A stretch of 64,000 nucleotides of DNA, taken from Candidatus Saccharimonadia bacterium (lineage in GTDB: Bacteria; Patescibacteriota; Saccharimonadia; UBA4664). Location: NCBI GenBank assembly GCA_038244585.1, contig JBBRTI010000002.1, forward strand, positions 258 through 64,257. The letters are read 5' to 3'. The position numbers were made by a program, and so were the translations under genes. Each line of letters begins with the position of its first letter. Positions within the stretch are counted from its first letter, which is position 1. Shown here one piece after another: positions 1 through 64,000 of the stretch. The notes below the pieces were generated by a model. The model had not been told where the DNA came from. It did not search any database and saw nothing but the letters and a program-made list of their open reading frames with translations.

Positions 1-1
1 G

Positions 2-367
2 GCTCGTTCCTACGAGCCCGGTATCCACCTGGTCAACATCGACCTCGTGGCTCACTGGGAGCCGGAGGACGGTCGAACCCTCGTGGAAGTCCGTGAGCAG
101 GCCAAGAGCCAGGGCGAGATTCTCGCCCAGCTCGAGGTCATCTCCATCTACGGTGTTCTCACCCAGCTCTTCATGGAGCAGGACGGTGAGAACCTCCCGT
201 ACTCGGACATGCCCGGCACCGTCGTGACGTTTCCCGGCGACTCCGAGCCGTGCGCTCTGTACGTGGACTGGCACCGCATCGGCCGCGGGGCCGGGTTCGA
301 CGCCGACTGGGTCGGCTACCGCAGCTACGGGTGGGCGGCGCCGGTGCTCAGGGAGTTGCAGAGCTAG
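2..367 (+). CDS. hypothetical protein, 5'-truncated by the window edge
   Basis: Open frame runs from the window start to a stop at 367. The track ORF 47..367 starts at a GTG, but the frame is open upstream. A hairpin follows the stop. No recognisable motifs. Confidence 0.45.
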   Translation, partial: ARSYEPGIHLVNIDLVAHWEPEDGRTLVEVREQAKSQGEILAQLEVISIYGVLTQLFMEQDGENLPYSDMPGTVVTFPGDSEPCALYVDWHRIGRGAGFDADWVGYRSYGWAAPVLRELQS

Positions 368-425
368 GACTTCGGTCCCTAGGGGCTTGGAGGGCCTTGG
401 ATTTCGATCCTTGGCCCTCCGCCCC
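363..425 (+). terminator. hairpin cluster after the first CDS (ggagggcc...ggccctcc stem, no clear U-tract)
   Basis: Inverted repeats ctaggac/gtccctag and ggagggcc/ggccctcc lie directly after the stop at 367. Confidence 0.3.
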
Positions 426-520
426 GCAGGGGCGCAAATTCAATTTTTCACGCACGTGGATATTGGAGGAGCGTCCCTTCTTCATGTTCAAAAATTTGCG
501 ATAATCTAGGAGGCAGAAAG

Positions 521-580
521 TTGTCGAATCCGTGTCGTTGTGAATGTGACTCGTCGAAACGCGCCACAACTCGTACTTAA
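521..580 (+). CDS. candidate 19-aa Cys-rich small ORF (MSNPCRCECDSSKRATTRT)
   Basis: TTG start lies 7 nt after a perfect AGGAGG Shine-Dalgarno (508-513). The product carries a CxCxC motif. It sits in an AT-rich region upstream of the rSAM locus. It is below the ORF-track size cut-off. Confidence 0.2.
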   Translation: MSNPCRCECDSSKRATTRT

Positions 581-741
581 TTACTCCTCTCGTGAAAGTA
601 ATCCTCGTTTAAGTTACTCAGAAGGTTTAAACGGGGTCATCCATCACGTATCAAATTTAAGGGTGAAGTTCTATCATCGGACTGAGCGACCTGCCATGAA
701 ATTATTTCGACAACAGCGATATTTGGGTCGCTTTTTGTCTA

Positions 742-770
742 TTGACATTCATTACTTGTTATACTATAAT
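742..770 (+). promoter_or_regulatory. sigma70-type promoter with perfect consensus TTGACA-N17-TATAAT
   Basis: TTGACA at 742-747, a 17-nt spacer, TATAAT at 765-770. It lies about 90 nt upstream of the ATG at 861. Confidence 0.6.
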
Positions 771-860
771 GTAATAATCTTTGAAATGTCACAACTTCAC
801 AGAAGAACCAGACCAATTGAGCTATCCAGCTTTTGGTTGGACTCACAACTAGGAGATGTT

Positions 861-1139
861 ATGTCAAACGCAAGACCCACAGCTTCTCAAACCGCACGGA
901 CCGTGGCGAAGGTGAACGCGGACATTGAGGCTGCCCGCTCCTTCTGTGTCTTCTCCGCAGGTTTCGCTGTATTCGGTTTCGCGAGCAACGCAGTGTCGGT
1001 GGCATATGATACGTTTCGCACTCAGGGCGGATGGCTCATATTCATGGCTGTGCTTTCATCGGTTTTTGGCGGCGCTTCCCTATATTTCTTTTTGAAACAC
1101 AAGGAGCTCCTCGCCGAAAGGCACTCCATCTCCAATTAG
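861..1139 (+). CDS. small membrane protein (92 aa, two predicted TM helices)
   Basis: ATG at 861 is preceded by AGGAG (851-855). The longer track ORF from 540 is AT-rich and crosses the promoter. There are two hydrophobic stretches (FCVFSAGFAVFGFA and WLIFMAVLSSVFGGASLYFF). Confidence 0.55.
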   Translation: MSNARPTASQTARTVAKVNADIEAARSFCVFSAGFAVFGFASNAVSVAYDTFRTQGGWLIFMAVLSSVFGGASLYFFLKHKELLAERHSISN

Positions 1140-1147
1140 TAACAACG

Positions 1148-1176
1148 CCGCCCGAGAGCGTATAATCTCGGGCAAC
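1148..1176 (+). terminator. weak hairpin (cccgaga/tctcggg) after the small membrane protein gene
   Basis: A 7-bp inverted repeat lies directly after the stop at 1139. No strong U-tract. Confidence 0.25.
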
Positions 1177-1439
1177 TAACAAAGTTATTTATATATTAAA
1201 TGGTTTTGATCGTTGCATTTGTATTGTTCTAAGTTCGTCCCACAGACCCTGCCAGTTATAATTCCAAAAAAGTGGCATAAACGAGCCGCTTTTTTTGTAT
1301 TTTGTATGGAGAAGAATTAAAAATTGCTCGTATTAAAGCACAAAGGTTACATAGACTTCTTGGCAATAGAATGCTAAAGTAGGGCCTCGTTAGCTGACTC
1401 TGTTTCCGCAGTTGGCCTGTACCTTTCCAGGGAGAAATT

Positions 1440-2554
1440 ATGTATCAACCACTTGTTTTGGTACCGACCGTTCGCGATCTCCGCTTGTTATTCAGGGCAT
1501 CCGATGATTACGCACTGCTGGCACCTGGTGCATTGGAAGTTCTCAAACGCGCGGTTCAAAAGAGGCAGTCTTTACCGAAATCAATTCTACGGCAGGCTCA
1601 GAGAATGTGGGGGATTGATCTTTCGTCAAATGACGCAGCCCAAGCCTTGCTGATCCGCGAACCCGCTTGCTCCAGCTACGACAACGCCTCTTGGGAACTT
1701 AATATGAGGTGCAATTATAGTTGTGAGCATTGCTATTTAGGGCCTAAATCAATTGAGTCGATACCCATGCGAGAGAGGATAGTTATCCTTGAAACCATGC
1801 GAGATTTAGGTGTCTACCGCCTCCAAATCACTGGTGGCGAGCCGCTCATTGATCGGCATTTCGCAGAAAGCTACATGGCCGCCTATCGAATGGCATGCTA
1901 ATTCGGCTCAGCACCAATGCCAGTCGGCTACATCAGGAAGAAACTTTGAGGCTATTGACCGACTTTCCACCGCTGCATGTAGCTATCAGCCTATACGGTG
2001 CCACAGCCGCGGCATATGAGTCGCTGACTCGGACGCCTGCTGGGACCTTTAAGCGCTTCTTGCGCGGTTTAACGGCAGCCAACGAGGCCGGAATTAATTT
2101 GCGCCTGAACATTATCGTTACCAAGCACAACGATCATCAGGTAGCAGATATGGAGGCACTAGCCGATAGTTTAGGTATAGAACACTTTGTCTATGGGAGA
2201 ATTACTTCAACCTACCAAGGCACCGGAGAAGTTCTGTCCGCTCAAAGTCCGAAGGTGGACTTGCGCAAGCGACGAGACCCCTTTACGGGCTGTAACGCGG
2301 GAAAGACATTCTTTCACGTGGATCCGTTAGGGCGAGCCAGTATCTGTAAATTTGGTCGGGTTCCCTGGATCCAATTACAGCAAGATAGCATTGCTGGTAT
2401 GGGCCAACTGGCGGCTATCTCCGATAAGTTGCTTACCCGAAGCGGTACTTGCGACGGCTGTACGATCCAGTCTAGCTGCAGCACTTGCCCACCGATGGTC
2501 GCTGATTATCGCAGCGCGGGTGCTCTAGAAGACTTTTTCTGCCAACACTCCTGA
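1440..2554 (+). CDS. radical SAM/SPASM-domain peptide-modifying enzyme with an N-terminal RRE-like extension; the frame is interrupted near 1850-1900 (two ORFs, 1440..1901 and 1895..2554)
   Basis: CNYSCEHC is a CxxxCxxC radical SAM cluster motif lying about 85 aa from the N-terminus. The GGEPL glycine-rich SAM motif is present. The STNASRL (TNG-like) motif continues in the second frame. The C-terminus has a SPASM-like Cys cluster (CNAGK...C...CDGC...C..C). GGGAG RBS precedes the ATG at 1440. Confidence 0.7.
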
Positions 2555-2569
2555 GAGGAGGTGATACTT

Positions 2570-2668
2570 GTGGACGACAACGATAGCCTAGTCATTGGTG
2601 AGGGCAATCTCGCGCTCGATTTCAAGCGAGACTGCAGTTGCTCAGGCAGCGACGACAACCCACACTAA
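2570..2668 (+). CDS. candidate RiPP precursor peptide, 32 aa (MDDNDSLVIGEGNLALDFKRDCSCSGSDDNPH)
   Basis: GTG at 2570 lies 5 nt after GAGGAGGTGA and 15 nt after the rSAM stop. It has an acidic leader-like N-terminus and a Cys-containing C-terminus. The stop at 2668 is followed 18 nt later by a strong intrinsic terminator. Confidence 0.4.
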   Translation: MDDNDSLVIGEGNLALDFKRDCSCSGSDDNPH

Positions 2669-2685
2669 CTTTCAAGTTGGTGCTA

Positions 2686-2714
2686 CCGCCCCGGGGATTC
2701 CCGGGGCGGTTTTC
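2686..2714 (+). terminator. rho-independent terminator (ccgccccgggg-attc-ccccggggcgg-tttt)
   Basis: Perfect GC-rich 11-bp stem, 4-nt loop, then TTTT. Confidence 0.85.
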
Positions 2715-2730
2715 CGTTATAATAAATATT

Positions 2731-3579
2731 ATGACAAACGCAAAACTTCTTCAGAAGCTCATCACTACTCCTTACGTGCCGTTACTCGGTCCGGTACACC
2801 CAGATCTCATCGATGAGCAGCTGCTGGCCAATGTATTTCTTGCTGGAGATGCCGACGAGCTCCTGCCCTTCGACAAGGATCGACGCTGGTATATAAGCAA
2901 GCCGGCAATCATTCTATCAGACCACATTTACCGAAGCGTCACAGGCATGATTGTCCCGGTACTATCAAAGGGTTTGGAGCGCGTTAAGCTGTTGTGTTAC
3001 GGAGAAGCGGATCAGGACGATTTTAACAGCTGCGTTGAAGGAGTCAGGAGCTTGCATCCAATGTGCCAGATAACTATCGTCAGCTTTGCTCCCGTTGCAA
3101 CCCCCGTAGACAACGCTTCAATACTATTTCTCAAGCGTTTTTCAGAAATCGATAGTCGATCTGGCAATGCGACCGTTGAGCAAATAAGCGTAACAGAGGC
3201 CGGCAGTCTTGCAAGTTTGGCCGACGACGCCGAAAACTCTGGCTTCGGTTTTCTGGCGCGACAGTATGGCGAGAGGGAGCTCGGACCAACCTTTGTTATC
3301 CGTGACAACGGATTAGTTGTTGCTGCTGTCGGGCCAATAGATACGATGCCGGACTCAGCAGGACAATTATTATGTCTCCCACCATACGTCGGTGTAGCAA
3401 GTAATTATCGTGGCAGGGGACTCGGTAGCCTTGTTTGGCGAGCTGCCATGTCTTACGCTTCCGTCAAGGGGGCAACCTATCTATTACTTCAATCGGAGGC
3501 CGGCCAGGCTTCAGAGTATTTCTATGAGTCTCAAGGTTTAGTAGGGCTCGGAGCAGTAATTTCTAGACCAATAATATGA
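2731..3579 (+). CDS. GNAT-family N-acetyltransferase-like protein (C-terminal GNAT fold)
   Basis: ATG at 2731 lies after the terminator and an AT-rich stretch. RGRGLG matches the acetyl-CoA-binding motif A (R/Q-x-x-G-x-G/A). The ...YLLLQSEAG...YFYESQGL region is GNAT-like. The N-terminal half is unassigned. Confidence 0.55.
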   Translation: MTNAKLLQKLITTPYVPLLGPVHPDLIDEQLLANVFLAGDADELLPFDKDRRWYISKPAIILSDHIYRSVTGMIVPVLSKGLERVKLLCYGEADQDDFNSCVEGVRSLHPMCQITIVSFAPVATPVDNASILFLKRFSEIDSRSGNATVEQISVTEAGSLASLADDAENSGFGFLARQYGERELGPTFVIRDNGLVVAAVGPIDTMPDSAGQLLCLPPYVGVASNYRGRGLGSLVWRAAMSYASVKGATYLLLQSEAGQASEYFYESQGLVGLGAVISRPII

Positions 3580-3852
3580 TTTAAACCCGAAATCATAGTC
3601 GAAACCTCATCAATATTTCGGCGGTGAAGGGTATTCGGGTATCGATGTCAAAAGTTTGGTTCCAGAACATCGTCCCCTGCCATGGATTTTAGGATGAAAC
3701 GGGCTTCGATTACGGAGTCTATTTTTGATTTATGTCTATTAAATGATCGGGCATTTAATTAAATTGACAAAATGCAATATCTATAGCATAGTTTTTGACA
3801 TGTGATTTACGCTTGTATTTCCATGCACCTACAACAAGCAGGGAGTAGTGAG

Positions 3853-4272
3853 ATGCTTTTAAAATTCCTAGGCATTGGCCACCGCCAGCCGGTCGGTGCG
3901 GTTAGTGAGGCACCTCTGTCACGAGACCAAGCGCGCCTGCTGAAAGCCGCAAGGCGGGAGGCGAAGCGACTCGGTGATGAGATGTACGTACACGAAACTC
4001 TGATTCCGATTATCGACCGCCTTTTTGACTCACGCGGAGACCAGGTTGACGTCGGCCTACTGAAAATTACCCGAACCCAAACGGGCGTGACCATCCAACC
4101 CGTTATGTTTGACCCTTACGCACACTACGGAGAGGTCAAAGTGCACCCGTCAGACGTCCTACCGGCCCTCAAGGAGTACTACACGGGTCGCGGGTATACT
4201 ATAACGGCGAAGATGCACCCCGACATTCCTGAAGGTTTTTTTTCGGTTCTACGTATCGTCATCGCTCCGTAG
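3853..4272 (+). CDS. hypothetical protein (139 aa)
   Basis: ATG at 3853 is preceded by GGGAG. It lies downstream of an AT-rich promoter-like region. No recognisable motifs. Confidence 0.45.
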   Translation: MLLKFLGIGHRQPVGAVSEAPLSRDQARLLKAARREAKRLGDEMYVHETLIPIIDRLFDSRGDQVDVGLLKITRTQTGVTIQPVMFDPYAHYGEVKVHPSDVLPALKEYYTGRGYTITAKMHPDIPEGFFSVLRIVIAP

Positions 4273-4284
4273 ATCACAACAACC

Positions 4285-4345
4285 GACCCCGTACCGAAGT
4301 AGAGCCTCGCTCCTTTGGAACGGGGTTTTACTTTTAGTCAATTGG
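4285..4345 (+). terminator. hairpin followed by a T-rich tract (aaccccgt...acggggtttt)
   Basis: Inverted repeat ccccgt/acgggg then ttttacttttag, after the stop at 4272. Confidence 0.35.
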
Positions 4346-4439
4346 CCGTACGTTAGGTGTTGCACCGAACGTGCCCATAAATGCGGAGACAAGGCTAACC
4401 TGGTGAAACGGTTATGCTTACTGCTATAATCGCTACAAC

Positions 4440-5141
4440 ATGAAGAAAACTGGCACAACCCTGTACTGTTTCTCTCCCCCGGTGATGATAGCCACTTTTA
4501 TCATTGAGCTAGCGACGCTGCTCTATACGGTGATTAGATATCGCTTTACACCCCTGACTCGCGTGATTGCTGTGATTCTACTCCTGTTGGCAGTGTTTCA
4601 GCTCGCTGAATATAATGTCTGCGGCAACCTTGGGCTTTCGGCTGACGCTTGGTCAAGAATCGGCTATGTTGCCATCACTTTGCTGCCCGCCCTGTCGATT
4701 CATTTGATAATGATTGTGTCACGGCGGCATTGGCAGTGGCTCGTTTGGTTAAGCTACCTAACCGCCGCCGGCTTCGCCTTACTTTTCGGATTGAGCCAGT
4801 CGGCCTTTGCCAACCACGTCTGCTCAGGCAATTACGTCATCTTTCATTTAGTAGGCTCGGTTGGGAGAATCTACTTTGTTTATTATTATGCCTGGTTGAT
4901 TATCGGCATCTTTCTCGGCCTCTACCTCAGCGTGAATGCATCGAAAAAGATCCGTACGGCCCTGATACTGCAGGTCGTTGGCTACTTAAGCTTTCTACTA
5001 CCGACGGCGGTCGTAAATACGGTGAACCCGCGAACTATCTCCGGAATTCCGAGCATTATGTGTGGATTCGCCATAATCTATGCCCTAATCCTGGTCTTTG
5101 GCGTGGCGCCGCTAATGCTGCCGAAGCGAGCCAGACGCTAA
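4440..5141 (+). CDS. polytopic integral membrane protein (about 6-7 TM helices), function unknown
   Basis: Hydrophobic helices run throughout and the protein ends in a basic tail (PKRARR). No catalytic motifs. Confidence 0.55.
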   Translation: MKKTGTTLYCFSPPVMIATFIIELATLLYTVIRYRFTPLTRVIAVILLLLAVFQLAEYNVCGNLGLSADAWSRIGYVAITLLPALSIHLIMIVSRRHWQWLVWLSYLTAAGFALLFGLSQSAFANHVCSGNYVIFHLVGSVGRIYFVYYYAWLIIGIFLGLYLSVNASKKIRTALILQVVGYLSFLLPTAVVNTVNPRTISGIPSIMCGFAIIYALILVFGVAPLMLPKRARR

Positions 5142-5219
5142 CGTACCGATTCTTTACATCCCCAGCGCGCAGGCAGACACTAAAGCCATAGTTATATCAA
5201 ATTGAATAAGGATCATCCT

Positions 5220-6011
5220 ATGGAACCGAATCCGCCCTCAGTAAGCTCAGCCGGCAAATCCAAATTGACTCTTAGTCTAGACCTGCGCTGGGTAGCTCTG
5301 GCGCTCGTGGCGGTTATCGTCGCCATGCTGCTGGTGTGGCAGCCGTGGAGCCAGGTCGACAGTGTAAATGCACGGACCGTTACCGTCACGGGTGACACCA
5401 CTGTCAAAGCTGTGCCCGACGAATACGTCTTTAGTCTGTCATATCAGAACACGAACGCCGACAAAGCAGTGGCTATTCAGAAGGCTGGTGCTACGAGCGC
5501 GGAGATCATAGCCAAGCTCAAAGCTCTCGGGGTCACCGATAAGCAGATCAAGACTAGAGTAGACGGCTACGGCAACGCCCAACCAGATTATATGGGCATC
5601 GGCCGTCCCGTGCCTGTGCCTTCAGACGGCGGGTATGTCTATACCCTGCAGCTCACCGTGACCTTGACCGATCGGGCGAAGACCCAGCAAGTCCAGGATT
5701 ACCTGGTTACAACCAACCCGACCGGAACGGTCACCCCGATGCCGACCTTTAGCGACGGACTCCGCAAACAGCTTGAATCCAAAGCCCGTGACGCGGCCAC
5801 CCGCGAAGCCCGTACTAAGGCCGACCAATCCGCCCGCAATCTCGGCTTCAAAGTCGGCAGCGTCAAAAGTGTCGATGACGGCGGCGGAATCCGGCCGATG
5901 ATGGGTGGTGTCAGCAGTTCCGAGGCGAAAGACAGCGCCCCCAGCTTCAGCGTCCAGCCCGGTGAGAACGATCTCAATTACTCCGTAACCGTCACTTACT
6001 ACATAAAGTAG
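5220..6011 (+). CDS. SIMPL-domain (DUF541 / BP26-like) protein with an N-terminal signal anchor
   Basis: ATG at 5220 follows AAGGA. A TM anchor is followed by TVTVTGDTTVKAVPDEYVFSLSY... and a C-terminal ...QPGENDLNYSVTVTYYIK, a pattern typical of SIMPL proteins. Confidence 0.55.
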   Translation: MEPNPPSVSSAGKSKLTLSLDLRWVALALVAVIVAMLLVWQPWSQVDSVNARTVTVTGDTTVKAVPDEYVFSLSYQNTNADKAVAIQKAGATSAEIIAKLKALGVTDKQIKTRVDGYGNAQPDYMGIGRPVPVPSDGGYVYTLQLTVTLTDRAKTQQVQDYLVTTNPTGTVTPMPTFSDGLRKQLESKARDAATREARTKADQSARNLGFKVGSVKSVDDGGGIRPMMGGVSSSEAKDSAPSFSVQPGENDLNYSVTVTYYIK

Positions 6012-6137
6012 CCAATGCGCGTTTGAAGCCCCTATATTTATCGTGACGCATGCCATAGACAAGTGTTCCCCTGACAAAGCAAAATGTTAGTACAATGAGA
6101 ATGCATATGATTAACAAACTTATCGGAGGACTAGTCA

Positions 6138-6329
6138 ATGGCTAACAGAGGACAGAATGTGCGCAGCGCAGGTTCCTCAGGTGCCGTTTACGGGTTTGGC
6201 TTTATCGGCGTAGTGATTTATTATATCGCGCACGCATCAACTTTCACGATCGGATTCATTGGATTCCTGAAGGCTATAGTGTGGCCGGCGTTCCTGGTTT
6301 ACGCTATGCTCGATTTCTTAAAGCTGTAG
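6138..6329 (+). CDS. small hydrophobic membrane protein (63 aa)
   Basis: GGAGG RBS precedes the ATG. There are two hydrophobic helices. Confidence 0.4.
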   Translation: MANRGQNVRSAGSSGAVYGFGFIGVVIYYIAHASTFTIGFIGFLKAIVWPAFLVYAMLDFLKL

Positions 6330-6339
6330 TAGGCGAGAC

Positions 6340-8235
6340 CTACAATTTGCTATAGCGAAGCATCAGCGAACTCGTCACCACCGAGACTGAGCTAAACGCC
6401 ATGGCTAGACCGGCAATGGCTGGGTTGAGAGTGAGGCCGAGCGGTACGAGCATGCCGGCTGCCACCGGTATGCCGGCCAGGTTGTAGACGAAGGCCCAAA
6501 ATAGGTTGAGGCGGATCCGGCCGAACGTCTTGTGGCTGAGCGTTAGGGCCCGGGAGACGTCGCGCAGGTCGTTTTTAACGAGGACGATGCCGCCCGCTTC
6601 CATGGCGATGTCCGTACCGGATCCCATGGCGATGCCCAGATCGGCTTGGGCCAGGGCCGGCGCATCGTTGATGCCGTCGCCGACGAAGGCGACCTTGCCG
6701 CGCTGCTGCAGCGTTTTAACGTGGTCGGCCTTGTCGCCGGGCAGCACTTCGGCAATGACGTTGGTGATACCTACCGCGCGAGCGATTGCCGCCGCTGTGG
6801 CTTTGTTGTCACCGGTGAGCATCACCGGTTCAAAGCCGCGCGCAGTCAGGTCTGCGACCGCTTCCGCCGCCATGGGCTTGGGTTCGTCCTGGACGGCAAT
6901 TAGCCCGATGAGCGAGCCGGCTTCTACTATCATCATGACGGTCTTACCTTGGCTTTCCAGTCTGGCCATCTCTTCGCCGAAAGCCGTAGCCGATAGCTGG
7001 AGGCCTTCCATCAAGGCGCGATTACCGACGGCCACGGGCTTTCCGGCCAGCTTGCCGGTTACGCCTTTGCCCTCGACAGCCTGGAAGTCTGAGGTTTTAG
7101 CGACCTCGATGCCTTCGGCTTTGGCTCGGTCAAGAATAGCCGACGCCAACGGATGTTCCGAGACGGCTTCGAGGGCAGCGGCCGTGCGTAATACCTCGGC
7201 TTCGTCGCCGACTATATCCGTCACCACCGGCCGTCCGACCGTCAGCGTTCCCGTCTTGTCGAAGACGATGTATTTGATATTATTAGCCGCTTCCAAGACT
7301 TCGCCGCTCTTGATGAGGATACCCAGACTGGCTCCTCGGCCGGTCCCGACCATCAGCGCCGTAGGCGTTGCCAGCCCCAAGGCGCACGGGCAGGCAATTA
7401 CTACCACTGCCACCGCGAACAACATCGACGCTACGAAACTGGATCCCAGCAGCACGAACCAGACGTTGAATACCAAAATCGCGAGTATTAGCACCACGGG
7501 CACGAACACGCCCGAGACCTTATCGGCTAGCTTTTGGATTGGTGCGCGGCTGTTTTGGGCCCGCCTTACCAGTTCCACGATTTGAGCGAGCAACGTTTCG
7601 GAGCCCACCTTGGTGGCCTCGAACGTAAACGATCCGGTTTTGTTAATTGTCGAGCCGATGACGATATCGCCGACGCCCTTAACCACCGGTAAACTTTCGC
7701 CCGTCACCATAGCTTCGTCGATGGTTGAACTGCCTTGCGTTATCTTGCCGTCGACAGCAATCTTCTCTCCTGGCCTTACTAGGACCAGGTCACCGACACG
7801 CACCTCGTCAAGCGGGACCGAGACTTCTTTGCCGTCGCGCAAGATCGTCGCTTGCTTGGCCTGCAGCCCTACCAGTTTCTCAATGGCGTTGGACGCCCGG
7901 TTGCGAGTGAGATCCTCGAATAGCTTGCCGAGCAGGATGAAGGTAATCAGCAGCGCAGCGATCTCAAAATAGACCTCCGTGCCCGCGCTCAAAGCGTACA
8001 GACTGTAGAAGTACGCCACACCGGTACCCAGGGCAACCAGCGTATCCATGCTAGCCTGACGGTGCTTGAAGGCCGACCACGCGCCTACGAAAAACGGGTA
8101 GCCGCCGAATACCATCACCGGCGTCGCCAAAGCCCACATGGTGAGCTTGTCACCGGGCAGCATCAGCCCCACCATAGTGAGGGCCAGTGGCAGAGAGAAA
8201 ACCAAGCTGATTATAAAACGAGTTTTCGTACTCAT
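6340..8235 (-). CDS. copA: copper-translocating P1B-type ATPase (CPC motif) that lacks an N-terminal metal-binding domain
   Basis: Motifs [15 protein letters not shown] (CPC), DKTGTLT, SEHPLA (HP) and [10 protein letters not shown] are all present. The protein starts directly with TM helices. Confidence 0.9.
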
Positions 8236-8603
8236 TTTACGACCACCTGGCCACTGAACATCTGCATTCCGCAGGTGTATTTATACTCGCCGGCCGTTTG
8301 CGGCCCGATCTCAATCATGGTTTTTTCGCCCAGCGGTAACGCCCTGGACACGCCGAAATCCGGGAGGAGGACTTCTTCGAGGCAGCCCGACGGGTCCTTT
8401 CGGTTAAAGATAAGCCTGGCCGGCACGCCGGCCGCCAGTTGGACGACCCTAGGCTGGTACCCGCCGTCAACCAATATCTCAACGGTTTGTACGCCCTCGG
8501 CCATTTCGGCCACCTGGGCCTCATCCTGGTGCTTACCGAAAAACCACCACACTATAAACCCGATAGCTAACGCTGATGTGACTAGCGAAACAATTTTGTC
8601 CAT
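8232..8603 (-). CDS. membrane-anchored cupredoxin-like domain protein
   Basis: An N-terminal TM helix is followed by a beta-rich domain ending in ...[18 protein letters not shown], which resembles the Cupredoxin_1 family that often neighbours Cu-ATPases. AAGGAG RBS is present. It overlaps the copA start and the HMA gene end. Confidence 0.45.
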
Positions 8604-8848
8604 TTGGAGTGCTCCTTTTTATTATTATCCGCGCTTGCGACAGGTATGGCTACATACCCCATAGCGGCAACGGCTGCCACTATACCGTCAGGGGATTGGT
8701 CGGTTTCCTCATATTCAACCCGCATCGTGTGCCGCTTATAGTCGGCCTCCACCTTTTTGACGCCGGCAAGATCATCTTCCATGGCTTCGAGGTGCATGAT
8801 GCACGACGGGCAGCTGAGGTTTTCCAGTCTAAACGATTGGCTTGTCAT
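8582..8848 (-). CDS. copZ: CopZ-like heavy-metal-associated (HMA) domain protein with a CxxC motif
   Basis: LSCPSCIMHLEA...GVKKVEADY...GYVA follows the HMA ferredoxin-like fold pattern. CPSC is the metal-binding pair. Confidence 0.6.
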   Translation of the reverse strand: MTSQSFRLENLSCPSCIMHLEAMEDDLAGVKKVEADYKRHTMRVEYEETDQSPDGIVAAVAAMGYVAIPVASADNNKKEHSKWTKLFR

Positions 8849-8859
8849 CTTAGAACTCC

Positions 8860-9882
8860 TTATTTTACGACGATTAGCGCTGAATACATGCCCATGACAC
8901 AGGTCAGGCGGATAGTGCCCGCAACCTGAGGTGGCAGCAGAATGATTTGCGAGTCAGTCTCGCCCAGCAGTTTTTGAATATTTAGCGACGGAATGACAAG
9001 TGACCGGCCGCACCCTTGGGTATTATTGGTTGTCACTGTGAGCTTAATCGGGACGCCCGCCTTGGCTTCCATGACGGCCGGAGCGTAGGCTTGGTCGGTA
9101 ATCGTCATACTCAGTGCATTGTCGGTCGTTGCTACGACCGCAGGAACATCCGGTTGGATTTGCTTTAATGACTGGGTCACAGCGGCGTAGGATATTGGTG
9201 AACCGGCTAGCGTCAGCCCGCTGTCAACCGCTATCACTCCCAGGACTAAGACTGCCACCCCGGCCGTCTTCCAGAACCGTGACTGCCAGCGATTACCCAG
9301 TTTGGTTGTTAGGTAGGCTAGCGAAAAGAACAGAGGCGTAGTTCCCAGAACAAAGGCAAACAAAATTGCAGCACCCGTTACCGGGCTGCCACTGCCTACT
9401 GCCAGTGCCATCATGGCCTGGGTCACGCCGCACGGTATGAGCACGGTTAACGCGCCCAGGAAGGTGGGTGCTAGCCAATTGGCGTCGGCTTGTTTTGATT
9501 TACGCCGGATGTAACGCGTCGCAAACTTGGGCGGCGTTATGGCAAAGTGACGGAATATGGGATGGACGTTTAACAGACGGAATGCCGTGCCCACCATGAA
9601 CAGCCCGATTGCAATCTGGAGAATCGCCCGCATCAGTGGGGTCAGCTGTAGAAGCTGACCAAGCCATCCTAGAGCGGCCCCCAGTAAGGTATAGGACACC
9701 AGTTTGGCGCCCAAAAACAGTAGTATCGGCTGCGCGGACTGCCGGCGGGAGCGGACCGCTGCACCAGCGTCAGTTTCGGCAGGATCAGCCAATGCACTGG
9801 CCAGCATGCCGCCCTGAACCGCTAAACAGCTGAGACCGCCTGCCGTCAGCCCGGTCACGAATACGATTAATAAATTCGACAC
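8860..9882 (-). CDS. polytopic membrane protein (CcdA/DsbD-like TM domain with conserved Cys) fused to a C-terminal cupredoxin-like domain
   Basis: TM1 carries GLTAGGLSCLAVQGG and a later helix carries IPCGVTQ. The C-terminus ...GCGRSLVIPSLNIQ...AGTIRLTCVMGMYSALIVVK looks like Cupredoxin_1. Confidence 0.5.
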   Translation of the reverse strand: MSNLLIVFVTGLTAGGLSCLAVQGGMLASALADPAETDAGAAVRSRRQSAQPILLFLGAKLVSYTLLGAALGWLGQLLQLTPLMRAILQIAIGLFMVGTAFRLLNVHPIFRHFAITPPKFATRYIRRKSKQADANWLAPTFLGALTVLIPCGVTQAMMALAVGSGSPVTGAAILFAFVLGTTPLFFSLAYLTTKLGNRWQSRFWKTAGVAVLVLGVIAVDSGLTLAGSPISYAAVTQSLKQIQPDVPAVVATTDNALSMTITDQAYAPAVMEAKAGVPIKLTVTTNNTQGCGRSLVIPSLNIQKLLGETDSQIILLPPQVAGTIRLTCVMGMYSALIVVK

Positions 9883-9924
9883 GTAAATCTCCTCGTTATA
9901 GTACGTTTAGGTACGAACGAGTGG

Positions 9925-10263
9925 TCAATCGAGACGGTGAGAGTACAAGTCGATATAATTTGGCGACGGCCTGGCGTGGGCCGGTAAATAAAGTAGCAAA
10001 AATTGCCCACGCATCGGCAGGGCAATGGCGACAACGGCCATCACTCCCAATAACAAAGATAAGGCAGTAGTCGGCGTAAACGGTGCCGAATAGGGCAAAC
10101 GGCTGGCACCCAAACATAGGGTCAGACAGCTGGCACCGCCTTGATCCATCGTCACGGCGTGGTCTTGGTGTGCGGCCGACATGAGGGGTGCCGCACCAAA
10201 ACCGACGATACTCAACGCAACTGCCATGATTGCCGCTAGAATATATCTCGCTCGGGTATTCAT
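9925..10263 (-). CDS. small membrane protein, first gene of the copper operon
   Basis: Hydrophobic helices plus a His/Met-containing segment (SAAHQDHAVTMDQ). It is the first ORF downstream of the divergent promoter region. Confidence 0.35.
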   Translation of the reverse strand: MNTRARYILAAIMAVALSIVGFGAAPLMSAAHQDHAVTMDQGGASCLTLCLGASRLPYSAPFTPTTALSLLLGVMAVVAIALPMRGQFLLLYLPAHARPSPNYIDLYSHRLD

Positions 10264-10391
10264 GGTTTTATTGTACTGTACTCGTCAATATGAGGGCAAT
10301 TATCGCCGAAATGCAGACGAGCTCTCGGATTCGCCTCATATATATAAATTCAATAATTTGTAATCAAAAGCACTTCCAAACTCAAGTGTTA

Positions 10392-10400
10392 TGTTATAAT
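10392..10400 (+). promoter_or_regulatory. extended -10 element TGtTATAAT upstream of the FNR-like gene
   Basis: TGTTATAAT at 10392-10400 lies 15 nt before the ATG at 10415, inside the 150-nt AT-rich divergent intergenic region. Confidence 0.4.
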
Positions 10401-10414
10401 GTAGGTAAGTTCCC

Positions 10415-11617
10415 ATGTATAAATATATCGTTGAGAATGTAGAGCATATTACCGCCTCTACCTTGCTCCTGAGCTTAAGAAAGCGTGAGGGGGAGGGTCT
10501 CTTTTCGTTTCAAGCGGGGCAGTATGCCGCGATTAGTTTTGCTAATCATCACCGACCGACACCGGCCCGCTGTTTTTCAATAGTCAGCTCCCCGACAGAT
10601 CGGGACATATTGCAGTTCAGCATGCGGGTGAGAGGTCACTTCACTCGGGCGCTATCTGGCATTCAGATTGGTGACACCGTCAATGTTCGAGGGCCGTACG
10701 GTGGGTTTGTCGCCGACTTTGGTTTGGATACGGATGTCGTGATGCTAGCAGGCGGCATTGGCATAACCCCGTTCATAAGTATGGCTCGATATGCCGGCGC
10801 TGTTCAGTCAACCAGCAAGCTTACGCTGATATACAGCTGTGCAAACCAAGATGACATCCCGTTCCTAGAGGAGCTTAAACAGCTTGAGGTACAAAACCCA
10901 AATTTCAGGGTGATATTCGTGATTGGACAGGGACCCATGAACAAGCTGGCCGGTCAAGTGGCTGGTACGGGAAGAATCACCCCTGAAATTCTGGATTATT
11001 TATTCGCCACCAGGTATGCTGCCGCGACCTTTTTTGTCTGCGGCCCGCCACCCTTTATGAACGGCATGGTCAAGACCTTGCACTCAAAAGGCGTTGATAT
11101 GGTGCAGATTGTGACGGAAGCCTTTGCTCAGGGGTCACTTCGACAGTCCAGCTCCTTCCGTAGTTGGCCCCGGAGCGTGTACGTTCTTGGCTCGGCCGGT
11201 TTTGCACTTGGCAGCCTCGCGGTTATGGCCAGTGATCTTATCAAAACATTGCCGCCGTCGACAGATCTCGGTTCATCCAATGTTTCTACTAGAACTACGC
11301 TGACGAACTCGCGTCAAACCGATCTCGATTCACTGGTAAACAAGTTACAGCCGACCGCTAACGGGTCCCCGTCATCGGGCGCAGTCATCGCAGCTCAGCT
11401 CGCAGCCACTCCACCTACTGCCATCGCTGCGGCATCGGCCTCTAACCCGACCGCCAGGGTTGCGGCTGCGACTAATACCAGGACGGCAACCAACGCCGTT
11501 TCAAACACTGCGGCCGCTGGTACTAGTGTGGCCAAGCCCCCGGCTGCCACACCGATACCGGCTCCTCCACCAAAAAAATGTACGACAACCCAGAGCGGGG
11601 TTACGACTTGCATCTGA
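10415..11617 (+). CDS. FNR-like FAD/NAD(P)H oxidoreductase domain protein with a C-terminal TM segment and Ala/Thr/Pro-rich tail
   Basis: RCFS (RxYS-type FAD motif), GGIGITPF (NAD-binding GxGxxP) and a C-terminal FFVCGPPPFM are present. A hydrophobic helix and a low-complexity tail follow. Confidence 0.65.
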   Translation: MYKYIVENVEHITASTLLLSLRKREGEGLFSFQAGQYAAISFANHHRPTPARCFSIVSSPTDRDILQFSMRVRGHFTRALSGIQIGDTVNVRGPYGGFVADFGLDTDVVMLAGGIGITPFISMARYAGAVQSTSKLTLIYSCANQDDIPFLEELKQLEVQNPNFRVIFVIGQGPMNKLAGQVAGTGRITPEILDYLFATRYAAATFFVCGPPPFMNGMVKTLHSKGVDMVQIVTEAFAQGSLRQSSSFRSWPRSVYVLGSAGFALGSLAVMASDLIKTLPPSTDLGSSNVSTRTTLTNSRQTDLDSLVNKLQPTANGSPSSGAVIAAQLAATPPTAIAAASASNPTARVAAATNTRTATNAVSNTAAAGTSVAKPPAATPIPAPPPKKCTTTQSGVTTCI

Positions 11618-11637
11618 CGCAGCACGCCCAGACCAAG

Positions 11638-12570
11638 ATGGCCCTTGGCAGCGAGGTTACATTTAGATTGGTGGCAGCCTCATCTCAAGACCTAGACGAC
11701 GTATTCATTTCACTCTGGCAGCTGGTTTATAGCTTCGAACGAAAGTTCAGCCGCTTTCTGCCGGCTAGCGAGTTGTCGGCGTTTAACCGCGGAGCCGGTC
11801 AAAAAAATCCCGTTTCAGCTGAATTTCATACCTTGCTGGCGGTGGCCAAAGCCTTGGGCGAAACAACCGCCGGTTTATATAATCCGTTCATTTTACCCGC
11901 CCTGCAGCGTGCCGGCTATATGAACTCGGCAGCGCCCGGCTACGAAGGCGACGCAGCGATCGACTACTCGCAGCGGGCCGTCGCCCATGTCGATCAGCTT
12001 GTCATCGGCGACACTTGGGCTTCTATTCCGTTCAATACGGCTCTTGATATGGGCGGATGCGGGAAAGGCTATTTGGCCGACCAGCTGCGGGATGAGTTGG
12101 CTTTTCAAGGTCTGACTGGCTACCAGCTGTCATTCGGAGGCGACATCACGACCTACGGCCACGATGAACATGATGAGCCCTGGACCATTTATATCCAGGA
12201 TGCCGACAACCTTTCAGGCCGTCATGCTTTGGCGGTAGTCTGCCCCGTGGAGCCGTTCGCAGTGGCGACCTCTGGTACCTTCAGACGCAGTAACCAACCA
12301 GCAACTAAGGGCTGGCATCACATCATCGACCCCACTACGCTCGAGCCGGCGGTGACCGACGTCCGCCTGGCGACCGTTTGCGCCCCCATGACTTTGAATG
12401 CGGATGTGCTGGCGTCGTGTGCGGCTATCTTGGGTTCGCGGCGGGCGCCTGAGTTCTTGACGGATCGCAGCGCAATGGCTATGTTGCTTCAGTGCCAGGA
12501 CCAGTCCCGGAAGTACGATGCTAAAATTGATCGTTCAACCGATCATATATTATTGAAAACAATTAGCTAG
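11638..12570 (+). CDS. apbE: FAD:protein FMN transferase (ApbE family)
   Basis: FSRFLPASELSAFN, DMGGCGKGYLAD, VATSGTFRR and HHIIDP are all present. The start is uncertain (11578 or 11638) and there is no signal peptide. Confidence 0.75.
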   Translation: MALGSEVTFRLVAASSQDLDDVFISLWQLVYSFERKFSRFLPASELSAFNRGAGQKNPVSAEFHTLLAVAKALGETTAGLYNPFILPALQRAGYMNSAAPGYEGDAAIDYSQRAVAHVDQLVIGDTWASIPFNTALDMGGCGKGYLADQLRDELAFQGLTGYQLSFGGDITTYGHDEHDEPWTIYIQDADNLSGRHALAVVCPVEPFAVATSGTFRRSNQPATKGWHHIIDPTTLEPAVTDVRLATVCAPMTLNADVLASCAAILGSRRAPEFLTDRSAMAMLLQCQDQSRKYDAKIDRSTDHILLKTIS

Positions 12571-12574
12571 GCGG

Positions 12575-13294
12575 TTGTTCATGGGTAAGAATTTTTTGAC
12601 GGCGCTAGTGGTTTATATCGGCCTGTCTCTGGCGGCCCCGTTTGCAACCCAGGTCTATGCGCAGGGCGGATCAGGCGACATTATTGTTCAGACGATACCC
12701 GGACCCACGGTGGCAAGCCAACTGACTCACCGGACGGCATCCTCTTGGTCGTGGTATATTACGCGAGCCTCAGGACTGGTCGCTGCGGTTGCTCTAGTCA
12801 TACTTATGCTCTCGGGCATCGGTCAAGTCACAGGCTATACTTTTAGCTTCCTCGAGCCCTTAACTGCCTGGGCATCACACCGCGCACTGGGGCTGACGTT
12901 CGGCGTGGCCGTTCTGGTGCATATGTTTACGCTCCTCTTTGATCATTTTGTACCGTTTAGTCTTCTGAATATTCTCGTGCCGTGGCTGTCGGATTACAAA
13001 CCTGTAACAATCGCGGGCATCCACCTGGGCTCGCTCTTTGTGGCCCTTGGTGTCCTATCGTTCTATGCGTCCATCATGGTTGTGCTGTCATCGATCTTTT
13101 GGATTGATAAGAAGCCCTACATTTGGAAGATTACCCATTTGTTGTCGTACTTGATTATAATTGCCGTCTTTATCCATGCTTTGTACCTGGGTACGGACCT
13201 GCTGCACGGTTGGGCGCGCTGGCTCTGGGTTGCTTCCGGCAGCGCAGTCGCCGCTGCAACTCTACACCGTATGTGGAGGGCAAAAACGATATGA
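12575..13294 (+). CDS. ferric-reductase-like transmembrane (FRD) domain protein, putative bis-haem b-type cytochrome, with signal peptide
   Basis: The N-terminus has a signal peptide. TM helices carry paired His residues (HRALGLTFGVAVLVH, a H-x13-H pair, and FIHALYLGTDLLHG). Confidence 0.5.
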   Translation: MFMGKNFLTALVVYIGLSLAAPFATQVYAQGGSGDIIVQTIPGPTVASQLTHRTASSWSWYITRASGLVAAVALVILMLSGIGQVTGYTFSFLEPLTAWASHRALGLTFGVAVLVHMFTLLFDHFVPFSLLNILVPWLSDYKPVTIAGIHLGSLFVALGVLSFYASIMVVLSSIFWIDKKPYIWKITHLLSYLIIIAVFIHALYLGTDLLHGWARWLWVASGSAVAAATLHRMWRAKTI

Positions 13295-14208
13295 CTAGGG
13301 TATTGTTGCGAGCACGTCAACGGAGCCATTTTCGGTTGGTGTGGAGTATTACCATTGGTGTGATTCTGGTCCTTGTCACAGCCTGGGTATATAAAGCCGC
13401 GTCCAACGTCAGGACCCATACCTTGCCGGTCGGTGGTATTAAACTGAGCGTCCCATACTCCAAATATCTGGTAAATGAACCGATTACTTTCACGATTACA
13501 AATCTTTACAATAGCCCTATCTACATAGCCAACGCCTGCCCCTCGGAACCGCTGAGCGTCTACCGTCAGGTAAACGGCGTTTGGGTGAGGCTCCATGATA
13601 CCGCCACGGCCAAAGGTTGCAGCAAAGAGGACCGGAGAATTGTTGTGCCTGCAAATGGCTTCGTGAATGGCAATTTTTCCGCGTGGCCTCATTTGTTCAA
13701 CCAGCCCGGGCATTACCGGGTGGTGGCCTACGTTGAATATTATTCGGCTCTGGAATTCCAGGAATTCGATGTCATCGCCGTACCTCCGCCGTTCATTGCG
13801 GCCCTGTCGCCAGCCGCGACAACCGCCGCCGGCCAGACTTCAAATAACCCTGGTGCTTCGTCAGCGACGACGGCAAATCGAAGCACTACCGCAACCGGCA
13901 GTCGCCCGGCTCCAACTTACGCACCTCAGCATTATCAAATTACGGTAGACCGGTACGGCAATTACAATACGACAAACCTTAATTTGCACGTTGGTGATAT
14001 TCTTACTATCGTCTACACGCAACAAGGCCCCGACGAGATTCAGACTAACTTTACGCCTCTTTCCCCCTCAACACCGGGTATAGACAGCGTTACCGTCGAC
14101 CACGAAAATACGTCGAGGTCAATTATTTTGAGGTCAAAGGGCACATGGAGATACTCTGCGGCCCCTGACATCACTACCGGTAATTCGGGAACTCTGAACG
14201 TAAATTAA
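13291..14208 (+). CDS. membrane-anchored Ser/Thr-rich extracytoplasmic protein, function unknown
   Basis: ATG at 13291 overlaps the upstream stop (ATGA). It has an N-terminal TM, a Thr/Ala-rich linker and a beta-rich C-terminal domain. Confidence 0.45.
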   Translation: MTRVLLRARQRSHFRLVWSITIGVILVLVTAWVYKAASNVRTHTLPVGGIKLSVPYSKYLVNEPITFTITNLYNSPIYIANACPSEPLSVYRQVNGVWVRLHDTATAKGCSKEDRRIVVPANGFVNGNFSAWPHLFNQPGHYRVVAYVEYYSALEFQEFDVIAVPPPFIAALSPAATTAAGQTSNNPGASSATTANRSTTATGSRPAPTYAPQHYQITVDRYGNYNTTNLNLHVGDILTIVYTQQGPDEIQTNFTPLSPSTPGIDSVTVDHENTSRSIILRSKGTWRYSAAPDITTGNSGTLNVN

Positions 14209-14487
14209 AGCAGGCAAAATTAGGCATCATGGCTGCCGCTGCGGGGTAATAACTGCGTCCCAAGACGCGCCGACAACAGACTTCCGATTGAAAAACGTAC
14301 GGGTTGATGATATAGTAATCGTATCTTGATTGGACAGTCGTTACGCTGCCATAGGCTAGGTCACAGTCCTCACACGGACAAAGATTTTACCGAAACCAAG
14401 ACTCATACAATCGTCTTACACGCATACCTAGGTAGCTACGTAGTTGAGAAGTATAGAATACAATTTACGTAGCACAGAGGTTTATAC

Positions 14488-14787
14488 ATGCAGAACAAAT
14501 TATTCGTAGCCGGTCTCGACTTTAACGTCACCGACGAAACCCTTGGCGAGCTTTTTGCCGGCCAGGGAACAGTACAGAGCGCCAAGGTAGTCATGGACCG
14601 CGACACCGGCCGCTCACGCGGTTTCGGCTTCGTCGAGATGGCAACTGAAGCAGAGGCCAACGCCGCTGTCACAGCCCTTAACGGCAAAGACATCAACGGT
14701 CGCAGCCTGGTAGTAAACGTTGCTAAGCCTCAGGCTGGCGGCGGTGGTGGTGGCGGACGTTCGTCCGACCGCGGATCTCGCTACTAA
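14488..14787 (+). CDS. RRM-type RNA-binding protein with a Gly-rich C-terminus
   Basis: RNP-2-like LFVAGL and RNP-1 RGFGFVEM are present. The tail is GGGGGGGRSS. Confidence 0.85.
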   Translation: MQNKLFVAGLDFNVTDETLGELFAGQGTVQSAKVVMDRDTGRSRGFGFVEMATEAEANAAVTALNGKDINGRSLVVNVAKPQAGGGGGGGRSSDRGSRY

Positions 14788-14848
14788 CCCAGTGCGATTT
14801 TTTATTCCTCACGCCAAACCCTCAGAGTATGAGACTCAATACGCCAGC

Positions 14849-15121
14849 ATGATTGCTGCCGTGAAGGATCAAATGCGCTGGGTTATCGGCGAGAGGCGTA
14901 TTTACCGCATTGAATATACGCACGACAAAAAACGCCATTCCTTACAGGTTGGCGAGGTCGAGGCCATGGGCCGCGACTATGAAGTCTGCGCTATCCTCGA
15001 ATCGAACTCCTACGTTGCCATTACCAAAGACTTGCAGGGCAAGCACGGTGTGACGATCATGGTCGATAAAGATGAGGTTACCGCCTCAGAGGATTTTCAA
15101 GCGGTCAAAGTCGCCTCGTAA
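14849..15121 (+). CDS. hypothetical protein (90 aa)
   Basis: First in-frame ATG is at 14849. A strong terminator follows. No motifs. Confidence 0.35.
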   Translation: MIAAVKDQMRWVIGERRIYRIEYTHDKKRHSLQVGEVEAMGRDYEVCAILESNSYVAITKDLQGKHGVTIMVDKDEVTASEDFQAVKVAS

Positions 15122-15140
15122 CGAGCAATAAAGAGCAGCA

Positions 15141-15182
15141 AAAGAGACCCTCCCGGTATTAACTGGGAGGGTCTCTTTGTGT
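15141..15182. terminator. bidirectional intrinsic terminator (agagaccctccc / gggagggtctct, 12-bp stem)
   Basis: Perfect 12-bp stem, a 10-nt loop, T-run on the plus strand and A-run upstream. It lies between convergent genes. Confidence 0.8.
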
Positions 15183-15263
15183 ACTAAGACACATGTCTTG
15201 GCCACGAACAAAAGAAGAAGCCTCACTCGGGTAAAGTAAGGCTTAAGCGGACGGGGGATTCGG

Positions 15264-15497
15264 CTATTTCGGGACACGGATCATGCGCTTTTTGTTGTTC
15301 TCGATCAGCAGCACGGGCGTTCCGAGGTTGCGAGGCGGGTGCTGCGCCTCATTGCTGCGGATGATGAACCGGCCCCGTTTGCTGAGACCACCGTGTTTGC
15401 CGGTAGGCGGTTGGCTGGCTTTGACGGGCTTTAGACCTGAGGCAGCCTTTTTCGCTGACTTCGGCTCGGCACCGCGGGCACTCTTGCCTTTGGCCAT
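15264..15497 (-). CDS. small basic Lys-rich hypothetical protein (77 aa)
   Basis: ATG at 15497 has an AGGGGTG RBS. MAKGKSARGAEPKSAKKAAS... is a very basic N-terminus. Confidence 0.4.
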   Translation of the reverse strand: MAKGKSARGAEPKSAKKAASGLKPVKASQPPTGKHGGLSKRGRFIIRSNEAQHPPRNLGTPVLLIENNKKRMIRVPK

Positions 15498-15707
15498 ATC
15501 GTTCACCCCTTCCGAGGCGGGGAGCGGTTCAGTCAAGCCTAGATGGCTCAATTAATAGCTTAACACCTAATTAGGCGTAATAATTGATTGTCTATTGGTG
15601 TGTTTTAATTGCAGGATACATCCAAATATGTTATGGTACAGGCACTTATACGGATAATATCCCGCCAAGAGTACTTTTCCCCCATCGGTTCTTCGAAAGT
15701 TGAAACC

Positions 15708-16055
15708 ATGTCACGAAACCGAGGTTTAGAAGCTCGCCTTCGTCGCAAAACGACGGCCAGTAATGCGCAGCTGAAGATCAATTTTGCCGTACCGACGGAC
15801 CCACGGTTGCTGCAACCGCCCACCGATGAAGATTGTGTCTACAGCAATGGGATTTGCAAGACCCATTCTGTCGCGCTGCCGTCGGTGGATCGAACTTGGA
15901 CTATTACGGGTGTTCGGCTGGACGAAACAGGCCAGACAGCCACAGAAGAGGTTCTCGCCTATGCCTACGATTGCCGCGAGGCCCAAGAACATCTGGCCAA
16001 GATGTGGCCATGTCCCTCCATGCCAAGGGATAAGCTACGCATTGTTGCCCCCTGA
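15708..16055 (+). CDS. hypothetical protein (115 aa)
   Basis: ATG at 15708. No motifs recognised. Confidence 0.35.
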   Translation: MSRNRGLEARLRRKTTASNAQLKINFAVPTDPRLLQPPTDEDCVYSNGICKTHSVALPSVDRTWTITGVRLDETGQTATEEVLAYAYDCREAQEHLAKMWPCPSMPRDKLRIVAP

Positions 16056-16205
16056 ACCCACAACACTCCCGCCCACGAAAAGGCCCGCGCCTTTGCGTGG
16101 GCCTTTTCATTTATCAAACCAACCTCAAGTTCCTCTCCCATCCGACGACATAAATGGTATCCTTAAGGAGCAACCGGATACGGTTCCAATAAGAGGTATT
16201 ATTTC

Positions 16206-16475
16206 GTGAATAACAAATTATTTGTAGCTGGACTTGATTTTGGCATCGATGACGACGCCCTTTTAGATTTGTTTCAAGCCTGCGGTGACGTTTTAACGGC
16301 CCGGGTTGCCGTCGACCGGGATACCTCGCAATCCCGCGGGTTCGGGTTCGTGGAAATGGCCAGCGATGAGGAGGCTGAAGAGGCTATACGTGCGTTAGAC
16401 GGACAGACTCTGGCCGGACGCACCTTAGTGGTGAGTGTCGCAAAATCGTCCGGCGGCCGATCCGGCGGGCGATAA
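16206..16475 (+). CDS. RRM-type RNA-binding protein, paralog of 14488..14787
   Basis: GTG start with an AAGAGGT RBS. LFVAGL and RGFGFVEM are present. It shares about 60% identity with the first RRM protein. Confidence 0.8.
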   Translation: MNNKLFVAGLDFGIDDDALLDLFQACGDVLTARVAVDRDTSQSRGFGFVEMASDEEAEEAIRALDGQTLAGRTLVVSVAKSSGGRSGGR

Positions 16476-16742
16476 AACACAGTTCCACGGCCAAAATATC
16501 GTCATTATCTTGTGACATAACCTGCAAATATACATCGTTAACGTGTCAAAACGGTTAAGCTACGAATGACATTTTGAATTGACTTTAATCATAATTCATT
16601 GTAGCGTTTTATCCATGTAACAGACTCGATTGCCACAAGTGCTATCGGTCTGCGTGTTGTTTGACACATAAATTCCATTGTCCAAGTCGACAGCGGACGG
16701 CTAAGTGCTGTTCATGTCACAGCCTCAGAAAGAGGTGTCTCT

Positions 16743-18185
16743 ATGTTCAGTCCCTTTCAACGGCGTGATGTTGTCGACACAAGACGACAGAACCCGCAGC
16801 AGTATACCCAGCAGCGCCCCACACTAAATGTTTGGACGGTACTCAAACTGGCCGTGTATTCTCTGTGGTGGGTCGTCGGACTTTTCGTGGTTATGTCGGT
16901 GTTGATCAACCACGCTGCAGCACCCCTACAGACCTGGCTGTCGTCTCCAAGCGCGTCAACGCTGAGCGCCCTCAATAATGACGGCGACAGCACTACCTCT
17001 GCCCCGAGCAGTAACGCTGCGGCGGCTACGGCCGCCAAGCTCAGTTCATCGCCGACTGCTGTCGTCAACGATCAATTCCTGATGCAGCAATCCATGGATA
17101 TCAACGAAACGACGATCGCCCTACGGGCGAACCTCAATTCACCGACACCCAACCGGTTGTCTATCCTTGGCTACCCGGCGCTGAACCAAGCGCTCGACGG
17201 GTACCAAAAATCGATAGTGTCATTCAGGGACAACCAACCGTGGCTCTTCTGGCCATTGGCCTTGGTTGTGCTGGCGTTGGTGTTTCTCATTTTACCGGTA
17301 TCGCTGTCAATCCATCGTCAGCATGCCAAGGTCAACGGGCTGCCACCAAAGCATGTCCATCCCGCTACCGCGTTGGCGCTTTTGGCGGTGATTACCCTGA
17401 TGGTGATTACGCCGCTGCAGGCCATGTCGCTTACGCACACCCTGAGCGTTGCAACAGTCAGAAGCGCGTTCTTGGGTAGTTCGTTCAACGACCTCCAGCA
17501 GCGGTCACAGCGTGAGCTGATCGATGCTCCGGCGGCAGAAAGTATTCTCGGTCCTGCCGGGCGTACTGACACAGGTATCACCTATGTCACTGCCGTTCGC
17601 AACGGCGACCCCGTCACAGCCCAACAGGTGAAGGCTTTTGCCCACGAGAAGGCGACGAACCAGACCGCTATCGCGGTACCGGCTTCCTCGCTTATTCACA
17701 CCGAAGTTGTCAATATCCTGGAGCGTGTCACCTTGCTCGCGGCTCAGTTGGTCCAAGCCGTCCTCACTTTGCTGATGAGCCCCCTAGTGGCGCTCATGAT
17801 CATGCTGTTGGCGTTTTGGAGGAAAAACCGTAAATATGCTCTAGGGTATGTGGGGTCGGTCATTGTCCTGTTTATCGCGCTGGGGGTCTTTACTCTCGTC
17901 GGCAGCGGTATCGGTTGGTTTGACCTCTGGTTCAACTCAACCATGGCAGGTAGCGATCTAGGCTTCACGGCCGCCGTATTGACGATGCTCGCGTGGTTTG
18001 CGGCTTTCCACCTCTTGAGATGGATGGCGCTGCAGGCGCACGTGCGTGCCCGTACGGCCGTTCTCGAACGTCGGCAAGCTAAATCTATGGTTGACCATGA
18101 TGCCTCCTCACAGAGGCAGGTATTGGGTAAGTCACAGGTCAAGCGGCTGGCCGGGAGAGCGTCAGCCCGGAAGGGGCCCTCATGA
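16743..18185 (+). CDS. polytopic membrane protein, first gene of the T4SS-like cluster (function unknown)
   Basis: Multiple TM helices and a Ser/Ala-rich extracytoplasmic loop. Its stop overlaps the next gene start. Confidence 0.5.
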   Translation: MFSPFQRRDVVDTRRQNPQQYTQQRPTLNVWTVLKLAVYSLWWVVGLFVVMSVLINHAAAPLQTWLSSPSASTLSALNNDGDSTTSAPSSNAAAATAAKLSSSPTAVVNDQFLMQQSMDINETTIALRANLNSPTPNRLSILGYPALNQALDGYQKSIVSFRDNQPWLFWPLALVVLALVFLILPVSLSIHRQHAKVNGLPPKHVHPATALALLAVITLMVITPLQAMSLTHTLSVATVRSAFLGSSFNDLQQRSQRELIDAPAAESILGPAGRTDTGITYVTAVRNGDPVTAQQVKAFAHEKATNQTAIAVPASSLIHTEVVNILERVTLLAAQLVQAVLTLLMSPLVALMIMLLAFWRKNRKYALGYVGSVIVLFIALGVFTLVGSGIGWFDLWFNSTMAGSDLGFTAAVLTMLAWFAAFHLLRWMALQAHVRARTAVLERRQAKSMVDHDASSQRQVLGKSQVKRLAGRASARKGPS

Positions 18186-18937
18186 CGACACTTACGGATC
18201 AACGTAGTGCAGTCCAGGAGGCATCGGTTGCTCCCGGCGGGTCGTCATTCGTGACGGTCCTGCTGGGAGTGATCGTCATGATCCCAGTCCTGTTCGGATC
18301 GGGTTTCGTCTCGGTCGGAAACATCCAGATAGCCTCCGCTACCGCGGCGGCCAAGGACTTTCTTGCCTTTGCCATCCAGGCCCATGAAGTTGTTCCCGGC
18401 ATCACGACGATTCCGGGTATTGCCAAGGACGGTGCAGCCAAGCCGAAACCGGCAACGGCTGTACCGACCTCCGGCAACTACGGGTGGACTGATGCCGGCT
18501 CAAGCTGGCATTCCAAGCTTCCGTCCGCCGCTGGTCCCTTCATTGGGATTATCGAAGACGCGGCTAAAAGCAAAAACGTCGACCCGCGGCTGGTGGCGGC
18601 CTTGTTTTGGTATGAATCCGGATTTCAACCCAGGATATGCTCAGGCAAGGGTGCGTGCGGCCTCGGCCAGCTGATGCCAGGAACCGCCACTGGGCTAGGC
18701 GTGACTGATCGGAGTGATCCGTATCAGAACGCACAAGCCTCGGCTAGGTACATCAGGATTCAGTTGAACCGTTTCGGCCGCCTAGACTATGCTCTGGCCG
18801 CCTATAACGCGGGTCCCGGAGCCGTGACAAGATACGGTGGTATACCTCCGTATCCAGATACTATCAGGTATGTTCCTGATGTAACGAGAATATTTGTCAA
18901 GCTCGGCGGCAAAGTGTCTAGCGGAGCTAAGCGATGA
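18182..18937 (+). CDS. membrane-anchored lytic transglycosylase (SLT domain), VirB1-like
   Basis: FWYESGF carries the catalytic Glu. GLGQLMPGTATGLGV and ALAAYNAGPGAV are also present. Confidence 0.75.
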   Translation: MTTLTDQRSAVQEASVAPGGSSFVTVLLGVIVMIPVLFGSGFVSVGNIQIASATAAAKDFLAFAIQAHEVVPGITTIPGIAKDGAAKPKPATAVPTSGNYGWTDAGSSWHSKLPSAAGPFIGIIEDAAKSKNVDPRLVAALFWYESGFQPRICSGKGACGLGQLMPGTATGLGVTDRSDPYQNAQASARYIRIQLNRFGRLDYALAAYNAGPGAVTRYGGIPPYPDTIRYVPDVTRIFVKLGGKVSSGAKR

Positions 18938-19740
18938 CTACGGCCACCGAGGTCAAAGCTCCGCCAGAGCCGCTCGTGGGCCAATCGTCGCATCTTGTGA
19001 CCGTTATACTGTGCGGCGTGGTCATGATTCCTTTTGTCCTTGGGCAATCAAGCATATTGCCTCTCGGCTCTATCCAGAACCTGACGCTGAGCTCGCTGGC
19101 GGAAGGACCGCTGGCGGCCCTAATTAAGGCGCAAGCGGAAATTCCGGGAATCGCTCCTAAAAACCCCGTCGCACCCAAAGCTAATGGCCAAGGCGTCAAA
19201 GCCCAGGGTGTGACAGGGGCTAGCCTGATTGCTAATGGCACGGTCAAGACGACGACCGGTGTAGGGTGTAACCCAGCTCCGGATCTGGCATCTAACCAGC
19301 TATATAGCCAGGCAATCGATTGGCTGGTTGAGATGAATCAGGCAGGGTTTACTGTTCGTGTGAGCTGTGTCCGATCGGGGCACAGCCGAAACGTCCATAA
19401 CTCTGACAATATCTCACTCCATACCGTCTGGCGGGCGTTCGACGTTGACCAAGTCAATGGTCAGCCCGTTTGCGCCCGCTACGACAGAAACAGTTGGTGT
19501 TTGGAGGTTCCTACTCCAACGCGTCAGCTGATGACCTGGATCAAAGACAGGCCAAATTCTCAACTGCCGTTCGAAATCGGCGGACCGCACTTCTTTCCGC
19601 CAGGGTCGCGTGGCAAGTCCGCCGGCCCCGGTCGAATTCGCGGTGGTCCCTTCTTTACTAACCATGACCATGAGGATCATCTACATTTCGGCTTTAAGCC
19701 ACGCGATAACCAAGCGCCGGCTGGCGGCTGGATGAGCTGA
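18934..19740 (+). CDS. membrane-anchored peptidase M15-like (LAS metallopeptidase) cell-wall hydrolase
   Basis: SGHSRNVHNSDNISLHTVWRAFDVD contains the SxHxxGxAxD pattern. DHEDHLHF supplies the H-x-H. The N-terminal approximately 60 aa are paralogous to the preceding gene. Confidence 0.55.
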   Translation: MTTATEVKAPPEPLVGQSSHLVTVILCGVVMIPFVLGQSSILPLGSIQNLTLSSLAEGPLAALIKAQAEIPGIAPKNPVAPKANGQGVKAQGVTGASLIANGTVKTTTGVGCNPAPDLASNQLYSQAIDWLVEMNQAGFTVRVSCVRSGHSRNVHNSDNISLHTVWRAFDVDQVNGQPVCARYDRNSWCLEVPTPTRQLMTWIKDRPNSQLPFEIGGPHFFPPGSRGKSAGPGRIRGGPFFTNHDHEDHLHFGFKPRDNQAPAGGWMS

Positions 19741-19756
19741 GTCTCGGTTCTGCTCT

Positions 19757-19792
19757 TGACCCGCCCGGTATATCCGGGCGGGTCATTTTTCT
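19757..19792 (+). terminator. rho-independent terminator (gacccgcccgg-tatat-ccgggcgggtc-attttt)
   Basis: Perfect 11-bp GC stem plus a T-run. Confidence 0.85.
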
Positions 19793-19902
19793 TATATTGC
19801 CTACTTTGCGGAATAATGATGAAGCTATAGCGTACGTTTGTGTTGGTGCACAAATATGGGTTTATACAAATGGCCAAAAGTTATTACTTGAAACGCAAAA
19901 AA

Positions 19903-19931
19903 AATGTGATTCTTGACATACAAGAACAATG
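19903..19931 (+). promoter_or_regulatory. sigma70-type promoter TTGACA-N17-TAAAAT
   Basis: TTGACA at 19903-19908, a 17-nt spacer, TAAAAT at 19926-19931. It lies in an AT-rich intergenic region upstream of the 20108 gene. Confidence 0.5.
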
Positions 19932-20107
19932 ACCCTAAAATAGACAAAACAAACAGAGGTGGAACTTGTAGAAAACTGCCTCTCGGAAATCTGTTTCCGG
20001 AAGACAGGTTTCAGCAAGTTCGTTTCAGTATAGTTGTTGAGGCCATGTACCTTGAATCGTAATACTCATCAATCCCTCTATGACTGAACCCGCGAAAGGG
20101 GACACTC

Positions 20108-22324
20108 ATGTCAGGCAACGACGTTGCGCATCGCAGTGGCAACACAGGAGGTTCCGTGTCCCGCGCGAGCGGATCCGACCCGGCCCATACACCCCGCCAG
20201 GATCTGGCGGATTTTTCGAGTCTCAGGAAGGGCGGCTTCGGTTCGGCACTCATGCGCCTGTTCAAATCTGAGCCGGTACCAACGACCGACACGTCCGCTG
20301 CAAGGCTGGCGCTCAATTTGAACGAACCGCTGAAGGTACTGGTCTTTGGGCTCAACCCCACAGACTGTACCAACACCCTGAGGATCCTCTCTCTGATCAT
20401 GGCGGCCAGACGCCGCACTTTGGTCGTGGCGGCCGACATGAAGGCCAACCGTGGATCACTCGTCTCTTTCTTCCCACAGATGAAAGCTCACAGTTTGAAT
20501 GTTGCGCACCTTGCCGACGGCATCCGCAACAGTCTCGACGGTCCCATAAATCGGGCACTGTCGCTGAGCGAGCTGAGCAGCTACGGAACTGTCCTTCCGA
20601 ATCTTCTGCTTTTGGCAGGAATCGAAAGTGACGACTTTGGCGTTGCTCTGTCTCCTCAGCAGATTGACGACATCATGATGAACTCCGGCCTCATTGCCGA
20701 CCACATCATCGGTGACGGCGGCTCCATCGTGGACTCAACGTTTTTCCAGCTCACTCAGCGTTTCGATCACCTGGTGCTCGCGACAGATCTGTCGGCGCCC
20801 TCCGGCAATGCAACGATTGACACGTTCAAGCGTCTTCACGACGGCTTGAATAACAGGTTGTATGGGCCTCAAGCGTCGACAGTGACTAGGGAAGACGCAG
20901 CGAAAATCGAGCACACCAAGCGGCTCATCCAAGAGGCTCGCCTTGTGACCTACTTCAAGAACAGCGATACGGCTCATCGGCCTGATGATGTCACCAAACT
21001 CCTCGCGACTACCTGGGCAAAGGCCTTCGGCGTGAGTGGTACGGAGGTATACGGAGTCAACGACGACAAGCACTTGGCTGACATACCGCTCGACTTGAGC
21101 AAGGCGCCCGGCGCCATGAATGTTTTTCAAGGTTTGGCAGCCGACCTGGTCTATAGTGCCTTCCTCGAGCAGAACAATGGACTCAGCCCGTTCACCGAGG
21201 CAGTTCCGACATTGTCGGAGCAACCTCATTTTTCGCAGGTTCGCTCGTTGAGAGCTTACACTGTGCAGCCGGACGCGCCTGAGGTCCATGAACCTCTCGA
21301 ACCAAGGCGTTACAACGGCAACCGAATTACCGTCGTAAGGCGGGCGGTGACAGCTACTATCGCCGTTACGGCAACAGGTCTGAGTATAGGTTTGCCTGCT
21401 ACAAACGCCTACGCCGATGGAAACTCTTCATCGACCCCGTCAGTGTCGGAAGGCTCAGACGGAAATGATTCCGCCGGTATGGTCTCCGTCCCTCCGTCGG
21501 AAGCGCCTCAAGCGAAACAGGCAAAAGCGCATGTTCCGTCAAATGACGCCGGTAGTCCATCGCTGTCGGCGTCCGATCAATCGGGCACGGACAGTTCCCA
21601 AGGCAGCGTCCAGCTGCCCGCGGGCGACGCGCCAGGCGCCGCTCCGGCGACGCCGGCTGAGGCAACACGGCACATCGAGTCAAAGGTCAACACGTTGCCA
21701 CCGCAGGATTCCAAACCTGCGGCCGACGTACCTAAGGTCGAAGTGCCCGCATCGTTGCCCCAAGATGTGACGCCTTCGCAAGCTCAAGCCGTCGAGCCGC
21801 CAGCAGTGGCAGCCGCGCCGGTGCCACAGGCCGAATCACATGCTCCCCGGGCGTATGTGCAGACTGTACAGCCTCCGGCCAGCGTCGATCGGCACGCCAA
21901 CATGGTTCGAGAGGTTGAGACGCAGGCGTCCCCCAGAGCGGCAGCTCAAGCTCCGCAACAGGTCACGAATGCAGCAAAGCCGGCTGTTATGCCCGCCGCA
22001 CCGCACGTCAGTACGACGTCGGTGCCAAGCACCAGCACCAGCCACTCGGCTTCCGTTGCCACGACACCTTCGGTTTCCGCTGCTCCTGACTTGTCAGTCA
22101 ACGGCCCGATCGTCGGTACGGTGTTCGTCACCACGGGTGACAGTCTCTGGCTGATTGCCACCAAGGCTTTGCGTACCCATCTGGGCCGCGAGCCGTTGAA
22201 CGGCGAAATTGCTGAGTATTGGCGCATGATTTACGCGGTTGTCGCTAACCATAAGGTTATCGGCAGCGACCCCGACCTGATTCGACCAGGTCAGGAGCTC
22301 GTTCTCCCGCAATTCGGTCGTTAA
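20108..22324 (+). CDS. bitopic protein with a cytoplasmic degenerate ParA/MinD-like domain (no Walker A lysine), TM, Pro/Ala/Ser-rich linker and C-terminal LysM domain
   Basis: LKVLVFGLNPTDCTN...TLVVAADM...DHLVLATDL resembles a deviant SIMIBI fold lacking a GKT P-loop. The hydrophobic helix is VTATIAVTATGLSIGL. The C-terminal GDSLWLIATK...IRPGQELVLPQ is LysM-like. Confidence 0.5.
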   Translation: MSGNDVAHRSGNTGGSVSRASGSDPAHTPRQDLADFSSLRKGGFGSALMRLFKSEPVPTTDTSAARLALNLNEPLKVLVFGLNPTDCTNTLRILSLIMAARRRTLVVAADMKANRGSLVSFFPQMKAHSLNVAHLADGIRNSLDGPINRALSLSELSSYGTVLPNLLLLAGIESDDFGVALSPQQIDDIMMNSGLIADHIIGDGGSIVDSTFFQLTQRFDHLVLATDLSAPSGNATIDTFKRLHDGLNNRLYGPQASTVTREDAAKIEHTKRLIQEARLVTYFKNSDTAHRPDDVTKLLATTWAKAFGVSGTEVYGVNDDKHLADIPLDLSKAPGAMNVFQGLAADLVYSAFLEQNNGLSPFTEAVPTLSEQPHFSQVRSLRAYTVQPDAPEVHEPLEPRRYNGNRITVVRRAVTATIAVTATGLSIGLPATNAYADGNSSSTPSVSEGSDGNDSAGMVSVPPSEAPQAKQAKAHVPSNDAGSPSLSASDQSGTDSSQGSVQLPAGDAPGAAPATPAEATRHIESKVNTLPPQDSKPAADVPKVEVPASLPQDVTPSQAQAVEPPAVAAAPVPQAESHAPRAYVQTVQPPASVDRHANMVREVETQASPRAAAQAPQQVTNAAKPAVMPAAPHVSTTSVPSTSTSHSASVATTPSVSAAPDLSVNGPIVGTVFVTTGDSLWLIATKALRTHLGREPLNGEIAEYWRMIYAVVANHKVIGSDPDLIRPGQELVLPQFGR

Positions 22325-22327
22325 GAC

Positions 22328-22369
22328 CGTACGTATTCACCCCGGGGCCGTGACGGCCCTGGGGTGAAT
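22328..22369. repeat. long near-perfect hairpin (17-bp stem, gtattcaccccggggcc / ggccctggggtgaatac)
   Basis: The inverted repeat lies directly after the stop at 22324. There is one G-U position and no U-tract. Confidence 0.6.
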
Positions 22370-22500
22370 ACACCAACATTACCCGACTCAAGTATCGACT
22401 GATTTTTGAGCCGGGCCGTGTTACAGATAGCCGGCCGGCCCGCGGGAGGTTTCCCGCAAGTTCTTTGCCAATTGAATCGATACACAATTCGGAGGTTCTA

Positions 22501-23559
22501 ATGAGTTCGCTCATAGCTCGCGTGCTTCATGGGCCGCCTCAGGCGACTCAAGATGAACTGATTCACAAGGCCATAACGGCGGCCGCTCAGGCACCACTAG
22601 ACCAATACGAAGACGAAGCGAAAGGTCATTTCACCGCTCTCAGGTATAACAACCGCTTTATGAAGGGTCTGTTCTTCACTCTGGGACTCGTCGTTGCCAC
22701 CGCAGCATCCGCAGCCTACATGAACAGCGTAGGTAACAGTGTCACGGCATACCGCACGGACACTAGCCACGATATCAGCGGCTTGCGTACGGACTTTAAC
22801 CAGTTCAGCGCCAGCTGCGCGGGCACCGGATCATGCAAGACATTCCCATTTAACCGCGCCTCTCAACTAGCTAACCTTTATGCCTTTGAATGCTTTACCT
22901 ATTCCGCTCAAAGCGACTCAGGTGAGCAGTCAAAGCGGCTGAAAAATGTCGCAGGCAGTAATGGGTCATGCGGCTGGGTAGGCCAAGGCAATGCGACGCC
23001 GGCGCTGATTCAGGTTAACAGCCCGTATCAGCTCAACGTCCCAACGCCTGATGGTGCCAAAGAAGACCCAAGTTTGGGATTGGCCGGAGTGCAGATTGCG
23101 CTTAGCGGTCAGTCGGATGTGATGAACTTCGTGGTGCCGGTTTCGGCTACTTCAAAGGGGGTTAACATCGCGGCCCGGGGTGCCCTTTATACCTCGCCGC
23201 CAAACACGATAGTTCGCAGTTGTCAGCCCGATGCGCTATTTAGCTCAACGACTGATATCCAGACACGCCTTCAACGAATGGAGACGGGTCGGGCAAACTC
23301 ATCGGACACAGACCCTAGCGATTACCTTATGCCAGGGAAGAACATCGGCCGTTTCGGCCCTAGTATCACGCGTATTACGGTTCAGGATGTAACCGTGTGT
23401 CAGGGACAGTCGGACGTCATGCGCAACGTAGTTGCGCATGAGCGGTTCGCCGGCCCCACACCGGGAAGCAGCTTTGACTTCACCTACGCCTACGTGATGC
23501 AAAAGACCGACAAATGGTACGTCCAAAGCTGGGGCCCCGTCCTGGGGCAAGACCAGTGA
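22501..23559 (+). CDS. membrane-anchored extracytoplasmic protein, function unknown (T4SS-like cluster)
   Basis: ATG at 22501 follows GGAGG. It has an N-terminal signal anchor and a Cys-containing soluble domain. Confidence 0.45.
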   Translation: MSSLIARVLHGPPQATQDELIHKAITAAAQAPLDQYEDEAKGHFTALRYNNRFMKGLFFTLGLVVATAASAAYMNSVGNSVTAYRTDTSHDISGLRTDFNQFSASCAGTGSCKTFPFNRASQLANLYAFECFTYSAQSDSGEQSKRLKNVAGSNGSCGWVGQGNATPALIQVNSPYQLNVPTPDGAKEDPSLGLAGVQIALSGQSDVMNFVVPVSATSKGVNIAARGALYTSPPNTIVRSCQPDALFSSTTDIQTRLQRMETGRANSSDTDPSDYLMPGKNIGRFGPSITRITVQDVTVCQGQSDVMRNVVAHERFAGPTPGSSFDFTYAYVMQKTDKWYVQSWGPVLGQDQ

Positions 23560-23586
23560 CATCCCACATGAAGCGAGGTGAATACC

Positions 23587-24024
23587 ATGGCGCAAAACGG
23601 TGCCGGCAGTGAGACGGAGATAAATCCGCACACCGATGGCTACGTCTTTACTGATCACAGCTTTAAGGAGCCGCGTGATCTCGTATTTTGGGGCGGCGGC
23701 TTTACGAAGCTTCAACAGGCCGTCTTCGGCGGCACGGTGTTTTTCAGCGTCTTCGTGCCCTGTCTGCTTGGATTCCTAGTATGGAACTATTTCTATCTGG
23801 GGGTCGCGCTCACGATGCCATTGGGCATCTTCTTCGGGTACCAAGCACTAAAGGCCGTTGATCCGCCACTCCGGTTCATGAACACGCAATGGCAGCATCT
23901 TGTTGCCACCCTGCGCTACCGGCGTCAACCAGAAGCCATCGTTGATGGTCGCGCCTATACCCCTGGAGCAACTATCCGCACGGCCATCCTGTTCGTCCAA
24001 TCGAGTAAAGGAGTGAGGCAATAA
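23587..24024 (+). CDS. VirB3/PrgI-like small membrane protein (TM hairpin) immediately upstream of the VirB4-like ATPase
   Basis: ATG at 23587 follows GAGGTG. A hydrophobic hairpin (FFSVFVPCLLGFLVWNYFYLGVALTMPLGIFFGY) is present. Its stop overlaps the ATPase start. Confidence 0.4.
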   Translation: MAQNGAGSETEINPHTDGYVFTDHSFKEPRDLVFWGGGFTKLQQAVFGGTVFFSVFVPCLLGFLVWNYFYLGVALTMPLGIFFGYQALKAVDPPLRFMNTQWQHLVATLRYRRQPEAIVDGRAYTPGATIRTAILFVQSSKGVRQ

Positions 24025-26609
24025 TGTCTCTGTTCACACTGCGGCAACAGCCGCACACCTTCACGGATCAGTTTACCAAGCCGACACGGCGAATGCGTGC
24101 GCAGGCGAAGTACGCAGATCTGAACGCCGTATCTCCCGCCTCTGACATCGACGGCAGTTTTGTAAAATCGACTGAGGACAAGGTATGGGAGGTCTGGGTT
24201 CGTGTGAATCTCGTCCATGCCATTGACAACCTCAGCGACTCAGACCTCGACGACGTCTACGCCAACCATATCCGCATCCTTGATCCGCTTCGGGGCTGTG
24301 ACATCCACTTGGAAGTCCTGCCGGTTCCGGTTGGATTCGACGAACGCTACGCGCGTTTTCGCCGTTTTGAGCTGGATCCGACAAACCCGGTACGTGATGA
24401 CCCAGCATGGCAGTCCATGCGGCATGATCGCGTGGCGGACATGGCTGCCTGGCTTCAGGACGCCAACGGCGACTATGAATCCCGGGCTTATCTGGGCATC
24501 CGGCTTTACGGGGCAAAACCCGACCCGAGCCTGAGCGTTGATTCGTTCTGGCAGATGTCGCTGGAAAAGCGGTTCTATCTTGAGGATCCCGACAACCGTT
24601 GGCTCATCAAGCCGGCGGCCGAGGTTCTCAACCGCCTAGCGCCCGCTTGGGGCGAAGGAGTACAGCCCGTCTCTAGGGACGAGTTGGACCTGATCCTGTC
24701 ACTCACCAACTGGCCTGGCCAGGTTGACGTCCAGCGGCCAAAGCGGCTCGCCGGCATCCACGAAGGCGAGCGCAAAGAACTGGCGTTCTATGGGCGTAGC
24801 GTCTACACGGACGTAGCCCCCGGCACCCTACGGTTCGACCGGTACGGCCAGAAGTCGTACGCGTCATTCCTGCCGATTGCCCGTATCCCTCACATCGCTC
24901 GATTTGTTGCCAAGCAAAGCAAGGATTACTCCTTTCTCACGACAAGTTCCGGCCGCCGGATCAGAATCAGCTGGCGCTTTACCTACACCTCGAACAAGGC
25001 CCTCATCGAGAGGGCCCGGCTCAGCATGGTAAAGGCTCAGCATGACGCCGAGTACCTGGATACGCATGAGGGCCAGGCCAGCGACAGGAAGAACAATATC
25101 GAAATCGCATCGACCTTTTACGAGTATTTGCGTGACGGAGGCTACGTCCTCGTCGGCATACCGCTGGTAGTAATTACCGGCGACACGTTAGAGGAGGTTG
25201 AGATTGAGCGCAACAGCCAAATGGCCATGTTGGGCAGGGACGCTGAGCTTTTCATCGACCCTCGGTATCAGATGATCTTCTACGAGCTTAGCAGGCCCGG
25301 CGCGCGTTTAAACTGTGCGGCGTACGTTCAGTACGTCTCGCCTCAGACGTTTGCTCGCGGCATGCCGTTCGTGACGTCGGCGCTCAGCATCCAAGGTCCG
25401 GATCTGTTGGGCTGGGTCAAAGGCCGGGAGCTCGTGCCCTATACGGGCGCTCTCGACCTATCGACTCTGCTCCCCGGACTTAACACTGCACCGGTCGCAA
25501 TTTATAGCGGCAACTCGGGCGGTGGCAAAACCACCACTATCATCAACGATTTGGTGGCTGCCATCGAACGAGGCGGGTACGTCGGGTTCCTCTACGAGTT
25601 GCTCAAGCAGGACTCACGCAACCTCCTGGGCCCCGATTTCAACGGCATCAAAGTGAGATACTGGGAGCTGGACAGCCAGCCCGGTTTGCTCAACCCGGCG
25701 GGACTAGCCCCGACACCAGCACAACGCGTAGACCTTGTATCAAGGTTCCTGCGTAACTGCTGCGGTAACCAGTGGAACGCAGAATGGCTGCCCGACCTTC
25801 GGGACGCCGTTAAAGACGCCCTGGTCGAAGCTGACAAGAGTGGAAAGCCGAAGCCCGATCTGTTCCGGGTGTTGGATTTCCTGATTGATCCCGAGAAGAA
25901 ATACAGCAACGGCAGGGCCATCGAATCCATTCTGGCGGAGCTGCGCGGAGATACCGTCGTCGCCCCGATCTTCTTCTCGGACCATCATGATTCGGATCTG
26001 ATTGCGTCAATGAGCCAACCTGGCTTGAACGTGATCATGCAGAAGAACTTTGATATCCCGAAGAACATGACCGAAGATAAGTACACCGTCGACAATTGGC
26101 TGGCGCTGGCCGGTTTGGACCTCTCGACAATGCTCGCTCACAAGGTGGCATTCGACAAGAACGTTCGCACCATAATCGGCACCGTGGAATTCCACCAGTC
26201 GTCCAGCCTACCGACCACCCAGTCGATGGTCGATGGCCTCGCCCGCACCGGGCGAAGCGAGAAGACGGTCACGGCTTACGACAGCCAACTCTGGGGCGAT
26301 ATGCCTGACTCGTTGAGGGAACAGGCAACGACGAAACTCGGCTTCCAGCCGGAAGGCGAGGGAGAAGCCAAGCTACTGCTCAAAGAGATGGGCCTGGATG
26401 CTGATGACCTACGAAACCTTCGTGACGTCATGAACATGGCAAACGCCAAGAACGCTCAGAGCGATGAACTCAAGGGCACCGCCATGGTACGACTGCCCAA
26501 CCGGGAAGTCGCCAGGGTACAGGGCCTTCGCTGGTACGTCGGAACCACTCGGACCACCGACGGCCCAGTTCCAAACAACCCGCAGCACGTCTCGGAAGGA
26601 GACAGATAA
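24024..26609 (+). CDS. VirB4/TrbE-family type IV secretion ATPase (861 aa)
   Basis: Walker A is GNSGGGKTT. Size and position are typical of VirB4/TcpF-like ATPases. It sits in an operon with VirB3-, VirB6- and VirB8-like genes. Walker B was not confidently located. Confidence 0.65.
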   Translation: MSLFTLRQQPHTFTDQFTKPTRRMRAQAKYADLNAVSPASDIDGSFVKSTEDKVWEVWVRVNLVHAIDNLSDSDLDDVYANHIRILDPLRGCDIHLEVLPVPVGFDERYARFRRFELDPTNPVRDDPAWQSMRHDRVADMAAWLQDANGDYESRAYLGIRLYGAKPDPSLSVDSFWQMSLEKRFYLEDPDNRWLIKPAAEVLNRLAPAWGEGVQPVSRDELDLILSLTNWPGQVDVQRPKRLAGIHEGERKELAFYGRSVYTDVAPGTLRFDRYGQKSYASFLPIARIPHIARFVAKQSKDYSFLTTSSGRRIRISWRFTYTSNKALIERARLSMVKAQHDAEYLDTHEGQASDRKNNIEIASTFYEYLRDGGYVLVGIPLVVITGDTLEEVEIERNSQMAMLGRDAELFIDPRYQMIFYELSRPGARLNCAAYVQYVSPQTFARGMPFVTSALSIQGPDLLGWVKGRELVPYTGALDLSTLLPGLNTAPVAIYSGNSGGGKTTTIINDLVAAIERGGYVGFLYELLKQDSRNLLGPDFNGIKVRYWELDSQPGLLNPAGLAPTPAQRVDLVSRFLRNCCGNQWNAEWLPDLRDAVKDALVEADKSGKPKPDLFRVLDFLIDPEKKYSNGRAIESILAELRGDTVVAPIFFSDHHDSDLIASMSQPGLNVIMQKNFDIPKNMTEDKYTVDNWLALAGLDLSTMLAHKVAFDKNVRTIIGTVEFHQSSSLPTTQSMVDGLARTGRSEKTVTAYDSQLWGDMPDSLREQATTKLGFQPEGEGEAKLLLKEMGLDADDLRNLRDVMNMANAKNAQSDELKGTAMVRLPNREVARVQGLRWYVGTTRTTDGPVPNNPQHVSEGDR

Positions 26610-26611
26610 TC

Positions 26612-26839
26612 ATGGACATCAAAACTAGCATGCTCGCTGGTGCCGTCCTCTTGCTTATCGCAGGGACACTCATTATCGCCATCAGCGCATACTCGCGTGC
26701 TGCAAAAGGTGACTCGCGCGCAGTGACCGCAATGTTGAAGGACGGAGTTATGATTACCGCTTTCGTCCTCCTCGGCGTCGGATCCGGCCTCACAATAGCA
26801 ATCTTTGCGGTGTTTGACGCCACAAAGATCACGCACTAG
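26612..26839 (+). CDS. small two-TM membrane protein (75 aa), pilin/TcpE-like candidate
   Basis: Its start lies 3 nt after the ATPase stop. There are two hydrophobic helices. Confidence 0.45.
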   Translation: MDIKTSMLAGAVLLLIAGTLIIAISAYSRAAKGDSRAVTAMLKDGVMITAFVLLGVGSGLTIAIFAVFDATKITH

Positions 26840-27010
26840 CCGTATCGATTCATCTGCTCCACCCTCGGTCACAACTGACTGAGGGTGGAGCCCCAACCAT
26901 AGTCTTCATCGGACGATGACACCTGCGGTTGGGGACATTATCGTTCTCAAAGTACATCGACAATCTACGTTTCATTTTCATCCTACGAGCTCGGTTAGGA
27001 GCTGATCAGC

Positions 27011-29095
27011 ATGAAGTTTATCTTTCTCCGTCGGGCCGTAATGGGTCTGATCACGTGCGCAATTGCCCTTTTGTCAGTTATCGGACCGGCGATGCCGGCA
27101 TCAGCCGCCGTCGACAGTCCGAGCGATTTGACAGTAAAGTCACAGGTCAGCAACCTGTCCCAGGCAACAGTCAGCTGGAAAGCCCCATTAACGGTTAGGC
27201 AGATTACGGCCTACCGCTTGCGGCTCGATGGAACTGCGGTTGCAGAATTCAAGCTAACGAACGGTGAGATCAAGACGTCCTATACTATGGACGCAACACC
27301 TTTGCGTGCGGGCGGCCAGTTGACAGTGTCTGCTGTCTTCGATCTCCTTCAGGAGGGCACTGCCTCTCAGGCAATCACGTTACCGCCAATGCCCACAGGT
27401 GCATTGGTGACAGCTGATCCGGCCGGATCCAAGGATACCTATCAGCCCAACGGATTCGGCGGCAGCATCACAACGCCGCCTTACAAGGATAGTAATCAGC
27501 CGGCTGCCAACGAAGTCTACGGCAACAAGTCGGGTATTCTTCAGCTAATCACTACAGCCGATCCGAAGACAGACTTTGCAGCCTACCACATCAACATGGT
27601 CATATCATGGGTCTGGATGGCAGGCGTTATGCTGTCGCTCTTTGCCATCAGTGCTCTGAGCTGGTCGTTGATAACAAGTGTATATTCCGGTTTGGCTGGA
27701 GCCATCACGATGGTTATTACCAGTTTCGGCGGCAGTTACATGAGGGTGCTTCTCGGGCTTGGAGTAGTCATCTTGACGGCCGGTTACGCCTACTGGATGG
27801 CCCGCAAAGGCACACGGTCAATTTCCAACATGATGAATATGTCCATAGTCGTTTTAGGAGCCTCATTACTGCTGTTTGGCAACTCGACGGCCATAGTACC
27901 TGCGGTAGTCAACTCCCCGCTGGTATTTACTCAGGGGACAATCACCGTCATAAACGGTTGGGTACCCCCGGGCGTAAAAACCGCTGATTACAACCTGAGC
28001 GTCAAACCGACGTTCAATGGCAGTATCCTGGAACAAGGCGTGCGCCGTTACGCCTACGAGAATTGGCTGGAAACGACCTATCCCGGATACTGTGTGATGA
28101 ATTTCGGTGATCTCGCCTGGGCAACAACCACGCGCGTTGTCGATCCCAGTGTGCCAAAGGGCTACAACAATCTCACATTTTGTGAGTACCTGCTCAAGGC
28201 TCAGACTAGTAACAATACGGCTGCCCTCGACAAGCTCCGCAGCTACGACACCCAAGCGGGCTTAGGTGCTCATACGAGTGGCCTCGTTGAGAAGAGCTCC
28301 CAGGAAGCATGGGCCTTCTATCAAGGCACAAGTCCCTCGTCTATGGGTCTGCGGGCTGGCTATTCGGTCGCTCTGCTGGCATCAAGCTTTTTAAATGCGG
28401 TTCTGATCGTTGTAATCGCGCTGCTTGTAGCCTTCTCCGTCATGATGATGGGGTATGGCATGTTGTTGCTTGCCGGCATACTCATTGTGTCGCAGGCGCC
28501 ACCTCTACTGGACTATCTTAAGGACCAGCTCCGCTCGATGTTTGGTCATACCTGGCGGCCAGCGCTTGGTATGGGCTCAATCATGGTTGTCGACCGCATT
28601 ACACGAGTAGTGTTTACTACGACCGGTCCGACGGGCTGGCTTGTAGCAGAAATACTACGAGGTCTGGCCTGCATAATTTTGGTGGCATATGCCTTTCACC
28701 GCTTCCGTGGACATGGACATCGACGGGCTGGTGCTATCTCTGAGCCGGCAACACGGCCTCAGTCAGAGTACCGCGAACCAGTGGTGAATGTGCCAAGGTC
28801 GCCTTCGAACGGTAGTTCTGTCCGACCGGCATTTTCGGCCCCCGCCACGGTTACCCCGCGCCCTGCTATTAGGGCCGGCGCCCTGTCGGGAACGATTGTT
28901 CCAGTCTCTCCAAGCATGATGCGGCCGAGACCGGTTTCACAGCCTCAGGTTATCCGAGGCGAGGTTCTCACCTATGAGGTGGTGCGACCGGAGGTGGTCC
29001 GAAAGGCCCCTCAGGTAACCGGTTCATCAGTTGCAGCGCGAAAGGCCATTACCGGCTCATCGCGCGCCCTGCCTTCGGCACCATCCAGGCGCTGA
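27011..29095 (+). CDS. VirB6/TcpH-like polytopic membrane protein with signal peptide and Pro/Ser-rich C-terminal tail
   Basis: Signal peptide, a soluble N-terminal domain, then 6 or more TM helices. The low-complexity tail is Arg/Pro-rich. Confidence 0.45.
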   Translation: MKFIFLRRAVMGLITCAIALLSVIGPAMPASAAVDSPSDLTVKSQVSNLSQATVSWKAPLTVRQITAYRLRLDGTAVAEFKLTNGEIKTSYTMDATPLRAGGQLTVSAVFDLLQEGTASQAITLPPMPTGALVTADPAGSKDTYQPNGFGGSITTPPYKDSNQPAANEVYGNKSGILQLITTADPKTDFAAYHINMVISWVWMAGVMLSLFAISALSWSLITSVYSGLAGAITMVITSFGGSYMRVLLGLGVVILTAGYAYWMARKGTRSISNMMNMSIVVLGASLLLFGNSTAIVPAVVNSPLVFTQGTITVINGWVPPGVKTADYNLSVKPTFNGSILEQGVRRYAYENWLETTYPGYCVMNFGDLAWATTTRVVDPSVPKGYNNLTFCEYLLKAQTSNNTAALDKLRSYDTQAGLGAHTSGLVEKSSQEAWAFYQGTSPSSMGLRAGYSVALLASSFLNAVLIVVIALLVAFSVMMMGYGMLLLAGILIVSQAPPLLDYLKDQLRSMFGHTWRPALGMGSIMVVDRITRVVFTTTGPTGWLVAEILRGLACIILVAYAFHRFRGHGHRRAGAISEPATRPQSEYREPVVNVPRSPSNGSSVRPAFSAPATVTPRPAIRAGALSGTIVPVSPSMMRPRPVSQPQVIRGEVLTYEVVRPEVVRKAPQVTGSSVAARKAITGSSRALPSAPSRR

Positions 29096-29230
29096 ACGTT
29101 GCTTGAAAATCCAACGTATGCCCCAGCTTGCCATTATGGCAGGCTGGGGCCCCAACCTAAGTACTGAACGATCGGTTCAGTCATTAGGCTGGGACCTTCC
29201 CAGGCAGTTCATTCACATCCAGGAGTCAAA

Positions 29231-29854
29231 ATGGCCCGTAAGATAAGGCGCATAGTTTTTGTGCTGTTTATCTTTGTGGGCCTGTTCATCGCGGCTCACA
29301 AAGGTTCTGAATATGGAACTAGCAAGGCGAAGTCACTGATACTGCCGCAGTCCGCCCCCAGCGGCATAGATCAGCTCCCCCCCGGAGTTGAGCCGCCTCT
29401 GCCGCTACCCACCCAGCTCTATCAGAGTGAGGGAAAGCCGTCCTGCGACAAGGTTATTGCCTCGGGACCGCTTTCAGTTATCGGGCATGTCCTTTCGGTC
29501 TATGCCGGGTTCCCGAATGCGTCGTCTAATCGCGACAATGTGGCAATTCTGGCGCAACTCCGCCGCGACGATAGTATCTCGGAAGGCTTGTTTAATCGTA
29601 CCAGCCAATCTTGGCTGAATACGACGTACAAAGCGACGTTGGCAGTGTCGGCGACAGTCAGCAGCTGCGAAGTCGGGGAGCGCTCCACGCTAGCCCAGCA
29701 GCTTCTCATCAACGTGAAGCTGAAGACGACGGACGGTAATCGGCCGGACCAACTGCTTCCGTACTCTGTTGATGTTGTCCGTTTACACGATTCCTACATG
29801 GTCACGAATATCGGTCCGCAGCAAATAAGTGTGAGCGGCGGTGGCTCGTCATGA
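29231..29854 (+). CDS. bitopic membrane protein, possible VirB8/TcpC-like component
   Basis: A single N-terminal TM precedes an approximately 170-aa extracytoplasmic domain. Assignment rests on size, topology and position only. Confidence 0.35.
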   Translation: MARKIRRIVFVLFIFVGLFIAAHKGSEYGTSKAKSLILPQSAPSGIDQLPPGVEPPLPLPTQLYQSEGKPSCDKVIASGPLSVIGHVLSVYAGFPNASSNRDNVAILAQLRRDDSISEGLFNRTSQSWLNTTYKATLAVSATVSSCEVGERSTLAQQLLINVKLKTTDGNRPDQLLPYSVDVVRLHDSYMVTNIGPQQISVSGGGSS

Positions 29855-31638
29855 AGCGCCAGCTAGTAATCGCAGTCGTTAAGGCGGCGAATGGCAATGC
29901 TAAGCCGCTTCTGAACCTGGCACTGCCGACCATAGTAAAAACAATTGGCGTAACGGCCTCCGTCGGCATGCTGTTTAGCGGCACTGCGCTCGGTGCGGCC
30001 GTTGTGGCCGGCGGGTTGTTCGGTCAGCAGGCCGTTAAGATCAACGGCACTCAGAGCTGCACGACCCAAACCGTAGTCACGGGAGTCATAACTCAAGACG
30101 TCCCCGCCCTATATCGTCCGATTTTTACTCAAGCTGCCGCAGCCCGCGGCACCGACGTGAATTTGCTGGCGGCGATATTCTACGTTGAACATGGACGTAG
30201 CTATCCTGAGCCGCCGCCGCCCTACGGGAAAGGCAAGGCTTGGGCCGTATCTTCGGCCGCCGCTATGGGACCATTCCAGTTCATACCTTCGACGTGGCAA
30301 AGTTTCGGCGTCGACGGGAATAATGATGGTCAAATTGACCCCAACGACCTAACCGATGCAGCCTATTCGGCCGCAGGCTTTCTGACATCGCTCGGCGGAA
30401 AAGCCGGCGTCCCGCCAGGGGATCCTGCTAAACCGTACGACAAGCCGAGCATTGTCAACGTTATGGCCTCGTATAATGCTGGGCCGTCAGGCAACTTTGG
30501 CAACGGCGAAACGCAAGCCTACATCAAAAACGGGTTTGCGTACTACACCAAGCTTACTAACGGACCCTTGGCCAATCCACTGGCTGACACGACGATATCG
30601 GAATGCACGACGACATTTGAAGCGTCAGACACTACGCAATCGCCGAAAGTCTTTGCCTACGGCAGTACGATGCTCGCTGGCATATCCGCCGGCGGGCTCG
30701 GCACAAATCTGTCGGCTCAATCAGTTCAATTGAACGTGTCGGCTTCACCTGGTATGACGCTTGATGAGGCGGCCTTAGGTTTGTCGAATCTTGCGCCTAA
30801 GCTAGTTGAGGCTAAAGCGATCATACTGTCCTTTGGGGACGCGGCGATAGACGGGACCGGAGCTGCCTACGTGGCGAAGGTGAAGTCAATTGTCGCTAAG
30901 GTGCGGGTTATAAATCCAACTGCCAATATTTGGTGGGTCGATGCCAACACGCGGACGCCCGATTCCATACTTGACCCGCTACTGACGACAGCGGCCGAGG
31001 CCGGCGGTTTCAAATTGGTGTATTGGAAACGCCTAGCCAGACTAAGTGCCACTTCCGGTGGACCCAGCTGGACTGCAGAGGGTAGTAGCACGCAGCTGTC
31101 CGGCACAGGAGACCTAAAGGTCGCGGCATTAGTTGGTCAGTCCGTAATGGAAGACCTGACGCTAGCCGATAAGGTCTACGTCTTGCGCGGCAACGCCAAG
31201 TATTTGGCCATGCAGGTATTGGTGACTACGAATATCAGACTTAGCGGCCGCTTGGTACGCCAAGACTTAACTCTTGCCAGTCAAGGAAAGCCAGGATCAT
31301 CAGGCGTTCCGTTGTCGGCTAATATGTTGGCAATCTTATTGGAGCTTGCCAAGACGCGTCAAGTAACAGTTACGGCCATCGAGAGTGGTGGAACTGGTCA
31401 TGCTGGCGGCAGTAATCACTATGATGGAACGGCCTTGGATATTGATATCGGGCCGGCCGGAAATGCGGCGATAGTCACGCAGCTTTACAATCATCGCGCT
31501 GATTTAGGCATCGGCGACCTGATCTACAGCCCGATGCCGGCCGGTACCACAACTCTCAAGCACGGCATCGCGCTTACTTACAATTCTGCGACAATGAGCG
31601 AACACACGAACCACGTGCATTTCAGCTCGAACAAATAG
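29851..31638 (+). CDS. bifunctional cell-wall hydrolase: MltB-like lytic transglycosylase (SLT_2) plus C-terminal M15-like peptidase motif
   Basis: FYVEHG carries the catalytic Glu. GPFQFIPSTW...DGNNDGQIDPNDLTDAAYSAAGFL is family-3 LT-like. The C-terminal SNHYDGTALDIDIG (SxHxxGxAxD) and HTNHVHF complete the M15-like signature. Confidence 0.65.
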   Translation: MKRQLVIAVVKAANGNAKPLLNLALPTIVKTIGVTASVGMLFSGTALGAAVVAGGLFGQQAVKINGTQSCTTQTVVTGVITQDVPALYRPIFTQAAAARGTDVNLLAAIFYVEHGRSYPEPPPPYGKGKAWAVSSAAAMGPFQFIPSTWQSFGVDGNNDGQIDPNDLTDAAYSAAGFLTSLGGKAGVPPGDPAKPYDKPSIVNVMASYNAGPSGNFGNGETQAYIKNGFAYYTKLTNGPLANPLADTTISECTTTFEASDTTQSPKVFAYGSTMLAGISAGGLGTNLSAQSVQLNVSASPGMTLDEAALGLSNLAPKLVEAKAIILSFGDAAIDGTGAAYVAKVKSIVAKVRVINPTANIWWVDANTRTPDSILDPLLTTAAEAGGFKLVYWKRLARLSATSGGPSWTAEGSSTQLSGTGDLKVAALVGQSVMEDLTLADKVYVLRGNAKYLAMQVLVTTNIRLSGRLVRQDLTLASQGKPGSSGVPLSANMLAILLELAKTRQVTVTAIESGGTGHAGGSNHYDGTALDIDIGPAGNAAIVTQLYNHRADLGIGDLIYSPMPAGTTTLKHGIALTYNSATMSEHTNHVHFSSNK

Positions 31639-31639
31639 C

Positions 31640-31675
31640 TCCAACGGCCCGCACGAATCATTCGTGCGGGCCTTT
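31640..31675 (+). terminator. rho-independent terminator (ggcccgcacgaa-tcat-tcgtgcgggcc-tttt)
   Basis: Perfect 12-bp stem plus a T-run, directly after the stop at 31638. Confidence 0.85.
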
Positions 31676-31683
31676 TACTTGCA

Positions 31684-31712
31684 AGAAAAACCCCGCCTAA
31701 GCGGGGTAACAG
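31684..31712 (-). terminator. minus-strand terminator (ccccgc-ttag-gcgggg-ttttt) for the convergent gene
   Basis: The reverse complement gives ccccgcttaggcggggttttt, downstream of the minus-strand gene end at 31720. Confidence 0.7.
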
Positions 31713-31719
31713 GGCCAAG

Positions 31720-32220
31720 CTAGCGAAAACTAACTTGAAGGTAGGTGCCGGACGTATCACTGATAGTTGTGGCTGAACCGCCTCGTGACGCAACCCAGGC
31801 TATGAAAGATTGAATCTCGGCACTGCCGCTGGTTACAGCTACGCTATTTATGGAGTTCAAATCAATGGTGTCGGGCCTAGGAAAATTCCGGATATTCAGC
31901 GAAAATTGCGCCGATGCTGCCTGCAAGAGAAAGGCCGTTGCCGGCTGCCCCATACAGACTCCAGCGGATGAATTACTCGCCGAATCAGAGACGAGGTGGC
32001 GCGATTGGGTCAGCGCGGCCACGTTTGGGTGAACGCAGGCTGCCTGCGCCTGAATCGGCGTGACGCCTTTAGCGGAATGCAGGCTCGTTATCACCAGTAC
32101 CAAAACCAAGGAGGTAATAGCAAAGGTGATTGATACGAGCAATAAGCGTTTGTGTTGGGACAGCAGAGCGTACGGCTTTCCTGTTTTTAGCCACGGTTGC
32201 GCGATCGTTGGGTGAGACAT
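31720..32220 (-). CDS. membrane-anchored hypothetical protein
   Basis: N-terminal TM and a Ser/Ala-rich extracytoplasmic region. Confidence 0.4.
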   Translation of the reverse strand: MSHPTIAQPWLKTGKPYALLSQHKRLLLVSITFAITSLVLVLVITSLHSAKGVTPIQAQAACVHPNVAALTQSRHLVSDSASNSSAGVCMGQPATAFLLQAASAQFSLNIRNFPRPDTIDLNSINSVAVTSGSAEIQSFIAWVASRGGSATTISDTSGTYLQVSFR

Positions 32221-32354
32221 TAAGGTCTCCTCTCTCGGGTCCGGATAGCTCAGGTTATTATACCATAATATTGCTTGTTCTTGCGTTTTGACACTTTTAG
32301 CATAAGATTACAGGGTGCTCCATTTTCCGGAGAGCTCTTTGAGAGGAAAAAGCA

Positions 32355-32948
32355 ATGCTTACTTTATCGGGTACGGCCATCGGGGTAGCAATCCTCGTTG
32401 TGGTGTTCTTGGCGATAGTTGCCAGGGTCATTATTCGTTGGCTTGAAGATCGGAAGGCCAACCGTTGGGAAGAGCTGCGCCAGGCAATCGATAACACCGC
32501 AATTCTGACGGATATCGGGGACGTGCGGCGGAAACACGGCGTTTTTCAGATACCAGTAGACAACGGGGTATTCTCCGGCGTCTGCAAGTTCGACCCCCGC
32601 ACTCAGGTTCTTAACTATTCAAAAGCCGGATTTGGAGCAACTGCCAATCTCAAAGGTCGTTCGGTAGAGACATACGTCGCCATCATCGACACTTTTTTAC
32701 GCAGTCTGAACGTCCAGCAGGAATCATCGGTGCAACAGGTATTTGTTGCTCCGGAGGCTCAAGAAGCAGATGCGTCCGAGACGGAGATTAGCCCTCAGGG
32801 CGGACAGGCAAGTAATTACGGCGGCGACCAACCTAGCGGTGAGTACACCGTCGGTGAGGGTAGTGACGAAACGCACCGCCGTGCCGAGGAGTCAGATCAG
32901 ACCGGCTGGCCACCTGAGGCCACGGTTGGTCAGACGCGCAGCTACTAG
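32355..32948 (+). CDS. membrane-anchored hypothetical protein with an acidic C-terminus
   Basis: N-terminal TM. No motifs. Confidence 0.45.
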   Translation: MLTLSGTAIGVAILVVVFLAIVARVIIRWLEDRKANRWEELRQAIDNTAILTDIGDVRRKHGVFQIPVDNGVFSGVCKFDPRTQVLNYSKAGFGATANLKGRSVETYVAIIDTFLRSLNVQQESSVQQVFVAPEAQEADASETEISPQGGQASNYGGDQPSGEYTVGEGSDETHRRAEESDQTGWPPEATVGQTRSY

Positions 32949-32967
32949 GACTCGCCAATTTCTCGAC

Positions 32968-33002
32968 CTCACGGTCCGCCCGCAAAATGCGGGCTTTTTT
33001 AT
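32968..33002 (+). terminator. rho-independent terminator (gcccgcaaaatgcgggc-ttttttattt)
   Basis: Stem gcccgca/tgcgggc followed by T6. Confidence 0.75.
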
Positions 33003-33484
33003 TTGGTGCGGAGGTTGATAGTAGCGCCGTCTTCGGCACGAGGCGCGGCCAGCTCGAGTCTGCCTTGGACGTCTTGCATAATCGTATAGCCGCTGGCGGT
33101 CATGCCCTGACCGCCGACCGGATCAGACGGGAGAGATTGCAGCCCGACGTCTGGATTAACCAGGAAGTTCAAGTCCACCGTCTTGGCTTTTCGGCAATCG
33201 ACGCTCGACGCGGTACAAATTTGTGTCGGTGTTTTAGGAATGGCAACCGGCAGGGACTGATGGTCCTTCAAATAGGTGGAAACGGCCTGAGACAAGCTAG
33301 CCAGGGCCGCGGTGCGCTCGGCGTTACGGGTGGCCGGCGTGCTGCTTACCGGCTTAGTGACGGGTGGCTTTGCCGGGTTGCTCAACAGTAATATCAGGCC
33401 GATCGTAACCGCGATGGTGCCTATACTATAGCCAATGAGCCGCCGGCGGAGCCGCCGCCGCTTTACGTCTTCCCAAGGTTTCAT
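32999..33484 (-). CDS. membrane-anchored secreted hypothetical protein
   Basis: Arg-rich N-terminus followed by a TM anchor. Confidence 0.4.
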   Translation of the reverse strand: MKPWEDVKRRRLRRRLIGYSIGTIAVTIGLILLLSNPAKPPVTKPVSSTPATRNAERTAALASLSQAVSTYLKDHQSLPVAIPKTPTQICTASSVDCRKAKTVDLNFLVNPDVGLQSLPSDPVGGQGMTASGYTIMQDVQGRLELAAPRAEDGATINLRTK

Positions 33485-33557
33485 ACCTTATTTGTACCAT
33501 AAGCGTCTTGCGATAGCGATGATTCATAAGCGGTATTAACAATGATATAATAGTGCA

Positions 33558-34541
33558 ATGAATACCACACCCGACACCATATATGACCTCATTATTATCG
33601 GCGCCGGCCCCACGGGGCTGGCTGCAGCCATTTATGCCTCCCGAGAAGGCATGTCGACGCTGGTAATTGAAAAAGGCATAATCGGCGGCATGGCGGCTAT
33701 TACCGATGTCATCGACAATTATCCGGGCTTTGAAGACGGCGTCAGCGGGCTGGAGTTGGCTGACCACCTGACAGCCCAAGCCAAGCGCTTCGGAGCTGAG
33801 ATCGTAACCGGTGTTGAGGCTGTAGATCTATCGAGCGACGGGGCTGGGATAACGATTTTGACTAAGAAACAGCCGTTGAAAGCGCTGGCGGTCCTGATTG
33901 CGACCGGTTCGACCTATCGCGAGCTGGGGATCCCAGGTGAGTCCGAGCTGATCGGCCGTGGCGTGCACTTCTGTGCTACCTGCGACGGCCCGGTTTATCG
34001 TGGCAAAGACCTGGTGGTGGTGGGCGGCGGCAACTCGGCTCTGCAGGAAACGCTGTTTCTGGCCAGGTTCGCCAAACATATCACCATGGTGGTGCGCGGC
34101 CGCGACCTCGGCGGCAGCGAAATCCTGCGTGAGCAGGTCAGGCGCCTGAACAACCTTGATATACGTTTTCAGACCGTGCCTAATCGCATTGTCGCGGCCG
34201 AGGGCGGTATCGGCGTCAAGCACGTCGAAGTAACCAAAGCCAGCAAAGCCGGCAAGGCCGACATAGTTCCCGCCGACGGCGTCTTTGTCTTTGTCGGGCT
34301 GCTCCCTAATACCGACGCCTTCTGCGGCAAGCTCGACACCGACGAGCACCGTTTCCTCAAAACCAGTGCCAAATTTGAATCCAGCCTGCCTGGCGTTTAC
34401 GTTGCCGGAGATGTTCGTAGCGGCTCAACCTGGCAGATTGCCAGCGCCGTAGGGGAAGGCGTGAGTGCAACGCTGGCAATTCGCAGCTACCTCGACGAGC
34501 TCAAGTTCGCTCCAGCCGAGACAAAAGCCGAAATTAACTAA
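33558..34541 (+). CDS. trxB: thioredoxin-disulfide reductase
   Basis: IIIGAGPTGLAAAIYA is the FAD GxGxxG. CATCDG is the redox-active CxxC. VVVGGGNSA is the NADPH GxGxxA. Confidence 0.9.
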   Translation: MNTTPDTIYDLIIIGAGPTGLAAAIYASREGMSTLVIEKGIIGGMAAITDVIDNYPGFEDGVSGLELADHLTAQAKRFGAEIVTGVEAVDLSSDGAGITILTKKQPLKALAVLIATGSTYRELGIPGESELIGRGVHFCATCDGPVYRGKDLVVVGGGNSALQETLFLARFAKHITMVVRGRDLGGSEILREQVRRLNNLDIRFQTVPNRIVAAEGGIGVKHVEVTKASKAGKADIVPADGVFVFVGLLPNTDAFCGKLDTDEHRFLKTSAKFESSLPGVYVAGDVRSGSTWQIASAVGEGVSATLAIRSYLDELKFAPAETKAEIN

Positions 34542-34945
34542 GCTGCGTGTTCGGCGGCTTCGGCCGCGTCGGCGTCCGCCTTGGTCTGATGGACCGTTCC
34601 TTCGGGATGTTGGGCCGGCGAATATACAGAATAAAGGCGCAAATCCTTCTCGCCGATGTTGATGATATTGTGCCACGTACCAGCCGGCACGATGATGGCC
34701 CAGTCGTCACTGGCGTCATAAGTTTCCTCAACTTCAGCCTCATTGGTGCTGAGTTCCACTAATGCCTTGCCCTGCTCTATGCGCAGGAACTGGTCGTGGT
34801 CGGGATGGACTTCGTTGCCGATTTCCTCACCTGGCTCGAGGTTCATGACGGTCAGCTGCGAATGCTTACCAGTGTAGAGCACGGTGCGGAACGTTTTGTT
34901 CTCGACAGTTAGTTTTTCGATGTCGTTTATCCATCCAAGGGCCAT
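34538..34945 (-). CDS. cupin-domain protein
   Basis: ATG at 34945 has a GGAGG RBS. The G(x)5HxH-like core is EIGNEVHPDHDQF... and the second motif is GTWHNIIN. Confidence 0.55.
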   Translation of the reverse strand: MALGWINDIEKLTVENKTFRTVLYTGKHSQLTVMNLEPGEEIGNEVHPDHDQFLRIEQGKALVELSTNEAEVEETYDASDDWAIIVPAGTWHNIINIGEKDLRLYSVYSPAQHPEGTVHQTKADADAAEAAEHAA

Positions 34946-35031
34946 GACAACCTCCATATTTACGTTCGGGGAAGCTGAAATCGCTTGTTTCCCGCTGCTT
35001 TCATTCTAACATGTGGTAAGGGATGCCGTAA

Positions 35032-36447
35032 TTGGGTATCATGACAAACATGACATCCCTTACCGTACTCGACACAACCAATCATATCGGCACTACCGTA
35101 ACAGTCCGCGGCTGGATTCATAGCATCCGTGATATGGGCAAGATTACCTTTATCGACCTGCGTGACCACACAGGGCTATTACAGGTCGTAATTGCCGATT
35201 CCGTCACGATGCCGCGCCTGGGCATTGAGTACGTCATCGAGGTAACCGGTGAGGTTAAGGAACGCGGCGAACGATTTCGCAACCCTAAATTGGCCACGGG
35301 TACAGTTGAGCTGGGGGCGGCTAGCGTCGTCGTCTTGAACGAAGCCGTCGAACTGCCGTTCGAAGTCAAAAAGGATACTCTGAACATCAACGAGGAACTG
35401 CGGCTGAAATACCGCTATCTTGACATGCGCAGCGAGCGAATGACGACCAATCTTCGCCTGCGTCACCGCATTATCAAGTTCCTGCGCGACTTCATGGACG
35501 GGCAGGGGTTCATCGAAGTAGAGACGCCGATGCTTACTAAAGGCACGCCGGAAGGTTCACGCGAGTTTTTGGTACCCTCCCGCCTGCATCCCGAAGAATT
35601 CTACGTCCTGCCGCAAAGCCCGCAACAGTTCAAGCAGCTGCTAATGGTCGGCGGAATTGGCCGGTACTTCCAGATTGCCCGTTGTATGCGCGATGAGGAC
35701 CAGCGCGGCGACCGTCAGCCCGAGTTTACCCAGCTCGATATTGAAGCCTCGTTCGTCAACCAGGAAGACATCATTGCGCTCAATGAAGCTATGATGACGG
35801 AACTTATTAAAACGCAATTTCCCGACAAGAAAATCTCCGAACTGCCGTTCCCGCGCCTGACTTATGCCGAAAGCATGAAAAAATACAGCACCGATAAGCC
35901 CGACTTGCGCCGCGACAAGGATGACCCGAACGAGCTGGCCTTTGTCTGGATCATCGATTTTCCTATGTTTGAAATCAACACCGGCAGCAGTAAGGTGGAT
36001 GCCGTCCACCATCCGTTTACCGCCCCGCTGGCGGCCGATGCCGGACTTCTGGAGTCTAAACCCATGGATGTCAGGGCCGACGCCTACGACATCGTCCTTA
36101 ACGGCTACGAAATCGGCGGCGGCTCTATCCGTATCCACGATGCTGCTCTGCAGAACCGGGTCTTTGAACTGCTGGGTATCGGTAAGAAAGATATCCAGGA
36201 GCGTTTCGGCCACATGCTAGAGGCCTTCACCTTTGGAGCTCCGCCCCACGGCGGCATTGCCTACGGTCTGGACCGGCTGGTGATGATTTTGGCAAACGAG
36301 CCGAATATCCGCGAAGTCATGGCTTTTCCCAAGACCGGTGATGCTCGTGACCCGCTGACCGGCGCTCCAGGAGCCGTCACTGAGCTTGCCCTGACGGAAG
36401 CCCATATCAAAACCGTTCCGGATCTCAAGAAACCGACCCGCTCCTAA
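35032..36447 (+). CDS. aspS: aspartate--tRNA ligase, short form lacking the bacterial GAD insertion domain
   Basis: The anticodon-binding N-terminus is GWIHSIRD...FIDLRD. Class II motifs are FRNP, QSPQQFKQLLM, RDEDQRGDRQPEFTQLD and GAPPHGGIAYGLDRLVM. It is 471 aa. Confidence 0.75.
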   Translation: MGIMTNMTSLTVLDTTNHIGTTVTVRGWIHSIRDMGKITFIDLRDHTGLLQVVIADSVTMPRLGIEYVIEVTGEVKERGERFRNPKLATGTVELGAASVVVLNEAVELPFEVKKDTLNINEELRLKYRYLDMRSERMTTNLRLRHRIIKFLRDFMDGQGFIEVETPMLTKGTPEGSREFLVPSRLHPEEFYVLPQSPQQFKQLLMVGGIGRYFQIARCMRDEDQRGDRQPEFTQLDIEASFVNQEDIIALNEAMMTELIKTQFPDKKISELPFPRLTYAESMKKYSTDKPDLRRDKDDPNELAFVWIIDFPMFEINTGSSKVDAVHHPFTAPLAADAGLLESKPMDVRADAYDIVLNGYEIGGGSIRIHDAALQNRVFELLGIGKKDIQERFGHMLEAFTFGAPPHGGIAYGLDRLVMILANEPNIREVMAFPKTGDARDPLTGAPGAVTELALTEAHIKTVPDLKKPTRS

Positions 36448-36460
36448 CTGAAGCAAGGTC

Positions 36461-36489
36461 GTGACAAAAACGTCACAAGCTGGTACAAT
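36461..36489 (+). promoter_or_regulatory. promoter GTGACA-N17-TACAAT upstream of typA
   Basis: GTGACA at 36461-36466, a 17-nt spacer, TACAAT at 36484-36489. Confidence 0.45.
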
Positions 36490-36554
36490 ATAACAAACAT
36501 CAACCGCGCCCCGGCGTATTTCCTTGCCGCGGCGCTTTCATTTGGATTAATCGC

Positions 36555-38399
36555 ATGACTCAAGCTACTAATAACATCCGTAACGTTGCCATTATCGCCC
36601 ACGTCGACCATGGCAAGACCACGCTCGTCGACGGTCTGCTTAAGCAGTCCAAAACCTTCCGTGAAAATCAGGCCGAAATGAAACAGACGGCTATCCTCGA
36701 CACCGGGGACTTGGAGCGAGAGCGCGGCATTACTATTTCCGCCAAGACTATCGCGGTCAACCATGACGGGTTCAAGATCAACATCATCGACACCCCCGGT
36801 CACGCCGACTTCAGCGGTGAAGTCGAGCGAACGCTAAACCTGGCCGACGGCTGCCTGCTGATCATCGACGCGCAGGAAGGCCCGATGCCGCAGACTAAGT
36901 TCGTGCTTACACGCGCCCTGGCTCTGGGCCTGAAGCCGATCGTCGTGGTCAACAAGATTGATAAGCGCGACCGTCGCATCGACGAAGTCATCGACGAGGT
37001 TGGCAGCTTGTTCTTGGACCTGGCCATCAACGACGATCAGCTCGAATTTCCGATATATTATGCTATTGGCCGCGACGGCAAGTCATGGGACCATGTGCCG
37101 ACCGACGCCGAAATTGAGGCTCCGGCTGATCTTGAGCCGATCTTCAATGCCATCATTACTGAGATCCCCGAACCACGCGTCGACGCGGCTGGCCCGTTCC
37201 AGATGCTCGTGACCTCGCTGACCTGGGACTCGTTCCTCGGTAAGTACGCCATCGGCCGTATCCAGCGCGGTAGTCTCAAAGCCGGTCAGGCGTTGGCTCT
37301 AATTGACCGCGACGGCAAAGTTTCAAGTACCCGCGCCGACAAATTGTTCGTTGCTCTGGGGCTTGAGCGTGTCGAAGTAACCGAGGCTGTAGCCGGTGAT
37401 ATCGTTTGGATTACGGGTATTGGCGGCGCCTCCATTGGCGCAACTGTCACGGCAGCCGAAGCTCCGGAAGCTCTGCCGGTAATGGAGATTGAGGCACCGA
37501 CGCTCCAGATTCGCATCGGCCCAAACACCTCACCATACGCCGGGCGTGAAGGCAAATACACTACTAGCCGCCAAATCGGGGCGCGGCTTGAGCGTGAGCT
37601 TGAAACCAACGTCGGTTTGCGCGTCGTCGACCGTGGCAGCGATTTCCTAGTTTCCGGACGCGGCGAACTCCATCTGTCGGTCCTCATAGAGACCCTCCGC
37701 CGTGAAGGCTTCGAGTTGGAAGTCGGCCGGCCGCAGGTCGTTACCAAACAGGAAGAGGGCAAGATTCTGGAGCCCGTAGAAGAACTGATTATCGAAGTGC
37801 CGGAAGAGTACGTTGGCGCGGTGACCGGTGAATTGGGCCGCCGCCGGGGCGAAATGGTAACGATGGAGCCGACCACTAAGGCAACCATCCGTCTCATCTT
37901 CCGTCTGCCAACCCGTGCCCTGCTCGGTCTGCGCAATATCCTGTTAACGGGCACCAAGGGAACCGCCATCGTCAACAGCCTCCTTATTGGCTACGAGCCG
38001 CTGGGCGCACCGTTGCAGCAGCTTCGTAACGGCGTCCTGATTTCAGCTGAGACCGGCAGCGCCACTATTTACAGCCTCAAGACCGTCGAAGAGCGGGGGA
38101 CTGCCTACATCGGACCATCAACCAAGGTTTACGAAGGTATGATTATCGGCCTCAACCGCCGTGGCGACGACATGGAAATCAACGTTACCAAGGAAAAGAA
38201 ACTGACCAACGTCCGTGCCTCGAGCACCGACATGACCACTCAGCTGACGCCCTACACTGAGCTTACACTTGAAGAGGCTTTGGATTTCATCGAAAACGAT
38301 GAGCTATTGGAAGTGACGCCTGAGAACATCCGGATGCGCAAGCGCTATCTGCTCCCTCACGAGCGAAAGCATCACCGCAACCAGGCTTTGGCCGCCTAA
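36555..38399 (+). CDS. typA: translational GTPase TypA/BipA
   Basis: [13 protein letters not shown] is G1 and DTPGHADF is G3. The 614-aa length and EF-G-like architecture fit. Confidence 0.9.
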
Positions 38400-38404
38400 T
38401 TACA

Positions 38405-38433
38405 GCTACCGCCTTCGGGCGGTAGTTTGCGTT
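38405..38433 (+). terminator. rho-independent terminator (gctaccgcc-ttcg-ggcggtag-tttgcgttt)
   Basis: GC-rich stem with a UUCG loop and a T-rich tail, directly after the typA stop. Confidence 0.8.
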
Positions 38434-38708
38434 TATCAGCACACCGAGCTGAGCATAAAGATGCGGGTGTCTCATTTAGCTATAGTAAGAAAATGTATCA
38501 CCCGGTGACACAAAATCGACCTATGCCCAAAAATACCCCGGCCCCAGTAGTTTACGCGCCCAAGGTGAACAGTACCCACTCGCTTGTATTGACGTAGCGT
38601 AAGAAGTGTGTTATGATATTCCCTGATCATCGTGATCATTACTTCGCACCCTGAAATGAGTTGATTATTGTGGCTTCCAACAGCCAATACAGCTTCAAGA
38701 CCTACCAC

Positions 38709-39053
38709 ATGGCCAACCGTCTGTTTGTCGTAGGACTACTCGTGTTCTGCGTGGCAGTCGTCAGCTTTTTCTTCGTGGACGTTAACAGCACGCGGACTCT
38801 CTGGCCATTTATTCCAGCATTTGGAGTCACTGGGTTGTGCGTCGGGCACATCGTTTACCCAACGGCCAAGCGTAAGGAAATCGTGTGGGACGTGCTGCTG
38901 GCCATGGTTGCACTCTCGGGGATGACCGCCGTAATCTACGCTAGGGCAGCGACGAATGGTGTGACCATTATCAACTTGGCGTTGTGCCTCACTCTCGCGC
39001 TCACCCACAACATGAGCGTAAGACCAATCCCGACCGTCAAATCGCACGGTTAA
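38709..39053 (+). CDS. small polytopic membrane protein, function unknown
   Basis: ATG at 38709. Three or four hydrophobic helices. Confidence 0.4.
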   Translation: MANRLFVVGLLVFCVAVVSFFFVDVNSTRTLWPFIPAFGVTGLCVGHIVYPTAKRKEIVWDVLLAMVALSGMTAVIYARAATNGVTIINLALCLTLALTHNMSVRPIPTVKSHG

Positions 39054-39207
39054 TCAACACTTCACTCTCCGGGTGCGAAACCGGCAGCCGACTCCCAGCC
39101 TTTATGGCGAACGAGTCGGCTGTCGGCCCCCCAATGACAGTTGCCCTCCCGGGCTTTTTTTGTGCCCAAAACTTGGCCGCGGCAGTGACAACGTTTACAA
39201 TAAGCTA

Positions 39208-39666
39208 ATGATTAAACGACTTCTTGCCACCCTCCTACTAGGGCTTGTACCAATGGGTGCCTTGGCTGATGACGCCGCGTCGACTCCGGTTTCGGAACAA
39301 GCGCAGGTTTCACCCGCGACGCAGCAGGGCGGGGGATCGGCCGCGTACCTTGGACCGCCTAGTAGTGTCTCGTCTGCGGCCGACGGCGGCGTTCTGCAGC
39401 CATACAGCAATAATCCTCTGCAGGCCGGTGGCAACGCGGCTTCAAACGGGTTGGTGTCGCCGGATAACAGTCAGCTTCAGGGCTCCGCGCCGTCCGGGGA
39501 CCTCAAAGTGGTGCTGGGCAACGAAGCCGACGGGGGAATCCACGCGCCAAACACAGCGCCAGTCGATAATTCGCCCCTCGACACTCTGGCTCTGTTAGCG
39601 GTAATCGGGTTCATTGGACTTATTTGGGTCCTTCGCCGCCGGGTGGCTCAGCGCTTTTCCTCCTAA
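39208..39666 (+). CDS. secreted Ser/Gly/Ala-rich protein with signal peptide and a C-terminal TM anchor plus RRR motif
   Basis: Signal peptide is MIKRLLATLLLGLVPMGALA. The low-complexity body ends in ...PLDTLALLAVIGFIGLIWVLRRRVAQRFSS. Confidence 0.5.
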   Translation: MIKRLLATLLLGLVPMGALADDAASTPVSEQAQVSPATQQGGGSAAYLGPPSSVSSAADGGVLQPYSNNPLQAGGNAASNGLVSPDNSQLQGSAPSGDLKVVLGNEADGGIHAPNTAPVDNSPLDTLALLAVIGFIGLIWVLRRRVAQRFSS

Positions 39667-39702
39667 CTGGTATCGGGTCTATAAAACGGTTATGCTGTTG
39701 GC

Positions 39703-41379
39703 ATGAAAGCCCGGCTAAAATCGCCTTATCCCAGACCGCCTCAGTTTAACCGTGGGCGAAATTTTGAGTCGTCAACCCGCGTGTTGCGATGGATCTCACT
39801 GGGACTTGTAATCCTGACCTATCCGTTCGATCAGCAGTATAGCCTGGTTGTCTTCACCCTTCTCGTTTTGATGGCGGGTTTTAACTTGCTGACATATCTG
39901 CCGGCTTTCAATCGCAAGCGTGAGCAGGGCGTTTCAGGCCTCAACTCACTCGCAGTCGACCATATCTTTGTCTTAGCCCTGGCGATGCTCAGCGGCGGAC
40001 TTGCCAGCCCCTATTACCCGCTCTTCTTCATTCTTATTATTGGCGTCATTATTCTTTACGGTGTAGCCGGTCTGGCTTTCGCATTGGCATCACAGGTAAT
40101 TGTCAGTGTAATCCTGTTGGTGGTGCCAATCGAACCGCTCGCCCAGCCGGCTGCGGCCGACATCCAATTTATTATCAAGCTTATTTTTGTGGTGGTGTTT
40201 AGTATCATGGCGGCCCAATCAGTTCGTAGCCGCGACGAGGAGACTTTACTTGAAAGCCGCTTTACCAGCCGCCTTGATGAACAGCGTCAGCGGCTGCTCG
40301 CCCTTATCAACTCGCTGTCCAGCGCTGTTCTGGCGATTGACCGTAACGGCAAGATATACCAATATAATGCCGCGGCGCTCGAGCTGCTTAATACTAACCG
40401 CGACATTAACGGGATGGAAGTGTCGGGCCTGCTCAAACTTCACGATGAGAAATTTACCACTCTTGATTTGGACAAACTTATTAAAGACAGCAAAGGCGTA
40501 GTCAGCCGACAGGATTTGATATACGTGGCCGACGACGGATCCGAGATAAGCCTCGACCTGACTATCTCGCCAGTCCATTTGTCGGGTTTTATTGCCGATC
40601 ATGACGATGCAGGCGGCTCGATGATCGTCTTCAGCGACATTACCAAGCAGAAGTCTCTGGACGAGGAGCGCAATGAATTCATTTCGGTGACCTCACACGA
40701 GCTGCGCACGCCGCTGGCCATTGCCGAGGCCAACCTGTCGACGGCCATGCTGCCCGGTTACGCCAAAATCGAACCTAAAGCCATGAAGCTGCTGGAGCAA
40801 TCGCATCAGAATATAATGTTTCTCAGCCAGCTGATTCAGGATCTCTCAAGCTTGTCGCGGGCCGAACGGAACGATATTAAGGTTGAGCGGACTCTGGTCA
40901 ACGTATCCGAGATGGTCAATCAGCTGGCCACAGATTACAAGTCCTCGGCGGCCGAGAAAGGGCTCAAGCTTAAAGTGACGCTTGATCCTCAGGTCAAGAC
41001 TATCCACACCAGCGAGCACGAGGTGCACGAGGTCCTGCAGAACTTCCTAACTAATGCCATTAAATATACGCAGCACGGTTCGGTTACCTTAAGTCTGGAG
41101 CACCGCCCCGGAGCGGCTGTAGTCAGCGTCAAGGATACAGGGATCGGTATTTCGGCCTCGGATAAAACTAAGGTTTTCCAGAAATTTTACCGTTCCGAAG
41201 ATTACCGCACCCGCGAGACCGGCGGCACGGGTTTGGGACTGTATATTACCAAGAAATTGGTCGAGCGAGCCGGTTTAGGTATGGATTTTACCTCTCGGCT
41301 GAACTATGGTTCAACCTTCCGTCTGATCATCCCGTATCATCCGCAGGACGATGCGACCCGGGTAATTTCGGCCGTTTGA
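39703..41379 (+). CDS. sensor histidine kinase (membrane domain, PAS, HisKA, HATPase_c)
   Basis: The H-box is SHELRTPLA. N, G1 and G2 boxes include GGTGLGLYI. The N-terminus is polytopic. Confidence 0.8.
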   Translation: MKARLKSPYPRPPQFNRGRNFESSTRVLRWISLGLVILTYPFDQQYSLVVFTLLVLMAGFNLLTYLPAFNRKREQGVSGLNSLAVDHIFVLALAMLSGGLASPYYPLFFILIIGVIILYGVAGLAFALASQVIVSVILLVVPIEPLAQPAAADIQFIIKLIFVVVFSIMAAQSVRSRDEETLLESRFTSRLDEQRQRLLALINSLSSAVLAIDRNGKIYQYNAAALELLNTNRDINGMEVSGLLKLHDEKFTTLDLDKLIKDSKGVVSRQDLIYVADDGSEISLDLTISPVHLSGFIADHDDAGGSMIVFSDITKQKSLDEERNEFISVTSHELRTPLAIAEANLSTAMLPGYAKIEPKAMKLLEQSHQNIMFLSQLIQDLSSLSRAERNDIKVERTLVNVSEMVNQLATDYKSSAAEKGLKLKVTLDPQVKTIHTSEHEVHEVLQNFLTNAIKYTQHGSVTLSLEHRPGAAVVSVKDTGIGISASDKTKVFQKFYRSEDYRTRETGGTGLGLYITKKLVERAGLGMDFTSRLNYGSTFRLIIPYHPQDDATRVISAV

Positions 41380-41428
41380 CTATAAAATAACCGTAAGCAC
41401 ATTGGAATTTAGACCGAACAATGCTTAA

Positions 41429-42904
41429 ATGAAGCTAATGGTTTGCCAAAATTGCCACTCACATGATGTCATCAAGGTTCAGGATCAGTTCTTCTGTGTG
41501 AACTGCGGCAACCTTGTTGCGCTGCCACAGCCCAAAGCTAAGGAGCCTATCCCGGTCGTAGTCCCCGAAGTCGAGGGTCTGCCTGAGGGCGTGACAATTC
41601 TGCCGATGGGGGATATGGTCGCTGCCGTCGTGGCCGGAAAGCCGGTTAAACGCAAGCGCCCAGGTCGTCCTAAAGCTACACGACTGGACCAGCCGGTGGC
41701 CTCGGGCGGTATGCGCGACATATCCGCCGGATTAGAGCCGTTATTATCACCAGACAGCCCCGAAGCGGAGCCGACGTCTGAAATGGCTAAGGTTGGTGCT
41801 GTTTCCGTGCCGCAAGCCGTAGCCCCAACACCGTCGGTTTCGGGGCCGCACGGTTCACGCCGCCTTAACGACATTGCGCCGACCCGACACAAAGCACCCG
41901 CACCGAAGATTGAACAGCCTGCAAATAAAGAACATCAGCCCCAAGGCATGGTCTTTGGAGACCTGATTTCGTCCAGCCTGCGCGGCAGGTTTAACCCTAC
42001 CCATTTTTGTCTGGCGCTGCTGCCGGCTATCCTGTTGGCGTTTGTCGGCGGTTTCGTCGTGCTGGCTTTGGCCGGCGACTACGCCAACGTGGGTCGCTTG
42101 GTGCCGCAGCGGTTGTTTCTGCCGGTGGGAGGAGAATTACTGATTATTTCGGCCCTGTACTACGTCAGCCGCAGCTTCATGCATGGGGCCATCGTCTACG
42201 GAGCCGCTCGTCGAGCCGATCATCGCCCGGCATCCGTCGCTCGGTGGATAGACATGTCGGCCCGTAGCTTCGGCTCACGCCTGCGTCTTGACGTTTTGAA
42301 TGGGCTGGCTCAGATGGCAGTTTTGGCGCTAGTCGGTTCGCTCGTGGTAACCGGCGGTATTCTCTGGCCCGTCCCGGCCTGGCTTCAATTGGGGCTCCTG
42401 TTCGTGGCCTTTTTCGCCCTGATGTATTTGCTGGCCGGGCTCATGCTGGCCCAAGGTCTCGGTCATGTCGCAGTAACCCTGAGTACTATGAGCGCCCGTC
42501 AGGCGTTTGGCTTGGGTTGGCTGTTTTTCCGTCATCATTTCGAACTTATCGGTCTTAAACTGCTGACTTTCGCCGTTGAGTTAATACTACTGGTCCCGGT
42601 CGCGGCAGCCGTAGCCGCCCTGATTGTTTTGGTGCCCGGCAATCAAACCTGGCTGGTGGTAACAGGTTTGATTATTGGCGTCACCATTGCCGGCGCCTCC
42701 ACTGGTGCGGCCTCGGCTTTGTGGTGGCAGGAGACCTATCGCAGGCTAGTTCACACCGACAGGCTAACCGAGGCCGTTACGCTGCTCACGGGGCGCAAGC
42801 TCACGTCCTCCACAGGGCGAACCGCCAATTGGATTGCAATTATAATGTTGAGCCTTGCCGCTCTGGCCGCGGTTTGGCCGTGGTTGCCTCTGCCGACGCT
42901 GTAA
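41429..42904 (+). CDS. membrane protein with an N-terminal zinc-ribbon (CxxC..CxxC)
   Basis: CQNCHSH...CVNCG forms the zinc ribbon. A Pro/Ala-rich linker and 8 or more TM helices follow. Confidence 0.5.
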   Translation: MKLMVCQNCHSHDVIKVQDQFFCVNCGNLVALPQPKAKEPIPVVVPEVEGLPEGVTILPMGDMVAAVVAGKPVKRKRPGRPKATRLDQPVASGGMRDISAGLEPLLSPDSPEAEPTSEMAKVGAVSVPQAVAPTPSVSGPHGSRRLNDIAPTRHKAPAPKIEQPANKEHQPQGMVFGDLISSSLRGRFNPTHFCLALLPAILLAFVGGFVVLALAGDYANVGRLVPQRLFLPVGGELLIISALYYVSRSFMHGAIVYGAARRADHRPASVARWIDMSARSFGSRLRLDVLNGLAQMAVLALVGSLVVTGGILWPVPAWLQLGLLFVAFFALMYLLAGLMLAQGLGHVAVTLSTMSARQAFGLGWLFFRHHFELIGLKLLTFAVELILLVPVAAAVAALIVLVPGNQTWLVVTGLIIGVTIAGASTGAASALWWQETYRRLVHTDRLTEAVTLLTGRKLTSSTGRTANWIAIIMLSLAALAAVWPWLPLPTL

Positions 42905-43016
42905 CTCGCACGTCTATTTGACTTTTTCAGTAAAATGAGCGATATTTAATGGCAAAGCCCCGGGGCTTTATTAATTTTACGCGCCGGCTTTTGTCTCAAG
43001 AGGAACCACTACCAGA

Positions 43017-43205
43017 ATGAAACCGTTAATAAACTATCTGCAGGCTTCACAATCGGAACTCGCCAAGGTGTCATGGCCCAATCGGTCTCAGACCATCCGT
43101 CTGACCGGACTTGTCATTCTCTTCTCACTGGCGTTCGCGGCTGTGCTTGGTGGTATCGACTTCATTTTTGCGACGATACTCCAAAAAGTAATTTTAAAAG
43201 GGTAA
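43017..43205 (+). CDS. secE: preprotein translocase subunit SecE
   Basis: A 62-aa protein with a single C-terminal TM, located immediately upstream of nusG. Confidence 0.8.
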   Translation: MKPLINYLQASQSELAKVSWPNRSQTIRLTGLVILFSLAFAAVLGGIDFIFATILQKVILKG

Positions 43206-43208
43206 ATT

Positions 43209-43748
43209 ATGGCCGATCAGACCAAGACCAACCACTGGTACGTAATCCACACCTATTCCGGGTATGAAGACCGCGTTGCCGAGAATCTGCGCCAGCGCAT
43301 CGAGACCATGAATATGGCCGATAAGATTTTTGATGTCATCGTTCCGAAAGAGAACCAGATTGAAATCAAGAACGGCCGCCGCCGCATCGTCGAGCGCCGT
43401 ATCTTCCCGGGCTACGTCCTGGTTCAAATGGATGTCACTGAGGATTCCTGGTACGTCGTCCGTAACACCCCTAACGTCACTGGTTTCGTCGGGTCCGGTA
43501 CCACTCCGACTCCGATCAGACAAGATGAGGTTCGCCACATCCAGAAGCGCATGGGCGTTGAGGAGCCAAAGTTCAAAATCGACTTCCAGACCGGCGAGAG
43601 CATCAATATCATCGACGGACCGTTCAAAGGTTTTGACGGTATGGTCCATGAGATCGACGAGAATAAAGGCAAGATCAAGGTCCTGGTCAATATGTTCGGC
43701 CGCGAAACACCGGTCGAGCTGGACAGCCTACAAGTCAAGAAAATCTAA
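43209..43748 (+). CDS. nusG: transcription termination/antitermination factor NusG
   Basis: NGN domain (WYVIHTYSGYE) plus KOW motif (FKGFDGMV). Confidence 0.9.
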   Translation: MADQTKTNHWYVIHTYSGYEDRVAENLRQRIETMNMADKIFDVIVPKENQIEIKNGRRRIVERRIFPGYVLVQMDVTEDSWYVVRNTPNVTGFVGSGTTPTPIRQDEVRHIQKRMGVEEPKFKIDFQTGESINIIDGPFKGFDGMVHEIDENKGKIKVLVNMFGRETPVELDSLQVKKI

Positions 43749-43805
43749 CGAATTAATAACATGTGTGGGAGGCCGAAAGGCCGCTGGCACCACAAGGAGT
43801 AAATT

Positions 43806-44237
43806 ATGGCACAAGTAAAACCAGTCAAGGGTGTAATCAAGTTCCGCGTTGCCGCGGGCAAGGCTACCCCGGCACCGCCAGTGGGTTCGACCCTGGGTGC
43901 GAACGGCGTCAATATGATGGATTTCATCAACACCTTCAACGATGCTACCCGTGAGTTGGGCGACCAGCTGCTAAGCGTCAAAGTAACTATTTTCGAAGAC
44001 CGCACTTTTACCTTTACCTACAAGGGCGAAACCGGTGCCAGCCTTATCCGTAAGGCCGCCGGTATCGATAAAGGCTCCGGTGTCCCGAACAAGACCAAAG
44101 TCGGCACGCTGACTAAGGTTCAGGTTCGTGAACTTGCCGAGCTCAAGATGAAGGACATGAACGCCAACACCATTGAAGCCGCTGAGAAGATCATTGCCGG
44201 ACAGGCCCGTTCAATGGGCATCGAAGTCGCCGAGTAA
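43806..44237 (+). CDS. rplK: 50S ribosomal protein L11
   Basis: MAQVKPVKGVIKFRVAAGKATPAPPVGSTLG... is highly conserved L11. Confidence 0.92.
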   Translation: MAQVKPVKGVIKFRVAAGKATPAPPVGSTLGANGVNMMDFINTFNDATRELGDQLLSVKVTIFEDRTFTFTYKGETGASLIRKAAGIDKGSGVPNKTKVGTLTKVQVRELAELKMKDMNANTIEAAEKIIAGQARSMGIEVAE

Positions 44238-44305
44238 CTTACTCGTCCGCATCTGCATAAATAACCGTGGGAGCCGTAAGGCGCTAGCACCACAAGGAGA
44301 ATGAA

Positions 44306-45325
44306 ATGGCCCAAGCTAAGAAATCCAAAAAAGAAGTAGCCGCCGTCGATGAGACCCAGGCTGAAGTAGAAGAGGTCCGCGAGGATTCTTCGGAAGTAAC
44401 TCTGCCGGACGAGTCCGCGCGTGATGAGCGCGAGCCGGATATCGAGCCGATCGACGCTGACGACGCCGACTTAAAAACCACTAAGTCCGGAAAGCGCAGC
44501 GCCAAGGCTTTGCGTGAAGCTGCCGAGGAAGAGGCCCGCCTAGCCGCCAAGGAAGAGCGTACCGAGGCTCCTGAAGAGCCCAAGGCACCAAAGCGCCAGA
44601 CGGCCAATCCGCTGCACATGCACGGCAAGAAGTATCGCGCTGCTCTCGAGCAGGTCGATCGCACCAAGCTTTACGGCTTCGAAGAGGCCCTAGCTCTGGC
44701 CGTTAAAACTGCCACGACCAAGTTTGACAGTTCGGTTGAACTGCACATCAACTTAGGTGTCGACCCGCGCCAAGCCGACCAGATGGTTCGTGGAACCGTC
44801 GTCCTGCCACACGGCACCGGTAAGACCATCCGTATAGCCGTCTTCGCCGAAGGGGCGCAGGCTGAAGCCGCTACTGCCGCCGGCGCCGACCTCGTCGGCA
44901 CCGACAAACTGTTGGCCGACATTGAGAAGGGCAAACTGGAATTCGACATGCTAATCGCCACCCCCGACAAGATGGCCACGCTCGGACGTGTTGCTAAGGT
45001 CCTGGGACCGCGCGGCCTCATGCCGAACCCCAAGAGCGGTACCGTCACGCCGGACGTCGCCAAGGCCGTCACCGACGCCAAGCGCGGTAAGGTTGAGTTC
45101 CGTATCGACAAGCAGGCCATCATCCACCAGGCCGTCGGTAAGGTCTCGTTCAGCCAGGCCAACCTAGAGGAAAACGCCAAGACTCTTCTCTCGGCAGTCC
45201 TCAAGGCCAAGCCCAGCTCCACCAAGGGAACCTACATCAAGGCCATTGCTGTAACTACGTCCATGGGCCCTGGAATCAAGGTGGACGCTCCGGCTACCAC
45301 CGCCGCTATCTCCGGCAAGAAATAG
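44306..45325 (+). CDS. rplA: 50S ribosomal protein L1 with an approximately 100-aa acidic/Lys-rich N-terminal extension
   Basis: The L1 core begins at [12 protein letters not shown] (internal ATG about 44614). The upstream 100 codons are in-frame. A strong AAGGAG RBS sits at 44292-44297. Confidence 0.8.
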
Positions 45326-45337
45326 ACCATAGTCTAA

Positions 45338-45372
45338 AAAGACCGGCCGCTGTCAGCGGCCGGTCTTTGCGT
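45338..45372 (+). terminator. rho-independent terminator after rplA (gaccggccgc-tgtca-gcggccggtc-tttgcgt)
   Basis: Perfect 10-bp stem plus a T-tract. Confidence 0.8.
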
Positions 45373-45845
45373 ATTACCAGATATCATGATACTAATGGTA
45401 TACGATTTTTCCTGCGTTCTAAGGGGCTACCTTGGCCACACTCAAGGGCTATATCGCCTGTCAAATACAAATTCCGGCCGGCCCACCAGAATCATCGGGT
45501 ATAGATCAACAAATCATTTCCGTGAAGTTGGACTGTGGCGACCCTGTCGATCCATTCAGGGTGCACGCGTTCAGCCTCACGTTCGACAAAGCTCGGTTAA
45601 GGTCGAGCAGATCGTGGGACCGCCCAGGTGATCTCAGCCCACGACGCACAGGTATAGGATATGTGGCGGTGACGATTAGGCAGCGCCTGAGTGGCGGCAG
45701 GTATATTGTTGAGCTGCCGACAACCCATCGACCGACCCGGATTGTCGTTCCGGCCCCGTGTATCATCCGGGACGCAGCTACGCGCGATGCCCGTCTGGCT
45801 CATGCTTACGCCAACCAGCGCCTTGGCAGCTCAATCTAGCCCGCA

Positions 45846-45870
45846 GCCGGATCATCTGATCCGGCTTTTT
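45846..45870 (+). terminator. rho-independent terminator (gccggatca-tc-tgatccggc-ttttt) closing an unannotated approximately 500-bp region
   Basis: Perfect 9-bp stem plus T5. No confident CDS lies upstream. Confidence 0.7.
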
Positions 45871-45927
45871 CCTTGGCCGTGGTATCATCGGACGCAAGGT
45901 GAGTGTTCTTCGACAGATTGGAAAGTC

Positions 45928-46530
45928 ATGACCGTCAACCAAGGTATCTTCGGAGATAAATCAAATTTTGATGATCGTTTCGTTCCCGATTACGGCCGCC
46001 TGGCCGAAATGAGTATGGCACTCAAAGGCCTCGGCGCCAGTGTGGTCCTAACTTCAGGCTCGTTCGACCTGGTTCATGAGGGTCATGCATTGTACTTGGA
46101 AGCAGCCAAAAGTTTTGGCAGTCTGCTGATAGTCGGTGTTGATAGTGACATCAAGATTCGGGAGCGTAAGGGACCTGACCGACCGATTGTACCCGAAATG
46201 GAGCGGCTGAGAATGCTGACCCATTTCCGGCCAGTCGATATCGTGACGCTAAAGCCACCGGGCGATACAAAATGGGAGCTCATCAAAGTAATTAGGCCTG
46301 ACGTACTGATTGCGACCGTCGAGACCTACAGCGATGACGACATCGCCGAGCTTGAGGGCAACTATTGCGGCAGAGTTCAAGTAATGGAGCGGATGGCAAC
46401 GACCACCACTTCTGCCCGTCTTCGTGAGCTCAATATGTCGCTGGCCGAGCGTTTCACTTTGGCTGTCAACCAGGCTCTGCCAGGTATCGTGTCAAACGTA
46501 CTCGAGCCAAAGGGGCAAACAAATGTCTAA
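45928..46530 (+). CDS. HxGH-motif nucleotidyltransferase, RfaE domain II / cytidylyltransferase-like
   Basis: SGSFDLVHEGHALYLEAAK is the (T/H)xGH motif. LIVGVDSD...RERKGPDRPIVPEMERLRML matches the adenylyl/cytidylyltransferase fold. Confidence 0.6.
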   Translation: MTVNQGIFGDKSNFDDRFVPDYGRLAEMSMALKGLGASVVLTSGSFDLVHEGHALYLEAAKSFGSLLIVGVDSDIKIRERKGPDRPIVPEMERLRMLTHFRPVDIVTLKPPGDTKWELIKVIRPDVLIATVETYSDDDIAELEGNYCGRVQVMERMATTTTSARLRELNMSLAERFTLAVNQALPGIVSNVLEPKGQTNV

Positions 46531-47362
46531 ACAGCTGTTGCTTTATGCACCTGTAGTGCATCGAGGCATCGAGGAATTCGTTGGCCGTCATCGTGATGCG
46601 GTGGAGGTTGAAATCATAGGCCTCAGTTTTCAGGCAGATTACCCGTGGATGAAGAAGGACGTACGTGCCGTCGATCCCCACGCGATCCTGGTAGATTTGG
46701 CCTCACGATTCAGGACGGTCAATTTCCGCATCGTCGAAACGAGCGTGCTGACGGCTCGAATCTTTGCCGATGTCTTGGTATTGCCCGACGATGACTTGAG
46801 TCGCAGTCTCGTGGAGAACTACAGGCTTGACCTGCCCGGACGGCGGGTTATATTTGAATCGGCCTGGCTGCGGTGGGACCGGACAGCTGCCTTGGCAGCT
46901 GAAACCGTCTCGCCAGACGAGGTGGTTTCATCCGACCAGTTTGATCAAGAAACTATGCATGCGGCCATTGAACTCAGCACCCGGAGCTCCGATTGGTGGC
47001 GCCAGGTGGGGGCGATTGTCGTTCGCGGTCAAACCGTACTCTCCACGGCCAACAACCGGCATATCCCTACTGAATACACACCCTACATCGATGGTGATCC
47101 CCGTGGAATGTTTCATAGGGGGGAGCATCTGGAGCTGACAACGGCAATCCATGCGGAGGCGGCGTGTATCGCCTGGTGCGCCCGACATGGCCTGGCGACC
47201 CTGGAAGCGGCAATATATGTCACTACTTTCCCGTGCCCGGTGTGTGCTAGGTTGATTGCCGCCAGCGGAATCAGTAGCTGTTATTACCGGTCAGGCTACG
47301 CAGTGCTTGACGGAGTGAAAGTGCTCCGCGACGCTGGCGTATCCTTAATTCGAGTCCAATGA
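46523..47362 (+). CDS. dCMP/cytidine deaminase zinc-binding domain protein with an approximately 150-aa N-terminal extension
   Basis: HAEAACIAW (H-A-E) and PCPVCARLI (PCxxC) are zinc-ligand motifs. AAAGGGG RBS is present. Confidence 0.6.
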   Translation: MSKQLLLYAPVVHRGIEEFVGRHRDAVEVEIIGLSFQADYPWMKKDVRAVDPHAILVDLASRFRTVNFRIVETSVLTARIFADVLVLPDDDLSRSLVENYRLDLPGRRVIFESAWLRWDRTAALAAETVSPDEVVSSDQFDQETMHAAIELSTRSSDWWRQVGAIVVRGQTVLSTANNRHIPTEYTPYIDGDPRGMFHRGEHLELTTAIHAEAACIAWCARHGLATLEAAIYVTTFPCPVCARLIAASGISSCYYRSGYAVLDGVKVLRDAGVSLIRVQ

Positions 47363-47378
47363 AATACCCCCCGACTGC

Positions 47379-47837
47379 TCAGGCTGTCGGGGGGCTTATA
47401 ATTGGCTTCGAGCTCAGTCGCATTCGAATCGGTGTGGTATCGGCGACGTCTGGATCGCCTTCGGCCAGATGGAAATGTAGATGGCGGATGGTGCCGCCCG
47501 TGAGTGCCGGATCGCCGTTGCGTGCGGCAAAACCATACCCGCTGGGGTGGTAGGTGGAGCGATGCCAGGCCAGAACCGCAGCCAAATCGGCGAGTTCCGA
47601 CCCTGTGAGCGATGCCATGTCGTCGACGTGACGCTTAGGAGAGGCTACAACATGACTCTTGGTACCCCGATAGGGGTAATCGTTGGTGGCCACGATCCAA
47701 TCCTTGGTTTCCAACAGAACGGAACGCCCCGCAAGGCCTTCGGCGCAGAAAAAACATATCTCACTAGCCTCAAGCTCCCGCATTCGCTCGCGCTGAGAAT
47801 CATGTCGGGCGTTACCTAGGTAATACAGATTTGTCAT
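47379..47837 (-). CDS. HIT-family (histidine triad) nucleotide hydrolase/transferase
   Basis: RHLHFHL is the HxHxHxx triad. Confidence 0.7.
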   Translation of the reverse strand: MTNLYYLGNARHDSQRERMRELEASEICFFCAEGLAGRSVLLETKDWIVATNDYPYRGTKSHVVASPKRHVDDMASLTGSELADLAAVLAWHRSTYHPSGYGFAARNGDPALTGGTIRHLHFHLAEGDPDVADTTPIRMRLSSKPIISPPTA

Positions 47838-47852
47838 TACCAGTCCTTCTTG

Positions 47853-48749
47853 TCATGGGGCAACCGGAATGCGGCCGATGGCAGGATGCGGGTGATAGTC
47901 ACTCAGCTCAAAGTGCTCGGCGCGGAACTCGTGGATATCCGTCACCCTCAGGCCCGCTTCATTGAGATGGACCGTCGGCAGGCGGAATGACTCACGCGCC
48001 AGCAAAATCTCAACTGCGCGAAGCTGGTCTTCGTAGAGATGGGCGTTGTTGATGGTGTGGTAGTACACAGCGGCCGGAAAGCCAGTCAGGTGCTCCAGCA
48101 TGAGCATGAGCGCTGCATACTGGATCATGTTGGATGGAACGCCCACCGGCACGTCGCCGGAACGCTGTGTCATGACCAGGTGCAGCTCATTGTCGATTAT
48201 CTGTACCTGGACCCAGCCGTGACAGGGAGAGATGGTGGTTTTAGGAGTTTTCCCCGTGCCGCGTGCGTTCTCATCCGGAATCCAAGGACTGACGAAGTGG
48301 GTCCGGTCATTCGGAAACTCGCGGATTTGTTCAACGAGATGCTTGAACTGGTCAAAGGTGCCACCGTCGCGGGTAGGGAAGTCATGGAAGGCGCCGCCGT
48401 ACGAACCCGGCCCAATAGTTCCGGGAGCCAGGCCGCGTTTGGCGGTTTTTGCCAGTGTCGCCCAAGGGCCCCACCAGTTCACGCCGAATTCCTCGAACTC
48501 ATCGAGTGTCGTTGCGCCATTGATGAAGGCGCAGAGCTCGCCGATGCCTTTGCTCCAAAAGCTGGCAATGTTCCGGTCGGGTATAACAGGAAAGCCGTTG
48601 TGTAAGTTAAAGCTCATCGTCTGTTGCATCAAGGTCAGGGCACGAGGCCCTTGGCGGGTCGGGACGTACTCTCCGTCGTCGACAATTCGCTGCAGTAGGT
48701 CTCGGTACTGGCTGTCAGGCGCGCGTTGATCAAAATCTTTGTAGTGCAT
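47853..48749 (-). CDS. thyA: thymidylate synthase (ThyA) family enzyme
   Basis: SPCHGWVQ carries the nucleophilic Cys. RSGDVPVGVPSNMIQYAAL and NNAHLY are present. Start chosen at 48749 (MHYKDF) on the basis of a GAGGT RBS. Confidence 0.7.
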   Translation of the reverse strand: MHYKDFDQRAPDSQYRDLLQRIVDDGEYVPTRQGPRALTLMQQTMSFNLHNGFPVIPDRNIASFWSKGIGELCAFINGATTLDEFEEFGVNWWGPWATLAKTAKRGLAPGTIGPGSYGGAFHDFPTRDGGTFDQFKHLVEQIREFPNDRTHFVSPWIPDENARGTGKTPKTTISPCHGWVQVQIIDNELHLVMTQRSGDVPVGVPSNMIQYAALMLMLEHLTGFPAAVYYHTINNAHLYEDQLRAVEILLARESFRLPTVHLNEAGLRVTDIHEFRAEHFELSDYHPHPAIGRIPVAP

Positions 48750-48903
48750 TTTTACCTCGCACATTGGAAAGGTTCGAGCAGATGCTAGAGCGCCCACTTT
48801 ACCATCTCATTGACGCCAGAGTCAAAATATCGTATATTACCTAAGTTCACCTAAGACCGTAGCTGCCCCGGGCTTAATCCGCTACGCATGGCGTAAATCT
48901 CAT

Positions 48904-48981
48904 TGTCAAGGTCGTCAAGTATTGACACCCTTGACACGCGGTTATGCTGTTGTCTCTGGCTTGAACACCAGAGTTTTTTAA
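48904..48981 (+). promoter_or_regulatory. rplJ leader region: nested palindromes, TTGACA boxes and a hairpin with U-run (tctctgg...ccagag-tttttt) 24 nt before the rplJ ATG
   Basis: TGTCAAGG (48904-11) is an inverted repeat of CCTTGACA (48929-36). Palindrome GTCAAGTATTGAC lies at 48914-26. The hairpin at 48954-48980 ends in T6. Confidence 0.4.
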
Positions 48982-49004
48982 TGTTTAGAGAAAGGTAATG
49001 ACAC

Positions 49005-49535
49005 ATGGCCATTTCTCGTGAGTCCAAAGAAAAGGCGGTAGCACAGCTATCGACCGATCTTGGCCGCATCAAACTGGCTGTCATGACCGACTACCGCGGC
49101 CTCTCCGTGCCGGAGATTGAAGAGCTGCGCGGCATCTTGCGAGCGGAAGGAATTTCCTACCGCGTCACCAAGAACACCCTGCTGCGCCTGGCGACCCAGT
49201 CTAACCCGGCACTCAAGGACATCGACCAGACGGCCTTCAACGGCCCTATGGCTCTGGCTCTTGGATTCGATGACGAAGTGGCTCCGGCCCGCGTCATCTT
49301 CCAATACGCCAGGAAGCACGATGCTCTTGAAATCGTCGGAGCGATCACCGCTGATGGCACCCTGCTGAGTGCTGCTGAGGTCAAGGCTCTGGCGACGCTG
49401 CCAACCCGCGAGCAATTGCTCGGTCAGGTTGTTGGTACGATCGCCGCTCCGCTTACCGGTTTTGTCGGTGTAATGTCAGGCAACGTCCGTTCCATCATTA
49501 ACGTACTAAACGCGCTTAGCGAAGCTAAGGCGTAA
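49005..49535 (+). CDS. rplJ: 50S ribosomal protein L10
   Basis: [15 protein letters not shown]...YRVTKNTLL is conserved L10. Confidence 0.9.
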
Positions 49536-49545
49536 GGAGACCATC

Positions 49546-49962
49546 ATGGCAGAACAAACTACTGCAACAGAAGAGTTCCAGGTTCCGGAAAAATTCGCTA
49601 AGCTCGTTGAGACTATCGACAAGTTGAGCGTACTCGAGCTGAGCGAGCTCGTTAAGACCCTGGAGAAGCACTACGGTGTCAGTGCAGCCGCCCCGGCAGC
49701 CGCAGCCGCCCCGGCAGCTGATGGCGACGGCGCAGCCGCCGCCCCTGAGAAGACCACCTTCACGGTCGTCCTGGCCAACGCCGGCGCCTCGAAGATCAGC
49801 GTCATCAAGGCCGTTCGTGAAATCACCGGCCTCGGCCTGGCTGAGAGCAAGGCCCTCGTTGACGGTGCCCCTAAGCCCATTAAGGAAGATGTTGCCAAAG
49901 CTGACGCCGAAGACGCTAAGGCCAAGCTGGAAGCAGCCGGCGCCACTGTTGAAATGCAGTAA
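49546..49962 (+). CDS. rplL: 50S ribosomal protein L7/L12
   Basis: Ala-rich hinge. The C-terminal domain is [28 protein letters not shown]. Confidence 0.92.
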
Positions 49963-49982
49963 TCGTTCCCAAACGATGTAAA

Positions 49983-50012
49983 ATAAGGACCTTCGGGTCC
50001 TTATTTTGTTTG
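49983..50012 (+). terminator. rho-independent terminator after rplL (ataaggacc-ttcg-ggtccttat-tttgttt)
   Basis: Perfect stem with a UUCG loop and a T-tract. Confidence 0.85.
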
Positions 50013-50173
50013 GCTAGAGCCCAAAGCTGGCCAAAAGGCCCGTTTTGCGCTAAGATAGTTCAGTATTGTTACGGTAAAAAACCCTCACCCATGTCAATTG
50101 TTTTGACAAGGATAGCTTGGCGTAGTATGAATAAAGCCAGCAAGCGGTTATACCAAAACCAAAGGATGTTGTT

Positions 50174-50692
50174 GTGGCAGAGATTACCGATAAGCAGCTC
50201 AAGACGCTCAAAAAACTCATAGAGACAGCCGAGACCAACCTGTCCGGCGCCAAAGAACTCCTGACGAGCCTCGTGGGGAGTGAAGAGACGGTCTCACAAA
50301 CCGCCGCCGCCGCTCAGGCACAGGCTACCGGTAAAGTTGTTGAAGGCTCCTTTGACGGGCAGCACATGATTGGTCCTGACGGCAAGAGCTACCCCGTACC
50401 AGCTAACTACGCCTCAAAGAGCAAGCTCGTCCAGGGCGACCAGCTCAAACTCATCATTGGATATGACGGTGCTTTCATGTACAAGCAGATTGGTCCCATC
50501 GAGCGCAAGAAGCTGATCGGCACCCTGAATCTTAAGGACGGCGCCTACTTCGTTGAAGCCCGCGGTCAGGAGTACCACGTTCTGTTTGCCAGCGTAACCT
50601 ACTTCAAGGCTCAGCCCGGAGATCAGGTGACAATGGTCATCCCTGAGGCTGGCGACGCCGAGTGGGCCGCCATCGAAGCCGTTATCGGCTAA
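50174..50692 (+). CDS. hypothetical protein (172 aa)
   Basis: GTG start after AAAGGATG. No motifs. Confidence 0.45.
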   Translation: MAEITDKQLKTLKKLIETAETNLSGAKELLTSLVGSEETVSQTAAAAQAQATGKVVEGSFDGQHMIGPDGKSYPVPANYASKSKLVQGDQLKLIIGYDGAFMYKQIGPIERKKLIGTLNLKDGAYFVEARGQEYHVLFASVTYFKAQPGDQVTMVIPEAGDAEWAAIEAVIG

Positions 50693-50759
50693 AGCTTATC
50701 CACTATCAGATACCAGCCGTATCAGATATACTAGTTTAAGAACTAAGAGGCAGCTGCGG

Positions 50760-52256
50760 GTGGATAACCAGGCCTTATATCGTAAATATCGAAGTGTTGA
50801 TTTTGATCACGTCATCGGCCAGGCTCACGTGACGAAGACGCTTGTAAGCGCGCTCTCAAGCGGGCATGTCAGTCATGCCTACTTGTTTACCGGACCGCGA
50901 GGCGTGGGTAAGACCAGTGTGGCCAGACTACTGGCGCGGGCGCTAAACTGCACCGGGGGAGCGGAGGGAGCTGGCAAGCCGTGCAATAATTGTGATAGCT
51001 GTTTGGCTGCCATCAATTCGTCGCTGGATATTATTGAAATCGACGCGGCCAGCAACAACGGCGTCGACGATGTGCGCGAGCTGCGCGATAAGGTCAGTAT
51101 TGCACCGTCGGGCGGCGGCTATAAGGTCTATATCATCGACGAGGTCCACATGCTGTCGGCGGGGGCCTTCAACGCGCTGCTTAAGACCTTGGAAGAGCCA
51201 CCGGCCCATGCCGTCTTTATTCTGGCCACGACCGAGTCCCATAAGATACCGGCTACCATAATGTCCCGCACCCAGAGCTTCGCTTTCAAGCCGATTGGGG
51301 AGACGGATATAATCAATCATCTGCAAGCGATTGCCACTTCGGAGCAGATTGCCCTCGACGATGCGGCCGCGCGCCTAATTGCACGTACGGCCCGTGGCAG
51401 TTTCCGCGACGCCATCGGCATGCTGGATCAGATGAGGCCTGTCGGCAATGCGGCCGTGACCGCTGAGGCGGTCCGCAACCTTTTGGGCTTTAGCGATGAA
51501 GGCGGCATTGCGGCAATAAGTCAAGCCTTGGTTGAATCGGACCCGCGCGCGGCCATCCTGGCTATCGACGAGCTGGTGACTGGCGGTGCCCAACCGGCGC
51601 AGATTGCCGTTCAGCTGACTGAGCAGTGGCGGGACGTGCTGCACGCGTGTCTGAAGGCCACCGAGTCCGTATCGTCAGACACTGCCCAGCTCGCGGCTCA
51701 GGTGACGCCCGCCCGCTGCGCCGCCATAATTGATGCCCTGATGAGCGTAGTCAAGTCGCCTTGGTCACTGATGAGCCTTGAGACGGCCGTAGTGCGACTC
51801 ACAGCTACCGCTGAGACCGTTCAGACTCAACCCGTTGCCCAGTTGGTCCCGGCGCCGGCCAAAACTCCGCGGGCCGCCCAACGGGCAGTCGCCGAGGATC
51901 CGGACCATATAACCGCCACCCCCGGCAATATCGAGCCAGGCCGCTGGCCTAAGGTCCTGGTGCTGCTCAAGCAGGAACACAGCTCCCTCTGTGGCCTGCT
52001 CCAGATGTACCCGACCGATTTCTCCGCTGATAAAGTCACCGTTCGTGCTCGCTTCAACTTCCACCGCGACCTCTTTAACCGGCCTCAGAACCGCCAGGCC
52101 ATCGAAACTGCCGCCGCCAAGGTTTTCGGCCGGCCTATTACTGTCATGGCGGTCACTGACTTGTCGGCACTGCCGCCCAAGACGGGCCTGCAGAACGCGT
52201 CCGACGATCTGACGGCCGCGGCGTTGGAAATCCTTGGCGGAGAGGTAATAGACTGA
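50760..52256 (+). CDS. dnaX: DNA polymerase III subunit gamma/tau
   Basis: LYRKYRSVDFDHVIGQ, the P-loop GPRGVGKTS, the zinc module CNNCDSC and the DEVH box YIIDEVHML are present. Confidence 0.88.
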   Translation: MDNQALYRKYRSVDFDHVIGQAHVTKTLVSALSSGHVSHAYLFTGPRGVGKTSVARLLARALNCTGGAEGAGKPCNNCDSCLAAINSSLDIIEIDAASNNGVDDVRELRDKVSIAPSGGGYKVYIIDEVHMLSAGAFNALLKTLEEPPAHAVFILATTESHKIPATIMSRTQSFAFKPIGETDIINHLQAIATSEQIALDDAAARLIARTARGSFRDAIGMLDQMRPVGNAAVTAEAVRNLLGFSDEGGIAAISQALVESDPRAAILAIDELVTGGAQPAQIAVQLTEQWRDVLHACLKATESVSSDTAQLAAQVTPARCAAIIDALMSVVKSPWSLMSLETAVVRLTATAETVQTQPVAQLVPAPAKTPRAAQRAVAEDPDHITATPGNIEPGRWPKVLVLLKQEHSSLCGLLQMYPTDFSADKVTVRARFNFHRDLFNRPQNRQAIETAAAKVFGRPITVMAVTDLSALPPKTGLQNASDDLTAAALEILGGEVID

Positions 52257-53668
52257 TGCCAAGCGAACGGGGAACCAGAAATAAGCCGCGCACGGCCCCG
52301 CGCCGTGAGGACTACGCGCGCACCGAGGATATGGAGCATATTGCGGGCAAAATGCCGCCGCAGAACCTGGATGCCGAAGCCAGCTTGATCGGCTCGATTC
52401 TCATCGAAAAAGAGGCCATCATCCAAGTGGCTGACATTGTTACGCCCGAAGACTTCTATGCCGAGCGCAACGCCATTATTTTTAGCGCCATCTTGGACCT
52501 TTACGAGCAGCGGCAGCCGCTTGACCTGTTGACTCTGGCCAACCGCCTGCGCGAGGTCGAAGAACTCGACAACGTCGGCGGCTCGTCGTATCTGGCTGAG
52601 CTGACCTCGGCGGTCCCGACGGCGGCCCACGTGGCACATTACGCAGCCATCGTCGCCCATAAGGCCACCCTGCGCCGCCTGATCCTGGCTGCCAGTGCCA
52701 TAACCAACATCGGCTATGACGAGGACACGCCTCTGGAAGACCTGTTGGACAAGGCCGAACAGACTATCTTTGAGGTCAGCCAGAAGAACCTCAAGCAAAA
52801 CTTCATACCCATTAGCTCCGTCCTGGCGGAATCTTTCGACCGTATCAATGACCTCAACTCTAATACCGGCAAGCTGCGGGGTGTTTCGAGCGGCTTCCGT
52901 GACATAGATAACATGCTGGCGGGATTCCAAAATTCTGACCTTATTATCATTGCCGCCCGTCCCTCCATGGGTAAGACTACGTTGGTCATGAACATTGCCC
53001 ATCACGTGGCAGCCCGCGAGGGTATTCCGGTCGGCTTCTTCTCGCTTGAGGTCTCCAAGGAGCAGCTCATCGACCAGCTACTCGCTATCGAGAGCGGCGT
53101 GGACGCCTGGAAACTGCGCACCGGCGACCTGGACGACGAGGACTTCGTCAAAATCAATCAGGCCATGGCGGAGCTCAGTGAAGCCCCCATCTACATCGAT
53201 GACTCAGCGACCACCAACGTTATGGAAATGCGTACCAAAGCCCGCCGTCTCCAGGCTGAGCATGGCTTGGGACTGGTCATCATCGACTACCTTCAACTCA
53301 TCTCCGGGGGCGCGCGTACGACTGATGGCCGTCAACAGGAGGTCAGTGAGATTTCTCGTAACCTCAAAGGTCTGGCACGTGAGCTCAATGTCCCTGTCAT
53401 CGCTCTGTCGCAGCTGTCCCGCGCCGTGGAGTCCCGGACGCCACCGACGCCGCAGCTCTCCGACCTGCGAGACTCCGGTTCCATCGAGCAGGACGCCGAC
53501 GTCGTCGCCTTCATTTACCGCCCGTGGTACTACGATAAGGAAGCCGACGAGAATGTTACTCAAATTCTGGTGAAGAAGCACCGTAACGGTGCAATCGGCG
53601 ACGTTGAACTCTACTTCAGCGCCGAGCAGCGCAAGTTCACCAATCTTGACCGGCTCCACGCTCAGTAG
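52256..53668 (+). CDS. dnaB: replicative DNA helicase DnaB
   Basis: N-terminal QNLDAEASLIGSIL. Walker A is ARPSMGKTT. The C-terminal motifs are RecA-like. Confidence 0.9.
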   Translation: MPSERGTRNKPRTAPRREDYARTEDMEHIAGKMPPQNLDAEASLIGSILIEKEAIIQVADIVTPEDFYAERNAIIFSAILDLYEQRQPLDLLTLANRLREVEELDNVGGSSYLAELTSAVPTAAHVAHYAAIVAHKATLRRLILAASAITNIGYDEDTPLEDLLDKAEQTIFEVSQKNLKQNFIPISSVLAESFDRINDLNSNTGKLRGVSSGFRDIDNMLAGFQNSDLIIIAARPSMGKTTLVMNIAHHVAAREGIPVGFFSLEVSKEQLIDQLLAIESGVDAWKLRTGDLDDEDFVKINQAMAELSEAPIYIDDSATTNVMEMRTKARRLQAEHGLGLVIIDYLQLISGGARTTDGRQQEVSEISRNLKGLARELNVPVIALSQLSRAVESRTPPTPQLSDLRDSGSIEQDADVVAFIYRPWYYDKEADENVTQILVKKHRNGAIGDVELYFSAEQRKFTNLDRLHAQ

Positions 53669-53754
53669 CGCCTGAGCGACAAGCAAGCTGAATTTTAGTA
53701 TAATAGCAGTTAATATAAAACGGTTATGGTTGATAATTAACATCAGGAATACAT

Positions 53755-54222
53755 ATGCCCGTGTCCGAGAACAACAGTCGTCGAATTAGGCAAGTAGGGA
53801 AGTTCGGCGTCGTGGGCGTCGTCAACACCCTCCTGGACTTCTTTATCTTCAACCTCTGCAGTAAATTCCTGAAGCTTGCGCTGATACCCTCGAATACCAT
53901 TTCGACGACCATTGCCATGATCTTCAGCTTCGTCGTCAACCGCAAGGTGGTCTTTAAGAAAGACGGCGGATCGACCGCCCGCCAAGCCGTCCAATTCTAT
54001 GTTGTCACGGCCTTCGGGCTGTACGTGCTGCAAAACAGCATCATCCATCTGCTGGCTGTTACCTGGCCCGGCCCCTTGTTAGGGGTGGTTCACGTAATTC
54101 GAAGCATGGGACTACATATGTTCAGCGACGCATTTTATGTTAATAATGGGGCTAAGGCGATCGGCACGGTCGTCAGCCTGGCTTGGAATTTCATAATGTA
54201 TAAAAAGGTGGTATTTCGCTAA
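53755..54222 (+). CDS. GtrA-family membrane protein (polyprenyl-phosphate-sugar flippase-like)
   Basis: KFGVVGVVNTLLDFFIFNL plus four TM helices. It is adjacent to GT2 and GT39 genes. Confidence 0.65.
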   Translation: MPVSENNSRRIRQVGKFGVVGVVNTLLDFFIFNLCSKFLKLALIPSNTISTTIAMIFSFVVNRKVVFKKDGGSTARQAVQFYVVTAFGLYVLQNSIIHLLAVTWPGPLLGVVHVIRSMGLHMFSDAFYVNNGAKAIGTVVSLAWNFIMYKKVVFR

Positions 54223-55760
54223 TGGGACACTCGTCAATATTTATGGAGCGCGCCTCGCGTCATGCAACGGTTTTCGGTTTGGCCGGACTGACCCTGGTGG
54301 CCACCTTCATGCGTTTCTGGAAGATTGATCTTCTGCCGCCGGGTTTGACGACGACCGAAGCCCGTCTTGGCGAATCCGTCGCGTCGCTGGTGACCCAAGG
54401 GCACCTGCCCGCTTTTGCCTCTCAAAACGGCTACTCACCACTCCTGGTGGCGCTCGAGGCGCTGCCATATAAGTTGCTCGGGGCTACGACGTGGTCGTTA
54501 CGGCTGGTACCGGCTCTGATAGGAGTACTCAGCGTCATCGCCCTCTGGTATTGGGCGCGTGCCTGGTTCGGTTCCCGGGTTGCCTGGATCGCCGCTTTCC
54601 TGCTTGCGGTTTCCCCCTGGGCAATTACTATCTCCCGCAACGCCAGCGCCTCATCATTGGCTCCGCTGTTGGTGCCGCTAACTCTATGGTTGGTCACTAT
54701 TGGGTATCGGCGCAACCGGTCCAGTGCCTGGGTCCTGGCCGGAGCGGTCGTCGGGCTGGATTTGCTCGCTGGTCCCTTGGGCTGGATTACCGCTGGTCTC
54801 GTGATCTTGGCCGGCATGTATTGGCTCGTCTCGCGCCGTCGTCTACCTCAGTGGTCAAAGGGCCGGCTGGCAGCCTTTGTGGTGACGGCTATTCTTGCCG
54901 GCCTATCGGGTTACCTGGCAGGGCGGCTGCCGTCCGGGGTGACCACGCTGCCGTCGCAGCTAGGCCTGCCAGCCGGCACGGACGCCGTTGGAACTACCGT
55001 GGTTTCCGCCCTGCTTATGTTCAATGTCCGAGGAGACATGAGTTTTCAACACAATCTGGGCGGTGAGCCGCTGCTTAATGTTTTCGTCGGTCTGATGTTC
55101 GTGACCGGTCTGCTGGTAGCCTTTACCCGCCTTACTGCAAACCGATACCGCCGCCTGCTGCTTATTTTTGTCGCCTTCCTTTTACCGGTAGGAATCAGTG
55201 TGGCCGGTGCGCCCGACGCCGCCCGGGCAGCTGGAGTTCTGCCTATAACCATGGTCCTGGCCGCGCTAGGAGCCACTTACTTGCTTCAGGTGTGGTATTC
55301 GACCTTCCCAATCAACTCCGCTGCCCGCGTGTCCGGCAGGTCGGCAGTCGGTTTGCTGTTGATCCTGACAGCGTTCCAGGGATACACCCAGTACTTCCAC
55401 GCCTGGGCCGGTTCGGCCGAGACTTACGCGGCTTTCCATGAGGAGGCTGTCAAAGCCAGTGACTTCACCGACCAGGCCGCGGCCAAAACAAGTGATACCA
55501 AGCGCTTCCTAATTACTGGCGCCGATGAAGCCTTCGTTGTAGCTTATCTGACCAAGCCCGCGTCAGCGCGCCAGCTGTCCGTTCCGGAACTGGTTGCCCT
55601 GCCGATTACGCCGGGAGTCTACCAATTTGTCCTGACGGCTGCCGTCCGCGACAAGGTTGCCAAGGCTTTGGCGGACAAATTCCCCGGCGGCAAGCTGAAG
55701 CCGTACTACTCGGCCTTCAATGATTCTGATATTTTCTACGACTACCAGGTAACTAAGTGA
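54222..55760 (+). CDS. GT39/ArnT-PMT-like polytopic glycosyltransferase
   Basis: The N-terminal TM loop carries a DE-like acidic motif region. More than 10 TM helices. Undecaprenyl/dolichyl-phosphate-sugar dependent family architecture. Confidence 0.6.
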   Translation: MGHSSIFMERASRHATVFGLAGLTLVATFMRFWKIDLLPPGLTTTEARLGESVASLVTQGHLPAFASQNGYSPLLVALEALPYKLLGATTWSLRLVPALIGVLSVIALWYWARAWFGSRVAWIAAFLLAVSPWAITISRNASASSLAPLLVPLTLWLVTIGYRRNRSSAWVLAGAVVGLDLLAGPLGWITAGLVILAGMYWLVSRRRLPQWSKGRLAAFVVTAILAGLSGYLAGRLPSGVTTLPSQLGLPAGTDAVGTTVVSALLMFNVRGDMSFQHNLGGEPLLNVFVGLMFVTGLLVAFTRLTANRYRRLLLIFVAFLLPVGISVAGAPDAARAAGVLPITMVLAALGATYLLQVWYSTFPINSAARVSGRSAVGLLLILTAFQGYTQYFHAWAGSAETYAAFHEEAVKASDFTDQAAAKTSDTKRFLITGADEAFVVAYLTKPASARQLSVPELVALPITPGVYQFVLTAAVRDKVAKALADKFPGGKLKPYYSAFNDSDIFYDYQVTK

Positions 55761-56524
55761 AACCGATTGCTCTGAGCATCATCATACCCGCCTACATGGA
55801 GGCCGTTCGCATCGGCGATACGCTGGAGCGGCTGGCGGAATTCCTGAGTACCCGTGATTACGGTAGGGTCGAGGTGCTGGTGGTGGTCGCGGATAGTCCG
55901 GACGGCACAAAAAAACTCGCGGAGGCCAAAGCCGGACTGTTCAAGACCTTCAGGGTGATCGAACCCGGACCTAGGCTGGGGAAGGGGCGTGACGTGCGCC
56001 TGGGCATTTTTGAAGCCGCCGGCGCTTGCCGGGTTTTCATGGATGCCGATCTCGCGACCCCGCTGATTCATCTTGACGAAGTGGTACGCCTGGCCGGAGA
56101 AGGCGTTGCGGTAGGTATAGCTGTGCGCAATTTGAGCTCAATTCATGCCAAACTGACTCGTCTGCTCATCTCGGTCGTAGGCAATGTTTTAGCTCAGATA
56201 ATATTGCTCCCCGGCATTAAGGACACCCAATGTGGGTTTAAATTTTTTGATGCTAAGGCAGCCGAGGAGATTTTTGGTCGCATGACAATCCTTGGTTGGG
56301 GTTTTGACCTTGAGATCCTCGCCATTGCCCGCAAGAAGGGATATAAAATCGCAATTATCAAAGCTCCCGATTGGAGCGACCCCAAATCCGACGATGAGGG
56401 ATTTGTCGGAGACTCGGCTACAGGCGCTTCACTTAAAGTTTTTCGAGACATGCTTAAGGTACGTTGGAATCTAATTCGCGGCCGTTACAACCGCCGCACT
56501 TATATTCACCGCGCCGTCAGCTAA
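55757..56524 (+). CDS. GT2 family glycosyltransferase (polyprenyl-phosphate sugar synthase, GtrB/DPM1-like)
   Basis: LSIIIPAYME is the GT-A start. DAD supplies the DxD motif. The conserved QCGFK is present. Confidence 0.7.
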   Translation: MKPIALSIIIPAYMEAVRIGDTLERLAEFLSTRDYGRVEVLVVVADSPDGTKKLAEAKAGLFKTFRVIEPGPRLGKGRDVRLGIFEAAGACRVFMDADLATPLIHLDEVVRLAGEGVAVGIAVRNLSSIHAKLTRLLISVVGNVLAQIILLPGIKDTQCGFKFFDAKAAEEIFGRMTILGWGFDLEILAIARKKGYKIAIIKAPDWSDPKSDDEGFVGDSATGASLKVFRDMLKVRWNLIRGRYNRRTYIHRAVS

Positions 56525-58386
56525 TAGAGTTTGTAGACGTAAATCGAATTGCCAACCTTGGCAATAGGCTCCATGGCCCGCAGATTGGCATACCCCAGCG
56601 TCCCGGTAAGGCCGGAATAATAACGATCGTTCTGGAGGTAGGTTTCGGACACGGCGATGTACTGGCCGGTATAGGTTCCATAGGTCGAGTGCCACTCCTC
56701 ATAAACGCTCCGCGAGCAATCGTAGCCCGAGCCGTTGCGAATGAGTAGCCCTTTGGCATCATAGGTCCGGTCGCAGAAATAGTATTGAGGAATGGCACCT
56801 CCGAAGTAATCGACGGCGATGTGACGGATTTCCGGGTGCTCCTCGACGTAAGTTTTGAGACGGAGCAGATCCTGGCCCCAGTCCACGCTTGAGTCGCTGA
56901 AATAGCGTCCCGCACCACTGCCGCCACCAGCCAGTTCGTTGAAGTAGGACGTGAACGACGGGTACGCCAGGATCGTGCTTAAGCCGTACCACGGTAGCAG
57001 GAGGGCCAAGGCCACCGCCGTCGGAACCTGCCACCGTACGCGGCGTGATAGCCGTCTGGCAAGCTTCACCGTTCCTATGGCCACGAGGATGAAAAGCGGT
57101 ATGTAGATAGGCAGTATATGCCTTATTCCAAGATTGAGATTGCCGGCAATTGAAGCGGCGAAGTAGAAGATTGCAAAAGACCCGAGCGTCCATTCCATAC
57201 TATGGTGCCGCAGCGAGCTGGCCAGGGCTGCTACGAATGCTCGCGGTCGGGCCCGCTTGAGAGCCAGATATCCGCCCGCTAGGCTCAGGATTCCGAGTAT
57301 TAGGAAAGCGATCTGGGTTTTCATTACAAAGAGCTCAGGGAAGTAAAAGCGGTAGCTTTGGTTGCTTATTTGGCCATTGAAGTATGTGGTATTACCGCCA
57401 GCAACCCGCCCAAAGACCATGCGAATACCCAAAATGTACTGGACGAGCGGTTTGAAGGCAGGAATATCGTTTATGCTAGTCAGAGCATTAACTAGGCCTG
57501 TGTCGATCGGCTCCACCATAGTTCCGCGAATCAGGCGATCCTGCACCTGTTGGGGCATGCCGGCAGTTTGGGGTGTATAGGCCACCCAGACCATAGCGAC
57601 GCTTAGAAATGATGCCAGGATGAGACCGCCGGTCAAGACTTTGAGGCTGCTGGCATGTTCACGCTCCCGCCACCGTAGCGCCACCATACCCAAGCTAACG
57701 GCGCCCAAGAACGGGAATAACAGTACGGCCGAGAACTTAGCCAGCTGTGCTACGGCTAGTGCTAGTGCCAGAAGAAACAAATTGGAGCGGCCCGGGTGCT
57801 CGGCGTACCGGACATAGGCGACGAGAGCTAGGAAGATAAAGACGCTGGCACCCAGGTCGGTAGTCACATAATGGGAATGGGCAAGCAGGTTCGGCGACAA
57901 GGTGTAGAAAAACAGCGATAGCAGCGCCACTGCCCTGCCCCAGCGGCGATAACAGAAGCGGTACAGCACAATGCCAAAAGCGGTGGCCAATAGAAGGATG
58001 GGCAGCCGGGCCCAGAAGAGGACCTGATCGGCGTCGTTGCCCATGTGGTAGAGGAACGTCCAGCCGGTTTCCCACTGGCCGTTGACGTCGGTAGTCCAAG
58101 CGGCGTTCTCGATTGGGAATTTTAGATCCATGAACTGGAGTGGGAGTCCGGCCAGGTCCTTGATCAGGGGAGGGTGTTCCGGGTTCAGCCGGTAATCGCC
58201 GTAGTGCAGGTAGGAGTAGGCAGCCGCAACGTGAGGGACCTCGTCCACAATGGCCGAATCGCCGACCATGGCCCCTAAGCTCAAGCCGAACATCGCGGCC
58301 AGTAAGGCCCCGGCAAGCAGTATATGCCACTCTCTGGCAAAATCACGGGCGGGCATTATGATACGATGGTATAAAGACTTCGTCAT
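56521..58386 (-). CDS. GT39/PMT-like polytopic glycosyltransferase (second paralog)
   Basis: Loop 1 carries DEVPH plus a YSYLHYG-like motif. It has many TM helices and a C-terminal soluble domain. Confidence 0.65.
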   Translation of the reverse strand: MTKSLYHRIIMPARDFAREWHILLAGALLAAMFGLSLGAMVGDSAIVDEVPHVAAAYSYLHYGDYRLNPEHPPLIKDLAGLPLQFMDLKFPIENAAWTTDVNGQWETGWTFLYHMGNDADQVLFWARLPILLLATAFGIVLYRFCYRRWGRAVALLSLFFYTLSPNLLAHSHYVTTDLGASVFIFLALVAYVRYAEHPGRSNLFLLALALAVAQLAKFSAVLLFPFLGAVSLGMVALRWREREHASSLKVLTGGLILASFLSVAMVWVAYTPQTAGMPQQVQDRLIRGTMVEPIDTGLVNALTSINDIPAFKPLVQYILGIRMVFGRVAGGNTTYFNGQISNQSYRFYFPELFVMKTQIAFLILGILSLAGGYLALKRARPRAFVAALASSLRHHSMEWTLGSFAIFYFAASIAGNLNLGIRHILPIYIPLFILVAIGTVKLARRLSRRVRWQVPTAVALALLLPWYGLSTILAYPSFTSYFNELAGGGSGAGRYFSDSSVDWGQDLLRLKTYVEEHPEIRHIAVDYFGGAIPQYYFCDRTYDAKGLLIRNGSGYDCSRSVYEEWHSTYGTYTGQYIAVSETYLQNDRYYSGLTGTLGYANLRAMEPIAKVGNSIYVYKLY

Positions 58387-58472
58387 GAGGCTCCTTAGGC
58401 TTACCTATTATACTAGCATAAGCGTTATTTTGTGCCTGGCCGGAGTTTTAGACTTTAATAAGGAGATTTAAT

Positions 58473-58766
58473 ATGAGTATGCTTGATAAAGGTAAAGCTC
58501 TGCTAGAGCTTAAGAAGATCCAGTCGGTCCTAGCCAAGGAAATCATCGAAGTCGAGGCTGGCAACGGCGCAGTCAAGGTCAAGATCAACGGCGAGCAGAA
58601 GATTCAGAAAATAACCTTGGACCCCGAGCTGACCGAGGAGGTCGAGCTGGCCAAACTCGAAAAGTGGATCGAAAGCGCCGTAACCCAGGCCATCACCCGC
58701 AGCCAGCAGCTGGCAGCCGAGAAGATGCGCAGCATGGCGGGCGGCCTTGGCATCCCCGGCCTATAA
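58473..58766 (+). CDS. ybaB: nucleoid-associated protein YbaB/EbfC
   Basis: 97 aa containing LLELKKIQ...VKVKINGEQKIQKITLDPEL. It sits upstream of recR. Confidence 0.85.
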   Translation: MSMLDKGKALLELKKIQSVLAKEIIEVEAGNGAVKVKINGEQKIQKITLDPELTEEVELAKLEKWIESAVTQAITRSQQLAAEKMRSMAGGLGIPGL

Positions 58767-58790
58767 TACTGTCATTAATCTGAGGCCGGA

Positions 58791-59390
58791 ATGAGAATCG
58801 TTCCCAAAGCAGTCGAAGATACCATTGATGCTCTGAGCAAGCTGCCTGGTGTCGGTCCGCGCACGGCGGAACGGTTGACCTTTCACCTGCTTAAATCCGA
58901 CCCGTCTAAGGCCGACGCCATCAGCTCGGCGCTGTCGGCGCTGCATGCCAACGTGCGCTCGTGCGTGCAGTGTTATAACTTTTCCGAGGGTGAGATGTGC
59001 GGCATTTGCCAATCAGGCGACCGCCAGTCGGGCATAATCGCCGTGGTCGAAGAGCCGTTTGATGTGGTGGCGGTTGAGAAAACAGGGCAGTACCAGGGGT
59101 TGTATCATGTACTCGGCGGCGTTATTTCGCCGATGGACGGCGTGGGTCCCGACAGCCTGCAGATAGCCAGCCTCCTGCGGCGAATAGAGGCCGGCGGCAT
59201 CGACGAAGTGATCCTGGCTACCAACCCGTCGCTGGAAGGCGAATCCACCGCCATGTACATCCGGCAGCGCCTGGCCTCGACCGGGGTCAACCTGACGCGT
59301 CTGGCCCGCGGCCTGCCGGTCGGCGGCGATCTTGAGTATGCCGACCAGGTCACGCTGGGCCGTGCCTTGCAAGGCCGACAGCCGTTTTAA
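58791..59390 (+). CDS. recR: recombination protein RecR
   Basis: HhH motif is LPGVGPRTAERL. C4 zinc finger is CVQCYNFSEGEMCGIC. A Toprim domain follows. Confidence 0.9.
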   Translation: MRIVPKAVEDTIDALSKLPGVGPRTAERLTFHLLKSDPSKADAISSALSALHANVRSCVQCYNFSEGEMCGICQSGDRQSGIIAVVEEPFDVVAVEKTGQYQGLYHVLGGVISPMDGVGPDSLQIASLLRRIEAGGIDEVILATNPSLEGESTAMYIRQRLASTGVNLTRLARGLPVGGDLEYADQVTLGRALQGRQPF

Positions 59391-59445
59391 GTCGTTTAGC
59401 TCCAAACCTACCAATAACTTGTGCCCACAGGTACAATAAGGCACA

Positions 59446-60462
59446 ATGACTACCAATTTATCAGATGTAACAATCCAGATAGACCGCCTGAAAGAGCTCG
59501 TTGACGGTAGCACTACTATTTTGGTGCTTCAGCCCGACAGCCCTGACGGCGACAGTATGTGGACCGCCCTAGGGCTGGAAGAGATTTTATCCGACCTGGG
59601 TAAGCAGGTGGTGATGTACAGCTACAAGGAAGCCGAGCCTTATTTGCGCGTCTACGAAGGCTGGGACCGGGTAGGCCAGGATTTCCCACGCGCCTTTGAT
59701 TTTACAATCCTGGTTGATACGGGCTCACCCTCGCTGATTAAATCGACGCTCGAGCACCACCAGGCCAAATTACTGACTAAGCCTGTTGTTATAATTGACC
59801 ATCATGCATCACGCCAGCCATTCGGCTTTGATACTATCGACATCGTCTTTGAAGCGGTTGCCACGGCAGAACAGGTGACAGCCATCGCTCTGGAGGCAGG
59901 CTGGGACATAAATGAGCCGGCCGCCTACAAATTGACGGCGGCCATCCTGAGTGACTCGCTTAACTTGACGACCAGCGGTACCACCTCGCAAACGGTGCAG
60001 ATGGTGGCCGAACTCACCAAACGCGGAGCCAATTTGGGCGAAATCAACCGTATCCGCCGCGAGTCCTCGGCGCTGACGTCGGAGCAGGTCCATCTCAAGG
60101 GGCAATTGCTGAGTTCCGTTGAATACCTTTGCAACGGCCGTCTGGCGGTTGCGCAGATTCCTCCACTTGTCGTCGCCGGTAATACCGAGAAGTTCGAGCC
60201 GTACAATATGATCATCAGCGAGATGCAGTGGACCCAGGACGTGGAGCTGGTGGCCGTTTTCAAGGACTATGGTACCAAAATCAACGTGCCCATGCGCTCG
60301 GTCTACGGACTCGCCGGCCCGATGGCCGAAAAGATGGGCGGCGGCGGCCACCCGAACGCCGGTGCTTACCGCTGCGACACTGTCGACTACGAGGCCGAAA
60401 AGCTCAAGCTGGTCGAGGCCTTCCTGGCTTATAAACAAGAGACGACAAATGCGATTTCATAA
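59446..60462 (+). CDS. DHH/DHHA1 phosphoesterase (NrnA-like oligoribonuclease/pAp phosphatase)
   Basis: VIIDHHAS is the DHH motif. GGGGHPNAGA is the DHHA1 GGGH motif. Confidence 0.75.
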   Translation: MTTNLSDVTIQIDRLKELVDGSTTILVLQPDSPDGDSMWTALGLEEILSDLGKQVVMYSYKEAEPYLRVYEGWDRVGQDFPRAFDFTILVDTGSPSLIKSTLEHHQAKLLTKPVVIIDHHASRQPFGFDTIDIVFEAVATAEQVTAIALEAGWDINEPAAYKLTAAILSDSLNLTTSGTTSQTVQMVAELTKRGANLGEINRIRRESSALTSEQVHLKGQLLSSVEYLCNGRLAVAQIPPLVVAGNTEKFEPYNMIISEMQWTQDVELVAVFKDYGTKINVPMRSVYGLAGPMAEKMGGGGHPNAGAYRCDTVDYEAEKLKLVEAFLAYKQETTNAIS

Positions 60463-61891
60463 CACTCTGACTAGAACCACAACGGACTTCACTCCGCAAA
60501 CGCCCGGCAGTGTCAGCTTGTATACCTGCGGCCCGACGGTGTACGACTTCGCCCACATCGGCAACCTACGGGCATTCATCTTTGATGATATGCTGCGCCG
60601 AACGCTGGCGAGCGAATTCAAAGTCAAACACGTCATGAATATCACCGACGTTGGCCATCTGGTCGGTGACGATGACGATTCCGGCGAAGATAAGTTTGAA
60701 AAAGGCGCCGCTCGTGAGGGTTTGTCCGTCTGGGACGTCGCCGCTCGCTATACGGAAGCCTTCAAACGCGACGCCGCCTCGATGAATATCCTGCCGCCCA
60801 ACGGCTACCAGGATACTGAGGCCGGTGACACCTATGCCCGGGCGACCAAGTTTATTGACACCCAAATTGAGATAGTCCAGCTTTTACTCGATCGCGGCCA
60901 CGCCTACCGGACCGAGCAGGCCATATACTTCGATGTCACGAGCCTGCCGTCCTACGGCGAGCTAAGCGGCCAGAAACTGGCTGATAAGGCTGTAGCGGTT
61001 CGTACGGAGGTTATAACGGACCCTGACAAGCGTCATCCCTTCGATTTCTCCGTCTGGTTCTTTACGGTCGGCCATTACGCCGACCACACCATGCACTGGC
61101 CAAGCCCCTGGGGCGAGGGTTTTCCGGGCTGGCACCTAGAGTGCTCGGCCATCATCCACGCGACTCTCGGCGACCCGATCGACATTCACACCGGCGGCGT
61201 CGACCACATCGGCACCCACCACGCCAACGAAATGGCGCAGACGGAAGCCGCCTTTGGCCACGCTTTGTCGCAGCGTTGGATGCACAACGAGTTTATCCTG
61301 GTCGACGGCACCAAGATGAGCAAATCAAAAGGTAATTATTACACCCTGGCCGACCTGACCGCCAAAGGCTTCCACCCCTTAAGCTACCGCTTGTTGTGCC
61401 TGCAGGCCCACTACCGTTCCGAGCTTAACTTCACTCTGGAGTCGTTGGAGTCGGCGCAAAAGACGCTCATCAACCTCTACGGTTGGGCCGATCTGCGGCA
61501 TCAGACCAACCTGAGCGAGTTCCAATTGCAACCAGGTGACACCGAGGCCTTCCTTGGCCGGGTCAAAGCCGCTTTGGGCGACGATCTGGCGACGCCGGTT
61601 GCCTTGGCCGAGGTCTTCAAGCAGACCTTGGTGCTGACGCCCGGCATGCGCTACGACGACGAAGACGCCGAGCAGATTCTGACCGGCCTGGACGATCTGC
61701 TGGGCCTCCAGCTAAACGGCCGGCCCGACATCGATGAGGCCGCCAAGGCTATCATCGCCGAACGCCAAACGGCCCGGCAGGCCCGCGACTGGGCCCGCGC
61801 CGACGTGCTGCGCACCAAACTGCAGAAGCAGGGCCTGGACGTCGACGATACCCCCAACGGCCCCCGCTGGCGCCGCATTACTTTAATTTAG
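60449..61891 (+). CDS. cysS: cysteine--tRNA ligase
   Basis: CGPTVYDFAHIGN carries HIGH. KMSKSKGN carries KMSKS. Start taken at MRFHNT (60449), overlapping the upstream gene end. Confidence 0.88.
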   Translation: MRFHNTLTRTTTDFTPQTPGSVSLYTCGPTVYDFAHIGNLRAFIFDDMLRRTLASEFKVKHVMNITDVGHLVGDDDDSGEDKFEKGAAREGLSVWDVAARYTEAFKRDAASMNILPPNGYQDTEAGDTYARATKFIDTQIEIVQLLLDRGHAYRTEQAIYFDVTSLPSYGELSGQKLADKAVAVRTEVITDPDKRHPFDFSVWFFTVGHYADHTMHWPSPWGEGFPGWHLECSAIIHATLGDPIDIHTGGVDHIGTHHANEMAQTEAAFGHALSQRWMHNEFILVDGTKMSKSKGNYYTLADLTAKGFHPLSYRLLCLQAHYRSELNFTLESLESAQKTLINLYGWADLRHQTNLSEFQLQPGDTEAFLGRVKAALGDDLATPVALAEVFKQTLVLTPGMRYDDEDAEQILTGLDDLLGLQLNGRPDIDEAAKAIIAERQTARQARDWARADVLRTKLQKQGLDVDDTPNGPRWRRITLI

Positions 61892-61900
61892 GACTATTTT

Positions 61901-63679
61901 GTGAAAGATTTTACCAAAGTCATCAGTTATAGCTGGTCGCTCAAGCGTTATTACCTGAGTATCGCAGCTTTTGTTGTGGTCTTGTCGTTGTTGACGCAGG
62001 CAAATCCGTTTCTAATCAAGTTCATCGTCGATGGGTTGCAAAGAGTAAATACGCCCTCAGCACCAGGGACGGGCTATTTTGTCGGCCTGATTGCCGCCAT
62101 TTTGGTAATCGGACTTATAATGGCCGTGTTATCGAACATCCAAGGCTATATCGGGGACCGGCTGGGCGCCCGTCTTAGCACTTTCCTCTCGCAGCGATAT
62201 TACGACCATATTCTTTCGTTGCCGCTGGAATACTATGACAATGAAGTAGCCGGTCGCATAACTAGCCGGCTTGAGCGTAGTATTGTGACTGTCAGCCAGC
62301 TGATGAACAATTTCGCCAACAATTTTATCGGTATGATTTTGAGCGTGCTGATTTCACTGGCTATTATCGCGTATTACGCTTGGCCGGTGGCTCTGCTTAT
62401 TATCGTTCTGATTCCGCTATATCTGTGGCTGACGTCGTTATCCAGCAAACAGTGGCAGCAGCACCAGGATGTCATCAACAAGGATACCGACACGAACAAC
62501 GGCCGCTTCATTGAAGCCATCGGTCAGATCCGCGTCGTCAAAAGTTTCGTGCAGGAACTGGCTGAAAGTCGATTTTTTGCCGACAGGCGCCAGGCAATAG
62601 AACGTGAAACCCGTGTCCAGTCGTTCGGTTGGCACATTTACGATATCATCAGGCAGGCCAGCTTGGCGGTAATCATGATGGGTGTCTACGGCTACATCAC
62701 CTGGCAGGCTGCGATTGGTCGCCTGAGCATCGGCGAGTTCGTCTTACTACTTCAACTGATAGTGGCGGCGCAGTGGCCATTGTATAGCGCCTCGTTCGTT
62801 ATTGGGGCGCTCCAACGGGCTCAGGCCGGCTCCAAGGACTTCTTTGACGTTATGGAGACCAAGCCCAGTATCATCGACGTTCCGGAGGCCACCGATCTAA
62901 GGGTTACAGAAGGCCGCGTGAGCTTCGACGGCATCAAATTTAATTACACCGACGGCAACACGGTGATGGACGGGGTCAGCTTTGACATCGAACCCGGGAC
63001 CAAAGTCGCCCTAGTGGGTGAGAGCGGGGAAGGCAAAACCACCATAACCAACCTTTTGCTGCGGTTTTACGCTCTGTCTGGCGGCCGTATCGCCATTGAC
63101 GGTCAGGATATAGCCCACGTCACCCAAGCCTCGTTACGCCGCCAGATTGGTGTCGTCTTTCAAGAGCCGAACCTATTCTCGGGTACTATTCGCGACAACA
63201 TCGCCTACGGTACGGCAGAGGCCAGCGATGATGCGGTCCGCATCGCCGCCCGGGCAGCCAACGCGGACGGCTTTATAGTCAAACTTCCCAAAGGCTATGA
63301 CAGCGAAATAGGCGAGCGTGGAGTAAAGTTATCCGGCGGCCAGAAACAGCGTATCGCCATTGCCCGCGCCATTCTAAAAGACCCGCCCATATTGATCTTG
63401 GACGAGGCCACCAGTTCGCTCGATTCGCGCAGCGAACATGAAGTCCAGCTGGCTTTGGCGAGCCTGATGAAAGGCCGCACTACGCTCATTATTGCTCACC
63501 GCCTGTCGACCATCGCCTCGGTCGACAAGATCGTCGGTATCAGCGGGGGCAAAATCGCCGAAGAGGGCTCACCGCACGAGCTGGCTCTGGGTGAGGGCAT
63601 TTACGCCGAGCTTCTGGCTCTCCAGCAGCCCACGGCGGCCAACAAGGCTAAACTTAAACGCTACGAACTAGCTCGATAA
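61901..63679 (+). CDS. ABC transporter, fused permease/ATPase (exporter, MsbA-like)
   Basis: Six TM helices are followed by the Walker A GESGEGKTT and the signature LSGGQKQRIAIARA. Walker B is ILILDEATS. Confidence 0.85.
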   Translation: MKDFTKVISYSWSLKRYYLSIAAFVVVLSLLTQANPFLIKFIVDGLQRVNTPSAPGTGYFVGLIAAILVIGLIMAVLSNIQGYIGDRLGARLSTFLSQRYYDHILSLPLEYYDNEVAGRITSRLERSIVTVSQLMNNFANNFIGMILSVLISLAIIAYYAWPVALLIIVLIPLYLWLTSLSSKQWQQHQDVINKDTDTNNGRFIEAIGQIRVVKSFVQELAESRFFADRRQAIERETRVQSFGWHIYDIIRQASLAVIMMGVYGYITWQAAIGRLSIGEFVLLLQLIVAAQWPLYSASFVIGALQRAQAGSKDFFDVMETKPSIIDVPEATDLRVTEGRVSFDGIKFNYTDGNTVMDGVSFDIEPGTKVALVGESGEGKTTITNLLLRFYALSGGRIAIDGQDIAHVTQASLRRQIGVVFQEPNLFSGTIRDNIAYGTAEASDDAVRIAARAANADGFIVKLPKGYDSEIGERGVKLSGGQKQRIAIARAILKDPPILILDEATSSLDSRSEHEVQLALASLMKGRTTLIIAHRLSTIASVDKIVGISGGKIAEEGSPHELALGEGIYAELLALQQPTAANKAKLKRYELAR

Positions 63680-63706
63680 TAACGAAATTAGACTGTGTGG
63701 ACGGTC

Positions 63707-64000
63707 TTAGGCTTTATTGCTGATGGGGCTATGGGCGGGTAGCTTACCAATCCGGTGCAAATAGATATCCTTGACCAGAATTTGCAAACTGGCCGTAACT
63801 GGTATGGCAATAAGAGCGCCTAGGATACCCCCGATAGCCGTGCCAAGTAATACTGATATGAAGACGAGCAGTGGTGAGATGGAGACGGTCTTGTTAAAGA
63901 TAACCGGCTGGATGACATTGTTCTCAATCTGCTGATAGATAGTGAAGAAGACAGCCATGATAATGGCGTCGCTGACTGAGGTGAAGAGGGTCACAAGTAC
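63707..64000 (-). CDS. AI-2E (PerM) family transporter, C-terminal part only; the gene continues beyond the window
   Basis: Hydrophobic helices carrying YQQIENNVIQPVIF. The ORF is open to the window edge. Confidence 0.5.
   Translation of the reverse strand, partial: VLVTLFTSVSDAIIMAVFFTIYQQIENNVIQPVIFNKTVSISPLLVFISVLLGTAIGGILGALIAIPVTASLQILVKDIYLHRIGKLPAHSPISNKA

Follow-up and report, generated by a model that had tools for sequence, protein, structure and literature searches.

A putative RiPP cassette combining a radical SAM enzyme, a short Cys-containing peptide and a tandem GNAT protein, probably inactive in a Candidatus Saccharimonadia genome

Does an AT-rich stretch of DNA that carries genes for a radical SAM (rSAM) enzyme, a 32-aa peptide and a GNAT protein encode a RiPP system, and is this system still functional in its host? 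We addressed this question in a window of 64,000 nucleotides (the whole stretch of DNA analysed), which we place in Candidatus Saccharimonadia because TypA encoded on the same contig (36555-38399) is 82-85% identical to TypA from MAGs labelled Candidatus Saccharimonadia. Our reading, to which we give a probability of about 0.8, is that the locus is a three-gene RiPP cassette, composed of a precursor, an rSAM enzyme that would cross-link it and a GNAT protein, that its family is otherwise found almost only in Actinomycetota, and that it is probably inactive here.

The preliminary description had set the locus in a low-GC island surrounded by sequence of roughly 60% GC. The island was borne out, as it ranks lowest in GC content among 606 sliding windows of equal length (mean 55.3%, sd 1.8) and GC3 is 0.48-0.54 in the rSAM and GNAT genes vs 0.56-0.72 in the other genes of the window; the background, instead, measures about 55%. 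We searched the patch for flanking direct repeats and for tRNA and found neither, nor did any scanned ORF of bases 47-6011 give an integrase-like match, and we therefore reject mobile-element boundaries for it. The features of the locus are collected in Table 1.

Table 1. Coordinates of the features at the locus, counted from the first letter of the window.
Feature	Position	Strand	Remarks
Compositionally distinct patch	380..3850	.	48.1% GC vs window mean 55.3%
Putative sigma-70-type promoter, TTGACA-N17-TATAAT	742..770	+	12/12 consensus; upstream of membrane ORF
Membrane ORF, 92 aa	861..1139	+	hydrophobic segments at about residues 29-47 and 56-78
Terminator-like hairpin	1266..1295	+	flanked by A tract and T tract; between membrane ORF and rSAM gene
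Extended -10-like element TGCTAAAGT	1372..1380	+	~60 nt 5' of rSAM start; putative promoter role
rSAM N-terminal fragment, 153 aa	1440..1901	+	predicted RRE-like domain (residues 1-72), CxxxCxxC, GGEP; premature TAA
Frameshift site	1891..1893	+	GG vs GGG in intact relatives (1-nt deletion); alignment to L009
rSAM C-terminal fragment, -1 frame	1892..2554	+	ORF called from ATG 1895; rest of barrel and seven-Cys auxiliary-cluster region
Shine-Dalgarno GAGGAGG	2555..2561	+	abuts rSAM stop (2552-2554)
Precursor peptide gene, 32 aa, VDDNDSLVIGEGNLALDFKRDCSCSGSDDNPH	2570..2668	+	GTG start; alternative GTG 2561 gives 35 aa
Hairpin, 11 pairs (10 G-C) and T tract	2685..2720	+	after precursor gene; attenuator or terminator
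TATAAT box	2718..2723	+	ends 7 nt before GNAT ATG
Tandem-GNAT protein, 282 aa	2731..3579	+	degenerate N-terminal GNAT-like half; C-terminal half with RGRGLG acyl-CoA loop

The maturase had been described as a single product of 1440-2554. We found instead two ORFs in different frames (1440-1901 and 1895-2554), separated by a 1-nt deletion. Residues 1-152 of an intact relative (P0001) align to 1440-1895 at 97% and its residues 152-371 to 1892-2551 at 98.6% (tblastn), and a contig 97% identical to the window (L009) has ATGGGCATG in place of ATGGCATG and encodes the rSAM enzyme, there P0001, as an intact 371-aa ORF. The identical deletion is also found in L093, a separate assembly from Logan with 99.95% identity; this makes an assembly error specific to the window unlikely, although both assemblies could share reads. 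Programmed frameshifting we also reject as unlikely, since the site (CGA ATG GCA TGC TAA) contains neither an X XXY YYZ heptamer nor a long homopolymer. Compared with the intact relative, codon differences are 18 synonymous vs 6 nonsynonymous, which points to purifying selection on the gene until recently. The window's copy is probably a recent pseudogene, and because the maturase gene carries this recent deletion the cassette is probably inactive in this genome; intact copies are present in close relatives.

We find it reasonably probable that the locus in this genome is a relic, acquired, then frameshifted and left without a product, as suggested by the recurrence of the deletion in two assemblies, by the sequence of the frameshift site and by the presence of a single copy within the 64-kb window. 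Against this, the remainder of the rSAM gene, the peptide and the GNAT gene are undamaged and share 97-98% identity with a relative that looks functional, the two assemblies may stem from the same reads, and, because the stop codon of the first fragment and ATG 1895 overlap, two polypeptides could in principle form and reassemble. With the enzyme split, possibly nothing is made from the window's locus.

Once the frame is repaired, the enzyme scores 62.8 bits against Pfam Radical SAM (PF04055; cut-off 29.5), whereas the fragments alone remain below the cut-off (24.4 and 29.2 bits). By this match the repaired enzyme is a member of the Radical SAM superfamily, and the CxxxCxxC motif expected near residue 85 is found at residues 91/95/98, invariant across the homologs aligned. 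Seven further Cys (285, 303, 338, 341, 347, 350 and 368), invariant in 26 homologs, are arranged as CX12GX4C (285-303), CX2CX5CX2C (338-350) and C368. This arrangement recalls the SPASM motif, CX9-15GX4C ... CX2CX5CX3C ... C, which binds two auxiliary 4Fe-4S clusters, with CX2C rather than CX3C as its last spacing. Hence the C-terminal SPASM cluster proposed earlier stands as a Cys pattern and not as a family match, the Pfam SPASM model giving no hit to the repaired enzyme at E <= 10. Its closest structural matches include SPASM enzymes (SuiB, PqqE, anSME) and twitch enzymes.

An N-terminal extension in the position of a leader-recognition (RRE) domain had also been proposed. RREs are leader-binding winged helices of ~80-100 aa with three strands and three helices, detectable by RRE-Finder or HHpred. 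In the AF2 model (pLDDT 85.6) the N-terminal domain adopts a b-b-b-a-a-a order, and its topology is thus predicted to be RRE-like; RRE and PqqD models from Pfam and NCBIfam did not match it, nor did a profile of the domain find an RRE protein in the PDB. The proposal accordingly keeps the support of the predicted fold and gains none from sequence models.

The repaired enzyme did not reach the cut-off of any curated rSAM family in NCBIfam, housekeeping or otherwise. Its best score was for MftC (TIGR03962; 78.3 bits vs 265); lower values were obtained for AhbD (75 vs 500), NirJ (72 vs 515), MoaA (59-64 vs 284-325), StsB (NF045574; 60.7 vs 625), prokaryotic viperin (NF038283; 55.7 vs 180), PqqE (TIGR02109; 50.5 vs 381), AlbA (41 vs 850) and SkfB (38 vs 300), and no pqq, mft or sulfatase genes adjoin it. 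PqqE, defined by at least 381 bits, a PqqA with E-x3-Y and pqqB, pqqC and pqqD nearby, was rejected on its score and on the lack of pqq genes in the window and related loci. We likewise reject MftC, for which at least 265 bits, an MftA ending in Val-Tyr and nearby mftB, mftD, mftE and mftF are expected: the peptide ends in Pro-His here and in Pro-Tyr in most relatives, and inspection of seven loci (L001, L003, L006, L009, L010, L012 and L093) turned up no mft genes. An anaerobic sulfatase-maturating enzyme would call for membership of that family and a sulfatase substrate gene, a combination that we did not find.

The short Cys-containing ORF said to be translationally coupled to the maturase stop was confirmed, with its GTG at 2570 and the Shine-Dalgarno sequence directly after the stop. 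L001 and L009 show this layout too, and in L003, L006, L010 and L012 the peptide ORF follows an AGGAGG-type site. Directly after the homologous enzyme, ~155 loci encode a peptide with the C-terminal signature C-x-C-x3-D-D-N-P-[Y/H/F/W] (in searchable form, C-x-C-x3-D-D-[NQ]-P-aromatic at the C-terminus). Counting from the aromatic residue as 0, this set of 140 distinct sequences keeps Cys at -10 (89%) and -8 (89%), Asp at -3 (97%) and Pro at -1 (96%), and variants with a single Cys have it at -6. The ORF is coding, as shown by synonymous variation between loci in the codons for Cys, Asp, Asn and Pro. Where the flank is long enough, nearly every locus has the peptide next to the rSAM gene: the strict pattern lies directly downstream in 74 of 92 loci and variants of it in 16 of the other 18, with no peptide or variant found in L027 and L054; among the matches listed, 65 of 71 further metagenome loci also carry the peptide. 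A RiPP-type reading is supported by this conservation beside the homologs and by the lack of a named rSAM family; neither of the two outcomes that the preliminary description had named as refuting it was observed. No Pfam or NCBIfam model matched the peptide, and the literature searched gave no description of it or of its rSAM and GNAT/kinase cassette, in agreement with the suggestion of an undescribed system. Antimicrobial RiPPs usually have much less conserved cores, which counts against our best explanation.

The same conservation bears on the idea of a viperin-like or other anti-phage module, whose rSAM enzyme would make a modified nucleotide and whose small ORF would be incidental. PADLOC pVip models do match the rSAM core, weakly (62-64 bits), and Streptomyces loci of the family sit among XRE/DUF5753-type variable genes. 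However, these matches span only the generic barrel (residues 84-248), the viperin score is far below its cut-off, and to our knowledge viperins lack such an N-terminal domain and seven-Cys region. Because the peptide is kept at the amino-acid level in ~155 loci, we regard this reading as effectively refuted and extremely improbable; for a defence system in general, PADLOC gave generic rSAM-core matches only, and it was rejected.

The third gene was taken from the start to encode a GNAT acetyltransferase. Its product passes the Pfam cut-offs of Acetyltransf_7 (27.5 bits vs 27) and Acetyltransf_1 (25 vs 20.7) and carries the R/Q-x-x-G-x-G/A acyl-CoA loop (RGRGxG across the family), and on these two grounds it belongs to the GNAT acyltransferases; structure comparison gives a tandem-GNAT fold. 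It shares 10-13% identity with the tandem-GNAT enzymes MshD (mycothiol synthase), VipF and clavulanate ORF14, and its N-terminal motifs PYVPxLGPVHP and LPFDKDRRW are invariant and specific to the GNAT family of this cassette. The gene is a real member of the cassette but not a universal one: the third gene may be GNAT, kinase-like or both, and in most actinomycete relatives an APH-fold kinase-like gene replaces GNAT or accompanies it. GNAT-only loci have a C-terminal His, Phe, Trp or Tyr, and kinase loci always Tyr. The inconstancy of the third gene counts against our best explanation.

Comparison of loci shows that three genes are conserved as a unit in this clade: the rSAM gene, the precursor gene followed by a hairpin, and the tandem GNAT gene. 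The ORF at 3853-4272, a 233-aa membrane protein and SIMPL are not conserved beside homologs and were rejected as members. Related loci show neither a protease nor an exporter as a conserved companion of the cassette, which leaves leader removal and export without explanation and counts against our reading. The 92-aa two-helix protein, earlier thought to serve immunity or export, does exist as an ORF with two hydrophobic segments; it passed no family cut-off, no homolog of it lies beside the rSAM homologs in 86 related loci, and we therefore reject such a role. The ORF recurs in the near-identical contig L093; its place is within the low-GC patch and, on this comparison, outside the conserved cassette.

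Of the transcription signals, the textbook promoter described before the membrane ORF was found with a full match, in a region with 13 promoter-like sites vs 6.2 expected from shuffles. The hairpin between this ORF and the rSAM gene suggests that the latter has its own promoter. The -10-like position reads TGCTATAAT in L009 and TGTTAGGCT in L001, TGnTAnnnT being kept, and decay of the rSAM promoter in this strain was rejected because this pattern is retained. The strong intrinsic terminator reported after the precursor gene was likewise recovered, as a hairpin with a T tract at 2685-2710; of 85 loci, 80% have a stable hairpin (z < -2) no more than 70 nt from the peptide stop, its sequence not being conserved. 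Since the TATAAT box ends so close to the GNAT ATG, an arrangement also seen in L001, L003, L006 and L009, a leaderless-type GNAT transcript is implied.

For the RiPP cassette we propose the following course. The precursor would consist of a leader (~residues 1-21), with a hydrophobic/acidic L-V-I-G-E-G-N-L-x-x-D-F stretch, and the C-terminal core C-S-C-S-G-S-D-D-N-P-H. The RRE-like domain may bind the leader, and the enzyme, through its SAM cluster and two auxiliary Fe-S clusters, would introduce at least one intramolecular cross-link into the core. The likeliest would be a thioether of the kind made by PapB and QhpD, in which a conserved Cys is joined to the conserved Asp at its beta-carbon; alternatively, the link would go to the C-terminal aromatic residue. 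The tandem GNAT would then acylate the product, for tailoring or self-protection, and the hairpin after the precursor together with the separate -10 box of GNAT may uncouple the expression of the two genes.

The preliminary description had likened the arrangement to sactipeptide/ranthipeptide clusters. Sactipeptides join Cys sulfur to the alpha-carbon of the acceptor and ranthipeptides to the beta- or gamma-carbon. With Cys at -8 or -6 and Asp at -3, a PapB-like Cys-to-Asp thioether is our best guess from residue conservation. PapB links the Cys and Asp of CX3D motifs, with zero to six residues allowed between them (PMC9413430), and according to another report it can also join Cys to a C-terminal carboxylate residue (PMC12373016). 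Like the ranthipeptide systems PapB/PapA (freyrasin) and QhpD acting on QhpC, the cassette combines an rSAM enzyme, auxiliary clusters and an N-terminal leader-binding domain (the latter two predicted here), and as in PapA, whose minimal core CSANDA resembles CSCNAGDD, a Cys lies few residues before Asp. It differs from them in the putative nature of its thioether, in lacking a detectable family-level sequence match to PapB or QhpD, in having a single short core, its C-terminus conserved as Pro-aromatic, in place of repeated CX3D units, and in its tandem GNAT or kinase-like partner. SuiB (streptide) and SkfB (sporulation killing factor) share 17-19% sequence identity with the enzyme; their precursors differ (Lys-Trp C-C link and Cys-Met sactionine, respectively), and their operons, from Firmicutes, include a transporter and a protease. 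StsB of Streptomyces sparsogenes (~466 aa) is also an actinomycete-type maturase of MftC-like sequence, acting on a different Cys-rich precursor, StsA, with the core CxCxCx4GxGxG (PMC10288494).

Unlikely, in our view, is a peptide-derived cofactor or metallophore of the PQQ/mycofactocin type rather than a secreted bioactive peptide. The rSAM enzyme would alter the C-terminal D-x-P-aromatic end, by an Asp-aromatic C-C link or oxidative decarboxylation of the last residue, and the excised small molecule would be acted on intracellularly by GNAT or kinase. Several observations agree with this: the core is almost invariant across phyla, like PqqA and MftA; MftC is the best NCBIfam match; most of the 140 distinct peptides end with the aromatic residue itself; neither an exporter nor a protease is conserved; the top structural matches of GNAT include MshD, an acetyltransferase with a small thiol as substrate; and copper genes lie near the cassette in the window and in L001. 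MftC and MftA also share with our system a largely actinobacterial spread, a short precursor with Cys and C-terminal Tyr, and an rSAM architecture that is SPASM-like in its Cys pattern here. However, the MftC score is well below its cut-off and the Val-Tyr end that MftC needs (PMC10288494) is replaced by Pro-Tyr/His/Phe/Trp; the predicted RRE is fused rather than a separate MftB, and MftD, MftE and MftF genes are absent. Moreover, the aromatic residue varies and is followed by 1-2 more residues in 23 of 140 peptides, and no copper genes were found near the cassette in the other lineages inspected. Finally, the distribution is patchy and some genomes hold two cassettes with different peptides, for which reason specialised metabolism fits better than a cofactor.

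Among GTDB species representatives the rSAM family has 454 loci, corresponding to about 450 species-level genomes, and clustering at 50% identity gives 824 representatives with E <= 1e-30. The named loci among 80 retained are nearly all from Actinomycetota, and the metagenome matches listed are mostly actinomycete-like and did not enlarge the Saccharimonadia set. Cultured relatives of Saccharimonadia are epibionts on actinomycetes. A conserved signalling or cofactor-like peptide of Actinomycetota, whose cassette Saccharimonadia obtained horizontally to mimic, sense or exploit the host, seems to us quite improbable; if it were true, the GNAT-only and kinase forms would be alternative ways to cap or activate the same scaffold.

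Altogether, although the window's own locus is probably inactive, our analysis defines a sizeable RiPP-type family without description in the libraries and papers searched. Its precursors can be searched for by a simple signature, and it has unusual accessory enzymes in a tandem GNAT and/or an APH-fold kinase, the kinase occurring in step with the C-terminal Tyr. For natural-product chemists it is a small and concrete target for heterologous expression. It is also one of a small number of candidates for a peptide-modifying cassette in CPR bacteria, and because the phylum on which cultured Saccharibacteria live has the cassette too, it becomes testable whether epibiont and host exchange genes or interact chemically.

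Radical SAM (rSAM) enzymes homologous to the maturase were found at 454 loci among GTDB species representatives and in 824 representatives of 50%-identity clusters (E <= 1e-30), and in all six distinct contexts recovered by exact protein look-up a small ORF lies directly 3' of the enzyme gene. Conservation of a short peptide beside the maturase was borne out on a wider scale: downstream of homologs, a strict pattern occurs in 74 of 92 loci, and only two of the other 18 (L027 and L054) have no recognisable variant. Likewise, among the matches listed, a small ORF directly follows the enzyme gene at 65 of the 71 further metagenome loci whose flank was long enough. We aligned the peptides of 155 loci (140 distinct sequences) on an aromatic residue at position 0 (Tyr 83%, His 9%, Phe 6%, Trp 1%), which is the last residue in most peptides. 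The core has Cys at -10 and -8 (89% each), Asp (75%) or Ser (21%) at -4, Asp at -3 (97%), Asn (59%) or Gln (29%) at -2 and Pro at -1 (96%); single-Cys variants have it at -6, where 11% of peptides carry Cys. Codons for Cys, Asp, Asn and Pro show synonymous changes among the four non-actinomycete loci, from which we conclude that the small ORF encodes a peptide. Both clades have an acidic/hydrophobic leader motif some 12-15 residues before the first Cys, reading LVIGEGNLxxDF in the window's clade and (I/V)E(F/V)VxDLDxLxE in actinomycetes. The peptides have no match among Pfam or NCBIfam models. A stable hairpin of non-conserved sequence follows the peptide stop at 80% of 85 loci, and the window indeed has a hairpin with a T tract where a strong terminator was proposed; the proposed coupling agrees with a GAGGAGG directly 3' of the rSAM stop codon, ahead of the GTG start.

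The peptide is also kept in divergent, low-GC or distant members of 31-43% identity, namely L019 (a MAG labelled Micavibrio), L158, L162 and L170, with CACKASDDNPYQT, CSCQSFDDNPHSG, CACKASDDNPWPT and CSCKSGSDNPW; the rSAM-peptide family therefore reaches past Actinomycetota and Saccharimonadia. Two cassettes with different precursor cores occur in three genomes or MAGs (L029/L055, L062/L068, L044/L072); one of them, Catellatospora sp. NPDC049609, has the cores CNCNSSDDNPY and CSCNAGDDAPY.

The third gene was classified by profile searches of the DNA 3' of the peptide at 150 loci. A tandem GNAT gene alone was found at 29 loci, where the terminal residue is His (12), Phe (7), Tyr (6) or Trp (4), a kinase-like gene alone (~270 aa) at 101, and a GNAT gene followed by the kinase-like gene at 12; eight remained unclassified, five with neither gene (mostly spurious pattern matches) and three with too little flank. 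All 113 peptides beside a kinase-like gene end in Tyr. This association suggests that the kinase-like protein may phosphorylate the phenol of the terminal Tyr. The family, whose gene adjoins the peptide in most actinomycete loci (about 113 loci in all), shows the aminoglycoside-phosphotransferase fold hallmarks vFvKG, HtDxxpxN and iDWAW; it stays below the cut-offs of all Pfam and NCBIfam families, one member reaching 22.5 bits against Pfam APH (cut-off 23.2). The window has no kinase-like gene. Its third gene was rightly called a GNAT, the C-terminal half of the 282-aa protein passing the Pfam GNAT cut-offs; among homologs, PYVPxLGPVHP and LPFDKDRRW are invariant on the N-terminal side and an RGRGxG loop is common to all.

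The maturase gene of the window is broken. Where the preliminary description had a single rSAM product, the ORF list gives two in different frames, and a 371-aa protein is recovered when a single G is added behind base 1893. The 97% identical metagenome contig L009 has ATGGGCATG where the window has ATGGCATG, and encodes an intact 371-aa enzyme (P0001). Because the same 1-nt deletion is present in L093, assembled separately from run SRR19962014 and 99.95% identical to window 419-2626, it is very probably real in this population, though both assemblies may share reads. Programmed frameshifting is unlikely, since the site has no slippery heptamer and no long homopolymer. The repaired gene differs from L009 by 18 synonymous and six nonsynonymous codons, a pattern that fits purifying selection until recently. 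This copy of the cassette is probably dead.

The repaired protein passes Pfam Radical_SAM (62.8 bits, cut-off 29.5) and falls below the cut-off of every NCBIfam family, which speaks against a housekeeping or named rSAM enzyme: MftC scores best (78 bits, cut-off 265), followed by AhbD (75/500), NirJ (72/515), MoaA (59-64/284-325), StsB (61/625), prokaryotic viperin (56/180), PqqE (50/381) and AlbA (41/850). The reported CxxxCxxC motif (C91/C95/C98) is invariant in 26 homologs, as are seven more Cys (285, 303, 338, 341, 347, 350 and 368). The latter agree with a SPASM domain in the arrangement CX12GX4C ... CX2CX5CX2C ... C, but X2 replaces X3 and Pfam SPASM is not matched. In the AlphaFold2 model of the maturase (pLDDT 85.6, pTM 0.87), the N-terminal domain is predicted as three strands then three helices (pLDDT >90), the same order as in PqqD-like recognition elements. 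The proposed RRE thus agrees with the predicted fold but is matched by no sequence model or profile, and we treat it as a purely structural prediction.

What we observed are the gene order, the conserved peptide, the cluster-binding Cys, the similarities of fold, the hairpin and the frameshift. In the pathway we propose, the N-terminal domain of the maturase would bind the leader, one or more cross-links would be put into the core, and the GNAT would acylate. For PapB, no requirement was found beyond a Cys thiol and a carboxylate spaced by zero to six residues (PMC9413430), and it also accepts a C-terminal carboxylate residue (PMC12373016). Because the conserved Cys and Asp of the precursors, few residues apart, match this only requirement, we favour a Cys-to-Asp (or Cys-to-C-terminus) thioether, to which we give roughly one chance in three. 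Alternatively, the enzyme may join Asp and the aromatic ring by a C-C bond, in a PqqE-like reaction, or modify the C-terminal residue in the manner of MftC. The Cys/Asp/His-rich core could also bind metal.

The island was correctly described as AT-richer than its surroundings: at 48.1% GC it is the minimum of 606 same-length sliding windows across the 64 kb (mean 55.3%, sd 1.8). The background, put at about 60% GC, measures about 55%. GC3 is 0.48-0.54 in the rSAM and GNAT genes versus 0.56-0.72 in other genes. The putative promoter is, as claimed, a perfect match to the consensus. We found no flanking repeats, no tRNA and no integrase-like match among the scanned ORFs of bases 47-6011. Just to its left, a 106-aa ORF (67% GC, GC3 0.90, far above the window mean) has no family match in Pfam, NCBIfam or PADLOC. 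In five of five non-actinomycete loci (window, L001, L003, L006, L009), a TATAAT box stops 6-7 nt short of the GNAT ATG, which implies that the GNAT transcript would be leaderless, beginning at the start codon. A 21-nt near-repeat (86%; TTATGxCAAACGCAA) is shared by the starts of the membrane ORF and the GNAT gene, so that both proteins begin with M-[ST]-N-A-[RK]; this may be due to chance.

Coordinates of features in the window and at related loci
Locus	Feature	Position	Remark
Window	106-aa ORF	47-367 (+)	
Window	Low-GC patch	380-3850	
Window	Putative promoter	742-770	TTGACA-N17-TATAAT
Window	Near-repeat	856-876; 2726-2746	
Window	Membrane ORF	861-1139	92 aa
Window	Hairpin	1266-1295	terminator-like
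Window	rSAM ORFs	1440-1901; 1895-2554	
Window	1-nt deletion	~1891-1893	
Window	GAGGAGG	2555-2561	
Window	Peptide start (GTG)	2570	32 aa
Window	Hairpin	2685-2710	11 pairs + T tract
Window	TATAAT box	2718-2723	ends 7 nt 5' of GNAT ATG
Window	GNAT gene	2731-3579	
Window	ORF	3853-4272	
Window	Copper region (CopA-type ATPase)	6340-8235 (-); 8860-9882 (-)	
Window	TypA	36555-38399	
L001	Copper-resistance set	3343-6874	
L010	Genes around the cassette	3025-5564	Streptomyces or Carbonactinospora
L012	Genes around the cassette	326-5669	Streptomyces or Carbonactinospora
L012	Kinase-like gene	7344-8147	
L014	Kinase-like gene	4231-5049	

The 92-aa ORF does have the two hydrophobic segments ascribed to it. 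We do not count it as a cassette member, nor ORF 3853-4272, a 233-aa membrane protein and a SIMPL protein, as none has a counterpart adjoining homologs; no protease or transporter recurs beside cassette homologs either. A CopA-type copper ATPase is encoded near the cassette in the window, and a copper-resistance set (DsbD_2/cupredoxin, HMA, cupredoxin, ATPase) near that of L001, whose rSAM is 71% identical. Copper genes are absent near the cassette in other lineages, and their proximity is probably lineage synteny. Streptomyces and Carbonactinospora cassettes lie among XRE-type HTH_31/DUF5753, DUF6879, DUF6415 and DUF6247 genes, with a homolog of ribosome-inactivating proteins (RIP) as well; about 24 loci have neighbours of the HTH_31 type.

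We assign the contig to a Candidatus Saccharimonadia (CPR/Patescibacteria) genome. The TypA of the window (NCBIfam TIGR01394, 804 bits) is 82-85% identical to that of MAGs labelled Candidatus Saccharimonadia, Saccharibacteria or Patescibacteria, and 92-95% identical to metagenome proteins. At 55% GC, with two-component systems and copper-resistance genes, the window is not minimal-looking. One GNAT homolog (69% identity) and one TypA homolog (93% identity) report the same longest contig, of 101,136 nt, which suggests synteny of the cassette in a related genome. L013, a GTDB representative labelled Saccharibacteria, has rSAM, peptide and GNAT; the other named loci are nearly all Actinomycetota (80 loci retained from the GTDB scan), the phylum to which known hosts of cultured Saccharibacteria belong. 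Since the window's rSAM is only 41-50% identical to actinomycete enzymes and the GC of the patch is below that of the host genome, any transfer would be old, or from an unsampled low-GC donor.

Neither Pfam (2025), NCBIfam (June 2026) nor PADLOC has a curated family for the enzymes, the peptide or the cassette, and the literature searched describes none of them. Auxiliary-cluster rSAM enzymes that carry a leader-binding domain and modify a precursor encoded beside them are a well-known kind; what is new is this enzyme family, peptide and cassette, as a variant of it.

Follow-up and report, generated by a model that had tools for sequence, protein, structure and literature searches.

Radical-SAM-modified peptides have repeatedly been a source of new enzyme chemistry and of useful molecules, including darobactin, mycofactocin and PQQ. 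Among their maturases, SkfB forms a Cys-Met thioether, SuiB a Lys-Trp carbon-carbon bond and CteB a Cys-Thr thioether, and as substrates and reactions vary among the three, the chemistry cannot be read from the fold. Accessory functions are encoded in several systems: mycofactocin clusters also carry MftB, MftD, MftE and MftF, GNAT-type N-acetylation occurs in microviridin and goadsporin, lysine acetylation in the lasso peptide albusnodin and phosphorylation of the C-terminal Ser in paeninodin, and the acetyltransferase MccE serves self-immunity.

The rSAM/SPASM enzyme PapB connects the Cys sulfur to the carbon beside an Asp side-chain carboxylate, which yields Cys-x3-Asp thioethers (PMC10739248, PMC12373016). 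It tolerates many changes between the Cys and the Asp (PMC10739248) and can use even a C-terminal carboxylate, and PapA contains six CX3D repeats (PMC12373016). The mycofactocin peptide MftA needs its C-terminal Val-Tyr, and StsB of Streptomyces sparsogenes is more similar to MftC than to thioether synthases, yet makes Cys thioethers (PMC10288494). MftC-type similarity therefore does not predict the reaction (PMC10288494), and a thioether reading is compatible with it.

Here we describe a locus in the genome of a Candidatus Saccharimonadia bacterium. The window, by which we mean the whole stretch of 64,000 nucleotides that was analysed, contains at 2570-2668 a short ORF which we regard, with a probability of roughly 0.8, as a genuine translated gene for the precursor of an rSAM-modified RiPP, the chemical steps discussed below being inferred throughout. 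The family is real, of RiPP type and apparently undescribed. The features of the locus are as follows.

1440-2554, + strand: radical-SAM/SPASM maturase gene, split in the window into ORFs 1440-1901 and 1895-2554
1440-1679, + strand: N-terminal domain of the maturase, about 80 aa, predicted as three strands followed by three helices (RRE-type fold)
1892-1893, + strand: frameshift site at codon 152, GG in the window against GGG in a 98%-identical relative
2555-2561, + strand: GAGGAGG, the Shine-Dalgarno sequence for the peptide gene, 8 nt ahead of its GTG start
2570-2668, + strand: predicted precursor peptide gene, 32 aa, translation MDDNDSLVIGEGNLALDFKRDCSCSGSDDNPH, absent from predicted-protein collections
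2570-2632, + strand: presumed acidic leader, residues 1-21, up to a putative leader/core boundary
2633-2665, + strand: presumed core CSCSGSDDNPH, with Cys22, Cys24, Asp28, Asp29, Asn30, Pro31 and His32
2685-2714, + strand: GC-rich hairpin (2685-2710) with a T-run (TTTT, 2710-2713), after the peptide gene
2718-2723, + strand: TATAAT, 6-7 nt ahead of the start codon of GNAT, the interval lacking a Shine-Dalgarno sequence
2731-3579, + strand: GNAT partner gene, 282 aa, with a C-terminal GNAT domain and a family-specific N-terminal half (PYVPxLGPVHPD...DKDRRW)

Comparison with described systems

The locus resembles PapB and PapA (freyrasin) in that an rSAM/SPASM enzyme accompanies a leader-bearing peptide in which a Cys stands three residues before an Asp; in the window peptide this pair, Cys24-x3-Asp28, lies near the free C-terminus. 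Unlike PapA, members of the window family have one such motif at most, and 19 of 84 variants are without the Cys-x3-Asp spacing. The maturase shows no detected relationship to PapB beyond the shared superfamily, nor is it close to CteB or to any other characterised enzyme. To our knowledge, PapA/PapB lack any counterpart of the GNAT and kinase-like partners, and of the invariant Pro-aromatic end, that characterize the present family.

Mycofactocin (MftC/MftA) provides the best curated score and a comparable organization, i.e. a short peptide with a conserved extreme C-terminus ending in Tyr and a compact, Actinomycetota-rich cassette with no dedicated exporter. However, an NCBIfam scan of the maturase gave no model at its cut-off, and the top curated match, MftC, reached 77.9 bits against a cut-off of 265; no ranthipeptide maturase was present among the best 25 of 43 matching NCBIfam families. 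In contrast to MftA, the peptides end in Pro-Tyr, Pro-His or Pro-Phe, at times with extra residues, and the window peptide in Pro-His. Genes resembling MftB, MftD, MftE or MftF were not apparent on reading through the neighbouring genes of the window and its relatives.

The StsB/StsA sactipeptide system likewise has an actinomycete rSAM/SPASM maturase, but the StsA core CxCxCx4GxGxG differs from the CxCxxxDDNP-aromatic core of the window family, and the StsB model scores 60 bits against 625. The model of the enzyme aligns with SkfB, SuiB and CteB over the whole length, N-terminal domain included, and its predicted order of domains agrees with theirs, a presumed peptide-binding domain being followed by the rSAM barrel and the auxiliary-cluster domain; sequence identity is 14-18%. 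Encoding a GNAT and/or a kinase beside the precursor is reminiscent of the RiPP tailoring and immunity enzymes mentioned above, as an analogy only. Attenuator peptides, mycofactocin, StsB-type sactipeptides, PQQ-type peptides and viperin/defence systems were each rejected as class assignments, falling below the curated cut-off or lacking the defining motif.

A conserved peptide gene behind the maturase gene

The short ORF had been proposed in a sequence-only reading as an unannotated precursor, composed of an acidic leader and a C-terminal core with Cys, for the rSAM/SPASM enzyme next to it, and the conservation of the ORF and of the motif strongly supports this, as does the third-position pattern. 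As described there, the GTG at 2570 lies 15 nt past the upstream stop and 5 nt past a purine block, and opens a 32-aa frame. The purine block (GAGGAGGTGA, 2555-2564) directly follows the TGA of the upstream ORF (2552-2554) and has a GGAGG counterpart 5' of the peptide ORF in the related loci L087, L081, L088, L091, L085 and L001. GTG 2570 is the likely start codon, because the other in-frame GTG, at 2561, falls within the Shine-Dalgarno sequence; at the position of GTG 2570, L091 has ATG, and L081 and L088 have TTG. The Cys-x3-Asp motif pointed out earlier is present, but its residues, then numbered Cys23 and Asp27, are Cys24 and Asp28 when counted from this start. Similarly, the statement that the alternative frames are closed holds for the beginning of the ORF, where each other forward frame has two early stops, but not for the remainder, since the two are open from 2595 and from 2638, respectively; an antisense ORF (2506-2658) also spans the stretch. 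Rfam and tRNA scans of the window gave no matches.

Related loci place the ORF in a family. In 89 of 92 of them, a short ORF ending in C-x-C-x-A-[G/S]-D-D-[N/Q]-P-[Y/H/F] lies 3' of the homologous radical-SAM gene, in the same place and frame, which is the conservation the earlier proposal had called for. Most of these loci belong to Actinomycetota, whereas Saccharimonadia, the class of the window, are found in a deep sister clade. Among 84 distinct peptides, each of the two core Cys positions is occupied by Cys in 77 and at least one Cys is present in all; Asp(-4) is found in 70, Asp(-3) and Pro(-1) in 81 each (Val at -1 in two), and an aromatic residue in all 84 (Tyr 74, His 6, Phe 4). This aromatic residue is the exact C-terminus in 72 and is followed by one or two extra residues in the other 12. 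Cys-x3-Asp is carried by 65 of the 84, the window peptide among them; of the 19 without it, 12 have Cys-x4-Asp only and seven a single Cys with the Asp one or two residues away. The leaders are more group-specific: (D/N)LVIGEGNLAxDF is kept in the window's clade (alignment of eight relatives), and actinomycete leaders have E-[IV]-E-F-V-x-D-L-D-x-L-x-E in its place.

Between close relatives, substitutions fall mainly on third codon positions and the core motif is kept, so that no codon-level conservation speaks against the peptide frame, which the sequence-only reading had named as a possible objection. The peptide genes of L081 and L088 differ by nine synonymous and two non-synonymous codon changes (1/1/10 by codon position), and the window peptide differs from that of L087 in one residue. 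Six-frame translation of the window gives 1848 stop-to-stop segments that are 20 aa or longer; when all were scored with an HMM built from 74 actinomycete peptides only, ORF 2570-2668 was the sole significant match (E 3.3e-4; runner-up 0.63). Conservation, codon pattern and this independent-profile test rule out a chance ORF. In 26 of 76 loci the first codon of the peptide gene shares bases with the rSAM stop codon, and in 37 more the two are at most 25 nt apart, which points to translational coupling of the two genes. The peptide gene is real and conserved, evolves under purifying selection and stays linked to the genes for the enzyme and for its partners.

The exact window peptide, with either start, was not found in a collection of 15 billion proteins, consistent with its earlier description as unannotated. 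In several assemblies, including those of the closest relatives of the window, the gene falls under the size threshold of gene callers, and the family is therefore under-annotated. Public data contain 1183 called peptides of the family, of which every named one is a 'hypothetical protein', and neither Pfam nor NCBIfam has a model for the peptide.

The maturase and the frameshift in the window

The search for maturase relatives returned 807 sequences. The CxxxCxxC motif (C91/C95/C98, nt 1710-1733) is invariant in 22 homologs, as are seven C-terminal Cys (C285, C303, C338, C341, C347, C350 and C368, nt 2291-2542) in the pattern Cx17C...Cx2Cx5Cx2C...C; the SPASM-type assignment rests on this motif pattern, without a Pfam SPASM match. 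Pfam Radical_SAM matches the intact homolog P0001 (371 aa) with 61.5 bits. In the AlphaFold2 model of P0001, the N-terminal domain comprises strands 5-9, 14-18 and 24-27 and helices 31-40, 47-57 and 66-69 (pLDDT 93-97), and among the structures that align with the model over its whole length (388-414 columns) the nearest are SkfB, SuiB and CteB. PqqD/RRE profiles gave no match to residues 1-80; an RRE-like domain of the kind that binds peptide leaders is suggested by the predicted topology together with the structural neighbours. With this RRE-like domain, the CxxxCxxC motif and the seven C-terminal Cys, the architecture read from motifs and model is that of a peptide maturase.

The upstream gene had previously been named as that of the maturase. 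Its rSAM/SPASM identity stands, but a one-base frameshift, missed at the time, divides it into two ORFs. One G is missing from a GGG run (CGAATGGCATGC in the window, CGAATGGGCATGC in L087), and the homologs all continue as ...AAYRMGMLIR... across this point. Either the pathway was recently inactivated in this genome or the base is an assembly error. If the frameshift is real, which we consider possible but somewhat doubtful, the cassette is a decaying remnant from which no maturase is made and whose peptide is intact only because the loss is recent. The missing G does split the gene at codon 152, and other overlapping ORF pairs examined in the window are separate genes, so that the assembly shows no sign of being generally error-ridden; on the other hand, the frame rejoined across the site is 98% identical to P0001 and free of further stops, the peptide gene (one residue off L087) and the GNAT gene are intact, and single-base homopolymer errors are a frequent assembly artefact.

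Partner genes and transcription signals

Downstream of the peptide gene lies a gene for a protein with Pfam matches to PF13508 (27.5 bits) and PF00583 (25.0 bits) and weak matches in the PDB to Naa30, the tabtoxin-resistance protein and RimI. Relatives have a GNAT gene in the same position; this conserved partner had not been part of the sequence-only reading. The N-terminal half was considered as a second, degenerate GNAT domain and rejected, as hhalign of the two halves gave a probability of 0.2%.

Across 87 loci, GNAT is the partner in 26 and a kinase-like protein in 65, with both in 10 (loci of Amycolatopsis and other Pseudonocardiaceae among them), the kinase-like protein being the commoner partner in actinomycetes. 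Its Lys, Glu, HxD, Asn and Asp are invariant, and it resembles protein and aminoglycoside kinases, not nucleotide kinases. No curated model matches either partner, both of which are family-specific. All 63 distinct peptides from kinase loci have Tyr, whereas those from non-kinase loci have Tyr in seven cases and His or Phe in 10 (Fisher 1.2e-8, with kinship between loci ignored). In the neighbourhoods of the window and its relatives, the cassette shows no conserved gene for a protease or an exporter, which weakens the case for a secreted natural product.

The hairpin followed by TTTT, already noted in the earlier reading, begins 16 nt past the peptide stop and closes a 4-nt loop with 11 pairs, all but one of which are G-C. 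It is kept in eight diverged relatives, with two-sided changes in two of nine pairs, and represents either an intrinsic terminator/attenuator or a stabilising 3' stem-loop. The six columns of the TATAAT downstream of it are all identical in eight relatives, with variable flanks, and probably form the -10 box of a leaderless GNAT transcript. Hairpin and separate -10 box together suggest that GNAT is transcribed on its own and that the peptide message is terminated or stabilised at the hairpin.

Proposed chemistry and alternatives

From the architecture of the enzyme and the co-occurrence of the genes, the following scheme may be drawn. The acidic leader of about 21 residues would dock on the RRE-like N-terminal domain of the enzyme encoded directly upstream. 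This enzyme, with a SAM-cleaving [4Fe-4S] cluster and two auxiliary clusters presumably held by the seven invariant Cys, would introduce one or two intramolecular cross-links into the 11-residue core C-S-C-x-x-x-D-D-N-P-(Y/H/F). By analogy, the likeliest link would be a thioether in which a Cys sulfur is joined to some carbon within the Asp-Asp-Asn-Pro-aromatic segment. The downstream GNAT acetyltransferase may then tailor or neutralise the product, and in most actinomycetes a kinase-like enzyme may act instead, probably on the terminal Tyr.

A PapB-type Cys-X3-Asp ranthipeptide thioether is a plausible leading guess for the modification, and for Cys24-x3-Asp28 as the site of a PapB-like thioether the analogy gives roughly even odds. 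However, the spacing is missing in 19 of 84 peptides, and the enzyme is not close to any characterised thioether synthase.

The peptide may also be a genuine rSAM-modified precursor that receives a modification other than a Cys thioether, an alternative that we rate as tenable but tentative. Candidates are a carbon-carbon or carbon-heteroatom link between Asp(-4) or Asp(-3) and the C-terminal aromatic ring, following the logic of PqqE (Glu-x3-Tyr), SuiB (Lys-x3-Trp) and the cyclophane-forming enzymes, or chemistry at the C-terminal residue, with the Cys merely ligating an auxiliary cluster or a metal. Conservation of the Asp(-4)-x3-aromatic spacing and of the aromatic residue equals that of the Cys (84/84 for the aromatic residue, 81/84 for Asp(-3) and Pro(-1)), the Cys-to-Asp spacing varies, and 72 of 84 peptides stop exactly at the aromatic residue. 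The family accepts Tyr, His and Phe, all of which cyclophane-forming enzymes take alike, and MftC, the enzyme of the top curated match, works on a Tyr at the C-terminus. Against these points stand the presence of at least one Cys in all 84 variants and the fact that thioethers are the usual product when a SPASM enzyme has a core with Cys as its substrate. In addition, Pro precedes the aromatic residue here, and 12 of 84 peptides carry one or two extra residues, whereas MftC requires C-terminal Val-Tyr (PMC10288494).

The remaining alternatives dispense with modification or with the peptide itself. An unmodified Cys-x-Cys peptide that binds copper and works with adjoining copper-homeostasis genes seems improbable to us. 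Genes for a P-type ATPase, a DsbD_2-cupredoxin protein and a 107-aa membrane protein do adjoin the cassette in the window, L081, L088 and L089, and CxC with acidic residues could bind Cu(I), but these genes are not beside the cassette in L091, L085, L001 or any actinomycete locus, while an rSAM gene adjoins the peptide gene throughout; only one Cys is present in seven variants, and the RRE-bearing rSAM enzyme would be left unexplained.

Still less credible is a role in transcription attenuation, with the ORF as a leader peptide that responds to the supply of Cys and regulates GNAT by way of the hairpin, even though the layout of a short ORF with two Cys codons, a terminator-like hairpin and then a gene fits this scheme. 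Its faint match to the Ms4527A Cys-rich leader peptide (12.8 bits, E 0.065) is eight residues long, compares with a cut-off of 45 bits and does not recur in five relatives. The entire DDNP-aromatic tail is conserved at the amino-acid level across phyla, the ORF is equally present in 55 loci without a GNAT gene, the GNAT gene has its own invariant TATAAT past the hairpin, and the consensus fold is the single hairpin only, with no alternative antiterminator pairing.

A viperin-like function of the rSAM enzyme in antiviral nucleotide modification, with the kinase as its partner in actinomycetes and the short ORF incidental, can practically be dismissed. The PADLOC pVip match (residues 84-242, 63.6 bits) covers the generic rSAM core only, and the curated prokaryotic viperin model NF038283 gives 55.5 bits where 180 are required. 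Viperins are not known to have either an RRE-like domain at the N-terminus or a SPASM-type tail with seven Cys, both of which mark this family. Moreover, the ORF is conserved and translationally coupled, and the partner kinase is unlike nucleotide kinases.

Distribution and significance

The peptides form a family whose 11-residue core is sharply conserved and which has its own maturase and, as alternatives, two tailoring enzymes; the link between Tyr and the kinase yields a concrete prediction. Neither any of the core motifs nor the gene combination turned up in the full-text literature that was searched; supplementary data sets may list the family. A bolder possibility, which we hold to be rather unlikely, is an undescribed cross-link, e.g. 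from the Cys sulfur or the Asp beta-carbon to the C-terminal Tyr, His or Phe, which would make this a new RiPP class, possibly with an intracellular product; if true, that class would extend over more than 450 sequenced species. Since an acetyltransferase or a Tyr-linked kinase is encoded in the cassette, whereas proteases and exporters are not, the product may be an intracellular cofactor or a switchable signal, not a secreted antibiotic.

Saccharibacteria are epibionts of actinomycetes, and the occurrence of the cassette in both could therefore reflect a chemical language between parasite and host. Their genomes are strongly reduced and contain little secondary metabolism, which makes the product a candidate factor in the dependence of Saccharibacteria on actinomycete hosts. 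Recent transfer from actinomycete hosts is disfavoured: in a neighbour-joining tree, the GNAT-only clade, which comprises the relatives of the window, the Saccharibacteria MAG L001 and other unassigned metagenome contigs, is the deep sister of all actinomycete sequences and is not nested within them, a placement that is weak evidence in a midpoint-rooted distance tree.

In a collection with one genome per species (185,579 species), the maturase occurs in 454 genome stretches, counted as stretches matching the search patterns. The cassette is thus present in the window's Saccharibacteria genome and in hundreds of actinomycete species, whose cultivable representatives include Streptomyces, Amycolatopsis, Saccharopolyspora, Carbonactinospora and Actinomadura.

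Conservation of the peptide gene

The elements proposed by the sequence-only reading, namely an upstream stop, GAGGAGGTGA, a GTG-initiated ORF and a hairpin followed by TTTT, were all found in the window sequence:

2552-2554, + strand: stop of the upstream ORF
2555-2564, + strand: GAGGAGGTGA, before the peptide ORF
2570-2668, + strand: peptide ORF of 32 codons with GTG start and TAA at 2666-2668; translation MDDNDSLVIGEGNLALDFKRDCSCSGSDDNPH
2685-2710: hairpin of 11 pairs (10 G-C), running into TTTT

The residue numbers Cys23 and Asp27 have to be corrected: counted from the GTG, the core carries Cys22, Cys24, Asp28 and Asp29, and the motif is Cys24-x3-Asp28. Closure of the alternative frames holds in part, as each other forward frame contains two stops early in the stretch but is open from 2595 and 2638, respectively, and an antisense ORF (2506-2658) spans the peptide stretch too. 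Position 2570 is supported as the start because ATG in L091 and TTG in L081 and L088, three loci carrying maturase relatives, align with the GTG. The exact window peptide is absent from a collection of 15 billion proteins, and gene callers left the peptide gene uncalled in L081, L087, L088, L089 and L091.

For comparison, 80 genome loci with relatives of the enzyme and 12 metagenome or genome loci around its closest relatives were sampled (92 in total); the source collection holds one genome per species for 185,579 species, and 454 of 469 candidate stretches were confirmed. A short same-strand ORF follows the radical-SAM (rSAM) gene in 89 of the 92 loci, the exceptions being one locus at a contig end, one with an interrupted gene and one whose rSAM gene continues past its usual end. 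In 26 of 76 loci the peptide start and the rSAM stop overlap, and in 37 more they are at most 25 nt apart. The 84 distinct peptides, aligned on their last aromatic residue, share the motif [M/K]-C-S-C-x-A-[G/S]-D-D-[N/Q]-P-[Y/H/F], in which each Cys position is Cys in 77, the Asp positions are occupied in 70 and 81, Pro in 81 and the aromatic residue in all 84, forming the exact C-terminus in 72. Most differences between the peptide genes of relatives fall on third codon positions; between L081 and L088, nine are synonymous and two non-synonymous (1/1/10 by codon position). Furthermore, a profile HMM built from 74 actinomycete peptides only, run against all 1848 open segments of the window, matched the peptide ORF alone (E 3.3e-4; next-best segment, E 0.63). 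The short ORF is thus a conserved, translated gene, and its recurrence, motif and third-position changes strongly support the proposed precursor peptide.

Peptides of the window's clade
Window and L087: ...LVIGEGNLALDFKRDCSCS[G/S]SDDNPH
L081 and L088: ...LVIGEGNLA[D/V]DF[S/R]RDCSCKSGDDNPY
L091: ...FVQGEGNLTEDFAAMCSCTGADDNPH
L085: ...DLNADFARDCACKAGDDNPY
L001: ...DLSEDFAQDCACAASDDNPY

Damaged cassettes were seen at L042 (~5000-5100), where the peptide gene breaks off after 17 codons, at L074 (5083-5121), in frame only for the last 12 codons, and at L009 (~5070-5335), where the rSAM reading frame extends beyond its usual end.

The maturase and its frameshift

In the window the upstream maturase gene is split into two ORFs, 1440-1901 and 1895-2554, a split passed over by the sequence-only reading. 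When these were rejoined across the frameshift and used as a query, 807 relatives of ~370 aa were recovered, the best of which, P0001, is intact and 98% identical. Comparison with its contig, L087, places the frameshift at 1892-1893, where the window has GG for GGG, one G being gone (window CGAATGGCATGC, L087 CGAATGGGCATGC). The other overlapping ORF pairs of the window that were checked proved to be distinct genes, so frameshifts are not a general feature of the assembly; the missing G may reflect either a true mutation or a homopolymer error. With the maturase gene frameshifted in this genome, local function is uncertain.

Across the family, the CxxxCxxC motif (C91/C95/C98) is kept, together with seven more invariant cysteines (Cx17C...Cx2Cx5Cx2C...C). 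An AlphaFold2 model (mean pLDDT 81) places the rSAM barrel after a confidently predicted N-terminal domain of three strands then three helices, whose modelled topology is that of RiPP leader-recognition elements. Over the whole length, the closest solved structures are the peptide maturases SkfB, SuiB and CteB, and sequence matches to solved proteins are confined to the rSAM core.

Partner proteins

Clustering of all ORFs revealed two partners, a GNAT-domain protein of 282 aa in 26 of 87 loci and a second protein of ~280 aa in 65, with both present in 10. Downstream of the peptide gene, the window and its relatives carry the hairpin, a TATAAT and the GNAT gene. The hairpin is kept in relatives, two of nine pairs being changed on both sides, and the TATAAT is invariant in the window (2718-2733 up to and including the GNAT start codon), L081, L087, L088, L089, L091, L085 and L001. 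Since it lies 6-7 nt 5' of the ATG without a Shine-Dalgarno sequence, the arrangement suggests a separately promoted, leaderless GNAT transcript. The GNAT domain forms the C-terminal part of the protein; residues 1-170 (window 2731-3240) carry the strongly conserved motif PYVPxLGPVHPD...LPxDKDRRW, have no Pfam match and show no resemblance to the GNAT half (hhalign probability 0.2%).

The ~280-aa partner resembles kinases, with weak Pfam APH and RIO matches, weak matches to protein-kinase catalytic loops and invariant Lys, Glu, HxD, Asn and Asp. In most actinomycete cassettes (L002-L080) its gene lies ~100-250 nt past the peptide gene, replacing the GNAT gene or beside it. All 63 distinct peptides from kinase loci end in Tyr, compared with Tyr in 7 and His or Phe in 10 at kinase-less loci, which are spread over several separate tree branches (Fisher 1.2e-8, without phylogenetic correction). 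The simplest reading of these sequences is that the kinase would require the Tyr hydroxyl, a testable prediction.

Proposed mechanism and cross-link chemistry

Beyond the peptide gene, its conservation, its linkage and the enzyme architecture, which are established, we propose that the leader would bind the N-terminal domain of the maturase, which would cross-link the core, and that the GNAT protein or the kinase would modify the product afterwards, as tailoring or for self-protection. Among candidate cross-links, a Cys thioether ranks first, because at least one Cys is present in every one of the 84 variants and because of the precedent of PapB, an rSAM/SPASM enzyme which joins Cys to the carbon beside the Asp carboxylate in CX3D motifs and tolerates much variation (PMC10739248, PMC12373016). 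Several findings speak against reading the family as a plain PapB analogue: the Cx3D spacing, on which the sequence-only reading had relied, is absent from 19 of the 84 variants; seven have a single, shifted Cys; the best curated match of the enzyme is MftC, which scores 78 bits where the cut-off is 265; and in the StsB study such similarity was no predictor of the reaction (PMC10288494). PapB-type chemistry of the cassette is plausible.

A serious rival is a cross-link involving the invariant aromatic residue. Its Asp-x3-aromatic spacing would parallel the Glu-x3-Tyr link of PQQ and the Lys-x3-Trp link of streptide.

Novelty

The peptide has no match among Pfam or NCBIfam models, the maturase and the kinase-like partner score below the cut-off of every curated model, and the GNAT partner has generic Pfam GNAT-domain matches only. 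The 1183 called peptides found by the family profile have no Pfam domain, and any name is 'hypothetical protein'. Full-text literature searching found no paper with the core motifs or the gene combination; large rSAM-RiPP atlases may list the family. As no model, named peptide or paper matched, the family is apparently undescribed; it falls within the rSAM-RiPP paradigm as already known. It is common and sharply delimited, lends itself to experiments and has apparently not been studied.

Lineage and genomic neighbourhood

The occurrence in Saccharibacteria is unexpected. The BipA encoded in the window shares 82-85% identity with proteins which NCBI assigns to Candidatus Saccharimonadia. In a distance tree of the enzyme, the relatives of the window, L001 (a Saccharibacteria MAG) and other metagenome sequences form one clade, which branches deeply as the sister group of the entire actinomycete clade and does not nest within it; every readable locus of this sister clade has GNAT as its only partner. 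In a MAG labelled Micavibrio sp. (L007 1632-1793), the cassette lies in AT-rich DNA and its peptide has a long leader rich in Lys (...MCACKASDDNPYQT). Attachment to other bacteria is a way of life that Micavibrio shares with Saccharibacteria.

Neither a protease nor a transporter is conserved around the cassette in the loci compared. In the lineage of the window only, copper-homeostasis genes adjoin it (P-type ATPase, DsbD_2-cupredoxin and a 107-aa membrane protein), with a CsoR-like repressor among them in L088; the window has this block in inverted orientation, ~2.8 kb from the cassette:

Window 6340-10221, - strand: copper-homeostasis block
L081 2974-6874; L088 6166-6993; L089 6902-7346: copper-homeostasis genes

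At the window edge (1-370), an ORF end at 47-367 has 66% G+C, whereas the window as a whole has 55% and the spacer that follows (430-1440) 44%, a composition which suggests foreign or mosaic DNA. Further along, 24024-26609 and 29851-31638 encode a VirB4-like AAA_10 ATPase and a protein with an SLT transglycosylase domain; the large ORFs among which they lie have no Pfam match, and this region looks like a type-IV-secretion-like gene block. In L091, a YcaO/nitroreductase-domain gene (9040-9107) begins ~4 kb 3' of the cassette and may represent a second peptide-modifying system.

Follow-up and report, generated by a model that had tools for sequence, protein, structure and literature searches.

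The four-gene locus and its conservation

Four genes, ORF1 to ORF4, lie on the same strand at positions 10415-14208 of the window (the whole stretch of 64,000 nucleotides from a Saccharibacteria genome that was analysed) and overlap or abut. The data presented here concern domain identities, conservation, synteny, gene fusions and motif statistics. The features are the following.

10264..10414, no strand: AT-rich divergent intergenic region, with TGnTATAAT read by eye at 10392-10400, upstream of the putative operon
10415..11617, + strand: ORF1, dehydrogenase of 400 aa with an FNR-like FAD/NAD(P)H domain, a TM anchor and an exo-tail (Pfam)
11174..11242, + strand: TM anchor of ORF1, about aa 254-276, with invariant W251-P252, Y256 and D274 (63 orthologues)
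11243..11578, + strand: disordered Thr/Ala/Pro-rich tail of ORF1, predicted to be extracytoplasmic, with a conserved helix N298-x-R-Q-x-x-L-D-x-L-V-N (alignments)
11579..11614, + strand: C-terminal motif of ORF1, C389-T-T-T-Q-S394-G-V-T-T-C399-I, core T391-x-x-S394
11578..12570, + strand: ORF2, ApbE-family FAD:protein FMN transferase without signal peptide or lipobox (PF02424, E 4.8e-45)
12575..13294, + strand: ORF3, bis-haem ferric-reductase-domain (FRD) cytochrome b, signal peptide or TM0 plus 5 TM (525 homologues)
12680..12709, + strand: exo-facing motif of ORF3, I-I-V-Q-T-I-P-G-P-T45, 15 residues before W60 (alignment of 185 homologues)
13291..14208, + strand: ORF4, membrane-anchored exoprotein of 305 aa, identical to the called NCBI protein

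A sequence-only reading of this DNA had placed here three consecutive module genes followed by a gene for an extracytoplasmic protein. All four are found at the positions claimed, with a revised start for ORF4, whose true initiation codon is at 13291, in an ATGA overlap with the ORF3 stop, and not at 13123. The same gene order and strand, overlapping genes included, are observed in about 60 of 73 genome loci, the 60 being from Saccharibacteria, and are kept in essentially every locus of this group on a contig of sufficient length. The genes flanking the module vary among loci, and the four-gene arrangement is far beyond chance. Lack of synteny between ApbE orthologues and the reductase genes had been named as a finding that would contradict the module; the two are syntenic in about 60 loci. 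The components recur in high-GC loci and also, differently fused, in Parcubacteria (small TM+tail / ApbE / FRD~FNR / ORF4-like). The split FNR/ApbE/FRD/ORF4 unit is conserved across Saccharibacteria, where it was previously undescribed.

It can be proposed that ORF1-ORF4 form one operon, which in Saccharibacteria and related CPR bacteria encodes a transmembrane electron-transfer complex of split NOX/FRE type; synteny and the gene overlaps are among the observations that support this proposal. The upstream TGnTATAAT is a tentative reading, which a consensus scan of the intergenic region did not flag.

The dehydrogenase subunit and the FRD cytochrome

As anticipated, ORF1 combines an FNR-like domain with a C-terminal membrane anchor and a Thr/Ala-rich tail. 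Pfam matches to FAD_binding_6 (aa 5-98, E 9e-9) and NAD_binding_1 (aa 110-218, E 1e-15) accompany a hydrophobic helix and a low-complexity tail. The nearest solved structures are cytochrome b5 reductase (2eix, 9e-17), BenC and the DH domain of SpNOX (5e-12). In fused proteins, FNR is joined to the N-out end of FRD by a helix to which the anchor is homologous ('ALDLIHSVPTT' vs 'ASDLIKTLPPST'). The anchor would keep the FNR domain at the membrane, probably packed on the FRD subunit. ORF1 is thus tied to the membrane, as is cytochrome b5 reductase, another FNR-family enzyme, which hands single electrons from NAD(P)H on to a b-type haem protein. However, the anchor of cytochrome b5 reductase is N-terminal, and this enzyme has no extracytoplasmic tail and works with an acceptor, cytochrome b5, on its own side of the membrane.

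ORF3, called at NCBI as a protein of 237 aa (ATG 12581), has no Pfam match of its own even at E<=10. PF01794 is nevertheless matched by 21 of 41 close homologues (best 1.3e-7). The HMM searches suggested from the sequence return the expected families for ORF1, ORF2 (ApbE) and the ORF3 family. The ferric-reductase-type, bis-haem identity proposed for ORF3 stands, and its N-terminus is either the signal peptide that had been claimed or a TM0. Absence of conserved His pairs relative to FRD families would have spoken against it; H102, H116, H188 and H201 are invariant, and in profile comparisons both pairs align with those of SpNOX. Their 14/13 spacing is that of NOX2 His101/115 and His209/222 (PMC3591440). 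The broad family profile matches STEAP4 (3.1e-4) and Streptococcus pneumoniae NOX (4.2e-4). The AF2 model is of moderate confidence (pLDDT 70.6; helices 58-86, 99-122, 152-175, 181-209 and 213-237), and a Foldseek search with it gave nothing significant, the best real match being SpNOX (probability 0.77, E 0.94).

Fusions in relatives join the two subunits in either domain order (FNR-TM-FRD, FRD-FNR and FRD-FNR-Fer2). A single FNR-TM-FRD protein, P0221, matches both ORF1 (aa 3-303, 38% identity, E 3e-60) and ORF3 (aa 43-239, E 7e-46). These fusions support a path from NAD(P)H to FAD, then to two haems and to the outside. The cytoplasmic FNR-like domain would oxidise NAD(P)H and reduce its own FAD; the electrons would then reach the outer face by way of two b-type haems, the inner one bound by H102/H188 and the outer one by H116/H201. 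With the His pairs, the ApbE synteny and the fusions all in its favour, the split FNR and bis-haem FRD relay with a dedicated ApbE suggested earlier is upheld. We consider an FNR to FRD transmembrane relay very probable, with predicted haem binding and direction of electron flow.

SpNOX (PDB 8qt6, 8qq7) and the eukaryotic NOX/FRE enzymes likewise unite FRD, FAD and NAD(P)H, with four His at 14/13 spacing. However, NOX is a single polypeptide running from FRD to DH, whereas the module is split, with fused relatives in both orders. A ROS-producing NADPH oxidase, in which the outer haem would reduce O2 to superoxide for NAD(P)+ regeneration or action on a host, could be envisaged: by profile, with aligned His, no solved bis-haem relative is closer than SpNOX, which also gives the Foldseek match that makes most biological sense and has a DH domain resembling ORF1. 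Yet the equivalent of the NOX signature His-119, four residues past the second His of TM3, is a Leu (Leu120) across the FRD family. Moreover, simple O2 reduction needs neither ApbE nor tail nor ORF4, and SpNOX-type enzymes come without these three partners, which makes this reading improbable.

The pairing of a separate FNR-family flavin reductase with a membrane FRD cytochrome is also found in Escherichia coli MsrQ (YedZ) and Fre, a two-component NOX-like system (Juillan-Binard 2017, as cited in PMC8238504), and JGI annotates several ORF3 homologues as 'sulfoxide reductase heme-binding subunit YedZ'. ORF3 could thus feed a periplasmic MsrP-like molybdoenzyme repairing oxidised methionines, with ORF1 in the place of Fre. 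However, Fre is soluble and encoded elsewhere, and no MsrP-like gene, the MsrQ acceptor, is present in the operon or in related loci. MsrQ and the STEAP metalloreductases, the latter also similar by FRD profile, have an Arg for the first canonical His (PMC3591440) and bind a single haem, to which STEAP adds a flavin; the module FRD keeps this His as the invariant H102. A role as MsrQ-type donor is therefore extremely unlikely.

ApbE and candidate FMN acceptors

ORF2 was correctly recognised as an ApbE flavin transferase without signal peptide: it begins with a hydrophilic stretch (translation could also start from a TTG at 11608), it aligns with Vibrio cholerae ApbE (6nxi), and the catalytic His is retained (WHHIIDP). 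At the position occupied by N55 in Treponema pallidum and Y60 in E. coli, which we take to separate pyrophosphatase from transferase, ORF2 has the aromatic F58, which argues for the transferase type. No hydrophobic N-terminus was found in 62 ApbE orthologues or in the metagenomic ApbEs adjacent to FRD. The FRD-linked ApbEs never have a signal peptide and always co-occur with a TM-anchored tail; in three loci with a fused FNR-TM-FRD and no ApbE, the tail is absent too.

It is likely that some component of the system is flavinylated by ApbE. The target had been described as not obvious, and indeed a motif scan found no conserved instance of the canonical [S/T]GA[S/T] in any of ORF1-ORF4. The SSGAV partial match proposed in the tail is discarded, as it is not conserved among tails (VTDAV in L001). 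The tail extends roughly 125 residues beyond the anchor of ORF1, and the same TM+tail occurs as a separate small protein in Parcubacteria and high-GC loci. Its last 12 residues contain [ST]-x-x-S in 85 of 85 distinct tails (30 +/- 3.7 in shuffles, maximum 42), with T at -3 in 78 of the 85; the tails from metagenome loci were hand-picked. Composition rich in S/T makes short motifs easy to find, and the shuffles still remain below the observed count. Some high-GC tails (L108, L112) end differently. Where the end of ORF1 overlaps ORF2, the DNA shows synonymous variation, which argues for protein-level selection on the motif.

The [S/T]-x-x-[S/T] skeleton has the spacing of the canonical [S/T]-G-A-[S/T], with middle residues that differ from G-A. 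In studied flavinylation motifs, a D to A change matters little, and after A to V flavinylation stays at about 50% (PMC12052999); unstructured C-terminal extensions that carry ApbE sites have precedents (PMC11334425). As a non-canonical FMN acceptor, T391-x-x-S394 thus ranks first among the candidates, and its invariant core would carry 'FMN on a tether', although an outside location conflicts with a cytoplasmic ApbE. Its assignment as the flavinylated site can be made only tentatively. The second candidate, a degenerate site, is PGPT45 of the FRD N-terminus. At this position, 185 FRD homologues have PGPT (71), PGPS (18), SGPT (4), PGAT (1) or SGAT (1), with G at -2 in 122 and S/T at 0 in 145, and the motif aligns with 'QSGAT' of P0221. 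That ApbE modifies this site seems quite unlikely.

The predicted sides of the membrane disagree, ApbE being cytoplasmic and both candidate sites outside. As ApbE lacks an export signal, we propose that it acts on the tail end while this is still in the cytoplasm, prior to translocation. We know of no precedent for flavinylation ahead of export. Alternatively, ApbE may modify a cytoplasmic site or handle flavin trafficking or FAD processing for the FNR domain. No ApbE orthologue has a leader, and some ApbEs are known to act in the cytosol on cytosolic targets (PMC12052999). In ORF1, a conserved R-Q-[T/S] next to the membrane contains T/S245, which is 94% conserved and lies 8 residues past the FNR C-terminal aromatic. 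However, ApbE is kept in Parcubacteria loci without adjacent FNR, where the tail protein has 3-8 cytoplasmic residues, and fused FNR-TM-FRD proteins retain the FNR/FRD cytoplasmic features yet have no adjacent ApbE. Furthermore, no ApbE-specific conserved S/T was found in the FRD cytoplasmic loops, and F58 argues against a pyrophosphatase. Such a role of ApbE in place of tail flavinylation is thus rather unlikely.

ORF4, the neighbouring genes and the external acceptor

ORF4 had been described as a Ser/Thr-rich extracytoplasmic protein. It is a membrane-anchored exoprotein with a disordered S/T/A linker (aa 176-205), but the description misses two beta-sandwiches (aa 50-162 and 214-304) that follow the N-terminal TM and flank this linker. 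Both are confidently modelled (AF2, pLDDT 84). Foldseek matched two-domain laccases (cupredoxin fold) at E about 1e-7, and the domains are cupredoxin/Ig-like; there is also a weak Big_14 match. C83 and C110 are invariant, and domain 1 has a homologue in Parcubacteria (L083; hhalign 99.3%, E 4e-20). In a conservation analysis of the family, no His/Cys/Met copper ligands were found to be retained.

This bears on the link with copper. In the window, a copper operon (CopA / CopZ / cupredoxin / DsbD_2) does adjoin the module on the opposite strand and shares its intergenic region; with the fold of ORF4, this would suit a copper-homeostasis accessory such as a cupric reductase. However, none of the five copper-operon proteins (CopA, cupredoxin, CopZ and DsbD_2 among them) has a homologue flanking any Saccharibacteria-type locus, CopA is present in only 1 of 164 loci (L134, an unrelated ApbE locus), and ORF4 lacks the ligands. 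The adjacency is real, and a functional tie to copper is very unlikely.

An assimilatory FRE-type ferric (or cupric) reductase, supplying Fe(II)/Cu(I) for uptake, concerns the acceptor rather than the relay, and has also been proposed for some MsrQ-like clusters. With four His and Leu120 in place of the NOX-specific His, the FRD would, on the Zhang 2013 criterion, be of the metalloreductase type. In one locus (L004), Nramp is encoded two genes downstream, some MsrQ-like clusters are linked to VIT1 iron transporters (Meheust 2021, PMC8238504), and the copper genes adjoin the module in the window. Nevertheless, no metal-transporter neighbour is conserved (Nramp in 1 locus, copper genes in 0 Saccharibacteria-type loci) and ORF4 has no conserved metal ligands, so that this assignment appears doubtful.

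The module is a variant of the 'MsrQ-like' flavinylation-associated systems, in which a PF01794-type two-haem membrane protein is encoded with apbE and joined to an NAD-binding domain, PF00175 (Meheust et al., 2021, eLife, PMC8238504; Huang et al., 2024, mSystems, PMC11334425) and the proposed flow is likewise from NAD(P)H to a membrane cytochrome and an extracytosolic flavin. The published clusters are mostly actinobacterial, with the NAD-binding domain fused at the MsrQ-like C-terminus, an ApbE that is secreted or lipidated, and a substrate of the FMN-bind, DUF2271 or DUF3570 type that carries [S/T]GA[S/T]. In contrast, the module has a separate dehydrogenase with its own TM anchor and tail, a leaderless ApbE, and no known substrate domain or canonical motif. 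The published survey dropped clusters in which ApbE or the substrate lacks a signal peptide, and CPR were strikingly under-represented in it. Listeria EET (FmnB/PplA) also uses an ApbE-family enzyme and NADH-derived electrons in a monoderm, with covalent, surface-exposed FMN. However, it relies on Ndh2/quinone/EetAB, an FMN-bind lipoprotein and an extracellular FmnB given FAD by an ECF transporter. None of the Ndh2/EetAB/lipoprotein/ECF set was seen in the module, whose conduit would be the bis-haem FRD.

In the model that we favour with moderate confidence, a split NOX-type relay is combined with an ApbE-installed FMN, modification before export and a surface reductase. At the outer face, electrons would be passed to an extracytoplasmic acceptor, probably with the help of the covalent FMN and ORF4. 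The terminal acceptor and the pre-export modification are steps that we infer. The system may act as an electron sink or cell-surface reductase, using Fe(III), O2 or another external oxidant, a role that would serve organisms lacking a respiratory chain.

A conserved four-gene module and its surroundings

The module (window positions 10415-14208) consists of four genes on the + strand, next to a divergent copper-homeostasis operon:

6340-10263, - strand: copper-homeostasis operon, divergent from the module
10415-11617, + strand: ORF1, FNR-like dehydrogenase, 400 aa
11578-12570, + strand: ORF2, ApbE (PF02424, E 4.8e-45)
12575-13294 (or from the ATG at 12581), + strand: ORF3, ferric-reductase-domain (FRD) cytochrome, beginning 4 nt past the ApbE stop
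start at 13291, + strand: ORF4, membrane-anchored exoprotein, in ATGA overlap with the ORF3 stop

ORF1 and ORF2 overlap by 40 nt; if ORF2 began at the in-frame TTG at 11608, the overlap would shrink to the 10 nt found in many orthologues. For ORF4, a TTG start at 13123 was rejected; the frame from 13291 exactly equals a called 305-aa NCBI protein. The closest homologues are found in Candidatus Saccharibacteria MAGs; for both ORF3 and ORF4, an NCBI contig carries a called protein of 100% identity.

A synteny scan with one genome per species yielded 73 loci. The order FNR-ApbE-FRD-ORF4 is kept at every locus with sufficient contig, and the junctions are mostly overlaps of 1, 4, 10 or 40 nt. Loci retrieved via two individual homologues have the same gene order. 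The synteny of apbE with the reductase genes, on which the sequence-only reading of this region as a split NOX-like module depended, is borne out: the apbE and FRD genes lie side by side here and at about 60 loci. On two contigs, two copies of the module lie a few kb apart (L029 and L038 on JBDTSH010000016.1; L037 and L057 on JBBRZI010000001.1). In the L029 copy, FNR and FRD are not separated by an ApbE gene, yet the tail end, CTTSQSGVTTC, is kept, which is consistent with an ApbE acting in trans.

A profile search of 1.84 billion representatives returned 1718 FRD relatives, among which FNR-TM-FRD, TSP3-FRD-FNR and FRD-FNR-Fer2 fusions occur. Neither ApbE, tail nor ORF4 was found near three FNR-TM-FRD fusion loci. 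In Parcubacteria, the cluster encodes a small protein made of a TM helix and a tail, (an acidic TSP3 protein), a leaderless ApbE and an FRD or FRD-FNR protein. At loci L072-L077 and L082 it lies directly 3' of nrdG (anaerobic ribonucleotide reductase activase; L072 also has nrdD), and an extra secreted, highly acidic protein carries bacterial TSP3 (Ca-binding) repeats, which are also present at the N-terminus of the FRD. Another Parcubacteria locus, L083, also has an ORF4 homologue (hhalign 99.3%, E 4e-20). Finally, high-GC loci (65-70% GC) encode a TM helix with a Pro/Ala/Thr tail, a leaderless ApbE and a five-TM, four-His FRD. Those designated L106, L123, L129 and L135 are not CPR-like, and their tails end in TTTKPSGAP, ATSAPSGG or CTTNASGKCK. 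Because it is present in high-GC loci, the tail/ApbE/FRD unit is not confined to CPR.

The copper operon encodes a CopA P-type ATPase (631 aa, no HMA domain match), a cupredoxin_1 protein, a CopZ-like HMA protein, a DsbD_2-cupredoxin fusion and a small TM protein. Homologues of these five proteins were sought beside the Saccharibacteria-type loci and none was found; one unrelated ApbE locus has a CopA gene. Copper adjacency is specific to this window, and the functional link to copper proposed earlier for the module is not supported. More generally, the flanking genes differ at every locus. Nramp, VKOR, SIMPL and RRM genes occur sporadically, and no neighbour, copper genes included, is conserved enough to serve as a functional hint.

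Several other genes around the module may be recorded. Two RRM-type RNA-binding genes lie just 3' of it (14488-14787 and 16206-16475), and an RRM gene also adjoins the module at loci L018, L031, L047 and L069. A SIMPL/DUF541 gene (of the 'oxidative stress defense protein' family) is located at 5202-6011, 4.4 kb upstream of the module and past the copper operon; at L083, such a gene (6809-7591) lies directly 3' of the ORF4-like gene. The region 16743-31638 is a run of large genes, mostly with no Pfam match; one at 18182-18937 encodes an SLT lytic transglycosylase and one at 24024-26609 an AAA_10 VirB4-like ATPase, and the whole resembles a block for type IV secretion or a conjugation-like process. 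Two genes for PMT-family protein O-mannosyltransferases (54222-55760, + strand; 56521-58386, - strand) flank a GT2 glycosyltransferase gene (55757-56524); the module's S/T-rich segments, its tail and linkers, could carry O-glycans.

Dehydrogenase, cytochrome and predicted topology of the relay

ORF1 matches FAD_binding_6 (aa 5-98) and NAD_binding_1 (aa 110-218). Its nearest solved relatives are cytochrome b5 reductase (9e-17), BenC, the reductase domains of flavohaemoglobins and the dehydrogenase domain of the Streptococcus pneumoniae NOX, SpNOX (5e-12). The motifs R52-C-F-S55, G74-H-F-T77, G113-G-I-G-I-T-P119 and C209-G-P211 are kept in ORF1 orthologues and correspond to the R-x-[YF]-S, G-x-x-[ST], GGxGxxP and CGP motifs which, with the two Pfam domains, place ORF1 among FNR-like proteins. 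Past the FNR domain, a conserved juxtamembrane stretch leads into a TM helix rich in small residues (about aa 254-276), after which the chain continues as a Thr/Ala/Pro tail of 125 residues that terminates in KKCTTTQSGVTTCI.

The assignment of ORF3 comes from its family. The window protein has no Pfam match, PF01794 included, even at E<=10, and no match among PDB sequences. Of its 525 homologues, 41 close ones were aligned and 21 of these match PF01794 (best 1.3e-7), while long-form relatives match at 8e-9 to 1e-8. Because phmmer or profile searches of the PDB with close homologues only gave nothing significant, a broader profile (A7, built from 49 diverse representatives) was required; against solved structures it reached STEAP4 (3.1e-4), SpNOX (4.2e-4), STEAP2 (0.12) and DUOX1 (0.39). 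In the A7 alignment, STEAP4 is missing the first His of each pair, as expected for the STEAP branch, the H102 column being K/Q. An AF2 model of ORF3, of moderate confidence (pLDDT 70.6), comprises a signal or TM0 helix and five TM helices. Foldseek gave no significant match for this model, SpNOX being the best biologically meaningful one (E 0.94, probability 0.77), and hhalign comparisons of the family with NOX2 and E. coli MsrQ, made with approximate sequences, were insignificant and carry no weight here.

The conserved His pairs, which the sequence-only reading had made decisive for the protein starting at 12575, are present: H102/H116 and H188/H201 are invariant in family sets of 41, 44 and 68 sequences, and both pairs align with those of SpNOX (PDB 8qt6, 8qq7). 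Their spacings, 14 and 13, are those of the NOX2 pairs H101/H115 and H209/H222, which lie on two parallel TM helices (PMC3591440). Family evidence that ORF3 is a ferric-reductase-type cytochrome with two predicted b-type haems is therefore good. In the YedZ/MsrQ-STEAP branch, a conserved Arg replaces the first canonical His of TM3 and a single outer haem is bound (PMC3591440); the invariant H102 sets ORF3 apart from this type and makes the 'YedZ' source annotations of its homologues unsupported and misleading. Public labels such as 'YedZ / MsrQ haem-binding subunit', carried by the ORF3 homologues P0005, P0010 and others, look inaccurate, as ORF3 keeps all four His. ROS-generating NOX enzymes, for their part, have the equivalent of His-119 four residues after the second TM3 His, with a companion Thr178-Gly179 in TM4 (PMC3591440). 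The corresponding position 120 is Leu in 39 of 44 family members, and by this residue ORF3 is not of the NOX type either; the counterparts of Thr178 and Gly179 did not align reliably. Nor does the single-polypeptide order of NOX, with the FRD first, apply, FRD and dehydrogenase being separate genes in the window and fused relatives showing both orders. From its sequence, and following the criteria of Zhang et al. 2013, ORF3 is best classed as a four-His 'short form' related to the long forms.

The fusions also bear on topology. Since NOX-order fusions place the FNR after the last FRD helix, the C-terminus of the FRD should be cytoplasmic; with five core helices, its N-terminal segment should then be outside. 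In FNR-first fusions, one TM helix connects the FNR to this outside segment. One such fusion, P0221 (FNR-TM-FRD), aligns with aa 3-303 of the window FNR protein at 38% identity, including 'ALDLIHSVPTT' opposite 'ASDLIKTLPPST', and with aa 43-239 of the window FRD at 42% identity. Judged by this alignment, the fusion helix is a homologue of the window FNR anchor, which would put the FNR inside and the tail outside. This predicted topology draws on several independent observations. Altogether, the conserved His pairs, the synteny and the fusions give good support to the part of the sequence-only reading that saw here a split relay from FNR to a bis-haem FRD.

The AF2 model of ORF4 is confident (pLDDT 84): a TM helix is followed by a pair of beta-sandwich domains, and a linker is disordered. 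Foldseek matches two-domain laccases (E ~1e-7, probability 1.0), by which both domains are cupredoxin-like; the domains are oriented differently, hence a TM-score of only 0.25. The Pfam match (Big_14) is weak, and the domain-1 profile finds CPR relatives only. The invariant residues are G48, N71, C83, P84, W98, C110, F136, G140, Y142 and R143. A cuproprotein was rejected: neither type-1 (His, Cys, His, Met) nor HxH trinuclear ligands are present, His and Met are nowhere invariant, and Cys is lacking from domain 2, which is variable or absent across orthologues. The 'plastocyanin' label of the homologues P0127 and P0128 looks inaccurate, ORF4 having no copper ligands. ORF4 could be an outer-face partner of the relay, and possibly a flavin docking site.

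A leaderless ApbE and its candidate sites

ORF2 has the features of an ApbE FAD:protein FMN transferase and, from its HMM match and its catalytic and Mg-site (SG/ADxxxS) motifs, is predicted to be one. Its F58 aligns with the position of T. pallidum N55 and E. coli Y60, where an aromatic residue marks the transferase-type state. Opposite SHIIDP in V. cholerae ApbE (6nxi), ORF2 reads WHHIIDP, with the catalytic His (H257 equivalent) kept; this residue is Gly in the 6nxj mutant. CPR ApbEs keep F57-S-R-F60, A230-T-S-G233, H247-H248 and A275-D276 without exception. No N-terminal lipoprotein or Sec signal is present on ORF2, and its reading frame cannot be lengthened upstream. A hydrophobic N-terminus was likewise sought in 62 ApbE orthologues and found in none (maximum hydropathy <=1.74, with the peak inside the first beta-strand). 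In a metagenome scan, all ApbEs adjoining an FRD gene were leaderless, whereas those not adjacent to an FRD mostly had lipoprotein leaders, except CPR-type ones on short contigs. Cytosolic ApbEs are known, and act on cytosolic targets (PMC12052999).

This raises the question of the ApbE substrate. The canonical D-x-x-[ST]-G-A-[ST] or [ST]GA[ST] motif was scanned for in all ORFs of the window and in the families of the four proteins, and no conserved instance was found; the single strict match, D-S-A-T-G-A-S in the cytoplasmic GT2 glycosyltransferase, was judged to be due to chance. The SSGAV sequence of the ORF1 tail, earlier taken for a partial flavinylation motif, is not conserved among tails. 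The FRD cytoplasmic loops were rejected as targets, their conserved S/T (172/173 and 207) being general FRD features present in ApbE-less relatives, and so was ORF4, which has no conserved S/T motif.

Besides the FRD, the sole constant partner of these ApbEs is the TM helix with its tail. Tails of the window type end in C-T-T-[ST]-x-S-G-V-T-T-C-x and those of another type (B) in C-Q-T-T-P-S-G-R-C-I; Cys-less ends also exist (e.g., PRTRVS, TSTVS, TTKKS, TTVSTPPP and TKPSGAP). When aligned on the serine, 85 of 85 distinct tails have [ST]-x-x-S inside their last 12 residues, with T at -3 in 78 and C or P at -5; tails of metagenome loci were hand-picked in this set, and two high-GC loci (L108 and L112) have different ends. 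By comparison, shuffling the last 40 tail residues leaves the motif in 30 +/- 3.7 tails (maximum 42). Third-codon-position variation in the DNA, which also encodes the ApbE N-terminus, argues for selection on the tail peptide. The [ST]-x-x-S spacing parallels that of [S/T]-G-A-[S/T*]. Mutagenesis of the flavinylation motif showed a minor effect of D to A and about 50% left with A to V (PMC12052999), and ApbE sites occur on unstructured C-terminal extensions (PMC11334425). Reading S-G-V-T as a near-canonical site with A replaced by V was rejected: it is found in only 24 of 63 tails, type B having S-G-R-C and type C no S-G.

The FRD supplies a second candidate, the motif V-Q-T-I-P-G-P-T45 in its exo-facing N-terminal part. 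At this position, 185 FRD homologues include PGPT (71), PGPS (18), SGPT (4), PGAT (1) and SGAT (1), and the motif aligns with a canonical Q-S-G-A-T of P0221. It is less general than the tail motif, as it is missing from high-GC FRDs and some Parcubacteria FRDs.

A possible pre-export route and its meaning

The predictions for the two candidate sites, both outside, conflict with that for ApbE, which is inside. One way to reconcile them would be export of ApbE itself. The heptamer A AAA AAA at 11572-11578, in the FNR frame, ends exactly at the ApbE ATG, and a -1 slip there would give an FNR-TM-tail-ApbE fusion and thereby export ApbE. However, hardly any of 61 orthologous junctions has a slippery heptamer, and their reading frames are not the same, so that a programmed -1 frameshift was rejected. 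With ApbE inside, the sites outside and a conserved frameshift export rejected, modification of the tail in the cytoplasm is favored. Thus, the leaderless ApbE would flavinylate T-x-x-S at the extreme C-terminus of the membrane-anchored disordered tail, which would then be exported post-translationally, the C-terminus being the last portion of a tail-anchored-like protein to cross the membrane. Such a route would remove the need for FAD export. Once outside, this covalent 'FMN on a tether' would take electrons at the outer haem of the split NOX-like complex and deliver them across the cell wall, either to the host surface or to acceptors outside the cell. To our knowledge, flavinylation before export has no precedent. 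That the T-x-x-S tail of CPR and some high-GC bacteria constitutes a new ApbE substrate class, flavinylated before export and serving as an electron-carrying tether, is possible but rather unlikely.

The nearest described system is that of the 'MsrQ-like' clusters, which are mostly actinobacterial and combine secreted components with a substrate of the FMN-bind family (PMC8238504). The module shares with it a PF01794-type gene within five genes of apbE, here adjacent, but differs in having no FMN-bind, DUF2271 or DUF3570 substrate, no conserved [S/T]GA[S/T] and a leaderless ApbE. The flavinylation survey that described these clusters, in which CPR are strikingly under-represented, was filtered on signal peptides (PMC8238504) and left out a system of this type by design. 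In the literature searched, no paper linking Saccharibacteria or CPR with an ApbE/FRD module was found. The module is real and widespread; its ApbE is unusual in being leaderless, and its candidate substrate may be of a new type. Of the sequence-only reading, the relay has good support, while the copper link and the SSGAV site have none.

Saccharibacteria and other CPR are usually described as devoid of electron-transport chains. A conserved relay from NAD(P)H through two haems to the outside would supply them with a membrane redox outlet, which might regenerate NAD(P)+, reduce metals, deal with O2 or take part in redox interplay with actinobacterial hosts. Should ApbE really modify the tail motif, the recognition rules of ApbE would be broader, which would be relevant to flavin-tag technology, and the membrane passage of a flavinylated peptide would become a new problem. 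If the tether reading is true, organisms regarded as strictly fermentative would own a minimal extracellular electron-transfer chain, operating without quinones, without FAD export and without a folded FMN-binding domain.
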